From: Auanema rhodensis | Taxonomy: Eukaryota; Animalia; Nematoda | Reading direction: 5' to 3' | NCBI GenBank assembly: GCA_964057225.1 | Contig: OZ059897.1 | Coordinates: 15,314,001 to 15,378,000, forward strand | DNA length: 64,000 bases | Shown here: positions 1 to 64,000 of the stretch, one piece after another | Layout: the number at the start of each line of letters is the position of its first letter | Position numbering within the stretch: the stretch's first letter is position 1 | Notes under the pieces: generated by a model | Told to the model about the DNA's origin: nothing | The model's database searches: none | What the model saw: the letters and a program-made list of their open reading frames with translations, nothing else | Translations under genes and position numbers: made by a program

Positions 1-1349
1 AGTTTCGATACCAAGACTCAATGGAGCTACATCGACCAGGAGCACATCCTTTATTCCTTGATCTTGAATTCCGGAGAGCACAGCAGCTTGAACGGCAGCT
101 CCATAAGCGACAGCCTCATCAGGATTGATTGAACAATTGAGTTCACGACCGTTGAAGAAGTCTCGAAGAAGCTTCTGTACTCGAGGAATGCGAGTTGATC
201 CTCCAACGAGTACAATCTCGTGAATCTTGGATTTATCCAACTTGGCATCTGATAAGGCTCTTTCCACGGAATCTAAGGTTGAGCGGAACAAGTCGTTGCA
301 AAGTTCTTCGAATCGTGCTCTGGTTAGAGTAGAGCAGAAGTCGATGCCTTCATATAGGGAATCAACTTCAACAATGGCTTCAACAGAGCTCGAAAGAGTT
401 CTCTTGGCACGTTCGCAGGCAGTACGAAGTCTTCTGAGAGCTCGAGGATTCGAAGTGATGTCCTTGTTGTGTTTTCTCTTGAATTCAGCGACAAAGTGTT
501 GAAGAAGTCTCTGATCAAAGTCTTCTCCTCCAAGATGGGTGTTTCCGGAAGTTGAGAGAACTTCAAAGAGGGATCCCTCGCAAATCTGGAGAATGGAGAC
601 ATCGAAAGTTCCACCTCCGAGATCAAAGATGAGGACGTTGCGGTCTCCATCCATGCTCTTATCCAAGCCATAAGCAAGAGCAGCAGCTGTTGGTTCATTC
701 ACGATCCTGATAGCATTTAAACCAGCGATGGTAGCAGCATCCTTAGTTGCCTGACGTTGACTGTCATTGAAGTAGGCTGGAACGGTGATAACAGCATCTC
801 TCACAGAGTGTCCAAGATATGTTTCAGCAGTTTCTTTCATCTTAGTGAGGACCATGGCAGAGATTTCTTCAGGATTAAATTGGCGTTTCTCAGCCTTATA
901 TTCAACCTAAAACATAGAAATCAGTCGCGTTCATTGAAAATGAGTAAAATTGAAAAGAAAATTGGAAAGTCTGAATTTACTTACCTCTATTACTGGTTTT
1001 CCACCTTTGTTTTTAACAGCGAACGGCAAATTCTTGAGATCATCTTGGATTTGAGAATCATTGAATTGGCGACCAATCAATCGCTTTGCATCGAATACAG
1101 TACCCTGTGGATTACGGGCAGCTTGGTCCTTGGCTCCGTCACCAACTAATCGTTCAGAATCAGTGAAAGCTACATATGAGGGAGTGGTCTTATTTCCTTG
1201 ATCATTAGCTATGATTTCAACCTAAACAATCAAATTGAAATTTAAAGTTCATAAACTAAGAAAATTCAACTTACTTTTCCGTTTTGATAGACGGCTACAC
1301 AAGAATAGGTAGTCCCAAGATCAATTCCAATGGCTTTTGATGTCGACAT
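1..1349 (-). CDS. hsp-70: Cytosolic heat-inducible Hsp70, 5' part (copy 0; runs off the window)
   Basis: Reverse complement of 3803-5151 (mirror ORF coordinates sum to 5152). ATG at 1349 gives [18 protein letters not shown], with the same introns as the plus-strand copy. Confidence 0.96.
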
Positions 1350-1468
1350 TTTGGAATATCAATTGAATATAAAGAGTAAATGATAATAGTTTTGAATAGC
1401 AGTTGTAGAATGTAGATATCAGATAATTTTCTGAGATTCTGGGGTGCTGAATGATTGAACCACGGTTC

Positions 1469-1625
1469 TTATATATCAAAATTGGAGAATTATCGCGCTC
1501 TTTCGCGAAAGTTCTTCTGCGCTCTCTCATAAGCACACACTCTCTCGCACTTATCTAACATGACTCAGCCACAACAACAAGATGATGCTAGAAATTTCTC
1601 GGTCATTCTAGCTTATTCAAGAATC
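1469..1625 (-). promoter_or_regulatory. hsp70 promoter of copy 0: TATA, proximal HSE (1501-1515), TGAGTCA, distal HSE-like array
   Basis: Mirror image of the promoter at 3538-3683. Confidence 0.8.
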
Positions 1626-2003
1626 TTTTTTTTTCAAAATACTATCAAAATACATACAAACAAGTGCATTCAAAAGGAATAAAAAAATAATCCGTCATAA
1701 GTCTCATAATTTCCAAAATTATTCATTTGTTTGCTTTCTTTTTACTATAGAAGTCTTAGAAAAATGGTTATTAAGTCTAAGAACTGTTGGAAATACTGGA
1801 TAAATACTTAATAGAATCAAATCAATGAAACAAATCGTAAAATTATAAAAATAGATAATATTAGAGGAAACCCGGAACCTTCATTTTCTTTATCAAATCA
1901 TTTTGTTATTAGTGTCTGATGTAACATTAGAATTTAGTTATACTTAAAAGTTCTAAGCTTTTCTAAAATATTTATTAAGATTCATTGTTTTCAGACAAAC
2001 ATT

Positions 2004-3058
2004 ATGCTCAAATTATTTCTTTTGTTAATATGTTCTACTTCTATTGTAAGTTTTATAATTTCTTCTCAAAAGCATTATAATTAGAGTAAAATTAAATGTT
2101 CCGGGTTTTAGTCAGCTCAAGCGCTTGCTTTTGATTTCTCTCAACCAGCAAGCATTCAACAAATTCGACAAGTGGGACAAGATTCTGGAAGTATTATTAT
2201 AAGGTTTCTTAGACGATATTTTCATTTCTTAAGATAATATTATATTTTGAAGAGCACTTGCACCAACAGGACTGTTTGATACAAATGCTTGTAACAATAT
2301 TATTCATTCAGAATTCGGTAAAAGAAAATATCAAAATCATATCATACATCATAGATCACATGACAAAATTTTTCAGCACGAGTAAAAACATCAGTTTATA
2401 TGAGTCCATCACCAAGTGCTGATGCTAAACATCAAGTCGATTTATTAAATGAAGGATTATATGGTTGTAATATGATGTATAAATCATATTGGCTTCAAGT
2501 AATAACATATATTTGGAAAGTATTTCAAATGAAAAACAATCATTCAGGTTATCAATCCACTAAGATGGAAGGATGTAGCATCAAATATTAAATTTATTAC
2601 GGAAATTATAAACGTATCTCATAATGTATATAATCTTATCGAGATATATGTGAATTTATTTAAATATCTTTAGGTTTATCGTCAAACTGTTGGTATCTTT
2701 ACAACTATTGATGATTGGAATAAGATTACCGGTGGAGCAAATATAACTGAATCATCTGGTTTATATCATCCACTTTGGTAACTATGAGAATAATTTTTAT
2801 AAAATAACAAGAATTATTGCTATTGAAGGTATAAAGGAATAACAAATGAAACGAACTTTGATGATTTCAAGAGTTTTGGAGGATGGATTGCACCTTATAT
2901 GAAACAATATCAAACAGGAGTTGTAGACGCTCAAATCGTAGGAAACAGGTTTGAAGAAATTTCAAAACATATTTTTCTCCATTTGTTATTTCAGAAATTT
3001 GTATGAGCAGAATGATTTTATTACAAATGGTCAGTTCTTCGGAGAGAAACTTCAATAA
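2004..3058 (+). CDS. Secreted protist-type (GH25-like) lysozyme-like protein, multi-exon
   Basis: Spliced by eye: signal peptide MLKLFLLLICSTSI, then ALAFDFSQPAS, RALAPTGLFDTNACNNI, VYMSP, YWLQV, VGIFTTIDDWNKITG, HPLWY, NFDDFKSFGGWIAPYMKQY, ending GEKLQ*. These are hallmark nematode LYS-family motifs. Confidence 0.88.
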
Positions 3059-3537
3059 TTCAAAAACATAGTACTGAGTTTTAAAAAAAATAAATTTTTT
3101 TTCTTTTTTGTTAGAAAATTTAAATATTTTCATTTAACATTATTCATAAGATACACAAAAAAATAGAGATCATTGAAAATACGACAATAAATCTGAAACA
3201 ATAAAACTTTTTTCCCAAAAATCACATATTAAGAAGTATGAATGCATGGATTGTTTAAAGTCATCACTAAATATAAGCACAAATTTATATAATCTGAAAA
3301 GAAAAGGATTATTTTACTATTCCTCACAAATTTTCTCGGCATTTTCAATATACAGATCATGAGAAATTTTGCGTTGAAAAGAGGAGAAACATTTGTGAGT
3401 GTTTTGAAACATATTTTCTTTATATAACATTTTAGCGTTAATACTCGTTTTTCCAAAGTGCAAATCTCCAAAACACATCCAAGTTTTTCTATTTTTAACC
3501 ATAGCGACGGGAAAGTACAACCTTGTTTTCGAGAAGA

Positions 3538-3683
3538 AAGCTAGAATGACCGAGAAATTTCTAGCATCATCTTGTTGTTGTGGCTGAGTCATGTTAGATA
3601 AGTGCGAGAGAGTGTGTGCTTATGAGAGAGCGCAGAAGAACTTTCGCGAAAGAGCGCGATAATTCTCCAATTTTGATATATAA
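3538..3683 (+). promoter_or_regulatory. hsp70 promoter: perfect 3-unit HSE aGAActTTCgcGAAa (3637-3651), TATATAA (3677-3683), distal aGAAatTTCta, AP-1-like TGAGTCA (3585-3591), GATA site
   Basis: Canonical nGAAnnTTCnnGAAn about 25 bp upstream of a TATA box. The HSE recurs at 6821-6835, 10005-10019 and 13189-13203. Confidence 0.85.
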
Positions 3684-3802
3684 GAACCGTGGTTCAATCA
3701 TTCAGCACCCCAGAATCTCAGAAAATTATCTGATATCTACATTCTACAACTGCTATTCAAAACTATTATCATTTACTCTTTATATTCAATTGATATTCCA
3801 AA

Positions 3803-5915
3803 ATGTCGACATCAAAAGCCATTGGAATTGATCTTGGGACTACCTATTCTTGTGTAGCCGTCTATCAAAACGGAAAAGTAAGTTGAATTTTCTTAGTTTA
3901 TGAACTTTAAATTTCAATTTGATTGTTTAGGTTGAAATCATAGCTAATGATCAAGGAAATAAGACCACTCCCTCATATGTAGCTTTCACTGATTCTGAAC
4001 GATTAGTTGGTGACGGAGCCAAGGACCAAGCTGCCCGTAATCCACAGGGTACTGTATTCGATGCAAAGCGATTGATTGGTCGCCAATTCAATGATTCTCA
4101 AATCCAAGATGATCTCAAGAATTTGCCGTTCGCTGTTAAAAACAAAGGTGGAAAACCAGTAATAGAGGTAAGTAAATTCAGACTTTCCAATTTTCTTTTC
4201 AATTTTACTCATTTTCAATGAACGCGACTGATTTCTATGTTTTAGGTTGAATATAAGGCTGAGAAACGCCAATTTAATCCTGAAGAAATCTCTGCCATGG
4301 TCCTCACTAAGATGAAAGAAACTGCTGAAACATATCTTGGACACTCTGTGAGAGATGCTGTTATCACCGTTCCAGCCTACTTCAATGACAGTCAACGTCA
4401 GGCAACTAAGGATGCTGCTACCATCGCTGGTTTAAATGCTATCAGGATCGTGAATGAACCAACAGCTGCTGCTCTTGCTTATGGCTTGGATAAGAGCATG
4501 GATGGAGACCGCAACGTCCTCATCTTTGATCTCGGAGGTGGAACTTTCGATGTCTCCATTCTCCAGATTTGCGAGGGATCCCTCTTTGAAGTTCTCTCAA
4601 CTTCCGGAAACACCCATCTTGGAGGAGAAGACTTTGATCAGAGACTTCTTCAACACTTTGTCGCTGAATTCAAGAGAAAACACAACAAGGACATCACTTC
4701 GAATCCTCGAGCTCTCAGAAGACTTCGTACTGCCTGCGAACGTGCCAAGAGAACTCTTTCGAGCTCTGTTGAAGCCATTGTTGAAGTTGATTCCCTATAT
4801 GAAGGCATCGACTTCTGCTCTACTCTAACCAGAGCACGATTCGAAGAACTTTGCAACGACTTGTTCCGCTCAACCTTAGATTCCGTGGAAAGAGCCTTAT
4901 CAGATGCCAAGTTGGATAAATCCAAGATTCACGAGATTGTACTCGTTGGAGGATCAACTCGCATTCCTCGAGTACAGAAGCTTCTTCGAGACTTCTTCAA
5001 CGGTCGTGAACTCAATTGTTCAATCAATCCTGATGAGGCTGTCGCTTATGGAGCTGCCGTTCAAGCTGCTGTGCTCTCCGGAATTCAAGATCAAGGAATA
5101 AAGGATGTGCTCCTGGTCGATGTAGCTCCATTGAGTCTTGGTATCGAAACTGCTGGAGGAATTATGACCAACATCATCGAACGAAACACTCGTATTCCTA
5201 CCAAATCTAGCAAGATCTTTTCAACCTATTCTGATAATCAACCTGGAGTCACTATTCAAGTATTCGAAGGAGAACGTGCTATGACTCGTGACAACCACAG
5301 TCTGGGATTGTTTGAGCTTTCTGGAATCCCTCCTGCTCCAAGAGGTGTTCCTCAGATCGAAGTAACCTTCAACGTCGATGCTAACGGAATCCTGAACGTC
5401 AGCGCTGAGGACAAGTCTACCGGAAAACGCAATCAAATCACCATCAAGAACGAGAAAGGACGTCTGAGTCAAGCTGAGATTGAACGCATGCTGAGTGATG
5501 CGAAGAAGTTTGAGCATGAAGACAACATGACCCGTAATCGTACGACCGCTCGTAACAAGTTGGAATCCTATACTTATCAAGTAAGTTAACTTATATCATA
5601 TAGTTGAATTGATCTTATATTCTTTCTTTCCAGATAACTCAAGCACTAGATGAGCATGCAAACAAGTTGTCTTCTGAGGATCGTAATCGAGCACGAGCAG
5701 CTTGTGATGACACAATCAGATGGATTGATTCTAACCAAACTGCTGAGGTTGATGAATATGAGCACAAGCAGAAGGAGTTGGAACAGATTTGCCAATCTAT
5801 CATGGCTAAGATTCATCAAGCTGGATCACAGTCTTGTGGTAACCAACAGACCAACACAGGCTTCTCACCAGGAAATCATCCATCCAGTGGACCAACAGTC
5901 GAAGAAGTCGACTAA
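3803..5915 (+). CDS. hsp-70: Cytosolic heat-inducible Hsp70 copy 1 (about 642 aa; exons 3803-3877, 3931-4167, 4246-5580, 5634-5915)
   Basis: [46 protein letters not shown] and C-terminal GPTVEEVD, with three GT-AG introns. Resembles the C. elegans F44E5.4/5 and hsp-70 inducible class. Confidence 0.97.
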
Positions 5916-6385
5916 GTTTTAATGATTTACCTCGTTAGTCCTGTAAATATTTGCTTTTACCATGACGTTCCATTACTATACGGGTGTTTTAACTTATGTG
6001 TTTCCGTTGTATAGTATAGAATAACTTTATTAGTTTGAATTGTTAGTTTATATATGTATATTACTATGTTGTATATATAGTTGTTTTATAATAAATGTAT
6101 TTTTATTAAATTTTTAAATATTTAAGAAACACAACCGTTTTCTCCAAATAACATTTTCAAAATGAAACTTTTTTCTTTTTTTTCAAAATTTTATGTTAAT
6201 TTTTCATTTCTTTTTCATTATTTACGTCACTTGTCACGTAAATAACTAATTTACAATTCGATTTATCAATAATGAAAATCGATATTCTTTGCTTATTTTG
6301 TTTTGTGAACAATTTAAAATAATCTTTATTTTCATGGCCATGATACAAAATATAGTAAGTTAAGTAAGAATATTGTGAGTCCAAT

Positions 6386-6650
6386 TTATAATACGTGGAC
6401 TTTGCCTAATGCTTCCTCTAATGTGGTAATTTCGCCTATAATGATTACAACTTAAAATGAGTTTTGAAATGTAGAAAAACTCACTCTTGATCTCACGAGC
6501 CAGTCTCTGAATCTCAGAAACCTTATCCAACACCTCAACACGTTGAGTGTAAGCGTTATAACGAACTTGGAAAGGGCGTGGAATAGTAGAAGCCCAAGCC
6601 CTGTGGCTCAAATGGCTCAACTCTTGGCCGAAAATATTAATAAATATTAT
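6386..6650 (-). pseudogene. pah-1 3' fragment 1 (last two exons plus a deleted remnant of the previous exon)
   Basis: [26 protein letters not shown] and [15 protein letters not shown], as at 15938-16156. No upstream exons are present. Confidence 0.9.
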
Positions 6651-6986
6651 TTTTTATTCCTTTTGAATGCCTTTATTTGTATGTATTTTGATAGTATTTT
6701 GAAAAAAAAAGATTCTTGAATAAGCTAGAATGACCGAGAAATTTCTAGCATCATCTTGTTGTTGTGGCTGAGTCATGTTAGATAAGTGCGAGAGAGTGTG
6801 TGCTTATGAGAGAGCGCAGAAGAACTTTCGCGAAAGAGCGCGATAATTCTCCAATTTTGATATATAAGAACCGTGGTTCAATCATTCAGCACCCCAGAAT
6901 CTCAGAAAATTATCTGATATCTACATTCTACAACTGCTATTCAAAACTATTATCATTTACTCTTTATATTCAATTGATATTCCAAA

Positions 6987-9099
6987 ATGTCGACATCAAA
7001 AGCCATTGGAATTGATCTTGGGACTACCTATTCTTGTGTAGCCGTCTATCAAAACGGAAAAGTAAGTTGAATTTTCTTAGTTTATGAACTTTAAATTTCA
7101 ATTTGATTGTTTAGGTTGAAATCATAGCTAATGATCAAGGAAATAAGACCACTCCCTCATATGTAGCTTTCACTGATTCTGAACGATTAGTTGGTGACGG
7201 AGCCAAGGACCAAGCTGCCCGTAATCCACAGGGTACTGTATTCGATGCAAAGCGATTGATTGGTCGCCAATTCAATGATTCTCAAATCCAAGATGATCTC
7301 AAGAATTTGCCGTTCGCTGTTAAAAACAAAGGTGGAAAACCAGTAATAGAGGTAAGTAAATTCAGACTTTCCAATTTTCTTTTCAATTTTACTCATTTTC
7401 AATGAACGCGACTGATTTCTATGTTTTAGGTTGAATATAAGGCTGAGAAACGCCAATTTAATCCTGAAGAAATCTCTGCCATGGTCCTCACTAAGATGAA
7501 AGAAACTGCTGAAACATATCTTGGACACTCTGTGAGAGATGCTGTTATCACCGTTCCAGCCTACTTCAATGACAGTCAACGTCAGGCAACTAAGGATGCT
7601 GCTACCATCGCTGGTTTAAATGCTATCAGGATCGTGAATGAACCAACAGCTGCTGCTCTTGCTTATGGCTTGGATAAGAGCATGGATGGAGACCGCAACG
7701 TCCTCATCTTTGATCTCGGAGGTGGAACTTTCGATGTCTCCATTCTCCAGATTTGCGAGGGATCCCTCTTTGAAGTTCTCTCAACTTCCGGAAACACCCA
7801 TCTTGGAGGAGAAGACTTTGATCAGAGACTTCTTCAACACTTTGTCGCTGAATTCAAGAGAAAACACAACAAGGACATCACTTCGAATCCTCGAGCTCTC
7901 AGAAGACTTCGTACTGCCTGCGAACGTGCCAAGAGAACTCTTTCGAGCTCTGTTGAAGCCATTGTTGAAGTTGATTCCCTATATGAAGGCATCGACTTCT
8001 GCTCTACTCTAACCAGAGCACGATTCGAAGAACTTTGCAACGACTTGTTCCGCTCAACCTTAGATTCCGTGGAAAGAGCCTTATCAGATGCCAAGTTGGA
8101 TAAATCCAAGATTCACGAGATTGTACTCGTTGGAGGATCAACTCGCATTCCTCGAGTACAGAAGCTTCTTCGAGACTTCTTCAACGGTCGTGAACTCAAT
8201 TGTTCAATCAATCCTGATGAGGCTGTCGCTTATGGAGCTGCCGTTCAAGCTGCTGTGCTCTCCGGAATTCAAGATCAAGGAATAAAGGATGTGCTCCTGG
8301 TCGATGTAGCTCCATTGAGTCTTGGTATCGAAACTGCTGGAGGAATTATGACCAACATCATCGAACGAAACACTCGTATTCCTACCAAATCTAGCAAGAT
8401 CTTTTCAACCTATTCTGATAATCAACCTGGAGTCACTATTCAAGTATTCGAAGGAGAACGTGCTATGACTCGTGACAACCACAGTCTGGGATTGTTTGAG
8501 CTTTCTGGAATCCCTCCTGCTCCAAGAGGTGTTCCTCAGATCGAAGTAACCTTCAACGTCGATGCTAACGGAATCCTGAACGTCAGCGCTGAGGACAAGT
8601 CTACCGGAAAACGCAATCAAATCACCATCAAGAACGAGAAAGGACGTCTGAGTCAAGCTGAGATTGAACGCATGCTGAGTGATGCGAAGAAGTTTGAGCA
8701 TGAAGACAACATGACCCGTAATCGTACGACCGCTCGTAACAAGTTGGAATCCTATACTTATCAAGTAAGTTAACTTATATCATATAGTTGAATTGATCTT
8801 ATATTCTTTCTTTCCAGATAACTCAAGCACTAGATGAGCATGCAAACAAGTTGTCTTCTGAGGATCGTAATCGAGCACGAGCAGCTTGTGATGACACAAT
8901 CAGATGGATTGATTCTAACCAAACTGCTGAGGTTGATGAATATGAGCACAAGCAGAAGGAGTTGGAACAGATTTGCCAATCTATCATGGCTAAGATTCAT
9001 CAAGCTGGATCACAGTCTTGTGGTAACCAACAGACCAACACAGGCTTCTCACCAGGAAATCATCCATCCAGTGGACCAACAGTCGAAGAAGTCGACTAA
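6987..9099 (+). CDS. hsp-70: Hsp70 copy 2
   Basis: Same translation and introns as copy 1 (+3184). Confidence 0.95.
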
Positions 9100-9569
9100 G
9101 TTTTAATGATTTACCTCGTTAGTCCTGTAAATATTTGCTTTTACCATGACGTTCCATTACTATACGGGTGTTTTAACTTATGTGTTTCCGTTGTATAGTA
9201 TAGAATAACTTTATTAGTTTGAATTGTTAGTTTATATATGTATATTACTATGTTGTATATATAGTTGTTTTATAATAAATGTATTTTTATTAAATTTTTA
9301 AATATTTAAGAAACACAACCGTTTTCTCCAAATAACATTTTCAAAATGAAACTTTTTTCTTTTTTTTCAAAATTTTATGTTAATTTTTCATTTCTTTTTC
9401 ATTATTTACGTCACTTGTCACGTAAATAACTAATTTACAATTCGATTTATCAATAATGAAAATCGATATTCTTTGCTTATTTTGTTTTGTGAACAATTTA
9501 AAATAATCTTTATTTTCATGGCCATGATACAAAATATAGTAAGTTAAGTAAGAATATTGTGAGTCCAAT

Positions 9570-9834
9570 TTATAATACGTGGACTTTGCCTAATGCTTCC
9601 TCTAATGTGGTAATTTCGCCTATAATGATTACAACTTAAAATGAGTTTTGAAATGTAGAAAAACTCACTCTTGATCTCACGAGCCAGTCTCTGAATCTCA
9701 GAAACCTTATCCAACACCTCAACACGTTGAGTGTAAGCGTTATAACGAACTTGGAAAGGGCGTGGAATAGTAGAAGCCCAAGCCCTGTGGCTCAAATGGC
9801 TCAACTCTTGGCCGAAAATATTAATAAATATTAT
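9570..9834 (-). pseudogene. pah-1 3' fragment 2
   Basis: As fragment 1, +3184. Confidence 0.9.
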
Positions 9835-10170
9835 TTTTTATTCCTTTTGAATGCCTTTATTTGTATGTATTTTGATAGTATTTTGAAAAAAAAAGATTCT
9901 TGAATAAGCTAGAATGACCGAGAAATTTCTAGCATCATCTTGTTGTTGTGGCTGAGTCATGTTAGATAAGTGCGAGAGAGTGTGTGCTTATGAGAGAGCG
10001 CAGAAGAACTTTCGCGAAAGAGCGCGATAATTCTCCAATTTTGATATATAAGAACCGTGGTTCAATCATTCAGCACCCCAGAATCTCAGAAAATTATCTG
10101 ATATCTACATTCTACAACTGCTATTCAAAACTATTATCATTTACTCTTTATATTCAATTGATATTCCAAA

Positions 10171-12283
10171 ATGTCGACATCAAAAGCCATTGGAATTGAT
10201 CTTGGGACTACCTATTCTTGTGTAGCCGTCTATCAAAACGGAAAAGTAAGTTGAATTTTCTTAGTTTATGAACTTTAAATTTCAATTTGATTGTTTAGGT
10301 TGAAATCATAGCTAATGATCAAGGAAATAAGACCACTCCCTCATATGTAGCTTTCACTGATTCTGAACGATTAGTTGGTGACGGAGCCAAGGACCAAGCT
10401 GCCCGTAATCCACAGGGTACTGTATTCGATGCAAAGCGATTGATTGGTCGCCAATTCAATGATTCTCAAATCCAAGATGATCTCAAGAATTTGCCGTTCG
10501 CTGTTAAAAACAAAGGTGGAAAACCAGTAATAGAGGTAAGTAAATTCAGACTTTCCAATTTTCTTTTCAATTTTACTCATTTTCAATGAACGCGACTGAT
10601 TTCTATGTTTTAGGTTGAATATAAGGCTGAGAAACGCCAATTTAATCCTGAAGAAATCTCTGCCATGGTCCTCACTAAGATGAAAGAAACTGCTGAAACA
10701 TATCTTGGACACTCTGTGAGAGATGCTGTTATCACCGTTCCAGCCTACTTCAATGACAGTCAACGTCAGGCAACTAAGGATGCTGCTACCATCGCTGGTT
10801 TAAATGCTATCAGGATCGTGAATGAACCAACAGCTGCTGCTCTTGCTTATGGCTTGGATAAGAGCATGGATGGAGACCGCAACGTCCTCATCTTTGATCT
10901 CGGAGGTGGAACTTTCGATGTCTCCATTCTCCAGATTTGCGAGGGATCCCTCTTTGAAGTTCTCTCAACTTCCGGAAACACCCATCTTGGAGGAGAAGAC
11001 TTTGATCAGAGACTTCTTCAACACTTTGTCGCTGAATTCAAGAGAAAACACAACAAGGACATCACTTCGAATCCTCGAGCTCTCAGAAGACTTCGTACTG
11101 CCTGCGAACGTGCCAAGAGAACTCTTTCGAGCTCTGTTGAAGCCATTGTTGAAGTTGATTCCCTATATGAAGGCATCGACTTCTGCTCTACTCTAACCAG
11201 AGCACGATTCGAAGAACTTTGCAACGACTTGTTCCGCTCAACCTTAGATTCCGTGGAAAGAGCCTTATCAGATGCCAAGTTGGATAAATCCAAGATTCAC
11301 GAGATTGTACTCGTTGGAGGATCAACTCGCATTCCTCGAGTACAGAAGCTTCTTCGAGACTTCTTCAACGGTCGTGAACTCAATTGTTCAATCAATCCTG
11401 ATGAGGCTGTCGCTTATGGAGCTGCCGTTCAAGCTGCTGTGCTCTCCGGAATTCAAGATCAAGGAATAAAGGATGTGCTCCTGGTCGATGTAGCTCCATT
11501 GAGTCTTGGTATCGAAACTGCTGGAGGAATTATGACCAACATCATCGAACGAAACACTCGTATTCCTACCAAATCTAGCAAGATCTTTTCAACCTATTCT
11601 GATAATCAACCTGGAGTCACTATTCAAGTATTCGAAGGAGAACGTGCTATGACTCGTGACAACCACAGTCTGGGATTGTTTGAGCTTTCTGGAATCCCTC
11701 CTGCTCCAAGAGGTGTTCCTCAGATCGAAGTAACCTTCAACGTCGATGCTAACGGAATCCTGAACGTCAGCGCTGAGGACAAGTCTACCGGAAAACGCAA
11801 TCAAATCACCATCAAGAACGAGAAAGGACGTCTGAGTCAAGCTGAGATTGAACGCATGCTGAGTGATGCGAAGAAGTTTGAGCATGAAGACAACATGACC
11901 CGTAATCGTACGACCGCTCGTAACAAGTTGGAATCCTATACTTATCAAGTAAGTTAACTTATATCATATAGTTGAATTGATCTTATATTCTTTCTTTCCA
12001 GATAACTCAAGCACTAGATGAGCATGCAAACAAGTTGTCTTCTGAGGATCGTAATCGAGCACGAGCAGCTTGTGATGACACAATCAGATGGATTGATTCT
12101 AACCAAACTGCTGAGGTTGATGAATATGAGCACAAGCAGAAGGAGTTGGAACAGATTTGCCAATCTATCATGGCTAAGATTCATCAAGCTGGATCACAGT
12201 CTTGTGGTAACCAACAGACCAACACAGGCTTCTCACCAGGAAATCATCCATCCAGTGGACCAACAGTCGAAGAAGTCGACTAA
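10171..12283 (+). CDS. hsp-70: Hsp70 copy 3
   Basis: Same as copy 1 (+6368). Confidence 0.95.
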
Positions 12284-12753
12284 GTTTTAATGATTTACCT
12301 CGTTAGTCCTGTAAATATTTGCTTTTACCATGACGTTCCATTACTATACGGGTGTTTTAACTTATGTGTTTCCGTTGTATAGTATAGAATAACTTTATTA
12401 GTTTGAATTGTTAGTTTATATATGTATATTACTATGTTGTATATATAGTTGTTTTATAATAAATGTATTTTTATTAAATTTTTAAATATTTAAGAAACAC
12501 AACCGTTTTCTCCAAATAACATTTTCAAAATGAAACTTTTTTCTTTTTTTTCAAAATTTTATGTTAATTTTTCATTTCTTTTTCATTATTTACGTCACTT
12601 GTCACGTAAATAACTAATTTACAATTCGATTTATCAATAATGAAAATCGATATTCTTTGCTTATTTTGTTTTGTGAACAATTTAAAATAATCTTTATTTT
12701 CATGGCCATGATACAAAATATAGTAAGTTAAGTAAGAATATTGTGAGTCCAAT

Positions 12754-13018
12754 TTATAATACGTGGACTTTGCCTAATGCTTCCTCTAATGTGGTAATTT
12801 CGCCTATAATGATTACAACTTAAAATGAGTTTTGAAATGTAGAAAAACTCACTCTTGATCTCACGAGCCAGTCTCTGAATCTCAGAAACCTTATCCAACA
12901 CCTCAACACGTTGAGTGTAAGCGTTATAACGAACTTGGAAAGGGCGTGGAATAGTAGAAGCCCAAGCCCTGTGGCTCAAATGGCTCAACTCTTGGCCGAA
13001 AATATTAATAAATATTAT
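12754..13018 (-). pseudogene. pah-1 3' fragment 3
   Basis: As fragment 1, +6368. Confidence 0.9.
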
Positions 13019-13354
13019 TTTTTATTCCTTTTGAATGCCTTTATTTGTATGTATTTTGATAGTATTTTGAAAAAAAAAGATTCTTGAATAAGCTAGAATG
13101 ACCGAGAAATTTCTAGCATCATCTTGTTGTTGTGGCTGAGTCATGTTAGATAAGTGCGAGAGAGTGTGTGCTTATGAGAGAGCGCAGAAGAACTTTCGCG
13201 AAAGAGCGCGATAATTCTCCAATTTTGATATATAAGAACCGTGGTTCAATCATTCAGCACCCCAGAATCTCAGAAAATTATCTGATATCTACATTCTACA
13301 ACTGCTATTCAAAACTATTATCATTTACTCTTTATATTCAATTGATATTCCAAA

Positions 13355-15467
13355 ATGTCGACATCAAAAGCCATTGGAATTGATCTTGGGACTACCTATT
13401 CTTGTGTAGCCGTCTATCAAAACGGAAAAGTAAGTTGAATTTTCTTAGTTTATGAACTTTAAATTTCAATTTGATTGTTTAGGTTGAAATCATAGCTAAT
13501 GATCAAGGAAATAAGACCACTCCCTCATATGTAGCTTTCACTGATTCTGAACGATTAGTTGGTGACGGAGCCAAGGACCAAGCTGCCCGTAATCCACAGG
13601 GTACTGTATTCGATGCAAAGCGATTGATTGGTCGCCAATTCAATGATTCTCAAATCCAAGATGATCTCAAGAATTTGCCGTTCGCTGTTAAAAACAAAGG
13701 TGGAAAACCAGTAATAGAGGTAAGTAAATTCAGACTTTCCAATTTTCTTTTCAATTTTACTCATTTTCAATGAACGCGACTGATTTCTATGTTTTAGGTT
13801 GAATATAAGGCTGAGAAACGCCAATTTAATCCTGAAGAAATCTCTGCCATGGTCCTCACTAAGATGAAAGAAACTGCTGAAACATATCTTGGACACTCTG
13901 TGAGAGATGCTGTTATCACCGTTCCAGCCTACTTCAATGACAGTCAACGTCAGGCAACTAAGGATGCTGCTACCATCGCTGGTTTAAATGCTATCAGGAT
14001 CGTGAATGAACCAACAGCTGCTGCTCTTGCTTATGGCTTGGATAAGAGCATGGATGGAGACCGCAACGTCCTCATCTTTGATCTCGGAGGTGGAACTTTC
14101 GATGTCTCCATTCTCCAGATTTGCGAGGGATCCCTCTTTGAAGTTCTCTCAACTTCCGGAAACACCCATCTTGGAGGAGAAGACTTTGATCAGAGACTTC
14201 TTCAACACTTTGTCGCTGAATTCAAGAGAAAACACAACAAGGACATCACTTCGAATCCTCGAGCTCTCAGAAGACTTCGTACTGCCTGCGAACGTGCCAA
14301 GAGAACTCTTTCGAGCTCTGTTGAAGCCATTGTTGAAGTTGATTCCCTATATGAAGGCATCGACTTCTGCTCTACTCTAACCAGAGCACGATTCGAAGAA
14401 CTTTGCAACGACTTGTTCCGCTCAACCTTAGATTCCGTGGAAAGAGCCTTATCAGATGCCAAGTTGGATAAATCCAAGATTCACGAGATTGTACTCGTTG
14501 GAGGATCAACTCGCATTCCTCGAGTACAGAAGCTTCTTCGAGACTTCTTCAACGGTCGTGAACTCAATTGTTCAATCAATCCTGATGAGGCTGTCGCTTA
14601 TGGAGCTGCCGTTCAAGCTGCTGTGCTCTCCGGAATTCAAGATCAAGGAATAAAGGATGTGCTCCTGGTCGATGTAGCTCCATTGAGTCTTGGTATCGAA
14701 ACTGCTGGAGGAATTATGACCAACATCATCGAACGAAACACTCGTATTCCTACCAAATCTAGCAAGATCTTTTCAACCTATTCTGATAATCAACCTGGAG
14801 TCACTATTCAAGTATTCGAAGGAGAACGTGCTATGACTCGTGACAACCACAGTCTGGGATTGTTTGAGCTTTCTGGAATCCCTCCTGCTCCAAGAGGTGT
14901 TCCTCAGATCGAAGTAACCTTCAACGTCGATGCTAACGGAATCCTGAACGTCAGCGCTGAGGACAAGTCTACCGGAAAACGCAATCAAATCACCATCAAG
15001 AACGAGAAAGGACGTCTGAGTCAAGCTGAGATTGAACGCATGCTGAGTGATGCGAAGAAGTTTGAGCATGAAGACAACATGACCCGTAATCGTACGACCG
15101 CTCGTAACAAGTTGGAATCCTATACTTATCAAGTAAGTTAACTTATATCATATAGTTGAATTGATCTTATATTCTTTCTTTCCAGATAACTCAAGCACTA
15201 GATGAGCATGCAAACAAGTTGTCTTCTGAGGATCGTAATCGAGCACGAGCAGCTTGTGATGACACAATCAGATGGATTGATTCTAACCAAACTGCTGAGG
15301 TTGATGAATATGAGCACAAGCAGAAGGAGTTGGAACAGATTTGCCAATCTATCATGGCTAAGATTCATCAAGCTGGATCACAGTCTTGTGGTAACCAACA
15401 GACCAACACAGGCTTCTCACCAGGAAATCATCCATCCAGTGGACCAACAGTCGAAGAAGTCGACTAA
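13355..15467 (+). CDS. hsp-70: Hsp70 copy 4
   Basis: Same as copy 1 (+9552). Confidence 0.95.
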
Positions 15468-15937
15468 GTTTTAATGATTTACCTCGTTAGTCCTGTAAAT
15501 ATTTGCTTTTACCATGACGTTCCATTACTATACGGGTGTTTTAACTTATGTGTTTCCGTTGTATAGTATAGAATAACTTTATTAGTTTGAATTGTTAGTT
15601 TATATATGTATATTACTATGTTGTATATATAGTTGTTTTATAATAAATGTATTTTTATTAAATTTTTAAATATTTAAGAAACACAACCGTTTTCTCCAAA
15701 TAACATTTTCAAAATGAAACTTTTTTCTTTTTTTTCAAAATTTTATGTTAATTTTTCATTTCTTTTTCATTATTTACGTCACTTGTCACGTAAATAACTA
15801 ATTTACAATTCGATTTATCAATAATGAAAATCGATATTCTTTGCTTATTTTGTTTTGTGAACAATTTAAAATAATCTTTATTTTCATGGCCATGATACAA
15901 AATATAGTAAGTTAAGTAAGAATATTGTGAGTCCAAT

Positions 15938-18900
15938 TTATAATACGTGGACTTTGCCTAATGCTTCCTCTAATGTGGTAATTTCGCCTATAATGATTAC
16001 AACTTAAAATGAGTTTTGAAATGTAGAAAAACTCACTCTTGATCTCACGAGCCAGTCTCTGAATCTCAGAAACCTTATCCAACACCTCAACACGTTGAGT
16101 GTAAGCGTTATAACGAACTTGGAAAGGGCGTGGAATAGTAGAAGCCCAAGCCCTGTAAATTTATAAATAAATATTAATATATATTCTATATATTAAAAAT
16201 TTTGTTTTATATATATTTATGTATAAATAACTTACTTTAATTTATTCTTTGCGTTAGCGAATGACTCAGCTAAGAAGTATTTTGGCTGGTACTCAGTGAT
16301 TGGATATTTAGTTTTAGATGTGATAGAAGGCTCAAATGGCTCAACTACTGGCTGAAAATATTAATTAATATTATTTTATTATTCAATATCTATACCTTAT
16401 CACTGAGGGAATATTGTAATTCACCAAATGAACTGAGAAGACCGGCTCCATATGCTTTCTTCTCTCCATCTTCATCACAAAGTCCAAACTCAATGGTGAA
16501 CCAGTAAAGCTATACATATCATTTTATATTTTTAAATAACTTTTCAAACGTACAGTAGCCAATTGTTCAATAACATCATCTGTAGCTCCAAGTGAAGCTA
16601 ATCCAATTTCTTGTGAAAATTGGGCAAATTCAACATCGGCGAATAGAGGTACATGACCTAATAATTCGTGGCAAATATCACTGCAAATTTGATTGAATTT
16701 AAAGATTATCATTAAGAATAGTGTTTACGGTTCCGGAGTATATTTAGGATCTGAATGATGACGGATGTACTGAGTGGAATGGAAAACACGGAAAGCTAAA
16801 CCAGCAAGGAAATCACGAGATGACAATAATCCAGCAACTGGTCGAAGTGTAAATCCAGTACAATCTATAATAAATAATTATAAAAACAATTCTTTATTAT
16901 TATAATATTTATAATTTTATTTACATACCATGTAGGAAATCAGAAATATCTTGAAGTTGTGGAATGCTATCAGGGCCAAATCCACAATTTTGTTGAAGAA
17001 GAGGAAAGATGTAATTGAATTCTTTACAAGCATGTGTCTTATACAAGGTAGTTAATTGATCATAAACAGTCTTCCAAGTACTAATTTCTTGTTCAGAATA
17101 TTCAATTCTTGGAATTCTATCTCCACTATAATATAAATATAAATAATAATAATAATAATATAACTAACTGTTTATAGTTAAAAGCAATATCAGCAAAGTA
17201 TTTACGACGTTGTCTATATACTTCATCAGTGAATCCCTTCAAAATTATTAAAATTAGTAAATGATAAATTAAAATTAATTAAATGAATATCAGAAATACT
17301 ATTCAGAAATGTTTTAACTAACAGGGTGATCAGAATCCAATTCAGCTCCATAACTCAAAATACGGTTAGCAAACTGATCAATGTCAGAAATTTTTTTTGG
17401 GAACCATGGAACAGAATCTAAAAAAGTAAAAAATATATAAATAAATATGAATATTTTACCTTTATTTTGTTTACTTTTAGCATTCCAATCTTGAACAATC
17501 AATCCATCACCATGTTTTTTAAATAATTGAATAATTTCTTCAATTTTCTTTTGATCAGCATCAGCTTCACATTCAACCAAAATTTCGTAGCATCCACTAT
17601 GATTCTTTGATGGTCTTGATTCAATATGAGATAAATTAACTTGATGGGTCTTAAAATAAAAAAAATTAGTTAATGATCAAAGTACATGCAAAATTCTTTA
17701 AAATTTTAATTAAATCAGTTTTTTATATTCTTTTAAAACATTTTTTTTGTTAAATTGATATGTAAGATGATATATAAGATGATAAATGAAAATTCTGTCT
17801 ATCTATTGTACTTATAGATTAATTAAATTAAAAATTTTGATTAATTTAATTATATTAATTATTAATTCATTTCATTTAATAAAAAAAAAAGAAAGAAAAG
17901 ATATTAATTTCTTAAATCAAGTTTTCATAAATCAATTTAATTATTAAAGAAATATTTATTAGATTTATATTTATTATTATATTATTTCAATTAAAATAAT
18001 ATTCAATTGCTATTTCTTTAAAATAATTTAAGGATTTGTATATTTTTTTCTTAAATGATACGGTAATTTAATGTTTGAATTTTAAACATTTTCTTTCTTT
18101 TTATCAGAAAATACATAAAATTTCATTTAAGTGTTAAAACCTTTTCATACCATAAATGTTTTTTTTTATTTATTTAATTCTAATTCTTCTTTTCAATACT
18201 ATACAAACTATACATATCATTTATCTTACAATTTATTCAGAATATGTTCTTTTCTCCTTTTTTAACTTTATATTTCTCTTTTCTCATGATAATGATGCAA
18301 TTAGAATTCTTTTTAACAACACTCTGACGATCACATTTCCAAAAGATATTAGATGTCATTGAAAAGACAACTAATTTGATTACCTTTTTTAGACTTTTGC
18401 TATCCAAAAAGATAATTAAACACATTTTATAGAAGATGTCATAAACTCTAATGAAGACGAAGAAAAAGAAAAAAAAGGCAACGATGACGAACGAAGTTAA
18501 CGACGTCAAAAGACAACGTGGTGGAAGACGTCAAATGATAAAAGTACTCAATTTCATCTGAGATCAACTGATCATCAGCAGAGAGAACCAGAGGTCACGG
18601 GTCTCAATTCATGACGAAGACGTGACAAAAGCAGGAATCCGATATCGCGTGAATAAGCTGATGAACCGATGTTAACAAACTTGGCAAATCGTATTCTAGA
18701 GCTTTTCACATGAAAATTATTATAAATTTTAGGAGAAAAAGCTCAAATATAGAAAATAACTGAAAATCTTTAACTATATCCAAATAAATATATTAATTAT
18801 AATATATTATATGATATAATGATTGAAATGAAGAAATTTGTATATCGCGGGGGATGTAAATCAAGATTGAGATAATTGAAGCAAGAAATGGCTTTTATTC

Positions 18901-19606
18901 AATTGATATGTGAATTTTAGAAAAACATCTTAAATGAATATAATAATATTATAAAAAATAAAATAAAATATGTTTTAACTATATTGTTTTTTGATTATTA
19001 TCATCTAATTAATTGATTAATTGAACACTTATTCAATATGTTCAAATATTGTTTTTCCTTCTTTATATTTAAGTTTATTGAAATAAACATTCTATAGACA
19101 GGTTATAGAATCTTTGTTTGAATTCAGACAAAATTACAAATAAAGTATTCTTTTCCTTTTTATTATTTTTATTTAATTAATTTTTAAATTAATTGTTGTT
19201 TCATAGTATACCTGGAATACTCGAAGAGTTTCAGCTAATGCTCCAGCTTGTTCCTTCAAAGTAAAAATGATGGTTGTACGTCCACCATCTTTGTTGATAT
19301 CAGCAACGTATGATTCCATTGCGTATTTCTGCAGAAAAAAATTGATATAATATGAAAGAAGTTTTATCAAATTGTTCTTGAGATTATATAAATCTTTATA
19401 TTTATATAATATTTTATTTAAATATTTAAATAATTAGTAAGAAGATAGAGAAAATAAATGAATTATATGAAAAGTTATGATAAAATGATAGACAAGAAAA
19501 TGGATTTATATGTATAACTGAGCAGAATAATCAAGCTTTAACATGAGAATTTTGATAATTTTTCAAAACTTACAAGTAAATCTTCATTTATTTGTGCAGG
19601 AGGCAT
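15938..19606 (-). CDS. pah-1: Phenylalanine-4-hydroxylase (ACT domain + biopterin-dependent hydroxylase domain), multi-exon
   Basis: [11 protein letters not shown]|[117 protein letters not shown], ending GKVHVL*. Confidence 0.96.
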
Positions 19607-20355
19607 GCTTCAAACACTTAACGTTAGGAATGAGAATTTGGAAAGCAAAATGACGGTAATAGATAGGCGGAGCTTATTTAGCAAGTCGTGCTAGAGTCTT
19701 TGATTATCACGTGTCTTAAGAAGAAAAAAAGGAAAAAGAAAAAAAAAGTGAGATGAAGATGATATAGTTGACAATCTGATAGACAAATTAAATTATCAGT
19801 TTATGATTAAACATTATAATTAATGAATTAACAAGTCACATTATAGGAGAAAAGACAAGAGGTGGTGAGAGGGGTGGCGAATGGTGGTAAGGATTCCATT
19901 TAATTTTGATAAACAGGTAAGAAGTTTTGTAATGGGGGCTCATGTCATTAGAACAGAATGAGAGCAATTACAAACGATTGTCAAGCAAATTTAATAGCTG
20001 AAAACTTGAATATAAATGGTCCGTGGTATGCATGTTCAAAGAAGGATTCACAAAAAATTTGACGACACATCAAGTTTGCAATACAAAAAGTTTGTCTTAA
20101 AAACTAACTTGTCACTGGCAGATGGAGATGTTCAAACCACGATAAGGACCTGAACATTAGAAGCTCATAGAGTATGCTCGTAAGAACTTGAATTTTGAAA
20201 AGAAAAAATTATGAAAAAGAGTAATAAAACGGACTGAATGCTTTTACATCATGTTTTTGATGATTTTGATCAAAATTCATTTCATCAAACCGTGTCAAAA
20301 GACGTTAATGAGATGAGGATAAGAACAGTGTAGTATGAAAGAGAATTTAAAGCTT

Positions 20356-20357
<2 letters not shown>

Positions 20358-20450
<93 letters not shown>

Positions 20451-20472
20451 AAGAGAGAGAGAGAAAGAGAGA
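20358..20472. repeat. (GA)n microsatellite, about 115 bp
   Basis: Direct observation. Confidence 0.97.
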
Positions 20473-23400
20473 AGTAGGTACATTGACATTCTATGTTAAC
20501 TATATAACAAATCTAATTTAAAGTAATAAATCATTAGAAGAAAAAGATTTTTTTCAAATTTCTAAGATTTTATTTGAAGAAATACATATTTCATGTTATT
20601 TTTATATAATAAATATATTTATATAAGTTAAATATTTTGTTTTTTTTCATTTAAAAACAAATTTTTTCAACTTTATAAACTACTAAATGAAAAATAGCTT
20701 GTGATTTCGATGATAGAAAATGATTTTCATGACACAAAAAGAAATGAAGAAATAGCTTTGATTATGTTCATATTCTGTCATTCATTACCCCATACCCACT
20801 CCCCCCCCCCCCTCTCTCTTATTCAACCAATATTGGATGAAATATCAGTTAAAAACCGGCCACCAGCAGAAAACTGTTAATTGAGCTCATTAATCATTGT
20901 TGTTGATATACTTTCATATGTGATCAAAAGATTTTTCATAATAATAATTTAATTTTTCACATATAAACTCAAATTCCTCCTAAACTAAAATAATTTTTAT
21001 ATAAAAGATCATTTTAACAAATAAATATAGTAAAATCGTAAAAGAACAATTTTCGTTGAAACATAAGAGATTTTTTGGATCTTTCTTCAAACCAAAAAAG
21101 GGTTAAAAACGAACATTCTGATCGTTTATAATTTTACAACAACATGATGATCCGTTGTCGAACATTCCAGTTACAAAATTTTTGATTAAATCGTTTAAAA
21201 GGAAAATAAAGAAAAAATGACTCGAAAGATCGAGTAAATTAATTTATATTAAATTATTTTTAATTAAAGAATATATTCTTTATATTAAATAAATCAATAA
21301 TTTATTGAAATAAACAGGTTATTATGATAAAGATTATCTTTCTAAAAATATCAATAAAATATATTATAATTTAAATAATTATATAATTTTTAAAAATTAT
21401 TTTAAATAAATAAAAAGATTTAAATAAAAATAAAATAAACAAACCTTAATTTGATGCATATTTTGTATAATATTTAATAAAAATATTAGAAGAAGAGATT
21501 ATTTGGTTATTACTACTATTAACTAACTAATCTGTTAACTATTTATATAGATATCATATAGATTATCTATATTAGATCTTAAATATATGATCTTTTATTG
21601 ATTTATTTTATATATTAACAACAAATAAGGTTATTTATAATATAATAATAATAATATTTTGATTATTTATTATCAAAATTATAATTTTTTTCTTATTTTC
21701 TTTGTAATGTTTCTTTTTTTTTCAAATATTGTTCTCATTTTTATATTATAGTTAGTATAATAATAAATTGATGATTATATATGTAATTTTATTTTTAAAA
21801 AAACATATTAAATTACTCCGATATGTTATTAAATTCATTCAAATCTCATCATTTTTTTCATAAATATTTGAAAAAAATAATATATATCAGGTTTTCATTG
21901 TTCATATTCCCACAACTAATTCTATAATCACTATGATTCTGAAGCAGAATGTTGTCGAGAAAATAGTAGGTTTCGTTTCGAAATTGTTAGCAACTAAGGT
22001 CATATTCAGGTTAACGAGGCTTTGCAATCGAACCACGTCTACGGAATGACCATTAATGGGCAACGTCGTCAGCTATCTGCATCCGAAATCTTAAGATTTT
22101 AAAATTAAACAGCAAAGATAACACATAAATTCAAATAAATGTTTATTTATGTATATTCACATAGTAATATATTGAATAAAATATTAGAAGATATACAATA
22201 TCCATGAAGAAAGAGATGAGCTTAAGGATGTGTGAAAATCCATGGTAACCACCTTTCACTACCTTGCTAAGAAGGATCTATTTCCAATTGTATACATATA
22301 CATGAATGTATAGTTAAGTATATGATATAATTAAATTTCTAATATAGATATATTTATATTTTCGTTTGAATATTGATATGTATGTTGATATGTTAATCCT
22401 TGTTTAACTTTTATTTTAAGTTTTTAAAGATTATTTTCTTTTTTATTATATATATATATATATATATATATATCATATCATATAATAATAATAATAATAA
22501 TATTTGAGGTTGTTATGAAAATAATGAAAGAGATCCTCTCTATAACTGGATCATTGAATACTTAATATGATGTCAAGATTTGCCTCTAAATGAGCGTGAG
22601 ATAATAATATCTAAAGAGAGTTGCTATAAGGAATATAGATGATAGATAGATTATAAAGTAAGAGATATATGGGATAAATGAACTGTTCAAGAGAGCGAGG
22701 GATGGCTAGAGATGATGAGAGTATGAGACTGACGACGTCATCTGAGACTAACCTTGAGTTGAGGAGCCATGGACTAAGTGACGTTCAGGTCCTCACAGTC
22801 ATTGCATACTATACTCTTCTATCTATGTAAAATCAGCTGAATATCTATGAGATAGAGAGAGAGCATTAGAAGATCAGAGAAAAAGCAAAAGAGATTGTAT
22901 GAACGGGTAGGAGAGGTTGAAGTCAGGTCAGATATGTCCTTGACGACAGGCCATTGATACTCTTCTACCATACATACGTATACCGTCCGTCAGTTTGTCA
23001 GAAGGCTCACATACGCACAGAAATGTCTTTGTTTGTCTGTCCTCTCTCTCTATCTCTTTCTCAATTCTATATATCTCTCTTCAAACTACATGTTCATCAT
23101 TCTGTTCTCTCACTTTCTCTCTCATTTTCTTTCTTTGAACTGATGTCGAAGCCGATTTTCTCATAAACACTGGAATCTACCTCTGAGCGACATTGATGAT
23201 GATGATGACGATGTTCAAATTTTTCTTTTCAAACATATTCTTTCCCTTCTTAATCTACTTTTCTCTTCGCCGCCACCCCATCTCCCTCCCATTTAGAGCT
23301 TTTCCTTTGAATCTTAAGCACAAACGTTGTTCAACAGTTCCTGATTATAGCTACTTCACCTCATATTTTTTGAATTATTAAAATCAAAATGATTCGAATA

Positions 23401-25007
23401 TAGTTTTTTCTTTACTATATCATATAATTAAGAATATTTATTAATAATTATTCAAATAAGTTCTTCTTTTACTTCACCTTGTGACAAATATAATTAATAG
23501 ATTTCTTTTGTATTCTTATAAGGTCACGACCATCATCTTTCAGTTTTTTTCAATAAAGAATATGTGCTGCCAGTCAATGATCTCAACTATCTTCAGATGT
23601 ATCGTCTTCCTTGCCATCTATCTATTACCGACAACAACCAATCAACCTTTTGTACTTTTTGTGTCTCACACCTCGTCCAGCTCTCCCCCCCCCTCCCGCC
23701 ACCTACAGTCCTAACATACCATATATCTCTCTTTCTTTCTCTTTCCATCTCATTTACAATTATCTTATTTCATTAACATTTTTTCTCTTTCTTCTTCAAA
23801 CTATTAATATTTCATTCTAAAATTCACATAAAAAGTTTTAATAACCAAAAGTTTCAAAAAAAAAATCTCGTTTTACAGATATTTTTCCGGTACAATAGTT
23901 GCCAGCCATAGCTTAACCTTAGCCCACCTGGTGCGACCTCTGTTGTCGTTCCTGTCTAATGCCTTCATCTCTTTTTCTGTAACTCTCATACCTCATTCAT
24001 TTCCTTCTCTCATCTCTTGTAGTATCTCTCTTTTTCCTATTTTTGTCTCTGTCTTTTCAATCTAATTGTACCTTCTCTTACCTTCTTTGCATATAGAGAT
24101 CTATTGATCGACCTTCGGCCTCTGTTTATTCTTTTAGCCACCCTCTCTCAATAACCCTTTTTGGGACAAACACCCCATAACTGCCCCTTATTAGACTTAC
24201 TTGCCTTCCGGTTTATTTTGTCATTTTACCTTGTTTCTTCATTTGAAACATATAATTTTACTAATTTATTCCATTCTGTTGATCAATCTCGGAATAACTT
24301 CGGTAGTTGAATTATTTGATTATTCATACATCTTATAGAATATTATAATATTTTATAATTACAAATAATCTTATAGATTTATTATTTCATCTAAATTTCC
24401 CTTCATTTTATCAAAATTATTTATTTTTTTCCTTTTAAAATGTTCCCAAAAAAAGTTAAATTTCCAAATTTCATGTCACTAATAGAACAGGTCAAAGATA
24501 CAACCTCCATGTCATTTCCTTAAGTTGCTTGTCCTTTATATGGTCACATTAAGATTCTGAAAACTGTATCCGTCCAGCCATTACATCTATTCTGACTTGG
24601 CTATTTGAGGTAGTGGTCAACGAATTGTTCATCTTCCATCTCTTTTGCCTGTTCTTCTTTCCTTCGGCACTTCATCAAGCCAGATTTCGAACCTTTCCTC
24701 TGAATACTCATCTATTCGTCATTCTCTTGTCCTCACAGTTGGAAGTATAAAATTCAGATCGAGGATTCACGACGTCAATTTCATCTAATTATCGATCGTT
24801 TTGTCTATTTTATGTATTCATTTTCTTTTTTTTTCTTTCTCATCCATTTTGCCGTTCCAATTTTTAGTACCGATTACCTTTTGTATATCCTTAATCGCAT
24901 CTTACCTACCCCTTTCAATTCAATACTTCATTTTATATATTTTTTTCAAATTTTCTATACATTCTTCAAATCTATTCATATATTTGATCCATTTGTTACA
25001 GTTAAAA

Positions 25008-26770
25008 ATGGTCGAAAGGCCACCTTTACCACCTCGCACATCATCCAGCCTTCCAAGTAGAGTTACCTTTGAAGGAGTAAGTTCATTGTAGCTTCTTATT
25101 CATATTTTAATTTCGAAAAAAACCCGTTCAAGATGTAAAAAAATACAAAAATGATTTGAAAAAATGCTTATTGAAGCGATGGATTATTTATTTTTCCAGG
25201 CTCAAACATGGCGTGAATCACTTGCAGCTTTTGTAGCAATAATATTAGGAATTGCAGTATTTGTAAGTTTATAAGAAAAAACGTTAAACTCATTGTAAAA
25301 ATGATTTTAGCTCTCAGTATTATGCTTAGGATTTTATGCATATCGTGATAAAGCTGTATACGAAGAATTGGTTGATTATCTTGATAAAACAATAAGTATT
25401 TCTAAAATTAATTATAATTCTATATTGGGATTATATCAATTAAGTACAAAAGAACTTGAAGCTTTGGGAAGTCAACGAACTGTAAGTTATAAATAAAAAT
25501 AATTTATTATAAATAATATAATATTTTTAGTATAAAACTATACTTTGGTGCTTTTTGGCTGCTGAATTAGCTTGTTATATCTTCATTTCTTTAATTATTC
25601 TTTTATATTTTACAACACAAGTTGGATATGGACGTTTAAAGATATTTTATTGGGTATATTATTATTATTATTATTATATTTATATAATTATATTTATTTA
25701 TTTTAGGCATTAGTTATTATTGGAGCTGTTTATTGTATATCAGAAATTCATTTATTTACATTTGTAATTTTGCCATATTCAGCTCAATTACCTAATACAA
25801 CTGAACAAGTTTGTTTTATTTATTATAACAAAAAGTTTTTAATTATTCAATTTTAGCTTCTGAATCATGCTATTCCACATAATCCAGGAGGCTTACAACA
25901 GATGGAAATGAGATTCTCTTGTATTTTTGATCACAACTTATATGCTGCTAATAGAAGAAGATTAAATCCTAGAGTATGTTTTTTTTTTTTTTTTTTTAAA
26001 AATTAAAAAATGAAGAAATATTTTGAAAATTTAAGATTTTATTAAAATTATTTTTTAGAATACATGTGATCCTCATATTGAAAGTTCATTCATATCTAAA
26101 CCAATTCTCTTTACTTTACTTGTTATTCGTCTATTACCTATCGTTATTGGAGTTCTTCTGATGGCTAAACGTACTCCATTCAGTGAATTAGTTGCTCAAA
26201 CAATTGAAAGAATTAAATCTCCAAAGAAACAAAGGTAAAATAATATTTATATTTAAAATTATATAATATTCTTATTTAATTATATATTTATTTAGATTAT
26301 ATGTTAAAAAACAACAACATGTCCAAAATACAACATATTCACCAGAAAAGAAAAGTACAACTTTTGGAGTTACAACTCCAATGCGAATGGCTAGCACACC
26401 ACTTCCTCCTATCCCATCACCATCAATTGATCATAGTATAAGGTATTTCATCTTCTTCTTTTCAATCTTTTTCTTATTTTATTTCTTTTTTTCAGTTATA
26501 ACAATGCTGCATACTTAGCTACATCGGGTGGCGGAATAAACTCATCTAGGAGCAGCGAAATCTCTCGAATCGATGCTAATGATCTCTTCAGGTAAATTTT
26601 AGTCCCGTTTGCTATTAAAATACAACTATTGTTGTTAAACATACTTCCCAATGGGATTAACTAATCTATTTTTGTTTGTGAAAAACAAAAAATTAGAAAA
26701 AGCTTAAAGTTATAGTTACAGGCCATCAATGTCTCATCATGCTAGTGGCAGTCTTCAATCTGAAGTATAA
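25008..26770 (+). CDS. Uncharacterised four-TM (tetraspan-like) membrane protein with a long cytoplasmic tail ending -SEV
   Basis: Spliced by eye: MVERPPLPPRTSS, SLAAFVAIILGIAVF, LYFGAFLAAELACYIFISLIILLYF, a Cys-containing loop (SCIFDHNL, NTCDPHI), PILFTLLVIRLLPIVIGVLLM, ending SGSLQSEV*. Consistent GT-AG introns. Confidence 0.75.
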
Positions 26771-27513
26771 TGCTTGAAATTTAAAGTACAAAACCATATC
26801 AAATTATTGAAAAACTACTTGAATACGTGCACATATCTGTTTCTCTCTCTCTCTGTGTTGCTCTAACTCTCTCTCTCTCTCCTTCTCACAATCTATCTCT
26901 TTCTTCCATCATCCTCTCTCTATTTTCTGTATATGTCCTTATTCACTTCTAAGTATTTTTTCAAAATCTTCTAAACTAAAAACAAAACGATTTGTTTATC
27001 TCAATACATTCATGTTATTCAATTATTTTACCTGTATGTCAGTGACTTTGCCAGATTAAAATGTGATTTTTTACAAAAAAATGCAAATAAAACAAGAAAT
27101 ATCGATCTAATTAAATTTTTTTCTCAAATAAAAGTATATTCATTCAAACTAATATGAATTAATAATAATAATAATAGTAAATCAGTAAAGAAACAAAAAT
27201 ATATAAATGAAAAATAAGATTAATATAGTCAAAATTCAGTATTGACCCAAACACACACAAAAAAAAGTTTTTGATGCTTATCAATATACTAATGAGCTTT
27301 CTTTTCAACAATTTAATATATAATTATATTATTTAAATATATAAATTATATAGTTATATAATTATATTATTAGAATAATTTATATTCAAAATCCAACAGT
27401 TTTGTTTATTTTTTAAAAACAAATTTCTTTTTTGATTTAAGTGAAAGAAGTTGTGAAAATAAAGATTTTTTCCTTTTTAATATTCAAACATACATGTATT
27501 GAATGAAACAACT

Positions 27514-28252
27514 TCATACAGCTGATGCTATTCTCCCGTCAAATGAATTCTGTTTCGGTAGTGATGAACCCGTTGTTGTGGATGTTCCAAGAGCTCGTCG
27601 CGGAGACAAGAAGTTGTCATCATCATCATCATCCGGACATTCAGATCCTCCTCGTAACGAAAATACTGAATTTCTTGCCCAGTAAAATGACATTCGAGTT
27701 CTCTGTAAGCATTTGATGACATTTCATTCGTAAATATGATTTATCTTGAAATATAAAAATATTTTTTCAATATAATTGTAGAAATTTTAATATAAAAAAT
27801 TGAAGTTTAAACATGTTAAATAAGAAATATATATATGTTTTATATAAAAAATAACTTAAATAGTTAAACACGGAAGTAATTTTAACTTTCAAATGTCTTA
27901 TTTATTTTCCCGAAAAAAAAAGGAAAAAGCTTTCAGCTTGGTTAGTAGTACCCTAATAATAAACATGAATTTCGATTCATAAATATTAAAAATAATAGAA
28001 TTTCGATTAAAAATATATAAAAATATATATTTATTTATGAATATTAAATAATATATTTTAAATTAAAATAAAAATAATTTATAATAAAAAAAATTTAATA
28101 ATTACCTGAACAACAGCATTTGGTAAATTTTGAATATCTTTAATACGACAGCAATGAAATATAACTACAACAGTAATTGTAAATATGAATAGTATTGAAC
28201 ACATGAAGATAGCTAATATAACAAGAAATGTTTCTGGAGATGATGAAAGCAT
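27514..28252 (-). CDS. Small (about 111 aa) single-pass membrane protein, two coding exons (28252-28106, 27702-27514), ending -SAV
   Basis: ttttcag acceptor just before the ATG. MLSSSPETFLVILAIFMCSILFIFTITVVVIFHCCRIK, phase-0 intron, then RTRMSFYWARNSVF...FDGRIASAV*. Confidence 0.7.
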
Positions 28253-30489
28253 CTTCTGAAAATAAAATATTTTTATTTAAAAATTAAATAAAAAATTCTT
28301 TTAAATTAATATTTAAAAAAGAAAAAAAAAGAAAATATTTCATAAGTTTAATTGATTATCGATGTACTATTCATGTTCATTCAATAACTAACAACACATA
28401 ACATGAAGTGTTTTTTCCATTAAAAAAAGAAAAAAAAAGGAAAAACTCGAAGCGATGAGAACAATCTTCTCTTCTCGCTGTCTAACAACATCGTTTTCAC
28501 TCTCTCCTCCTTCCTTCACAGCAAAAAAAAGCCAAAAAAAAAGAAAAATTCATCAGAAAATCCAATAAATCGTCAAAGTTTAAGCTGAAACATAAATTCG
28601 TAGAAAAATAATTTTGTGATAATCGTTACACATTCCAGCAAATAAATAAAAAATAGCTCAAAATAATTATTTCATTTGAAACAAAATAAAAGAATTTTTC
28701 TATATATGTATGTATATACATAGAAGACATGTTATCAATAATTTTTTTCATTTAAAATATAAAAAATTCAAATATTATAAACTTAAAGAAAAATAAAAAT
28801 TTTTTTTTATTAAAAAACATATTTCAATATTCTAAAATGTTTCTTTCAAATCTTTTTTTTTCTTTATAAAATTTTAAATAATATTAATATAATATTAATA
28901 ATACTTACATAAAGCTTTAAATTGAAATAAATGTACAAATTCAGTAAATGATTTGAAAAAAATAATTTTTTTCTCAAAAAAAAACAAATTATTTACGGAT
29001 CACGACCTAGTTGTTGTCTTGTCCAACGGTCGGAATACCGTTAAGATACTAGACCAAGATTTCAACTATGTTTCAGAGACTGAGTATTCTATTCTCATGG
29101 CTGCCCACCATTTCCACTCCTCTATGTTACTCTCTTCGTTTTCTTTTTTCTCTTTCTCTTTATTTCTTGTCTTTTAGTTGAGAGAATATACATATAGTAA
29201 AAGTAACAATATGGGGCAGGTCTCTGGAGCGCACTTCCTGTCTTGGTTTCTCCATCTTTATCTTTTCTCCCCTTTTCTAACAAGCCTTCGATCTGCCTTT
29301 TTCCCTCACTTTCATTCTCCATCTCTATACTTTCAATCTCTATTTTGATTCTCTCATCCATTCTCAGCCTCTTTCTGTTTCTTTTAGGAGTAACATACCA
29401 AGTCTCTTGTATTCAAACTTTTTCCGCCCCCGCTATCTCTGTCTATCTCGTTCTTTCCTTTTATGAATCCTTCTTAGTCTTTTTCCTTTTTTTATGAGAA
29501 ATTCTACCGATTTCAATAAATCGAATGAAGCTCATCCTTTGAAGAAGAGTAATCATATGTGGTATAAGGCGTTGCAAATGAAAGAGAGAAGACCAATTTG
29601 AGGCTTCTGATGTCAATTTCCGGAGTTCAATGTCAAAAACCAGTAACAATTCTGATTGAAGAAAGAAAATTATGAAAATAAAATGAAATGATATTTCATT
29701 TAACCGATAGAATTTGAATTTGAATCAGAATAAATTTAAAATGAAGCCAAAAAAAAAAGATGACGATGTACAAATACTTTGAACAGAAACACAGGATAAT
29801 CAGAATAAACTCAAAAGGAAATTATTTGGATAGAACTCAAATTTTCTATTCTTTCAGATGAGTTTTCATGAAATTCAATGTAATTTTCAACCCAATGATT
29901 ATACATAAATGAAAAATTTTGTTAAATAATAGAATTAGATTATAATAATTTTATATAAAATATAAACAAACTCACATATTTTGTTAGAAAACGTTTAGCA
30001 TTTTTGAGCAATTTTGTTGGGAAGCGATAGCAATTGCTTGAGATCGTTGAATACTTTTTCCAAATTTCATCCTTCACCACCTGTAACTACTCAATTGCTA
30101 TAGGTAGATTGAAGAAACAAAAAGAATGTTTTTCTTCTGATTCAATTGGAATATATAAGAAGTTTTCCTTTTAAATAAAAAAAAAACTAAAAATATTAAT
30201 ATTCTTCTTCATTTTATGCAAAAGTAATAATAGAAATTATACGATGTCAAAGATTTTTTAATAGAAAACATAATATGATTCATATAAAACAAATTTCTTT
30301 TATTATTATTATATATATATAGTTAATATTATAATAAATAATGTTTATTATATTATTATTCTTTTGTTTTTATTATAAAAATATGAATTGTTGCTATGAT
30401 TTTTAGTAGTATATAGATGAATCTTCTTATGTTATTTCTTACGCAGATGACACATTTCTTTATAGAAATATAAATTGATTTATTTGGTT

Positions 30490-31428
30490 ATGAAATATCA
30501 ACTTATTCCTTCTAAAATGTCTGAATATAATGTAAGTTTTTTATTAATTTTATATAAAATAAATAAAATTTTATTTTTTAATTATTATTATTTCAGAATT
30601 ATTGTATTCCAATATTAGCTATGATTATCTATTTAGTTCAAAGCTGTTCAGCAACATTAACGGTAAAAACTAAATATTTAAAATATAAAAATATTTATTT
30701 ATTATAACTATATGTATAAATATTATAATTTTTATTAATTTATATAAAAAATTTGTTTAGCTTTGGTTCATTTATACAAAAGACGAACAAGCTCCTCAAG
30801 TTCATTTTTCATTGGAATTATGTCAAGTTTTATTATCAAATATATTAATATTATTTGTAATTCATTCATTAATCTTTAATCAAGCTAAATATCGAACACC
30901 AATATTATTAATACAGGTTTTATATAATACAATAAAATATTATTTTAATAAATTATAATTTAGGCATCTTGTATAATTCTATCTGTTTTTGAAATTACTT
31001 ATTTATTTTTTTTCTGGCTTCCATGGAATGTATTGGAATTTTTGCCTACTGTAGCTGATAACTGTAGGTTTTGATGAGAATATATAAATATAAAATGAAT
31101 AACTTTTATTTATAAAAAATATAATAAAAATAATAATAATTTTATAATTTAGGTCCTAAATCTATGAAGAATATGAGCAAAGACATGTCAATATACTTTT
31201 CATCAGGTTATAATATCATCATTTATGTATTCAACTTCATTATATATTTCAGATTGCTCTAGTTTTGTATTTTTAATATTATTTCCTATTATTTGGAATT
31301 TAATAGCAGATATTCTTCTTTTACCAGCACATGCTTATGTAACTTCAAACTATTGGAGTTATGAATTTGATTTAATAGAACAAAATCGATTAATTGCTCA
31401 AAATTCAATTGAACGTCAAAAAAATTAA
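30490..31428 (+). CDS. Uncharacterised multi-pass membrane protein, about 6 exons
   Basis: Exons join in frame: MKYQLIPSKMSEYN|NYCIPILAMIIYLVQSCSATLT|LWFIYTKDEQAPQVHFSLELCQVLLSNILILFVIH...|ASCIILSVFEITYLFFFWLPW...|...|DCSSFVFLILFPIIWNLIAD...ERQKN*. The start codon is uncertain. Confidence 0.65.
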
Positions 31429-31943
31429 CAAAAATTGGAAATAAACAACTGTTTAAACAGATGAATATTGACTTGATTGTATATTTCATAGTATTTTATT
31501 AAATTATATAAATTGAAATAAGTATTGTTATCTTCTTTTATAATTATTTCAAATATTTAAAATAAATAAATTTCTTTTTTAATTTTTATATAATTATTTT
31601 ATTTTCTTAAATTTCAAACTTATAGTTGTATCTTCAGTCTCATTTTTATAACAAAGTTGTCAAAACATCGATTTATGGTAATTAATAAAATTTAAAAATA
31701 ATTTTAATATTAAAAAATATTTTTATTTATAAATAAAAATAAAAAATGATGTCATTAATATGTTATGAAGAATACATTTTAGCGTAATCTTTAAATGATC
31801 ATCTTAGTAATTAGAAAAGGAGTCACTTATCTTTAGAAATGATAAGAAATCCTTTAAAAAGGTTTTTTTTTGTTGTTTAATCAATGCTAATTAGTTTTTT
31901 CTCAATTTATCAATAAATTTTAAACAATTCTTCTTCTTTTCAG

Positions 31944-32879
31944 ATGAAAGGTATCTTTCTCCTCTGCTTTATATCCATTTCAAGCATTTATGCTGCACCT
32001 GCAGCCACAACCACACAGGTTTATTTCAATTTTCATTACCAAATTTACTTCTTAAAATTAAATTTAGAGTTTCAGTAGTTCTTTTGATACAATAGATGAA
32101 AGAAAAGTATATGCAGGGTGTTATCCAAAATTCAAAGGATATGATGCCGTTTTCCTATCAGCTTTTGATTCTTACAAAGAGGTTATGAATCCTTGGTTAA
32201 TAGAAAATATCAATTCTACTAAATTCAATGGATATCGAACTGAATTGTTTATTGAACTTAGTAGTAAATCTAAGAAAACACCATACCAAATTGTCAAAAC
32301 CATTTATGATACTTTGAAATCAAACAAAATTAGTCCAAACTTCATGTGGTTGAAGGTAATCAGTAAATTTAATTTTTTTTTAAATCTCTCAATTTTTTTT
32401 AAAGATTAAAAATCCCAAAAGATGGAGCAACTCTACTCGAGACAATATGGCCTACATCCGAACCTTTAGATCAGAATTATTGGTTAGTTTCTACAATCTT
32501 ATCGGTTTTCTCATAAACTATGTTTCAGAGTAGATCCATTAGAGTAGGATTTTACACAGAAAAGACCAGTTGGGAACAAATCACAGATAATGATACTTAT
32601 TTCTTTTTGGATCCACTTTGGTATCATTTCAAATATTATAAAGAATGATTTCAAAATATTCTTTTAGGTACGGATTTGACAACAAAAATGAAAAAAGTAA
32701 AGATTTCTCTGATTATGAAAAGATTGGAGGATGGGATCAACCAACTGCGAAATCATGGCTCACCGGATCATATTGCAATATTATGAATAAACTGTAAGTT
32801 CATAGATTGTATTTTAATAATTTTCAAATATTTCTTCAGAATGATTTACGTACCAGGATCGTTGAAATCTACAATTTAA
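31944..32879 (+). CDS. Divergent secreted protist-type lysozyme-like protein
   Basis: Signal peptide MKGIFLLCFISISSIYA, then GYDAVFL, RTELFI, FMWLK, RVGFYTEKTSWEQIT, PLWY, DFSDYEKIGGWDQPTAK, ending LKSTI*. Confidence 0.82.
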
Positions 32880-35342
32880 CTGAAATATGTTATGTTATAA
32901 CATGAATTGTAATAAAAATAAATAAATTCTTTTTTATTTCTTTAAAATAATTTATAAATTAATAATAATTTATATGAAAATATACATATAATATGCTCTT
33001 GATCACATGAATACAATGTTCTTTTATCTTTTTCTTTTAAAAAGAATTGATAAAATCGTCCAATCTTTAGACTATAATAACTAAAATATGATAATAATTC
33101 AAGATAATTAGTATTATCACTCAAACATTTGACCCATTATGTACCTTAAAACCAAAAATTGAAACCAAAAGCATGAAAATGTCTACATATATAGATAGAT
33201 ATAGATATCAAGGGTGTGGAAGTTCCGCCACGGTATTAAACCGGAAGCATTTACGCTCAATAGAAGATATGGCTACAACATGTAATTTAGATAAATATTA
33301 ACCAAGTTTTAAACAAACTTGTTACAAACTTAGTCATTACCAAATTTCCTAGAGAACTAGAGAGAGATGATGGAATAAAACTAGAGAGAGATGATGGAAT
33401 ATAGTTTTCATATAATTATAAGGAAAGTCTTCAATCAAAATATTTTTAAATGAAAAAACATAATTTTCATTTCCAATTATACTTATAGATATGTTTCTTT
33501 TTAACCGAATGATTTGGAATGATATGTACTTTATACAAATGAATCACTTAATAGAAAACCTGAGCCTCAAAATGGCAAAATACATGTTGTTCCTTGTATT
33601 AGAGAGCAAAGGCTTTCAAGAATTCGTTATAGTTTCAAACTTAATATTAATTCAATAATGTTTAAATATATATGAATTACCGGAAGTATAACATCATTAA
33701 GTTGTCTTGAAGTATTTTGGTATTTTGTGTAATTTTTGGCTAATTGAAAATCTATATATAAGCTCAAATAGATGCTTTCTGTTTGTCATTGCTACCAAAA
33801 ACCGCAGAAACGCGAAAAGTATTTGTACTGTCTGCTTCGAGCTATTTCCTTGAAAATCCTTGTTTAGGTTCTCTTCGCCTTCTGTAGTGGTTTATCATCA
33901 TTGTTTCCGGCCAGTCTGAGGGAGGATAGTAAACGGAGTACAGCGAGTTGAAGCTGGTGATAATCCATCTCTTGGTCATTGTTGTTCTAATCATCTCTCA
34001 TTCTCGTTAATGCCTTTTTCCCTCACCTCAGCGTATTTCTGTCGCTCTAAGCCCTATCTTTCGCACAATTTGGAAAATTCTTATTTTCTCTGTTTCTCAG
34101 AAGCATCTTCTGTATCTATTCGTCTTCTATTTGCAATTTTCGAGAGATTGCACCAAAGCGAGAACCTATTCCTGTTCACATTCTTCATGCCTATTTCCAT
34201 CTCAGTTATGATCTCATTTTCCAAATGTATGTATTTCAATGATTTTCATCCCTTTTTCTAAAATCACAAATATTGTGTTGAATATATAACAATGACATTC
34301 TTTTCGTGCATAGGTTTATATAACTTTAGGTTCTACATATGTGCTATGCGTTATGTGCTATTGCTTTTAATAGCATTAAGCCTAAAAGACCTAAATAACC
34401 AGATAACTGACTGACCAGAATTTCTCTTTTCAACTCAAATTTTCTATTTTTCATTCCCTTCTATATGATTCTTATAAGATTATTTTTCTCTTTATAGTAT
34501 ATTTCATGAAAGATATTCTTATTACGAAATAATGAAGAAGGTCATCTTCCATTTCATTTGCACATCCTATCATTCGTTTCCGGATCAGAGCTGAAATATT
34601 CTTTGAGTCATGATGATCCAATCTATTAAGACTATGATGATGAATGTCAGCTTCATCATTATCCATCTTTGTAATAGGTCTCAGTAATTAAAGTCATTGA
34701 TTGACAAATGAGAAGCACTATAACCAATGAGATTCTTTGTTGAAAGAGCTAAGCGAATGAGATTGTTTTTCTTTTTTTTTTATTTCTTGTAACATAAAAT
34801 TGTTTTTTCTTCAGGTCATTAATCCCTTTCATAAAAGCTCTTTTAGTACGTTTTTGTTAGAAAGAAATGAATTTTAACTTTCAAAATATATTCAATCGTA
34901 TCGTTATAAATCATATAAGTTAATATAAAATTATTTATATTTTATTTTCTTTATAATTTCTAAAAAATAAAAACTTTTTTCTTTTTTTTCAAATATTTTG
35001 TTCAAAAAATCAATTGATTTTCTTTAATTTCCTATAATTAATTATTTCTTTTGACAAAAGTTAAAGCATTTTTTAAAACTTTAACACCTGCTAGAGATAA
35101 TATTTTGAGTTTAATTTCTTTTCTTTTTCATTGAATTTCTTTTTATTTTAATTAAAGAATATTTTAATTCTAATAAGTCACAGATTTAGAAATATATTTT
35201 ATAATTAACTAGATCAAGCTGGAAGATTTCAAATGGTTTTGCCAAAGAAAGACATAATGCTGCTATTCAATGTCCTTTGAGATCCTAAATTGAACCTAAA
35301 TATTATGCCGTTCTTCATGCTTCTGTCCCTTTTCAACACTTT

Positions 35343-35374
<32 letters not shown>

Positions 35375-38300
35375 ACTGTTACTCTTTTTCCTAATTTGCC
35401 TCTTTAGCATTTTCTCTATTCTTTCTACCCGTTTCTTCCCTTATTTCTCTATGTTTCTCTTTCCATCTTGTTCACTCTCGTGCATGTTCTCTTCATGACC
35501 CAGCTACAGATCTTCCTTCGAGCCTCCTTTTGCAGGCCACCCTGTCTCTCTGACCACTTCACGTTCGTTGATCAATATTCTCCTCTGGTCAATGGGCTGA
35601 ACCTTCTGGCATCGGAGAAGAGCAATTGCACACAGGCATATACCAGAAACGGAATATAAGGCCGGAAGAAGCATGGCTTTCCGAACATGCGCATGGTTTC
35701 CTGGAGTTAAGTCGTTGCTAGTCAGGGCTAATTTTTTCTTTTCAACCACACTCTTGGACATTTGACCTCTATGTACATTTTGAACAGAAAACTTGTCTAA
35801 TCACTATTTCTCTTTATTTTTCAAGATTTCTAGCATATTGCTACACATCTATTCTCCCTCGTCTTTCAAATTTATTGGCAACTCTTTTTTTTCCTTCCAT
35901 TATGCCTTCCTGACCACTAACAGCCGCTTCTCAAGTGAAACTTGTCGGATTTGATTCTATGATGTCGGTGATGATCCCCGCATTTTTGAGAAAACTGAAA
36001 CAAGAGGCAAATATCAGACTTCACTATTACTGACAGTCAAGTTGAACAACTAGCTAATATGCTTATAAGGCATATGACAATGTATTTCTCACTTGCACAT
36101 CTTCTCACTCTCTCTCTCTCCCTCTCTCTTTCTCTCTCTCTTTCTCTCTCTTTTCATCTTTGTTTTTGCTTGTCTGCTTCTTATTTCACTTTCACTCTTA
36201 ATAGTAAGATCTCGACAAGATTCATGCTTCCATCAAACGAACTTTTCTTTGACTCCTGAGAGAATTGAGCTCTTAGTCGTTGTCGTTTCCATCTTCTCTC
36301 TTTCGTCCATTCATAAAACATAGCCACCAAACTAAGTCCATCGTTGCAGATGAGGTCTGTCAGTCCAAAGCCAATATTGTTGTCTTTTGAGAAATACGAT
36401 GACTGGCTGAAACATGCATGTCAGCATAAGCTGTATTTCCTTTTCACATAATTCTTTCTAATATTTTTTTTTATAAAAGTTATGATATGTATATATGTGT
36501 ATGGCATAAATTAACTGACAGAATTCATATGTTTTTTTTTTATTAAAAATGCTTTAGAAAGCTATTAGTATGTGGATAGATGATGTAGTATTCATTTCAT
36601 CTATCTCATTTTGGTTTACAAATGTTTTACGAGAGTTTTAAAGCTATGAAAGCTATTAGTACACATATGCTACTTAGATGAAGCAATATTTCATGCTATT
36701 TAGTCTTTTAAAACAATAAAATCATTGAAAGCCACCAAAAGGAACCAAAAATCTTCTTTTTTTTACAAAAAATAAACAAATATTAACAAATAATGTTGTT
36801 TTTGTGTTATATACTATAATTGAATAGTCATCTAATAAGATTTTATTATGCTTTCATCTAATGTTTTGACCCATATATGGCCTTAACTAGCCAACCGTCT
36901 GTTCATTTATCTATCTATCTATGTACATGTATGTATGTTCACAACATTAGTTATTTCTTCTTTTAGGTTCTAATCATTCTAATGAAACTTTATTATTCAA
37001 TGTATACTATGTATACAGTATACATTGAATAATAAAGTTTCATTAGAATGATTAGAACCTAAAAGAAGAAATAACTAATGTTGTGAACATACATACATGT
37101 ACATAGATAGATAGATAAATGAACAGACGGTTGGCTAGTTAAGGCCATATATGGGTCAAAACATTAGATGAAAGCATAATAAAATCTTATTAGATGACTA
37201 TTCAATTATAGTATATAACACAAAAACAACATTATTTGTTAATATTTGTTTATTTTTTGTAAAAAAAAGAAGATTTTTGGTTCCTTTTGGTGGCTTTCAA
37301 TGATTTTATTGTTTTAAAAGACTAAATAGCATGAAATATTGCTTCATCTAAGTAGCATATGTGTACTAATAGCTTTCATAGCTTTAAAACTCTCGTAAAA
37401 CATTTGTAAACCAAAATGAGATAGATGAAATGAATACTACATCATCTATCCACATACTAATAGCTTTCTAAAGCATTTTTAATAAAAAAAAAACATATGA
37501 ATTCTGTCAGTTAATTTATGCCATACACATATATACATATCATAACTTTTATAAAAAAAAATATTAGAAAGAATTATGTGAAAAGGAAATACAGCTTATG
37601 CTGACATGCATGTTTCAGCCAGTCATCGTATTTCTCAAAAGACAACAATATTGGCTTTGGACTGACAGACCTCATCTGCAACGATGGACTTAGTTTGGTG
37701 GCTATGTTTTATGAATGGACGAAAGAGAGAAGATGGAAACGACAACGACTAAGAGCTCAATTCTCTCAGGAGTCAAAGAAAAGTTCGTTTGATGGAAGCA
37801 TGAATCTTGTCGAGATCTTACTATTAAGAGTGAAAGTGAAATAAGAAGCAGACAAGCAAAAACAAAGATGAAAAGAGAGAGAAAGAGAGAGAGAAAGAGA
37901 GAGGGAGAGAGAGAGAGTGAGAAGATGTGCAAGTGAGAAATACATTGTCATATGCCTTATAAGCATATTAGCTAGTTGTTCAACTTGACTGTCAGTAATA
38001 GTGAAGTCTGATATTTGCCTCTTGTTTCAGTTTTCTCAAAAATGCGGGGATCATCACCGACATCATAGAATCAAATCCGACAAGTTTCACTTGAGAAGCG
38101 GCTGTTAGTGGTCAGGAAGGCATAATGGAAGGAAAAAAAAGAGTTGCCAATAAATTTGAAAGACGAGGGAGAATAGATGTGTAGCAATATGCTAGAAATC
38201 TTGAAAAATAAAGAGAAATAGTGATTAGACAAGTTTTCTGTTCAAAATGTACATAGAGGTCAAATGTCCAAGAGTGTGGTTGAAAAGAAAAAATTAGCCC

Positions 38301-38650
38301 TGACTAGCAACGACTTAACTCCAGGAAACCATGCGCATGTTCGGAAAGCCATGCTTCTTCCGGCCTTATATTCCGTTTCTGGTATATGCCTGTGTGCAAT
38401 TGCTCTTCTCCGATGCCAGAAGGTTCAGCCCATTGACCAGAGGAGAATATTGATCAACGAACGTGAAGTGGTCAGAGAGACAGGGTGGCCTGCAAAAGGA
38501 GGCTCGAAGGAAGATCTGTAGCTGGGTCATGAAGAGAACATGCACGAGAGTGAACAAGATGGAAAGAGAAACATAGAGAAATAAGGGAAGAAACGGGTAG
38601 AAAGAATAGAGAAAATGCTAAAGAGGCAAATTAGGAAAAAGAGTAACAGT

Positions 38651-38682
<32 letters not shown>

Positions 38683-41090
38683 AAAGTGTTGAAAAGGGAC
38701 AGAAGCATGAAGAACGGCATAATATTTAGGTTCAATTTAGGATCTCAAAGGACATTGAATAGCAGCATTATGTCTTTCTTTGGCAAAACCATTTGAAATC
38801 TTCCAGCTTGATCTAGTTAATTATAAAATATATTTCTAAATCTGTGACTTATTAGAATTAAAATATTCTTTAATTAAAATAAAAAGAAATTCAATGAAAA
38901 AGAAAAGAAATTAAACTCAAAATATTATCTCTAGCAGGTGTTAAAGTTTTAAAAAATGCTTTAACTTTTGTCAAAAGAAATAATTAATTATAGGAAATTA
39001 AAGAAAATCAATTGATTTTTTGAACAAAATATTTGAAAAAAAAGAAAAAAGTTTTTATTTTTTAGAAATTATAAAGAAAATAAAATATAAATAATTTTAT
39101 ATTAACTTATATGATTTATAACGATACGATTGAATATATTTTGAAAGTTAAAATTCATTTCTTTCTAACAAAAACGTACTAAAAGAGCTTTTATGAAAGG
39201 GATTAATGACCTGAAGAAAAAACAATTTTATGTTACAAGAAATAAAAAAAAAAGAAAAACAATCTCATTCGCTTAGCTCTTTCAACAAAGAATCTCATTG
39301 GTTATAGTGCTTCTCATTTGTCAATCAATGACTTTAATTACTGAGACCTATTACAAAGATGGATAATGATGAAGCTGACATTCATCATCATAGTCTTAAT
39401 AGATTGGATCATCATGACAAAATAATCTTATAAGAATCATATAGAAGGGAATGAAAAATAGAAAATTTGAGTTGAAAAGAGAAATTCTGGTCAGTCAGTT
39501 ATCTGGTTATTTAGGTCTTTTAGGCTTAATGCTATTAAAAGCAATAGCACATAACGCATAGCACATATGTAGAACCTAAAGTTATATAAACCTATGCACG
39601 AAAAGAATGTCATTGTTATATATTCAACACAATATTTGTGATTTTAGAAAAAGGGATGAAAATCATTGAAATACATACATTTGGAAAATGAGATCATAAC
39701 TGAGATGGAAATAGGCATGAAGAATGTGAACAGGAATAGGTTCTCGCTTTGGTGCAATCTCTCGAAAATTGCAAATAGAAGACGAATAGATACAGAAGAT
39801 GCTTCTGAGAAACAGAGAAAATAAGAATTTTCCAAATTGTGCGAAAGATAGGGCTTAGAGCGACAGAAATACGCTGAGGTGAGGGAAAAAGGCATTAACG
39901 AGAATGAGAGATGATTAGAACAACAATGACCAAGAGATGGATTATCACCAGCTTCAACTCGCTGTACTCCGTTTACTATCCTCCCTCAGACTGGCCGGAA
40001 ACAATGATGATAAACCACTACAGAAGGCGAAGAGAACCTAAACAAGGATTTTCAAGGAAATAGCTCGAAGCAGACAGTACAAATACTTTTCGCGTTTCTG
40101 CGGTTTTTGGTAGCAATGACAAACAGAAAGCATCTATTTGAGCTTATATATAGATTTTCAATTAGCCAAAAATTACACAAAATACCAAAATACTTCAAGA
40201 CAACTTAATGATGTTATACTTCCGGTAATTCATATATATTTAAACATTATTGAATTAATATTAAGTTTGAAACTATAACGAATTCTTGAAAGCCTTTGCT
40301 CTCTAATACAAGGAACAACATGTATTTTGCCATTTTGAGGCTCAGGTTTTCTATTAAGTGATTCATTTGTATAAAGTACATATCATTCCAAATCATTCGG
40401 TTAAAAAGAAACATATCTATAAGTATAATTGGAAATGAAAATTATGTTTTTTCATTTAAAAATATTTTGATTGAAGACTTTCCTTATAATTATATGAAAA
40501 CTATATTCCATCATCTCTCTCTAGTTTTATTCCATCATCTCTCTCTAGTTCTCTAGGAAATTTGGTAATGACTAAGTTTGTAACAAGTTTGTTTAAAACT
40601 TGGTTAATATTTATCTAAATTACATGTTGTAGCCATATCTTCTATTGAGCGTAAATGCTTCCGGTTTAATACCGTGGCGGAACTTCCACACCCTTGATAT
40701 CTATATCTATCTATATATGTAGACATTTTCATGCTTTTGGTTTCAATTTTTGGTTTTAAGGTACATAATGGGTCAAATGTTTGAGTGATAATACTAATTA
40801 TCTTGAATTATTATCATATTTTAGTTATTATAGTCTAAAGATTGGACGATTTTATCAATTCTTTTTAAAAGAAAAAGATAAAAGAACATTGTATTCATGT
40901 GATCAAGAGCATATTATATGTATATTTTCATATAAATTATTATTAATTTATAAATTATTTTAAAGAAATAAAAAAGAATTTATTTATTTTTATTACAATT
41001 CATGTTATAACATAACATATTTCAGTTAAATTGTAGATTTCAACGATCCTGGTACGTAAATCATTCTGAAGAAATATTTGAAAATTATTA
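32815..41090. repeat. Giant palindrome 1: arms 32815-37008 and 37017-41090, 8-nt spacer; right arm lacks 120 bp
   Basis: Mirror ORFs sum to 74025 (inner) and 73905 (outer). Boundaries and apex checked base by base. Confidence 0.95.
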
Positions 41091-42559
41091 GATGATGCAT
41101 GAAATGCCTCCTTGTCCAGAAAAATATTTTTCAAAATTGACAATTTTTACTTAAAAATCTGTGAATGAGAAAAAATGAAAAGATTAGAATGAAAGTTGTC
41201 AAATACATAGATATTTGGAAATAAATGAGAACAACGTCTTCCACTACTATTGATTTGGATGAGATGGATGCCAATAATGGAAGCGACATCATCTAAATAA
41301 TGAAATGGAATAAAAGTAGTTACAAAGAAAATGTTTTTTTTCTTTTAAAATATAAAATATAATAAAAAAAAAGAATATATATATATATATATATAAACGT
41401 ATATACAAATATTAAGGAAAATCATTAATCAATGATGAACTGATTGAATGATTGGGTAAAATTCCAGCCAATTAAATGAAGAAATCAAGTCTATTTCGTT
41501 AATCTATAGTATATGTTGTAAAGAAACAAAAAATGAATGAAAAAATTGAAAAGTTTGATTGTAAATGTTAAAGATATCTATCTATATGTATTTACTAGAT
41601 TATAGAATATAAAATATTTAAATGTATATATATGTATATGTAAATATTTTGTTTTTTTCTTATTTAAGCTTAAATATAATAAAAAAATAAAATAAAATCT
41701 AAGGAAGGATCAAAGATTATAAAATATTTTTCTTTGTGTCCATTTTCATTCACTTTTAGACTATACATATATAGTTAAATATGATTATAGTATTACTGTT
41801 TCAATAACATTTGAAATAAGTTTTGAGGAGAAAAAAAAGAAAAATAAGTTATAGGAAAAGATAATATTAGTCATCATTATAACAAGTAATTGATATATAC
41901 TATTTGAGAGATATTATAAACCTTTTGTTAAATAAAAAATGTTTCAAAACAATCAATGTAAAAGAAGAAAAATCTATATATATTTGGTCATAATATTTAC
42001 AAGATCAGTATGATTTTATCATCTTTTTCTTTCTTTTTTATTTTGATATAAAAACACTTCAATAAAACAAAATCTTTAATAGTATAGAAATATATATGTA
42101 TATATAGTAAAGTAAAATATACATATATAGAGTAAAGAAAAAGGTAAAAAAACCAAAAAAGTGATAAAGAGGTATCTTGTTTAAACAGACGATTGAGTTC
42201 TAAACTATGGGAGACGAGAGTTAAAGAGATGAGAGTTGAAGTTAAAAGAAAAAAATATTTGACAGCTGAGGGGGTGAAAGGTGATAGGGAGATTGTTCAG
42301 ATGATAATCCTCAAATAAATTTCCTATGCTACATCTTTTTGAGGAGAAAAAGGTGTCGTAGATAAGATGATTGGGTTCCGGAACATCTCACGTAAAGCGA
42401 AAGGACAAATATGAACAAACTAAGTATATGACACATTTCTCTTCATGATTTGTATAAAGCAGAATGTGATAAGAACAAAACTGAAAAAGGAGTTAAAAGG
42501 ATAAAAGGAAAAGATTTATCTATAGTTTATAAGAAGAAAGATGTATAAAGAAGGCCAAT

Positions 42560-42597
<38 letters not shown>

Positions 42598-44151
42598 AAG
42601 TAAATGACAGAGAAAGATGAAGCAATGGGAAAAAGGAAGAGAATGACGGTATTATGGAGAAGAAAAACCAGAACCAATCAGAAAAACTTTGAGAGGCTAG
42701 GTGGATAAGGATTCAGGAATTGTTCATCAACGTGAGGAAATTGTCTTGTATAGCAGAAAAAATGAATTGTGGGTAGATAAAACCTTGACAAAGGCAGTGA
42801 ATAGAAAACAAATCGAATCAAATAGCAAATGATAGTGAATGTTGAGGTGTTTTAACAATCTCTTTCTTCTTACTTTCGTCATTTCCTTTCTATGGTAACT
42901 AAAAGGAAAATAAAGGTTACCAAGGAGTTTAAGTACAATAAATAAAAAAAAAAGAAAATGAGGAAAGTATAAGTAATAGAAAAAGCTTTGGAAAATGAAG
43001 AATTACTTTTGAAAATTCAATGCAAGCTTAATGATCATCAAGTACTGAATATTGAACATTGTCGTTCAGACTAAGGATTAAGAGAAGCGAAAATTAAATT
43101 ATATACTATATAGAATAGTTAGATATACTATGTATGTATATGAATATAAAATGAGAAAAGAATAGTATAAAATCATTAAATATTTAAATATTTTCATATA
43201 GAAAATGAAAATAAATAATCAGTTTTTATAAAAAAGAAATATAAAAAGAAATATTATAGTTTGAAACAAATTTTTATGACAAATCTCATGTTCAAATATA
43301 TTCCGATAAAGTATGATGAGATTGTAAAGGGTGTGGTAGGGCTATAAAGAGTATTTTTGAAGTGAAAAACCTGTTAGATTGATATGTTGTATCTCTTGGG
43401 GTTATCCACCAAAAAATATATATATATTTCTCATTAATTCTTATTATTCTATTGATAGATATTAAACTTTATTTGGATAAAATAAATAAACAAAAATAAT
43501 AAAAATATTGAAGTAAATAGAAATATTATATTCTTCATCTTATTTATAATTTAAATATTAAAATAAATATATGATTTATATAAAAATAAAGATTAAATAT
43601 AATATTATAAAGATAGAGAGAGAGAGAGAGGAGAAAGAGAGAGAGATGAGATGGAATTGAGGAAAAAAAAGAATAAAAGAAGAACAGTAAGAGCCATATA
43701 CAAGACTAGATTCAAACAAACACTGTAGGTGGTTATACTTTTTTGTACAAAAAAAACTTTGAGGGAAAAAATGAGGAAACAGATTAAGAGGATTGAAGCT
43801 TACTCATAAATGCTGTAATGGAATAGAACATAATAAAAAAGATTTTGAATGAATAAAAGTTGGTGAGGATTGCGTTAGAGAATTGAAGCGCTATGAGAGT
43901 ATATAGGATGATGTAGAGTGGATGATGTCTTCTAGACAGTGATGCGCGATTATAAGAAACAACTAGTATTGTAATAAAGAGAAGAGGTAATATTGAGATA
44001 TATGTCAATAACAAATAAGTGTCAGTTGCCTTTTAACATATTTAATCGAAAGAAAGAAAGAAAGAAAGATATAGTATTAAAGAGAATAAGCTGTGAAATA
44101 CAGAAGATATATAACTATATGATGTGATTGAAAGAGAGAGAGAGAGAAAGC

Positions 44152-44183
<32 letters not shown>

Positions 44184-44773
44184 ATAGATTTGAGGTTAAA
44201 AGAAGGAAAAAAGATGAGAAACTATAGAATGATTAAACGATGAAGACTACAGAGAATCAACTTTCACTCAATTCATTTATATAAATTACTCATATTACAA
44301 AAGATAAAATAAGAAATAATACAGTAAAATATTATTTGAAATCCAACATATATGGTTTAGAAGATTCTATTAAATCTTAAAAATAAATAAATATAAAAGA
44401 TTAAAAAGTTCTTTAAGAATCTAAGTAATAATCTATAAAATTTTAATCAAACAAAAATAAAAAAATTAATAGTTAGTTAACTAACTATTAATTTTTTTAT
44501 TTTTGTTTGATTAAAATTTTATAGATTATTACTTAGATTCTTAAAGAACTTTTTAATCTTTTATATTTATTTATTTTTAAGATTTAATAGAATCTTCTAA
44601 ACCATATATGTTGGATTTCAAATAATATTTTACTGTATTATTTCTTATTTTATCTTTTGTAATATGAGTAATTTATATAAATGAATTGAGTGAAAGTTGA
44701 TTCTCTGTAGTCTTCATCGTTTAATCATTCTATAGTTTCTCATCTTTTTTCCTTCTTTTAACCTCAAATCTAT

Positions 44774-44805
<32 letters not shown>

Positions 44806-46359
44806 GCTTTCTCTCTCTCTCTCTTTCAATCACATCATATAGTTATATATCTTCTGTATTTCACAGCTTATTCTCTTTAATACTATATCTTTCTTTCTTT
44901 CTTTCTTTCGATTAAATATGTTAAAAGGCAACTGACACTTATTTGTTATTGACATATATCTCAATATTACCTCTTCTCTTTATTACAATACTAGTTGTTT
45001 CTTATAATCGCGCATCACTGTCTAGAAGACATCATCCACTCTACATCATCCTATATACTCTCATAGCGCTTCAATTCTCTAACGCAATCCTCACCAACTT
45101 TTATTCATTCAAAATCTTTTTTATTATGTTCTATTCCATTACAGCATTTATGAGTAAGCTTCAATCCTCTTAATCTGTTTCCTCATTTTTTCCCTCAAAG
45201 TTTTTTTTGTACAAAAAAGTATAACCACCTACAGTGTTTGTTTGAATCTAGTCTTGTATATGGCTCTTACTGTTCTTCTTTTATTCTTTTTTTTCCTCAA
45301 TTCCATCTCATCTCTCTCTCTTTCTCCTCTCTCTCTCTCTCTATCTTTATAATATTATATTTAATCTTTATTTTTATATAAATCATATATTTATTTTAAT
45401 ATTTAAATTATAAATAAGATGAAGAATATAATATTTCTATTTACTTCAATATTTTTATTATTTTTGTTTATTTATTTTATCCAAATAAAGTTTAATATCT
45501 ATCAATAGAATAATAAGAATTAATGAGAAATATATATATATTTTTTGGTGGATAACCCCAAGAGATACAACATATCAATCTAACAGGTTTTTCACTTCAA
45601 AAATACTCTTTATAGCCCTACCACACCCTTTACAATCTCATCATACTTTATCGGAATATATTTGAACATGAGATTTGTCATAAAAATTTGTTTCAAACTA
45701 TAATATTTCTTTTTATATTTCTTTTTTATAAAAACTGATTATTTATTTTCATTTTCTATATGAAAATATTTAAATATTTAATGATTTTATACTATTCTTT
45801 TCTCATTTTATATTCATATACATACATAGTATATCTAACTATTCTATATAGTATATAATTTAATTTTCGCTTCTCTTAATCCTTAGTCTGAACGACAATG
45901 TTCAATATTCAGTACTTGATGATCATTAAGCTTGCATTGAATTTTCAAAAGTAATTCTTCATTTTCCAAAGCTTTTTCTATTACTTATACTTTCCTCATT
46001 TTCTTTTTTTTTTATTTATTGTACTTAAACTCCTTGGTAACCTTTATTTTCCTTTTAGTTACCATAGAAAGGAAATGACGAAAGTAAGAAGAAAGAGATT
46101 GTTAAAACACCTCAACATTCACTATCATTTGCTATTTGATTCGATTTGTTTTCTATTCACTGCCTTTGTCAAGGTTTTATCTACCCACAATTCATTTTTT
46201 CTGCTATACAAGACAATTTCCTCACGTTGATGAACAATTCCTGAATCCTTATCCACCTAGCCTCTCAAAGTTTTTCTGATTGGTTCTGGTTTTTCTTCTC
46301 CATAATACCGTCATTCTCTTCCTTTTTCCCATTGCTTCATCTTTCTCTGTCATTTACTT

Positions 46360-46397
<38 letters not shown>

Positions 46398-47866
46398 ATT
46401 GGCCTTCTTTATACATCTTTCTTCTTATAAACTATAGATAAATCTTTTCCTTTTATCCTTTTAACTCCTTTTTCAGTTTTGTTCTTATCACATTCTGCTT
46501 TATACAAATCATGAAGAGAAATGTGTCATATACTTAGTTTGTTCATATTTGTCCTTTCGCTTTACGTGAGATGTTCCGGAACCCAATCATCTTATCTACG
46601 ACACCTTTTTCTCCTCAAAAAGATGTAGCATAGGAAATTTATTTGAGGATTATCATCTGAACAATCTCCCTATCACCTTTCACCCCCTCAGCTGTCAAAT
46701 ATTTTTTTCTTTTAACTTCAACTCTCATCTCTTTAACTCTCGTCTCCCATAGTTTAGAACTCAATCGTCTGTTTAAACAAGATACCTCTTTATCACTTTT
46801 TTGGTTTTTTTACCTTTTTCTTTACTCTATATATGTATATTTTACTTTACTATATATACATATATATTTCTATACTATTAAAGATTTTGTTTTATTGAAG
46901 TGTTTTTATATCAAAATAAAAAAGAAAGAAAAAGATGATAAAATCATACTGATCTTGTAAATATTATGACCAAATATATATAGATTTTTCTTCTTTTACA
47001 TTGATTGTTTTGAAACATTTTTTATTTAACAAAAGGTTTATAATATCTCTCAAATAGTATATATCAATTACTTGTTATAATGATGACTAATATTATCTTT
47101 TCCTATAACTTATTTTTCTTTTTTTTCTCCTCAAAACTTATTTCAAATGTTATTGAAACAGTAATACTATAATCATATTTAACTATATATGTATAGTCTA
47201 AAAGTGAATGAAAATGGACACAAAGAAAAATATTTTATAATCTTTGATCCTTCCTTAGATTTTATTTTATTTTTTTATTATATTTAAGCTTAAATAAGAA
47301 AAAAACAAAATATTTACATATACATATATATACATTTAAATATTTTATATTCTATAATCTAGTAAATACATATAGATAGATATCTTTAACATTTACAATC
47401 AAACTTTTCAATTTTTTCATTCATTTTTTGTTTCTTTACAACATATACTATAGATTAACGAAATAGACTTGATTTCTTCATTTAATTGGCTGGAATTTTA
47501 CCCAATCATTCAATCAGTTCATCATTGATTAATGATTTTCCTTAATATTTGTATATACGTTTATATATATATATATATATATTCTTTTTTTTTATTATAT
47601 TTTATATTTTAAAAGAAAAAAAACATTTTCTTTGTAACTACTTTTATTCCATTTCATTATTTAGATGATGTCGCTTCCATTATTGGCATCCATCTCATCC
47701 AAATCAATAGTAGTGGAAGACGTTGTTCTCATTTATTTCCAAATATCTATGTATTTGACAACTTTCATTCTAATCTTTTCATTTTTTCTCATTCACAGAT
47801 TTTTAAGTAAAAATTGTCAATTTTGAAAAATATTTTTCTGGACAAGGAGGCATTTCATGCATCATC
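41091..47866. repeat. Giant palindrome 2: 3388-bp arms, no spacer (apex 44478/44479, ...tagttagtt|aactaacta...)
   Basis: Mirror ORFs 43784..44014 and 44943..45173 sum to 88957. Symmetry ends exactly at 41091/47866. Confidence 0.95.
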
Positions 47867-49637
47867 AAACAAGCTTTTTTTATCATTTTTCATATATACT
47901 CTTTCTTTTCTTTTTTTCTCTCCAACTCTCTCTTTCTCTCTTCTTGTCACAAGTTTTATAGTTTTGATAGAATTTTTTATTTAAGAATAAGTTTTATTTT
48001 TCAATTATGAATTCTTGTATAAGAATATATTCTGAAAAATCAAGATTATTTGACCAGTAGACGTTTGAAACCATGACAATTACTTGATTTTCGTCTGTCT
48101 TAGTAAACTGTTCTGAAATTGTTCAATCAGGTTTTACAGTTGGCAAACTACTCTCGTATTTTCTCTCGTTATTTTCTTTCTCTCTATTACTCTCTCGTAT
48201 CTTTGTTTCTCTCTATTACTCCCTGTCCATCGTTTTCAAGATGAGTTTCTGTCAAAGTTTACCTGAATAGGCTTATACTAGTTAGTAGGCTTACAAACAA
48301 GTAAATGACCCTTCCATATAATAAATTAACGGGTGTCACATCACACTAATTTTGAATTATTTGATGTCTAATTTCACACTCTGAAACCTAAATATTACAA
48401 TTATTCTCATTTTTCTGGATTTTATGGCTTTTACCATACAAGAATTGTTAAACATTAAAGTTTTTCACAAGAATATTAAATATTTAAACGAAAGTCGAAT
48501 TACCAGTTCATATCAACAAGAGGTTCAAGTCACTCTAACTGAAGCTTAAACATATATATATAAAGCATTTCATGAACAGTTATTCCTTTTCAATTACTTC
48601 TCTGATCATTTGATTAAAAAATAAATTTTTATTTTAATTAAATAATTTTCTTTTCAAGACTATTTCTCTATTTAAATTTTTTATTTATTTCTTCTGATTT
48701 TTAGTTTATTTGCTATTCTATATATACTATATACATATATCTTTCTTTTATATTTTTAAAATTATTTTATTCTAATTTAATCATTTTTTAGTTTTTTTTC
48801 TAATAAGAAAATCAGTTTAACATGAAAATTCTCTTCATTTTTCATGTTAATAGCTGTTTTGCTCATGTTTCGCCATGTATTCTCAACGTTTTTATCACAA
48901 ATATTCTTGTTACATGTTGATTTATTTCGAATTCATCAGATTATAACTGAAATTTAACATTCAAGATGATTAAATACATCAACATCATCCTTGTTTCTGT
49001 CGCTATCATCCATATTAATATCATTAAACTGTCGACCACTAGTTCTGAGCTTTTCCTCATTTGTACACTTTTTTCCAGCTCGGGCGTTGCTTAAACTGAA
49101 TTTAGCATCTATATTATATTTCTTCCTCTTTGTCGTCATCATTGCTGCTGATGGTACTGATGAAAAGTCTCCAGCTCTTTGCTCAGATCATGTTGACCAG
49201 AATCCGAAGCCAAAACAAGTCGAGAAATAGAGAAAGACGGCGGCTTCACCTCCCCCGACGACCTAATCGCTCATGCAACGGCTCCGGTTCCGTTGTCTGA
49301 GCTGCTGCTCTGTATTAGTCAAACTTCTTTTCTCTCTCTTATTTCCTATCTCTTTCTCTTTTTGATTCTTCCTATTGTTTTTCTTTCAAATGCAATTATT
49401 ATTTCTGTTTCCAATTCTTCTTTTCTTTCAAAATTTTATGAATTCCCAGCATATTCTTCTCATAAATTCATTTCTATCTCATCATCATTTCCAATCTGTT
49501 CTACTTTTTCCTTATTTTCAGAGAAAAGTGCTTCAAGCAGCACAAGGCCGGCTACATCGCCTTGCCATAGTACTCGGAAGCCAACGAACAAAACGAAATT
49601 CAACGAATAGACGTACCTATACCGCCAAATACGCTTG

Positions 49638-52600
49638 ATGAACAGCTTGCCATCACTTCAATCAGAACCTGGATGCAGTACATCAACATGCTCCAGTTTA
49701 CGCGTTCGAGATTTAGCCAGAAGGTAAGTATTAGCTGATATATGAGTAATCTTTCCATATATATATATTTAGATTTGAACCATGTACTACGAACAATGAT
49801 AAGAAGCCAATACCAACAAAACGTATCGGAAAATTCCGTATGTCTGAAAATGTTCATTCAAGAGCAATGTAAGTAATTTCTATTATATTTATTCTAATCT
49901 CAATAATATTTCTATTAATTAATATAAATATAACAATAATTTTTCTTCTTTTTCTGATTATTTCTTATTTTTTTATAAAATTATATATGATTTATTTGAA
50001 TTTAAATATATTCATATAAGTTCATATTATAATTGAATTTCCTATATGGTCTAGTAACTATGACCTGTTTTCTCATCATTATCTTCTGTTAAATTTCAAA
50101 ATTTCTCCTTTTGCTTATATATAACATGCTGTCTTTTCACTTTTTTAGTTTTGACTTCAAAACTTCTTCTGCTATAGCTGGTTTAGAGATTTTCGTCTAG
50201 CTAATACCCAGTTTTTCTCAATTTTCTTTCCTTTTTTCACAAAAAATGTAATGGTCATCATTAGAAAAGTATTTACATTAACATCTTACAAGAGACTAAT
50301 TCAAAAATAATTATTTGTTATATACTAATCATATCATTTATCCTTTTTTTTTCAATTATTATGCTTTTCTTTCAATTCAAATTTTAATTTATACAAATTA
50401 TATGAATAGCTTATAGTTAGTTAGACCTGTTTCATATATTATGCTAGAATTTGGATCAATCATCTGGCGAGATTAACCTATTCGCTTGACCATTCGCGCA
50501 ATCTGAATAGCCAGTCAGAGTCCCTAACCAGTTAGTTCCCGTTAGTTAGTTAGCTAGTTGCCATGGGGTTTTCGTCCCTTATACATACATCTTGATTACT
50601 AATCCATTCTGCATATACCTTAATCAAAACATAATTTTCTTAATTTATGTTAACTATATGTATAGATTATATAGAAATATTTCATAAATGATCATATTTC
50701 CTTTTTTCTTTTCAGTCAAGCTCCCGTACGCGTTGGTATTGTTCGTAAAAGAAGTTCATTGAAACGAAGATCATCCAGCTCTCAAGAGCTCAACCTCATC
50801 AGAAGTATGTTTCTTTCTATTTTCCACAAAATATTCTCATATTCCCCTTTAGTATTTATTTTTTACTTTTCTTTTCATATATGTTTAAATGGTATTTGTT
50901 GATTTGGATGTATAGCAAGTTCTACAATTTGTTGAAATTTAGTCTTTTGAAAACTTCTTATACATTCATCATCATCCTTCAAATTTACAGTACTTTTCTG
51001 GTTATTAACGTTTCTTTTCCTTTTTTTTCATATAATTTTTGAAGTTTTCTCTCTATCTCTCTATACTCCCAATTCAGATGCTCTATTTCTCTTATACTAT
51101 TCAATTGATTACCAAACATTTTCAAAAAGCAAATATCAATGTTCATCTATTCTTGTTCATTTTTTGTCCTTCCTGAAGTCAGGTTCCTGTTTTCGTTTTT
51201 TTCCTGAAAGAGCAAAACGCTCTGTTTCTGTCTGTTTTACCTGCTTAAATCATCTAATATTCAATTATATTCATTTAAACTCTTTTAATTATATATATAT
51301 ACATAATTATATATATGTTTATATATTATTTACAAATTTATTTATTTTTTATAAACAATTACATTTGAATTTTTCCGACAAAAAGCTTAAAAGTAAGAAT
51401 GCCGATCAAAAGGATTAAGCTATGCTATCTGTATTACACTCTTGTGAACAGATCCATTCAACACAAACTGTTTTCTCTCTTTCTCCCTCTCTCTCTCTCT
51501 ATGTCATTCTCAATCACTTCTCTTAAACTCTTGTTCCTTTTTAGTCTCTCATTCATTCTAGTAAACAGTCCATAAAGAGAATATATACTCGTATGCAAAC
51601 TATCTAGTTTTCTGATGAAACCTATTCTGTTTCATTCCATGGTTCTTCCTCAATTCAAACACTTTATTAGTTTTTTATTTATATGAAATCTCAAAGTTAG
51701 ACCTTTAAATATAATTTTAGGAGAAAGTTCTCTGAGGAAAAGCAATAGTTCAACATTACCTTTATCATCTGGTTCTATAAACGACGATAATCAACGAATT
51801 ACAACAATAGGCTTCAAGTCATTATTACCAAATACATCTTCAACTTCAAATTCTTGTAAATCTGAAGAAACTAAGAAAACAATTAATTTACCAACACCAA
51901 GGTATGTATAGTTTAATTAGACCAATTGAAAATAAAACAAACTTTTTCATCTTCAAGTTTAATTATGCTTTATTTTCTTTAATTATAAATATAATTAGAT
52001 TAATTTGATGTTTATACAACAACTACATGTTGTACGAGTACCATCTGTTCACAGTTATACGAGTTACCTCTCTTATAACATCAAGTGTTAGCTAGCTAGT
52101 GTTGTGTATCTTCTACATATATTCTCATTTCAATTCTTTTTCTTTGCTTTTACGATTAATATTTTCAAAGAATAATATTTCTGCTTTTCTACAATCACTG
52201 ATATCATCAGCTTCGAAAATTTGCCCTTTTTTACTCAGTTTTTGTAGACCGCGAGGATCGAAACCACTACCACCAGCCAAGCCGGCTCGTCTACTCTCTT
52301 CTCCTCTCCCTCCATCATCCTCTGAAACGTCCTCTGAGCCAGTACCGGAAGAGGGAATAGTGTCAGTAGAAGACAGACAGGCAACTTTGCAACCGGAAAG
52401 TTCCGGTTCCGTGAATATTATGTTGATGGTTCCATCAAAGACATCGTACGTTCATGTTTTGTTTTTTTTTTAATTCAAGTATTACATCCCTTTTTTCTGA
52501 TTCAATAATTCTGAAATTATACAAATACTCTTAGTTTTTGCTCTTTAGAACGTTGACGCGACCACGATGTCCACCACCTGCACCTCCGAAACCACCTTCA

Positions 52601-55600
52601 CGTGAGCGTCTTCAACGTATACCCAGCTACCGTACTGCCAACAGCACCAATCAAACTGGGGAGCCCACAGTGCCCAAAGCTCGAGCGTTGCCAAGGTTAG
52701 ACTTAACTTTACAACTTTACTTACACTTTTATTGAATTACCTGTTTAATGTCTTACTTGTAGATTATCTGCGTCATCAGATGACGAGAACTATCAACAGA
52801 TGCCTTGCAGTACAGTTAATTCAAAGCCTCCCAGGAAGCCCATTCGTTTTGAAAAAAGACGACCTTCTGTTAATGAAATACCACGGTAATTGATATTTGA
52901 AATACAATTTCAAAGATATTGAAACATTTCCTCTTAGAACTTTTTTTTAAAAATAAAACTTTATTACATTATGAACCTGTTTACAGTGTTCCATCTATAT
53001 CTCCTCCCAAAACACCTAGTCACGAGTACAGCGACGACTCTCAGTGTTACGAAGAAATTGGAACAGACGAATTCGTTAAGCTACAGGTTTGTACATAACA
53101 TTTATTATCTATCTAACTATATACATTAATGTAATATATTAATGTTAAGGATCAAATATTAATGCAGCCGTCAACATCTGCAGCTTCTCAATCATCTGAG
53201 TCATCATCAACATACTCAACCGGTGTTGCATCTAATACTTCAAACTATAACTATGTTACAAATATAGTTTGTGGAGATACTTCTAGGTATAAATATAAAT
53301 AATAATAATAATATCTTATTAACCTATTCATCTTTGCTTTATCTTGTACAGGTCACAAGATTTTATATTTGCTTTAAATTATTATTTCTTCTAATAATAC
53401 TAAATAACATATATATTTTTCTTGTCTTGTCCTATTTCAACACAAACAAATGTCCTTTTAATTTAAATTTTAATTGTTTTCATATATTTCATAACCTTTT
53501 TGTTTAACATTTCAGTAGACATGCTCCATCATGTACATGTCCATCTTGTGCTGCTTATCCTATTATGTCAACTCATTCCAAACAATCATCATCAACTTCT
53601 TCTGGAAATATCATAACCAGTGGCTCAGCCACATGTCCACGTCGTTTTTCTTCTTCACAAATGTCTGTCCATGCTTTTGATGATCAACATGTCGGATCAT
53701 CACAATCGTCTAAGGCACTCAATTCACAAACGCTTCACTTTGCCACAATGGCTCGGTTAGTCTAGATTAATCTACTAAAATTTGTTTTTAATCAGCTTCG
53801 ATTTGTCTGATTTAATATCTTAAAAAATATTTTATGTTCGACTCATTTTTTTAAAATTTATGTTTTTAAGTTTAATTTTTTTTAGACATAAGTTTTTTTA
53901 TTTTTACTAATAAATTATAATATTTTATAATAATAATTATATTAAAATATTCTTTTAATTCTTAAAATTAAAAATGTTTTAATAATGATTCATTATATAT
54001 GATACATTCATTCAAATATTTAATATTACAGCCCTAAAAAGTCTCGACGACCAGTGAGTACCATTGAATTTGACAAACTTATCAAATTCAAAAGTGAGAT
54101 CCAGCTGAATTTATCAAAAAAGGTACAAACATTATTTTTTTCTTTTTTTTTGAAACATTTCTATTTTTCTTTAAATTACCGAAATATTTTTGATTGTGAT
54201 ATTGTACTTTTCTTATCGTTCAGATGGACCAGTTACGTCAAAAAGTTGGTGATCGACGTCCTCGCTACGGAAATAAAAGTCAATTATCATTTGAACAAGA
54301 CAAGATGTCATCATCCGTACATCAAGACTTATCGTGTTCACATGATCCAGATGATGATCGTTACATATACGGTGATGATTGGAGTTCTGATGAAGGTATG
54401 ATGAACATTGGTTTTCTTAGGACATGTTTGACAAAACAAAAAACATAATTAAATGAATTAATAGTTTTCTTATATATAAATATAATATTTTTAAATTATT
54501 ACTTACTTTAAAATTTTAAAATATTATTTTTTTTATTAGACTTTTCCATAACATTCAAAGATTATATTTCTTTTTTTAACTTTTTTTTTCGATGAAAAAT
54601 AATTTTACACCATAATTAGCTGGCTGCTGCTCTACTTCTAGACAACATAAATTGACATATAGCTTTTTGTGCTTATTGATAATATATAATACAGATATAC
54701 ATATAGATATATTTGCTTATAATATTAAATGACAGTAACCTAAGCTATCTATTACCATATAGTTTAGTTTTAAATATATAAAATATATTTAATTAACTAT
54801 ATATAGAATAAATTATATATATATATATATAGTATAATATAGTATAGTAAAAGCTTTATAATAGTGCAATATAGTATTTTCAATTTTTTTTTGTTAGAAT
54901 ACAGTATTTTCTATCTTCAGTCTTCTTTTCTTCTTCACTCGTAAGATTTCTCTTGATCTCATTTCACAATTCAAAAGATCGTTAAAGAAAGTTTAACTTT
55001 CTTTTGATAAATAACTTCTTCTTCTTCTTCTTCATTATTTTTTATTTTTAATTTGTCTATCCTATCTCTTATTCTTTCAACATTTTTCTTTATTTATTTC
55101 ATCGTTTTTAACTCTTATTGTCTTGTTTCAACTATTTTTATTAACTTTTTCTCTCTCCCTCTCTCTTTCTCTATTATTATTTTAATCCAAATTACAGAAA
55201 ATACCGAGAATGATTCAAAAAAGTTCACGGAAATTCCACACATTTTTGGAATCATTTTTCACATTTCAAATTTTTTGAGAAGCCGAAAACTCTTTATTAA
55301 CTCTGAAAGATTTCCAAAAAGGTTTTCGGACCTCCTAGTCATTGTTAGGCTTGTTTTGATCTATCATTCGAAAAGTTGACCGACTAAACGAAGAAAAGAA
55401 GAAAAGGAAATATCTATATTTTATATTTTTCTTTCTTATTCATCTTGATCATTGCTTTCTTCTTTTCTTTCAAACTTTATATATCAACACCTCTTTCATT
55501 TCAAATTTAAACTTCAATTGTACGATATGTGTTATCTTCTTAGATACCTTTGTACTAAATTTCTTTAATAAGAAAAACTTCAAAATGCTTCCAATAATCT

Positions 55601-58600
55601 GGAATTAAAGTTTATTCAATGCAGAACCAACTTTCTTCTTAAAAATTCTTTTTTTTTATTGAAATTACATGCACTTTATACTATTACTTGTTATTTTATA
55701 TTTATATACATATATATATATTATTTTTTTATTAAATATTTTGAAAATTTCAAAGACATTCTAAGTTATTCATATATTTCTTTTTTCAGACGAAGTTTTT
55801 GATGATCAACGCTCTTCTATGTACAAAGAAATTGAGGAACAATTAAATAAAACTTTTCCAAGTACAATGACAAATGGTTTGTTTTAGAAGTTTGTCTTAT
55901 ACATATTATAATAAATTCTTTTTAGAATCTGTATATGCTACAGCAGATTTGATAACCAGACCAGATGAATTGGAAATTAGTAAAATCACATTGGAAGATC
56001 ATGTTGATAATCTAGTAAGATTAATTCTTTTGATTTAAGTTATTGTCTTATCTTCTAGGATGATTCATCACCTGAATACAGCTATAGTCAGCAATATACA
56101 AGTCGTTTACCTATAGAACCACCTCTATATCAATTGTATATGTTGGAAGAACAAGAAAAATTAGTTGATGATACATTACTTACGGAACCATCCGTCATCG
56201 TGGATACGGTTACTGTTGAAGAAGCTGAAGCTCCAATTAAGGTTCGTTCATCTCTATCTTTCCACCTTATCCTTGTTATATTCTTCACATTACAATTTTC
56301 ATTCTTTGTAGAGCCGTCGTGAGTCTTCAGTATCATCAGATAGTGGACGAGGTGCTGATTGCAGTACCTCGGCTTCAGCTCTGACTTCAAACACATCTAT
56401 GAGACGTGAACGTCTAGTTGCTGGAAGCCATTTCGGTAGTCAACGCAGTCTTTGGTGTGAATTGGCTGAAGTGAAGTCTGCTGGCCTCTTGGAAACATTG
56501 GATGAGGAAACAAAGCTTTTGCAAGAAGCATACTTTGAGGTTATAACAAGTGAAGCAAGCTACTTGAGATCACTCAACATTCTTATAACTCACTTTATGG
56601 CTAGCCAAGAAATGCTAGGTAACTATAAGATTTTTCTCAATTCAACTGAATATTTGTTTTTCCAGGATCCAAAAGCCCATCATCAGTTATATCAAATGCA
56701 GATCGTAAACAGCTTTTCAGTAATATCTTTGCTGTTCGTGATTGTAGTGAAAAGTATTTTATTTTTCATTAAGAAATATAAACTAATTCTTCAGGTTACT
56801 ATGTGATTTGGAAACTAGATTGGAGGAGAATTTAGTTTTAGACGATATCTGTGATATTCTTGTTGAACATTTTGAAAAACATTTTGATGTTTATATCAAA
56901 TATTGTTCTAATCAAGTCTATCAAGATAGAACATTAAGACGTTTAAAAACTGAAAATCATGGCTTTCTTACTTCTGTTTCTCGATTGGAAGCTGATCGTC
57001 AATGCCAAGGATTAGATATGAGATCTTTCCTAATGTTGCCCATGCAACGCATTACAAGGTCCTTATATCATATAATTTATAATTATAAAATATATTTATA
57101 GATATCCTTTATTACTATATGCCATCATTGATCGTGTTAATTCTGAAACTGAACGTTATAAAACTGTTTCAAAAGCATTAACATTAGCTAATAAGGTTGT
57201 TCGTGAATGTAATGAAGGTGCTCGTCGAATGGAAAGAACTGAACAACTTCTTGAAGTTGATAAACGTCTTGTTTACAAGGATCCCGATCTCAAGTAATAT
57301 ATCTAATAATTATATTTATTTATAATTTATATTTTATAGAAGAATTCCATTAGTATCAAATAGTCGCCACTTAGTAAAGCGTGGTACGCTGACTCAGTTG
57401 GTTGAACGACGAACGAAAGGTCTCCTTCAAGGAAGACAAAAAGCTCGAAGCATACACGTCTTTCTTTTCTCAGATATTATTATGATTACAAAAAAGAAAA
57501 TGTTGTTTATATATTAATTTTATAATTATTTTATATATTTCTTATAGTAATGGAACATATGTTTGTAAAGATTATGCTAGTCGACCCTATGTAGATATTG
57601 AACCTATTGAACCTGATAATCCAAGAGTAAGTTCAAACTTTTATTTTTCTCATCTTTTAATTTTAAATTTCAAAACTTTATTCTTGTATTCAGATTCCAC
57701 CTGGAGTTATCTCATCATTAGCTACACGACCACATCTTTTCCTCTGTGTTCTAATGAGAAATGCTCGTGGAAAACAGACAGAACTTCTTCTGAATGCAGA
57801 ATCTGAAACTGATAGAGAACGATGGTTATCAGCCATTCGTCCACCTACAGTATGTTTATATTTAAATTTTCCTTTATGTATTCACCAAATAATAATATTT
57901 CAAATTATCTAATCTTTGAAATTCAGTTGATTTTCTGTTTTGAATTGAAATAATATTGGATTGAAAGAAAGAATAAGAAAAAGACGTTTATTTGAAAACA
58001 ATTATTTGTTTTTTCAAAATTATTTAAAACAAATTTTATAAAAACAATCCAAATAAAACCAATTCACTTATGTATATTAACTCACACTTCTTACAAATAA
58101 TATAACTGAAGAAGAAGAAGTAGAAGAAATCAAATATTTATTTCTTTTTCTTTATAATACACAACCAACAATGTTTTTCCCCATAATTCATTAACATCTA
58201 ACACATTCTTTCCCTTTTTCAGTCAACGAATCCTGAAGAGAAAGTTTATGCTGAATGGGATTGTCCTCAATGTATTGTTGTTCATCCTTATACTAAAACA
58301 CAAGATGATGAAATGAATCTACAAGTTGGAGATATGATCAATATTCTTCGAAAAATGCCTGACGGTAATACCAGTGATGATGATGGTGTTGATGCTGATC
58401 CGTATGATGATGAGGATGTTGATGTTGATGAAAATGACGATGACGTATTTGATGATGATATGCATGATCTCATGAATAATGCTCGTCCTTCATCACTATC
58501 GTCTGCTTATCATTCTGAAACTTCTGCATGCACGTGAATATGTTGATGCCTATGTTTCTCTTCTGTTTTTGCCACTTTCATTCCTTTGAAAAAGCGGCTT

Positions 58601-59219
58601 TTAAAGTTTTAGCTGACGTCTGTTAAGCTTGCACGCATTCTTGTGCATTTGCGTCAACCAAATCAAATACCTAATTCTACATTCTACATTCGTGTCAACG
58701 AATTACCTTTACTGTTCACAAACTTATATTCTGTTGCTTCTACGTTCTTCTCGCATGTGAAAACTACAACCTTGTGCTGTCGTGGTCTCTGAAATCCTGC
58801 TTGTATCTGCACGTACACGTCACATCACACTATATCTGAATGTACAGTATACCTTTCTCCTTCCAGCTTCTATAGTTTTGCATATGATCACATATAATCA
58901 CATTAACTTTTTCTAATTTATCAATTATTTCAGGATGGTACTACGGTGAAAGATGTCGAGACAATGTGGGAGGATGGTTCCCATCATCATATATTCAACA
59001 AGTACTCAATGACCATGTACGGGCAAACAACTATCGACACCGACTCAGACTTATACAGGTAATATCCTTCAGCTTTTGCTCGTCCTTACCATCAGCTCTA
59101 AACAGGCAGCGTCTGGCTTTACGAGGAGCAATGTGGGGAGGGGAACGTCTCCGTTCATGGATCGATTAAGACGAATGAGTAATCCACGACAACTGTTCCA
59201 ATCAGGCATAGGATTGTAA
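49638..59219 (+). CDS. ephx-1: Ephexin-family RhoGEF (Pro/Ser-rich N-terminus, DH, PH, SH3), many exons
   Basis: EPPLYQLY, LWCELAEVK, LQEAYFEVITSEASYLRSLNIL, YIKYCSNQVYQDRTL, CQGLDMRSFLMLPMQRITRYPLL, MERTEQL, PLVSNSRHLVKRG, FLFSD, WDCPQC...QDDEMNLQVGD, GWYYGER...GWFPSSY. The N-terminal exon structure is less certain. Confidence 0.9.
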
Positions 59220-59777
59220 CATGCTGATATCTTTTCAAACAGCGTCACATCAACGTATTTTTCTGAAATCTTCTCTAATTCATCGCAATATTCTCAATAA
59301 GCTTATATCATATGGAAGTATACACTTAGTTAACTCACGGTTCTTGTGCATATGTTCATCAACTAGTCAACTATTCTGTTGCATAATTTATATTTTAATT
59401 TATCTTTTATTTGTCTTATTATTTTATTGAACATACATATCTAATGACTGTTGTGATATAATTAATTTGAGTTTTTTATCGGATTTCGATAAAGTAGAGA
59501 AGCTATATAATAGTTCCAATAATCCATGGAACGGCAATATAATTTTATTTTGGATGTTGTTGTTTTTATTTTTGTCACTCAGTTATGTATATTTATATAT
59601 ATATATATATATATAGTTTAAAGATTTTTAATTTTAATAAATTTTTTCTGCTTTTTCTTTAAAATTTATTATAATATTAGTAATATTTATAATTTTAATT
59701 TTGTTGTTTTTAAACTTAAAAAAAATAAATATAAATATTTTTTAAAATTATATATTTATTAATATAGAAATCTGTAT

Positions 59778-60969
59778 CTATTCTTGAACTGGGTTTGACA
59801 TGAAGTTTCCGACAACTGGTCCATCGAATTCACGCTTGGCCATTCCCATTGATACAGAGCTAGTGATGTATACATCTCTGTAATTAATTAATTATTTCCT
59901 TCTTTACCTTTATACTCATACCTGTTAACAGTGAGTCCGCAAACGCTTTCGTTTTGAGCATATTGCTTGGCTTGTGGGGATTGGAATCCTCCGAATGGGA
60001 AGAAATCAGTGAAGTTTGGTTGACTTTCTCCGCCAATTCCTCCTCCTCTGACGTTCCAGTACCAGAGAAGATCTCCAGCATTACCGAATCCAGCATAGTT
60101 ACCAGTGATTTGGCTCCATTCATAAGCACTAGTGTAGTAACCAATACCAACACCTCTAGCCTATAAGCAAATTGTATAACAAACTCTAAAAAATATAAAA
60201 TTACTCTGGCTGCATTTCTAATGCTGTTGATCAAGTTGATATTATCGTTAACATTCTTGCTCCAGTTGATGACAGAGACAACCTGTAAAAAAACATTTTC
60301 TTTTGTTAATCTTTTTATAATTTTCAAATAAATTTTATATATTTCTATAATATTCTTTATATTAATAGTTTTAGTTTATAAATGAATGTTTGACGAACCT
60401 GAATCCATACAAATCTGATTTGAATTCCTTGGCTGCTAAGTCCGTTGAACATTTCATTGAATTGAGTACCTCCAGCCTTATTAGTGACAATAGCAGGAGT
60501 CATGAAAACTTCAGTTCCCAAACCAGCTGTAAGGGAATTTGTTTAGTTTATTGAAAGAAAAATCATAATATGTACTTACCCTTGTAAGCATTGAAGATGT
60601 TAGAGCAGGCATATGGATCGAATAAACCTCCGTTGGATGGAGAATAAGCTCTGAATTTCATTTTTAAAAACATTCAATATTAAAAATTAATTTAATTTAA
60701 GAGAAACAAACAAACCTAATAAAAGCTACACTGTATCCGTTATTTTTAATACAGCTCATTACACTTGGGCTAGTGCTGGAAGAGAAATCAACGGCATAAG
60801 CAAGGTAAGCCTGTAATAATTATTATATTCTATTAATTATAATTATATTTATAAATTAAAGTATAAAATTAGAACTTACAGCATCGTTGGCTACAACTGG
60901 AGCAATCTCCTCAACAATTGGAGATGCAATAGCCAAGGCTACAGTAGTCAAGCAGATGAACAACTTCAT
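59778..60969 (-). CDS. Secreted protist-type lysozyme-like protein (LYS-1/7/8 class)
   Basis: MKLFICLTTVALAIASP, AYAVDFS, CIKNNGYSVAFIRAYSP, AGLGTEVFMTP, VWIQV, IGYYTSAYEWSQIT, LWYWNVRGGG, NFTDFFPFGGF, KQYAQNESVCGLTVNRDVY. Confidence 0.92.
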
Positions 60970-62236
60970 CTTAACATAAAAATTAGTTGTTACTTCAATA
61001 ATCAAAGAACTTTTACAAAATTTCAAAAAGAAATTAGTTTCAGATGTTCAAGAGAGCAACTGAAGTTGTATGATAGCTAGAAGCAAACATTGGGCTTAAA
61101 TAAAAAAGCTTTCTTATCTATTTCTTGTGGTGGGGGTTGGGGGGTAATTAAGTATAATCTTTTGGTTATAATTTATGTAATGAAATGACGTGGATTAATT
61201 AATATCATAAAATAAAGAAGATAAACTTCTTATTGAATGAAAATGTATTTTCTTTTATAAATATTTTATTAAAATAATTTTTTTAATAATTAAATTCCAT
61301 TTTATTCTTTATATTCTTATTAAAATTATATATTCTGTTGATTCTTTAATGTTTTCATCTATTTTTTTTAACATTTATTCTTTTGATATTATCACCGACT
61401 ATGTAGTTTTAACTGATATGAGCATTTAAGAGCTTAAAATCATTTATGAAGTTTCTATCTATATCTGATATGAATGAGTGAAGAAAAACGATAAATTATA
61501 CCAATTTACTATCTTTAAATGATTATATTTTTAATAAAATTGCAAAATATTACAAACTATTATAATACTTATATTTAATATATTTATATTTAAATAAAGA
61601 AATATTATATATGTATTTATATATTTTTTTCATAATAAAAGAAATATTTAATATTAAAAAATTATTTATTTTGTTTTTTGATTATTATAAAATTAAATAA
61701 AAATTTTTATTAATAATATAGAAATATATTTTATTTAATTTTATAAATTTTATTAATATATATGTATATAGATATATTATATAACAAAATGATACAATTT
61801 TACTGATATAAGAAATGATCGGAAGGTCAATTTTACGAGCCGGAAATGATATGACTTTTCTATGAAAAACATGATTATAAATAATATAATTAAATCTTTA
61901 TATTATATCTTTATATTTATCTTTTTATTTATTTTTCCGGTTCACATAAACGTCATGTTAATCATCATTTATGAGTTTTAAAATAGTTGAAATGGTGATA
62001 TTACTTCTGAAATAGAAAAATATATGATGAATCAATCATCATCATCAATATATTCTATGAATATATAGTAAAATATGTCAAATACAATTGCTTTATGAAT
62101 CAAAGTTTCATAAAAATAAGAATAATATTATGAATATACATATATATGACGTGTAATATTTATTTATTTAAATTTAAAATATACATTATATGTTAATTAT
62201 ATAGTATTTGCTTTTAGCAAATTATTATTTTTATTC

Positions 62237-64000
62237 TTAAATCGGCTCAAATTTGAATTGGCAGTCACCTTCTGGTAATAATAATGTTTCATATGTCTGA
62301 GCAATTTGTCCTCGATTGTGGGAAATTCGGTAATTTTGTATTAATCTGGAAAGGACGATTTGCAAATCTTGTTCAGCAAATCGACGGCCTAGAATATAAA
62401 ATATTTTGCAGAAAGAATTGACAATCGGGTTTTTGACTATGTTTTTTGTTTTGAATTATGTAAAGTGTTATAATTATCTTTTTTTCTACTAATTTTAGTT
62501 AAAATCTATAACATACCAGCACACATTCTTGGCCCGATGCCAAATGGAAGTAATGCGTAAGGATGAACTGATTCATCTTTATTTTCACGAAGCCAACGTG
62601 ATGGTTTATATAAATTAGGTTCAGTAAACAGTTTTTCTGATCTTTAAAATAAAAATGTTATATTGATTGAATAAGAAGAAAATTTCATATTACCTGGTTA
62701 CTATATTAGTATTGATATCAAAAGGTGTTCCGGCTGGTATTAGATAATCTCCTATCACAACATCTTTCTGTGGAATACGTGATATCTAAATGAATGTTTA
62801 TTTATTATCAATGATTCATGAACTAATTTAATTTACTTCTGTACCAATTGGGTAAAGACGAAATGTTTCTTTGATTGCAGCTTTGAGTAAATTCATTTTA
62901 TTACGTTTAGCCATTACCAATTCTAATTTTCAAAATATATTTTATATAATAATAATAAATTAAATTATTTAAAACCTTCTCCATTTTTAGAAACTGAATT
63001 GACTTCATTGCGAATTTCTTCTTGAATATCTGGATGTTTAGCCAAATTATAAAGATTATAAATGAGCATTGGAGCAGTCTAGAATATTTTCAAATTTATA
63101 ATAATTTATTTCTTTTTTTAAAATTATATATACCGTACTTAAACCATCTGAAAATAAACTAAGCATGATTATTTGTACATCTTTTTCAGTTAAAGTCTAA
63201 ATATGATTGATATAAATTAAATATATATTCATAATACCTCTTGACTAATCAATTCTCCAACTAACATTTTTTTTGATCCAGTTGTCTTATTATCTCTTAT
63301 TTCAGATATAGCTCTTTTCATTAAAGTTTGTGCTTCACTAAAATATTATAAATCTAATATATATATATATATAATATTATATTAATTTATATTCTTTTTT
63401 GAATTTATACTTCTTACTTACGTATAGAATTCGTCTTCCAATTCTACTAACTTTCTCCATTTTCCTTTTGGCATATATTGAACGATTGGCAGTGCAAATT
63501 TCAAACTAAAACAAAGTACATTCACTTAACTTCCCCCAAATATTATATTTCTAGAATAGATTCATACTCTGCCGATAATTTGAATATCTCGTGATTCAGA
63601 CCAGTCAGGTAGTCAGCCCATTGTACATTCTCATTGAGAGCGCCCAATCGTCTTTCGAAAACGATGAGCCCTGCCGATTCCAGTGACCATCTGAAATACA
63701 ATCATAACATTATTCATCATTTCCTTTTGAAAATATCCGTAAAGTTGATAAAAGTTCAAGAAAAAATGAATTATTTAAAAGGTAATTCATGTTATTTTGT
63801 TTTTTTAACTTCCATCGACATTCCAAAATAGTCTGGGTCAACGTTTCAGGAAGTAAAATAGTCAAATTTACATCCATTCAATTTCTGCCACTGCATAATC
63901 AATGATGAACAAATTTTTTTGCCCAAGTTTCAATCCTATTCTTTCTCTAGTCGCCATTTTTTCCTCGTTGTCGAATGATCGTCAGTCAAGATTTATCATT
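62237..64000 (-). CDS. cyp-44A1: Cytochrome P450, mitochondrial-clan CYP44-like, 3' part (5' end outside the window)
   Basis: I-helix [22 protein letters not shown]-helix [18 protein letters not shown], heme motif [20 protein letters not shown]-terminus [18 protein letters not shown]. Confidence 0.88.

What the first reader, a model, noticed from the sequence alone, without database searches (positions are those of the whole stretch)
1615..3537. Evidence that the lysozyme-containing spacer has flipped between the inverted hsp70 arms
Seen: the roughly 75 bp upstream of tandem copies 2-4 (e.g. 6645-6721, attattttttattccttttgaatgc...gattcttgaat) does not match the flank of copy 1 (upstream of 3538). 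It matches the reverse complement of 1615-1691, the flank of the opposite-strand copy. Inference: when the tandem duplication arose, the 1.9-kb spacer lay in the other orientation and was later inverted by recombination between the arms. The lysozyme-like gene would then sit on an invertible segment. An alternative is a template switch or gene conversion from copy 0.
Basis: partly seen in the sequence, partly recalled or inferred. Interest (0 to 1): 0.75.

Follow-up and report, generated by a model that had tools for sequence, protein, structure and literature searches.

The report
Displaced flank marks flipped hsp70 spacer
In a nematode heat-shock gene cluster, a 77-base flank that belongs in front of the first tandem hsp70 copy lies instead, reversed, on the far side of a 1.9-kb spacer, which most simply means the spacer was turned around once; this is an ordinary kind of rearrangement and nothing here shows it is still flipping.

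Summary
One hsp70 copy lies on the minus strand. A 1,923-bp single-copy spacer follows, then four tandem 3,184-bp units. All five copies share 2,741 bp at 100% identity. The 72-77 bp in front of units 2-4 (block F) is missing in front of copy 1. It lies, reverse-complemented, next to the minus-strand copy at 1615-1691, with 3 clustered substitutions and one T-run indel.

The tandem joint was mapped. The array ends in an intron of the neighbouring aromatic amino-acid hydroxylase gene. It joins F through 8 bp of microhomology, beside a 172-bp deletion.

The simplest history is that F was the original 5' flank of the duplicated unit and that spacer plus F was inverted later (about 0.6). This could be recombination between the arms (about 0.45) or an inversion that created the left arm as a breakpoint duplication (about 0.15). 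A template switch onto the inverted copy's flank predicts the same sequence (about 0.2).

Ongoing flipping could not be tested, because the tool for reads and sister assemblies was closed. A flip would leave the gene's surroundings unchanged for 2.7 kb on each side.

The spacer gene is GH25-lysozyme-like by exon-wise comparison. A second paralogue lies just left of the window. This is a known kind of event, of modest interest.

The parts
1..1614 (-). hsp70 copy 0: the inner part of the left inverted arm. The arm continues left of the window to -1126, 2,741 bp in all. Start codon at 1349-1347; the coding sequence ends at about -763.
   Evidence: ORFs in L008 ending in ...GPTVEEVD
1615..1691 (-). 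F0: the 77-bp flank block, reverse complement of the block in front of units 2-4. It differs at 1661, 1664 and 1665 and by one T in a T run. Its inner end carries a heat-shock-element-like TTCnnGAA.
1692..3537 (.). The rest of the spacer. It is single-copy in the genome and shows no homology between its two ends.
2004..3006 (+). lysA: a gene of about 8 exons, GH25-lysozyme-like, head to head with hsp70 copy 0 (655 bp between start codons). The exon model is mine, drawn by eye from frames and splice motifs.
   Evidence: for the model. Exons 4, 6 and 7 are collinear with the PF01183-bearing protein P0138. Pfam is silent on single exons.
3538..6649 (+). Tandem unit 1 (hsp70 copy 1, coding sequence 3803-5915). 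It lacks F and starts directly against the right end of the spacer.
6650..9833 (+). Tandem unit 2, which begins with F (6645/6650-6721).
9834..13017 (+). Tandem unit 3, which begins with F (9829-9905).
13018..16156 (+). Tandem unit 4, which begins with F (13013-13089). It ends at unit position 3139, where the intact neighbouring gene continues.
6279..6604 (-). T'': the 3' end of the hydroxylase gene (last exons, stop near 6388, poly-A signal near 6330). Every unit carries it and copy 0 does not. Repeated at 9463-9788, 12647-12972 and 15831-16156.
   Evidence: sequence
6605..6649 (-). J1: a 45-bp scrap of the hydroxylase gene (intron end plus 23 nt of exon), 91% identical to native 16329-16373, with the splice acceptor destroyed. 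It joins F through the shared ATTATTTT. Repeated at 9789-9833 and 12973-13017.
16157..16373 (-). Native hydroxylase sequence at the right edge of the array: 172 bp missing from units 1-3 (16157-16328), then the native counterpart of J1.
15900..19400 (-). Gene N: biopterin-dependent aromatic amino-acid hydroxylase, tail to tail with the last hsp70 copy.
   Evidence: PF00351 on two exons, E = 1.8e-20 and 1.6e-8

Best explanation
F (77 bp) was the native 5' flank of the hsp70 unit that was tandemly duplicated. The duplication ran from F to an intron of the downstream hydroxylase gene and was sealed through 8 bp of microhomology. Unequal exchange then raised it to four units. Afterwards the segment between the two inverted hsp70 copies (spacer plus F) was inverted. 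That carried F to the minus-strand copy and brought the other spacer end against copy 1. The likeliest mechanism is intrachromatid homologous recombination between the 2.74-kb identical arms (about 0.45). Less likely (about 0.15) is a single staggered-break inversion of [spacer + F + hsp70], which would itself have produced copy 0 as an inverted breakpoint duplication. Shown: the anatomy, the displaced flank, the joint. Inferred: the order of events and the mechanism. The flip is expected to be neutral, because the lysozyme-like gene keeps the same neighbours for 2.7 kb on both sides.
For: The first unit of the array lacks F, and F lies reversed at the far end of the spacer, in register with an identical hsp70 arm. 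F occurs nowhere else in the genome. The right edge of the array is an ordinary duplication joint in the hydroxylase intron with ATTATTTT microhomology, so the matching left edge should be the outer end of F. The arms are 2,741 bp, 100% identical and 1.9 kb apart, which is an ideal substrate. Such spacers differ in orientation in about half of primate species comparisons (PMC8327919). Adjacent inverted hsp70 pairs homogenised by gene conversion are known in Caenorhabditis (PMC3966223). F forms a run of heat-shock-element units in 5-bp phase with those of the arm, whereas the copy-1 flank's TTCgaGAA is 1 nt out of phase. This suggests that F|hsp70 is the older, functional junction. The assembly very probably comes from HiFi reads, which span a 2.7-kb arm, so mis-orientation is unlikely.
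Against: A template switch gives the same sequence. A second lysozyme-like paralogue (lysB) lies on the same strand just left of copy 0. The present orientation of lysA is therefore the one expected for tandem paralogues, which means either an even number of flips or no flip at all. All five copies are identical, including homopolymer runs, so the structure is either very young (several rare events in a short time) or strongly homogenised.
Confidence: 0.6

Rival explanations
1. Template switching when the tandem joint formed (MMBIR/FoSTeS type). The spacer never moved. Replication ran from copy 1 into the hydroxylase gene, skipped 172 bp and copied 45 bp. It then switched through ATTATTTT onto the flank of the inverted copy 0, copied F and part of the arm, and returned to copy 1 through the perfect homology. 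F in units 2-4 would then be a templated insert taken from copy 0.
For: The joint is complex: a 172-bp deletion, a 45-bp scrap, 8 bp of microhomology and a T-run indel. There are two clusters of substitutions, each about 20-25 nt past a switch point and each starting with AC->CT. There are no differences in the 3,100 bp elsewhere (clustering P = 0.007). Such mutation-laden joints are what I recall for replicative repair (my knowledge, not checked in a paper here). lysB and lysA lie in direct orientation now, as expected if lysA never flipped.
Against: It needs two extra switches (onto an inverted template and back), where a plain tandem duplication plus a common kind of inversion suffices. The differences at the joint are equally well explained as array edges that escape homogenisation. 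The substituted sites coincide with segments bounded by non-homology.
Confidence: 0.2
2. Both inverted arms originally included F, and copy 1 later lost its F by deletion or replacement.
For: Both kinds of flank carry a TTCnnGAA within 12 bp of the arm boundary, which could be a remnant of longer homology.
Against: There is no significant similarity between the 200-440 bp upstream of copy 1 and F or the mirror part of the spacer. The inner limit of the inverted repeat would also have to coincide, to within a few bases, with the left breakpoint of the tandem duplication.
Confidence: 0.05
3. The assembler mis-oriented the spacer, or collapsed a mixed population. In the animals F sits in front of copy 1.
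For: The spacer is bounded by perfectly identical 2.7-kb arms. The same window contains perfect palindromes whose centres an earlier agent could not confirm in reads (s1-373157).
Against: A read only has to span one 2.74-kb arm plus a few hundred bases to fix the orientation. The assembly that matches this genome's size was built from PacBio HiFi and Hi-C data of an inbred line.
Confidence: 0.07

Closest known systems
Spacer inversion in large palindromes by recombination between arms (primate X/Y palindromes, FLNA-EMD; PMC8327919, PMC3723533)
   Same: Two near-identical inverted arms kept alike, a unique spacer holding a gene, and a flip expected to be neutral.
   Different: The arms here are only 2.7 kb, in a nematode autosome-type region. 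The evidence for a flip is indirect (a displaced flank preserved by a tandem array), not two observed orientations.
Inversions flanked by inverted duplications from staggered breaks (Drosophila; Ranz et al. 2007, PMC1885836)
   Same: The present order [rc(hsp70) - rc(F) - spacer - hsp70] is exactly L - rc(B) - rc(A) - B, with a duplication at one breakpoint only. That was the commoner case in that study.
   Different: The duplicated piece would be 2.74 kb, against at most about 1.9 kb (median 321 bp) in Drosophila. The inverted unique part is very small (2 kb). No outgroup shows the un-inverted state.
Inverted and tandem clusters of inducible hsp70 genes under concerted evolution (the C. elegans adjacent inverted hsp70 pair via PMC3966223; Drosophila hsp70 from my knowledge)
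   Same: A head-to-head hsp70 pair plus tandem copies, identical through coding sequence, introns, promoter and 3' flank.
   Different: An unrelated gene (lysozyme-like) sits between the divergent copies. The tandem units drag along a dead 3' fragment of the neighbouring hydroxylase gene.
Complex duplication joints from replicative template switching (MMBIR/FoSTeS)
   Same: Microhomology, a small deletion and clustered point changes beside the joint.
   Different: No inverted triplicated segment is present. Only a 77-bp patch would be templated from the inverted copy.

Membership tests
Recombination-invertible spacer between inverted repeats | Two inverted arms of high identity | tested here: met
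   2,741 bp, 0 mismatches
Recombination-invertible spacer between inverted repeats | Unique asymmetric spacer between the arms | tested here: met
   1,923 bp, one copy in 181 Mb; its ends are unrelated
Recombination-invertible spacer between inverted repeats | Both orientations seen in reads, strains or related species | not testable with these tools
There is no second copy or alternative contig in the assembly. The relative's hsp70 genes are on contigs of about 2.6 kb.
Recombination-invertible spacer between inverted repeats | An independent marker of the opposite orientation in the past | tested here: inconclusive
   The displaced F block fits this, but a template switch predicts the same.
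Staggered-break inversion with breakpoint duplication | Inverted copies of one breakpoint region at the two ends of the inverted segment | tested here: met
   The order rc(hsp70)-rc(F)-spacer-hsp70 matches the model (PMC1885836).
Staggered-break inversion with breakpoint duplication | Un-inverted single-copy state in an outgroup | not testable with these tools
   No access to sister genomes
Staggered-break inversion with breakpoint duplication | Second short duplication at the other breakpoint (optional) | tested here: not met
   No match between the spacer and the 8.9 kb left of copy 0 beyond chance 13-17-mers
Replicative (MMBIR-type) complex joint | Microhomology at the joint, with small deletions or point changes close by | tested here: met
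   ATTATTTT shared; 172-bp deletion; 7 substitutions and 1 indel within 71 bp, none in the remaining roughly 3,100 bp
GH25 (Chalaropsis/protist-type) lysozyme | Match to Pfam PF01183 | tested here: not met
No hit for any single exon or in a six-frame scan of the genome. The exons are 22-41 aa.
GH25 (Chalaropsis/protist-type) lysozyme | Collinear similarity to proteins that carry PF01183 | tested here: met
   Exon 4 aligns to P0138 residues 77-111 (E = 0.02), exon 6 to 144-170 (E = 8e-5), exon 7 to 178-197 (E = 6e-9). The exon 7 motif also finds trichostrongylid proteins.
GH25 (Chalaropsis/protist-type) lysozyme | Catalytic Asp-x-Glu after the conserved Trp-Leu | tested here: inconclusive
   P0138 reads WLDIE. 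lysA reads WLQV then V at my exon joint, and lysB reads WLQ then VV. This depends on my splice model.
Cytosolic inducible Hsp70 | Hsp70 domain, C-terminal EEVD, heat-shock elements upstream | tested here: met
   The 430-aa exon is 86-88% identical to Auanema sp. JU1783 Hsp70 proteins carrying PF00012. It ends in EEVD. A perfect 3-unit heat-shock element lies at 3637.

The most novel reading that the evidence does not exclude
The spacer flips back and forth today between the two hsp70 arms, with both orientations present in a worm population. The tandem array would then be a dated fossil of one state. That would allow a flip rate and an arm-to-arm conversion rate to be measured for a short nuclear palindrome in a nematode.
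Probability: 0.2. Interest if true: 0.4.

Novelty: new member of a known kind. Interest (0 to 1): 0.3.

Why it matters
It is a tidy case in which a tandem array preserves the flank a gene had before a nearby inversion, so a rearrangement can be inferred from one genome. It adds a nematode example to palindrome-spacer inversions and to concerted evolution of hsp70 clusters. It also flags a locus where long reads could measure the flipping of a short palindrome. It does not point to a new mechanism or to a regulatory switch.

Tried and rejected
2. A search for an alternative haplotig with the other orientation: the spacer occurs once.
3. Hidden homology between the copy-1 flank and F or the mirror half of the spacer: none above shuffles. 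One 17/19 match to the outer end of F at 3305-3323 is not significant.
4. A second breakpoint duplication between the spacer and the left flank: none.
5. Lysozyme identity was sought by Pfam on exons, PF01183 over the genome, the ESM Atlas and the PDB with exons. All were blank. The PDB with the relative P0123 gave only a weak GH25 SleM hit (E = 0.05).
6. The HMMER search of 1.84 billion representatives with exon 7 gave four hits without Pfam GH25. The link to PF01183 came only through a word search from the hit P0122.
7. The 61-aa ORF at 3320-3502 (-): no family and no paralogue, so it is probably not a gene.
8. The joined (spliced) lysA protein was not built or searched.
9. One-event models that create the inverted copy and all tandem units together were rejected, because the same 172-bp skip would have to recur three times.

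Full report
**What the window is**

The sequence is eukaryotic, with short gtaagt...ttcag introns. The 430-aa main exon of the repeated gene is 86-88% identical to two Hsp70 proteins of Auanema sp. JU1783, followed by Caenorhabditis proteins at 79-81%. The assembly has 181 Mb in 112 contigs. This fits the 180-Mb germline assembly of the Auanema rhodense APS4 inbred line, built from PacBio HiFi and Hi-C data (bioRxiv 10.64898/2026.08.27.747507). Earlier notes of this scan name the same species. I treat the species name as very likely, not proven.

**Anatomy**

I fetched 10 kb to the left of the window (L008) and compared one tandem unit with everything. From left to right:
- **lysB.** A lysozyme-like gene on the plus strand at window -2112 to -1304.
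- **hsp70 copy 0.** On the minus strand. It is identical to the tandem units from -1126 to 1614 (2,741 bp, 0 mismatches). This span covers the promoter with its heat-shock elements, the whole coding sequence and 365 bp beyond the stop codon.
- **Block F0.** 1615-1691.
- **The rest of the spacer.** 1692-3537. It holds a second lysozyme-like gene, lysA, on the plus strand (about 2004-3006).
- **Four tandem units of 3,184 bp.** All are 100% identical: 3538-6649 (lacking F), 6650-9833, 9834-13017 and 13018-16156.
- **Gene N.** An intact biopterin-dependent aromatic amino-acid hydroxylase gene on the minus strand (PF00351).

This cluster holds the only five copies of this hsp70 type in the genome. 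The next relatives are 73% and 61% identical.

**The observation**

- The 72 nt in front of units 2-4 align without gaps to the reverse complement of 1615-1686. With one gap in a T run the match reaches 1691/6646.
- The block occurs only at these four places in the genome.
- The sequence in front of copy 1 is unrelated to it.
- F0 differs from the unit copies at 1661, 1664 and 1665 and by one T. Three substitutions within a 5-bp span out of 72 has P = 0.007. The contrast of 3 differences in 72 bp against 0 in 2,741 bp is significant (Fisher P = 1.6e-5).

- Each unit carries the 3' end of gene N (T'', 326 bp, 100% identical to the native copy beside unit 4).
- In units 1-3 this is followed by J1, a 45-bp piece that is 91% identical to native 16329-16373. 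J1 covers the end of an intron plus 23 nt of exon.
- The 172 bp that separate these two parts in the native gene are missing from the units.
- One of the four J1 substitutions destroys the splice acceptor (CAG to CGG), so the unit version is the derived one.
- J1 joins F where both parents read ATTATTTT, about 15 bp if imperfect matches are allowed.
- The array therefore runs from the outer end of F to this intron of N, and was sealed by microhomology.
- All sequence differences in the whole cluster lie within 71 bp around this joint (6605-6675).
- Both substitution clusters begin with AC->CT and lie about 20-25 nt beyond a junction point.

Two readings fit these differences. They may be errors of repair synthesis made when the joint formed, in a young cluster. 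Or they may be array edges that escape homogenisation, in an old cluster kept uniform by conversion and unequal exchange. I cannot choose between them.

**What history gives this picture**

In a tandem array the first unit keeps the native upstream flank. Here the first unit lacks F, and F lies reversed at the other end of the spacer, attached to an identical hsp70 arm. Four histories produce exactly this sequence.

(A) Recombination between pre-existing arms.
- The inverted pair existed, and the array formed while F lay in front of copy 1.
- The substrate is ideal: 2.74-kb perfect arms 1.9 kb apart.
- In primate X palindromes the spacer orientation differs in about half of species comparisons and is polymorphic within species (PMC8327919).
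- An adjacent inverted hsp70 pair under gene conversion is known in C. elegans (PMC3966223).

(G) An inversion that created the left arm.
- There was no inverted copy at first. A single inversion of [spacer + F + hsp70] with a staggered break across the hsp70 segment produced copy 0 as an inverted breakpoint duplication.
- The present order equals L - rc(B) - rc(A) - B of the Drosophila model (PMC1885836).
- This needs fewer events. However, it needs a 2.74-kb duplication, against at most about 1.9 kb in that study.
- It also needs an ancestral lysA that pointed against lysB.

(C) Template switch.
- The spacer never moved, and the joint was made by a template switch onto the flank of copy 0, followed by a return through homology.
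- The complex, mutation-laden joint speaks for it. So does the present direct orientation of lysB and lysA, which is the usual state of tandem paralogues.
- The two extra switches speak against it.

(D) F once on both arms.
- F was once on both arms and was lost at copy 1.
- This needs the inner limit of the inverted repeat to coincide with the tandem breakpoint.
- No residual homology supports it.

Other points bear on the choice.
- No second breakpoint duplication was found.
- F supplies two heat-shock-element units in 5-bp phase with those of the arm, whereas the TTCgaGAA in front of copy 1 is one base out of phase. This is a weak hint that F|hsp70 is the older junction.
- Weighing the cost of each event and the lysB orientation, I put an inversion after the tandem duplication at about 0.6 (A about 0.45, G about 0.15). 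I put the template switch at about 0.2, loss of F at 0.05, assembly mis-orientation at about 0.07, and the rest on other histories.

**Is it an invertible element?**

- Nothing here shows present-day flipping. The assembly has one copy of the spacer and no alternative contig.
- The closest public relative has its hsp70 genes on contigs of about 2.6 kb, so its arrangement could not have been read anyway.
- Even if flipping occurs, both arms are identical for 2.74 kb. lysA would stay head to head with an hsp70 promoter at the same distance (655 bp between start codons), so I expect no switch-like effect.

**The spacer gene**

- Pfam finds nothing in single exons of 22-41 aa. A six-frame scan of the genome with PF01183 is also blank.
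- An HMMER search of 1.84 billion representative proteins with exon 7 found a Teladorsagia protein and a protist-like two-domain protein.
- A word search from the Teladorsagia protein reached proteins that carry PF01183.
- Exons 4, 6 and 7 of lysA align collinearly with one of these, P0138, with E = 0.02, 8e-5 and 6e-9.
- 'GH25-type lysozyme-like' is therefore supported, although family membership by Pfam's own model is not shown.
- Where P0138 has WLDIE, both lysA and lysB read WLQVV under my splice model, so activity should not be assumed.

**Verdict**

The mechanism (recombination between the arms) is likely but not separable here from an arm-creating inversion or a template switch, and the idea of a continuing flip-flop is untested. 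The phenomenon belongs to well-known classes: palindrome spacer inversion, inversion with breakpoint duplication, and concerted evolution of hsp70 clusters. Interest is modest.

Noticed in passing
L008:7888-8696 (window -2112 to -1304), + strand: A second lysozyme-like gene (lysB). Six exons are collinear with lysA exons 2-7, at 36-63% amino-acid identity per exon. It ends about 170 bp from the outer boundary of hsp70 copy 0. lysB and lysA now point the same way, with the minus-strand hsp70 between them. A third weak match lies 185 kb to the right (G000:C5:15499400).
   Followed up: partly
window 6279-6649, 9463-9833, 12647-13017: Units 1-3 each carry a dead 3' fragment of the hydroxylase gene (last exons plus a 45-bp scrap of an upstream intron/exon border), with a 172-bp internal deletion and a destroyed splice acceptor. 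Only the copy after unit 4 continues into the full gene.
   Followed up: yes
window 6623-6629 and 6671-6675 (and the same sites in units 3 and 4): The two substitution clusters at the tandem joint both start with AC->CT. Each lies about 20-25 nt past a junction point. This may be a signature of error-prone synthesis after template switches.
   Followed up: partly
window 3527-3537 versus 6711-6721: Both kinds of flank place a TTCnnGAA heat-shock-element dimer within 12 bp of the arm boundary. In F it is in 5-bp phase with the arm's elements. In front of copy 1 it is one base out of phase.
   Followed up: partly
window 3320-3502, - strand: A 61-aa ORF starting 36 bp from the copy-1 promoter boundary. 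It has no Pfam family and no paralogue in the genome, so it is probably not a gene.
   Followed up: yes
window 6222-6245 (in every hsp70 3' flank): A near-palindrome, ATTTACGTCAC TT GTCACGTAAAT, with CRE/bZIP-like TTACGT cores, about 310 bp after the hsp70 stop codon.
   Followed up: no
window 20295-20499 and L008:4237-4620: Long (GA/CT)n microsatellites on both sides of the cluster.
   Followed up: no
The neighbourhood seems prone to inverted-duplication events.
   Followed up: no

What the first reader, a model, noticed from the sequence alone, without database searches (positions are those of the whole stretch)
32815..47866. Two back-to-back giant palindromes (A-A'-B'-B): geometry of one DNA break healed by fold-back at both ends
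Seen: palindrome 1 ends at 41090 and palindrome 2 starts at 41091 with no intervening base. A continues the upstream lysozyme gene and B continues into the ephexin upstream region. A and B carry CT tracts on the plus strand like the downstream flank, while A' and B' carry GA tracts, so A'B' (37017-44478) is the derived part. Inference: an ancestral X-A-B-Y broke at A|B, each end was hairpinned or folded back and copied for about 4.2 and 3.4 kb, and the new ends were joined. This resembles kilobase-scale P-nucleotides, by analogy with hairpin-forming hAT/RAG excision. An equivalent route is an ABAB duplication followed by inversion of the inner BA. It differs from inverted triplication and from a single fold-back. 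No transposase or terminal inverted repeat explains it.
Basis: partly seen in the sequence, partly recalled or inferred. Interest (0 to 1): 0.85.

Follow-up and report, generated by a model that had tools for sequence, protein, structure and literature searches.

The report
Two abutting perfect kilobase DNA palindromes
A 15-kb stretch between two genes of a rhabditid nematode reads A-A'-B'-B, two perfect palindromes set back to back; this looks like the scar of one chromosome break whose two ends were each fused to a mirror copy of themselves, and public reads confirm the joint between the palindromes but not the two fold-back centres.

Summary
A (32815-37008) is the exact reverse complement of A' (37017-41090), 4074 nt, apart from an 8-nt spacer and a 120-nt piece (34487-34606) found only in A. 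B' (41091-44478) is the exact reverse complement of B (44479-47866), 3388 nt, with no spacer. The palindromes abut at 41090|41091 (J2), a blunt joint with no microhomology.

Twenty-seven of the 30 31-mers in a 60-nt stretch over J2 are unique to the joint. Both sampled words are held by 9 DNA runs from 3 studies and by 4 RNA runs. J2 is therefore real DNA, not a single chimeric read, and it is probably transcribed.

Canonical k-mers cannot tell A-A'-B'-B from a plain tandem duplication A-B-A-B, so the inverted orientation rests on the assembly alone.

The organism is probably Auanema rhodense. The N-free contig with resolved perfect repeats implies long accurate reads, probably native-DNA HiFi.

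My reading: a real germline rearrangement from one break at A|B (0.6), replicative template switching (0.2), or an assembly error at the apexes (0.2). I found no support for a transposase footprint, cruciform resolution or a programmed-elimination site.

The parts
32068..32796 (+). Last exons of a lys-like gene (32068-32406, 32529-32624, 32690-32796). The stop codon lies 19 nt upstream of the left edge of A.
Evidence: tblastn against a paralogous exon at 59891-60160(-) and translation. No Pfam family.
32815..37008 (+). Arm A, contiguous with the upstream flank X and pyrimidine-rich on the plus strand.
34487..34606 (.). 120-nt segment present in A and missing from A' (deletion joint at 39418|39419). 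Blunt edges, no microhomology, not repeated elsewhere in the window.
37009..37016 (.). Apex 1: the 8-nt spacer ATGTATAC between the arms. It is flanked by GTATACT / AGTATAC, which could be read as a 7-bp natural inverted repeat with an 8-nt loop.
   Evidence: Local hairpin energy is ordinary (z = -1.06).
37017..41090 (-). Arm A', the exact reverse complement of A minus the 120 nt.
41061..41120 (.). J2, the joint A'|B' at 41090|41091 (equivalent to B-end>A-start on the minus strand). Blunt, 0-nt microhomology, no inserted bases. Present in independent DNA and RNA runs.
41091..44478 (-). Arm B', the exact reverse complement of B, purine-rich (0.624).
44478..44479 (.). Apex 2: a spacer-less centre, ...TAGTT|AACTA...
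44479..47866 (+). Arm B, contiguous with the downstream flank Y and sharing its pyrimidine-rich plus strand.
56312..59166 (+). Downstream ephexin-type gene: RhoGEF (DH), PH and SH3 exons. It lies more than 8 kb beyond B.
   Evidence: Pfam.

Best explanation
This is a real germline rearrangement of an ancestral X-A-B-Y intergenic region, lying between a lys-like gene and an ephexin-type RhoGEF gene. One double-strand break at the A|B point left two ends. Each end became joined head-to-head to an inverted copy of its own flank, either by fusion with the equally broken sister chromatid or by fold-back/hairpin capping followed by replication. That step produced apex 1 (8-nt asymmetry) and apex 2 (no loss). 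The inverted copies were then cut 4.2 kb and 3.4 kb from the apexes, and the two new ends were joined bluntly at J2. One more blunt 120-nt loss occurred in A'. In a holocentric chromosome, sisters fused at one point would be pulled apart along their whole length, so the bridge would break close to the apex; this may explain the short arms. Shown: the geometry, the exact identity of the arms, the blunt joints, and the presence of J2 in independent DNA and RNA. Inferred: that the apexes exist in native DNA, that A and B were once adjacent, and every step of the route.
For: Both arm pairs are exact. The outer edges of original and copy coincide to the base, as expected if one extra copy of the segment A+B was used. 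J2-specific 31-mers (27 of 30 unique) are held at share 1.00 by 9 DNA runs of 3 studies and by 4 RNA runs. All scorable joints are blunt: J2 has 0 microhomology, the 120-nt deletion has 0 microhomology, and apex 2 has 0 spacer. That pattern fits end joining better than microhomology-primed copying. The 120-nt difference shows that A and A' are physically distinct copies and not one molecule read twice. B keeps the strand composition of the downstream flank. The window is N-free and resolves 12.6 kb of 100%-identical tandem repeats, so it comes from long accurate reads. The likely source assembly used native-DNA PacBio HiFi with hifiasm, and fold-back read artefacts are virtually absent from HiFi (PMC12870357). 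Fold-back and hairpin-capped ends that replicate into inverted duplications are established in yeast (PMC10622511; PMC7467729).
Against: Canonical k-mers at J2 fit a plain tandem duplication equally well. Spacer-less kilobase palindromes are normally unstable, so a stably inherited one is unexpected. The arms show zero substitutions, which a very recent event, gene conversion or an assembly effect would each explain. The ancestral A|B adjacency is untested. The identity of the organism and of the assembly is inferred, not given.
Confidence: 0.6

Rival explanations
1. Real structure, made replicatively. A fork collapsed or a strand ended at the A|B point. The nascent strand folded back and copied A' for 4.2 kb, switched to the far edge of B and copied B' back to the break, then turned once more into B (a FoSTeS/MMBIR-type chain).
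For: Kilobase-scale switches and inverted copies are typical of this class. Apex 1 can be read as priming at a 7-bp inverted repeat with an 8-nt loop, within the range seen for fold-back priming in yeast (5-11 bp repeats, 6-35 bp spacers; PMC10622511). Error-prone copying could have skipped the 120 nt. From my own knowledge: C. elegans end-to-end fusions are sealed by interrupted, template-switched duplications (Lowden et al. 2011).
Against: J2 and the 120-nt deletion have no microhomology at all, whereas template switches normally show 2 nt or more. A spacer-less apex 2 cannot arise from intrastrand priming without a loop, unless a natural palindrome sat there.
Confidence: 0.2
2. The apexes are assembly errors. 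The genome carries a plain tandem duplication X-A-B-A-B-Y (or a 7.5-kb circle with the same joint), and the inner B-A piece was placed in the wrong orientation, or fold-back chimeric reads were assembled at a site that is hard to sequence.
For: J2 words are orientation-blind, so fits ABAB equally well. Perfect spacer-less palindromes in assemblies are often artefacts, and fold-back reads make up about 0.6% of ONT genomic reads (PMC12870357). The arms are 100% identical. The region is rich in GA/CT tracts, which from my own knowledge can cause HiFi coverage dropouts.
Against: It needs two orientation breaks at exactly homologous bases in both copies with no N gap. The same contig resolves a 12.6-kb perfect tandem array. 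HiFi shows virtually no fold-back reads. Fifteen-kb reads would span each palindrome. Chimeric reads are outvoted at normal depth. The 120-nt difference shows the two A copies were resolved separately.
Confidence: 0.2

Closest known systems
Fold-back inversions / inverted duplications from DSBs (hairpin-capped chromosome ends, sister-chromatid fusion, breakage-fusion-bridge), as in yeast sae2/mre11 mutants and human inv-dup-del
   Same: Head-to-head duplication of the sequence next to a break. The centre has a short spacer that can be read as a small natural inverted repeat (apex 1). The arms are identical.
   Different: Known cases are one-sided: the distal fragment is lost and the product is stabilised by telomere capture or loss of a centromere (PMC10622511). 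Here both sides of the same break carry a fold-back, the arms are only 3-4 kb long, and the two inverted copies are rejoined, so nothing is lost. Apex 2 has no spacer.
Duplications that seal end-to-end chromosome fusions in C. elegans telomerase mutants (Lowden et al. 2011, from my own knowledge; see also PMC8034613)
   Same: A nematode with holocentric chromosomes, in which inverted or interrupted duplications sit at a healed chromosome discontinuity.
   Different: Those events occur at telomere-deficient ends of two chromosomes and show template-switch microhomology. This one is interstitial and has blunt joints.
DUP-TRP/INV-DUP and dupINVdup complex rearrangements (FoSTeS/MMBIR)
   Same: A compound duplication with an inverted middle and two or three novel joints within a few kb.
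   Different: Those give A-B-(B'A' or an inverted triplicated piece)-..., without palindromic adjacency. Here the middle is A'B', not B'A'; every segment has exactly two copies and each lies next to its own mirror image.
Fold-back / missed-adapter / MDA chimeras in long-read data
   Same: Perfect palindromes with a spacer of 0 to a few nt and 100% arm identity.
   Different: J2 is present in independent Illumina DNA and RNA runs. The arms differ by a 120-nt indel. The structure is internal to a contig that is otherwise well resolved.
Palindrome formation at programmed breaks (Tetrahymena rDNA, from my own knowledge) and nematode programmed DNA elimination sites (SFE)
   Same: A developmental DSB next to a short inverted repeat can give a giant palindrome, and the likely host species performs massive programmed elimination.
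   Different: There is no SFE core (GGC-N3-GCC) at or near either apex, no telomere repeats, and the region is gene-bearing.

Membership tests
Fold-back inverted duplication after a DSB | Two identical arms in inverted orientation meeting at a centre with no or a short spacer | tested here: met
   an 8-nt spacer and a 0-nt spacer, with arms 100% identical.
Fold-back inverted duplication after a DSB | A short natural inverted repeat at the centre that could prime the fold-back | tested here: inconclusive
   Apex 1 is compatible with a 7-bp repeat and an 8-nt loop, but the palindrome itself hides the ancestral sequence. Apex 2 has no loop. The local fold is no better than shuffled sequence.
Fold-back inverted duplication after a DSB | The junctions exist in native DNA, with arm depth twice that of the flanks | not testable with these tools
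Only J2 could be tested, by word sharing.
Fold-back inverted duplication after a DSB | An ancestral single-copy state with A next to B | not testable with these tools
   No eukaryotic outgroup genome can be reached. The metagenome scan for the end of A found nothing.
Long-read or MDA chimera artefact | Novel joints absent from independent short-read data | tested here: not met
   J2-specific words are held by 9 DNA and 4 RNA runs. The apexes were not tested.
Long-read or MDA chimera artefact | The two arms derive from one molecule and are therefore identical throughout | tested here: not met
   A 120-nt indel separates A from A'.
DUP-TRP/INV-DUP (FoSTeS/MMBIR) | An inverted middle segment present three times, with microhomology at the joints | tested here: not met
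   Every segment occurs exactly twice in the window. J2 has 0-nt microhomology.
hAT/RAG-type hairpin excision footprint | An 8-bp target-site duplication on the two flanks, a transposase or TIR nearby, and P-nucleotides of a few nt | tested here: not met
   The last 8 nt of A (ATGTATAC or TGTATACT) differ from the first 8 nt of B (AACTAACT). No ORF in A or B exceeds 113 aa, and none matched a Pfam family at significance.
Cruciform resolution of one pre-existing inverted repeat into two hairpin-capped ends | Both new palindrome centres carry the same inverted repeat | tested here: not met
   The two centres are unrelated sequences, and no similarity between A and B was reported.
Nematode programmed-DNA-elimination break site (SFE) | A degenerate 29-bp palindrome with a conserved GGC-N3-GCC core at the break (PMC13060919) | tested here: not met
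   The only GGCNNNGCC in the window is at 53622, at chance level.
Plain tandem duplication A-B-A-B | A B-end>A-start joint with both copies in direct orientation | tested here: inconclusive
   The joint exists. The orientation in the contig is inverted, but reads could not confirm it.

The most novel reading that the evidence does not exclude
A naturally fixed, heritable scar of a two-sided sister-fusion (breakage-fusion-bridge type) event in a holocentric nematode. Both ends of one germline break became palindromes and were rejoined without any loss. This left a spacer-less 6.8-kb perfect palindrome that is stably inherited and transcribed, and so could be a source of long hairpin RNA. It would be a natural example showing that holocentric chromosomes resolve fused sisters by breaking within a few kb of the fusion point.
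Probability: 0.4. Interest if true: 0.65.

Novelty: new variant of a known kind. Interest (0 to 1): 0.5.

Why it matters
If the apexes are real, this is a rare natural record of how a metazoan germline healed one double-strand break. Both ends were capped by mirror copies and then rejoined, and all joints are blunt. Fold-back inversions are known mainly from yeast mutants, from cancers and from one-sided human inv-dup-del cases. A balanced, two-sided, kilobase-scale version in a wild-type holocentric animal would bear on two questions: how bridges break in holocentric chromosomes, and how a spacer-less kilobase palindrome can persist. It also gives a concrete locus for testing palindrome stability and hairpin-RNA production in a species that already remodels its genome by programmed elimination. 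If the apexes are not real, the locus is an ordinary 7.5-kb tandem duplication and a useful example of an assembly orientation error.

Tried and rejected
I worked beside them.

2. The look-up of encoding contigs with four ORFs from A and B found nothing. The organism's proteins are evidently not in that collection, since the HSP70 search returned no hit near 100%.

3. A metagenome scan for the 34-nt end of A gave 0 hits.

5. PDE break site: no SFE core near the apexes. Rejected.

6. hAT/RAG excision: no TSD, transposase or TIR. Rejected.

7. Cruciform resolution of one inverted repeat: the two apex centres are unrelated. Rejected.

8. A 6-nt microhomology at J2, suggested by the repeat finder starting B' at 41085, proved to be an extension through mismatches. 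The joint is blunt.

9. Simple fold-back priming from the terminal GTATAC onto the upstream GTATAC predicts a different centre from the one observed. The model fits only if the ancestral sequence already had a third GTATAC, which cannot be checked.

10. Pfam gave no family for the ORFs tried in A/A' and B'. Rfam and tRNA scans of the window were empty. Tandem-repeat and hairpin analyses at apex 1 showed nothing special.

11. A protein-atlas search of the lys-like exon gave only weak bacterial look-alikes.
Full report
**Observation**

The repeat finder on 30-50 kb and on the whole window reports three perfect inverted pairs that make up two palindromes. An exact string comparison gives the following.
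- A (32815-34486 plus 34607-37008) equals the reverse complement of A' (37017-41090): 4074 nt, no mismatch.
- B (44479-47866) equals the reverse complement of B' (41091-44478): 3388 nt, no mismatch.
- Apex 1 has an 8-nt spacer, ATGTATAC, at 37009-37016.
- Apex 2 has no spacer...TAGTT|AACTA....
- A carries a 120-nt segment (34487-34606) that A' lacks. Its edges are blunt, with no microhomology, and it is not repeated elsewhere in the window.
- The window has no N.

The 41085 start given by the repeat finder comes from extension through mismatches. Chance is not an issue for perfect inverted matches of 3-4 kb.

**Joints**

Read on the minus strand, J2 is B-end followed directly by A-start...GCATCATC|TAATAATTTTC... 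The base after the end of B in the B-Y context (A) differs from the first base of A (T). The base before A in the X-A context (T) differs from the last base of B (C). The joint is therefore blunt, with no microhomology and no filler.

The outer edges of original and copy coincide to the base on both sides. This is what one expects if a single extra copy of the segment A+B was used and its two outer ends were joined. J2 is the same joint a tandem duplication would have, seen here in reverse complement.

**Read evidence**

My one read-laying run, on 39300-45200, was chosen to cover the 120-nt deletion joint, J2 and apex 2.

I used the last sequencing-run run on the 60 nt 41058-41117. Of its 30 31-mers, 27 occur once in the window and are J2-specific; only three lie wholly inside A'. 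Two words were sampled. Both are held, at share 1.00, by 9 DNA runs from three studies (2019, 2023, 2024; three organism labels) and by 4 RNA runs. The chance that both sampled words were non-specific is about 0.7%.

J2 is therefore real in DNA from several independent preparations, and it lies in a transcribed stretch. RNA runs hold only 0.10-0.25 of the words of 39000-43000, so this is not uniform DNA contamination.

The limit of this evidence is that k-mers are strand-blind. J2 fits A-B-A-B as well as A-A'-B'-B. The apexes remain untested by reads.

**Organism and assembly (inferred)**

- A 430-aa HSP70 ORF in the window has its best matches in Auanema sp. JU1783 (86-88% identity) and then in Caenorhabditis (about 81%). 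The HSP70 gene has short GTAAGT...TTTAG introns.
- The run pattern fits the Auanema rhodensis project (PMC6469403): three equal DNA runs in a 2019 study and RNA runs of 18-21 million. That paper describes three independent paired-end libraries, about 19.7 million read pairs per RNA replicate, and a genome GC of 32.2%.
- That 2019 assembly was built from short reads only. It could not have resolved 4-kb perfect inverted repeats or the 12.6-kb perfect tandem array seen here without gaps. The window must come from long accurate reads.
- The long-read assembly described for this species used native DNA, PacBio HiFi and hifiasm, with no amplification (bioRxiv 10.64898/2026.08.27.747507).
- A survey of fold-back read artefacts found about 0.6% in ONT genomic reads and virtually none in HiFi (PMC12870357).

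Together with the 120-nt difference between the arms, which shows two physically distinct copies, this makes an artefact less likely. It does not exclude one.

**Context**

- A starts 19 nt after the stop codon of a lys-like gene (exons 32068-32406, 32529-32624, 32690-32796, plus strand). The gene has paralogous exons at 59891-60160(-) and 2689-2970(+). Pfam does not assign any of them to a family.
- B ends more than 8 kb upstream of the exons of an ephexin-type gene with RhoGEF DH, PH and SH3 domains (56.3-59.2 kb, plus strand).
- A and B hold no ORF over 113 aa, and the ORFs tried there (three in A, one of them also in A', and one in B') gave no Pfam family. The window has no Rfam or tRNA hit. 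I found no transposase or TIR.
- B and the next 4 kb downstream share a strongly pyrimidine-rich plus strand (purine fractions 0.376 and 0.407). A is milder (0.434). A' and B' are the mirror image. The upstream flank is neutral.

**Mechanism**

Several specific models can be set aside.
- *Cruciform resolution of one inverted repeat.* This would put the same repeat at both new centres. The two centres are unrelated.
- *hAT/RAG-type excision.* This predicts an 8-bp target-site duplication on the two flanks. The last 8 nt of A differ from the first 8 nt of B.
- *A programmed-elimination break.* This would need the GGC-N3-GCC core of the SFE (PMC13060919). None lies near the apexes.
- *DUP-TRP/INV-DUP and dupINVdup.* These give other orders and copy numbers.

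What remains is a break at A|B whose two ends were each joined head-to-head to a second copy of themselves. The four scorable joints are blunt or nearly so:
- apex 1: 8-nt asymmetry
- apex 2: no loss
- J2: blunt
- the 120-nt deletion: blunt

That pattern favours end joining between pieces of a sister copy over microhomology-primed copying. It fits sister-chromatid or hairpin fusion on both sides, followed by breakage 4.2 and 3.4 kb from the apexes and rejoining. Holocentric chromosomes might concentrate bridge tension next to the fusion point, which would account for the short arms; this is inference.

Apex 1 can also be read as fold-back priming at a 7-bp inverted repeat with an 8-nt loop. 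This is within the range documented in yeast (PMC10622511), so a replicative route stays open.

My estimates are:
- break plus sister or hairpin fusion plus end joining: 0.6
- replicative template switching: 0.2
- apexes not real, with the true structure a tandem duplication or another misassembly: 0.2

**Comparison and novelty**

The structure works like a fold-back inverted duplication, but it is two-sided, balanced, kilobase-scale and rejoined. I did not find this configuration described in the papers searched. I rate it a new variant of a known kind, conditional on the apexes.

Interest is moderate (0.5). J2 is validated and the geometry is striking. Against that, it is a single locus, the decisive read test could not be run, and the mechanism is inferred.

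Noticed in passing
window 3538-16156, and 1-1614: An HSP70 gene array of 3.96 tandem copies of a 3184-bp unit at 100% identity, plus an exact inverted partial copy at 1-1614 that runs off the window, separated by a 1.9-kb spacer. Each gene has short GTAAGT...TTTAG introns and ends in EEVD. Such perfect copies suggest very recent amplification or strong concerted evolution.
   Followed up: partly
window 34487-34606 versus 39418|39419: The only difference between the arms of palindrome 1 is a blunt 120-nt (40-codon) indel. On the minus strand the segment contains a possible small exon flanked by ...TTTCAG and GTAAT.
   Followed up: partly
window 2689-2970(+), 32068-32796(+), 59891-60542(-): Three paralogous lys-like gene copies lie in one 64-kb window. 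They were recognised by mutual tblastn/BLASTP similarity only, and no Pfam family was assigned.
   Followed up: partly
window 41058-41117: J2-specific words occur in four RNA runs, so a transcript crosses the joint between the two palindromes. Transcription through an apex would give long hairpin RNA.
   Followed up: no
window 16527-16877(-) and 62509-62643(-): Exons of a biopterin-dependent aromatic amino acid hydroxylase (Pfam E 2e-20 and 3e-27) and of a cytochrome P450 (E 2e-13) flank the region.
   Followed up: no
window 20345-20480: A long (GA)n tract lies on the plus strand upstream, opposite in polarity to the CT tracts of A, B and the downstream flank.
   Followed up: no
They lie 72 nt from apex 2, inside B', and their mirror is 44550-44588 in B.
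   Followed up: no
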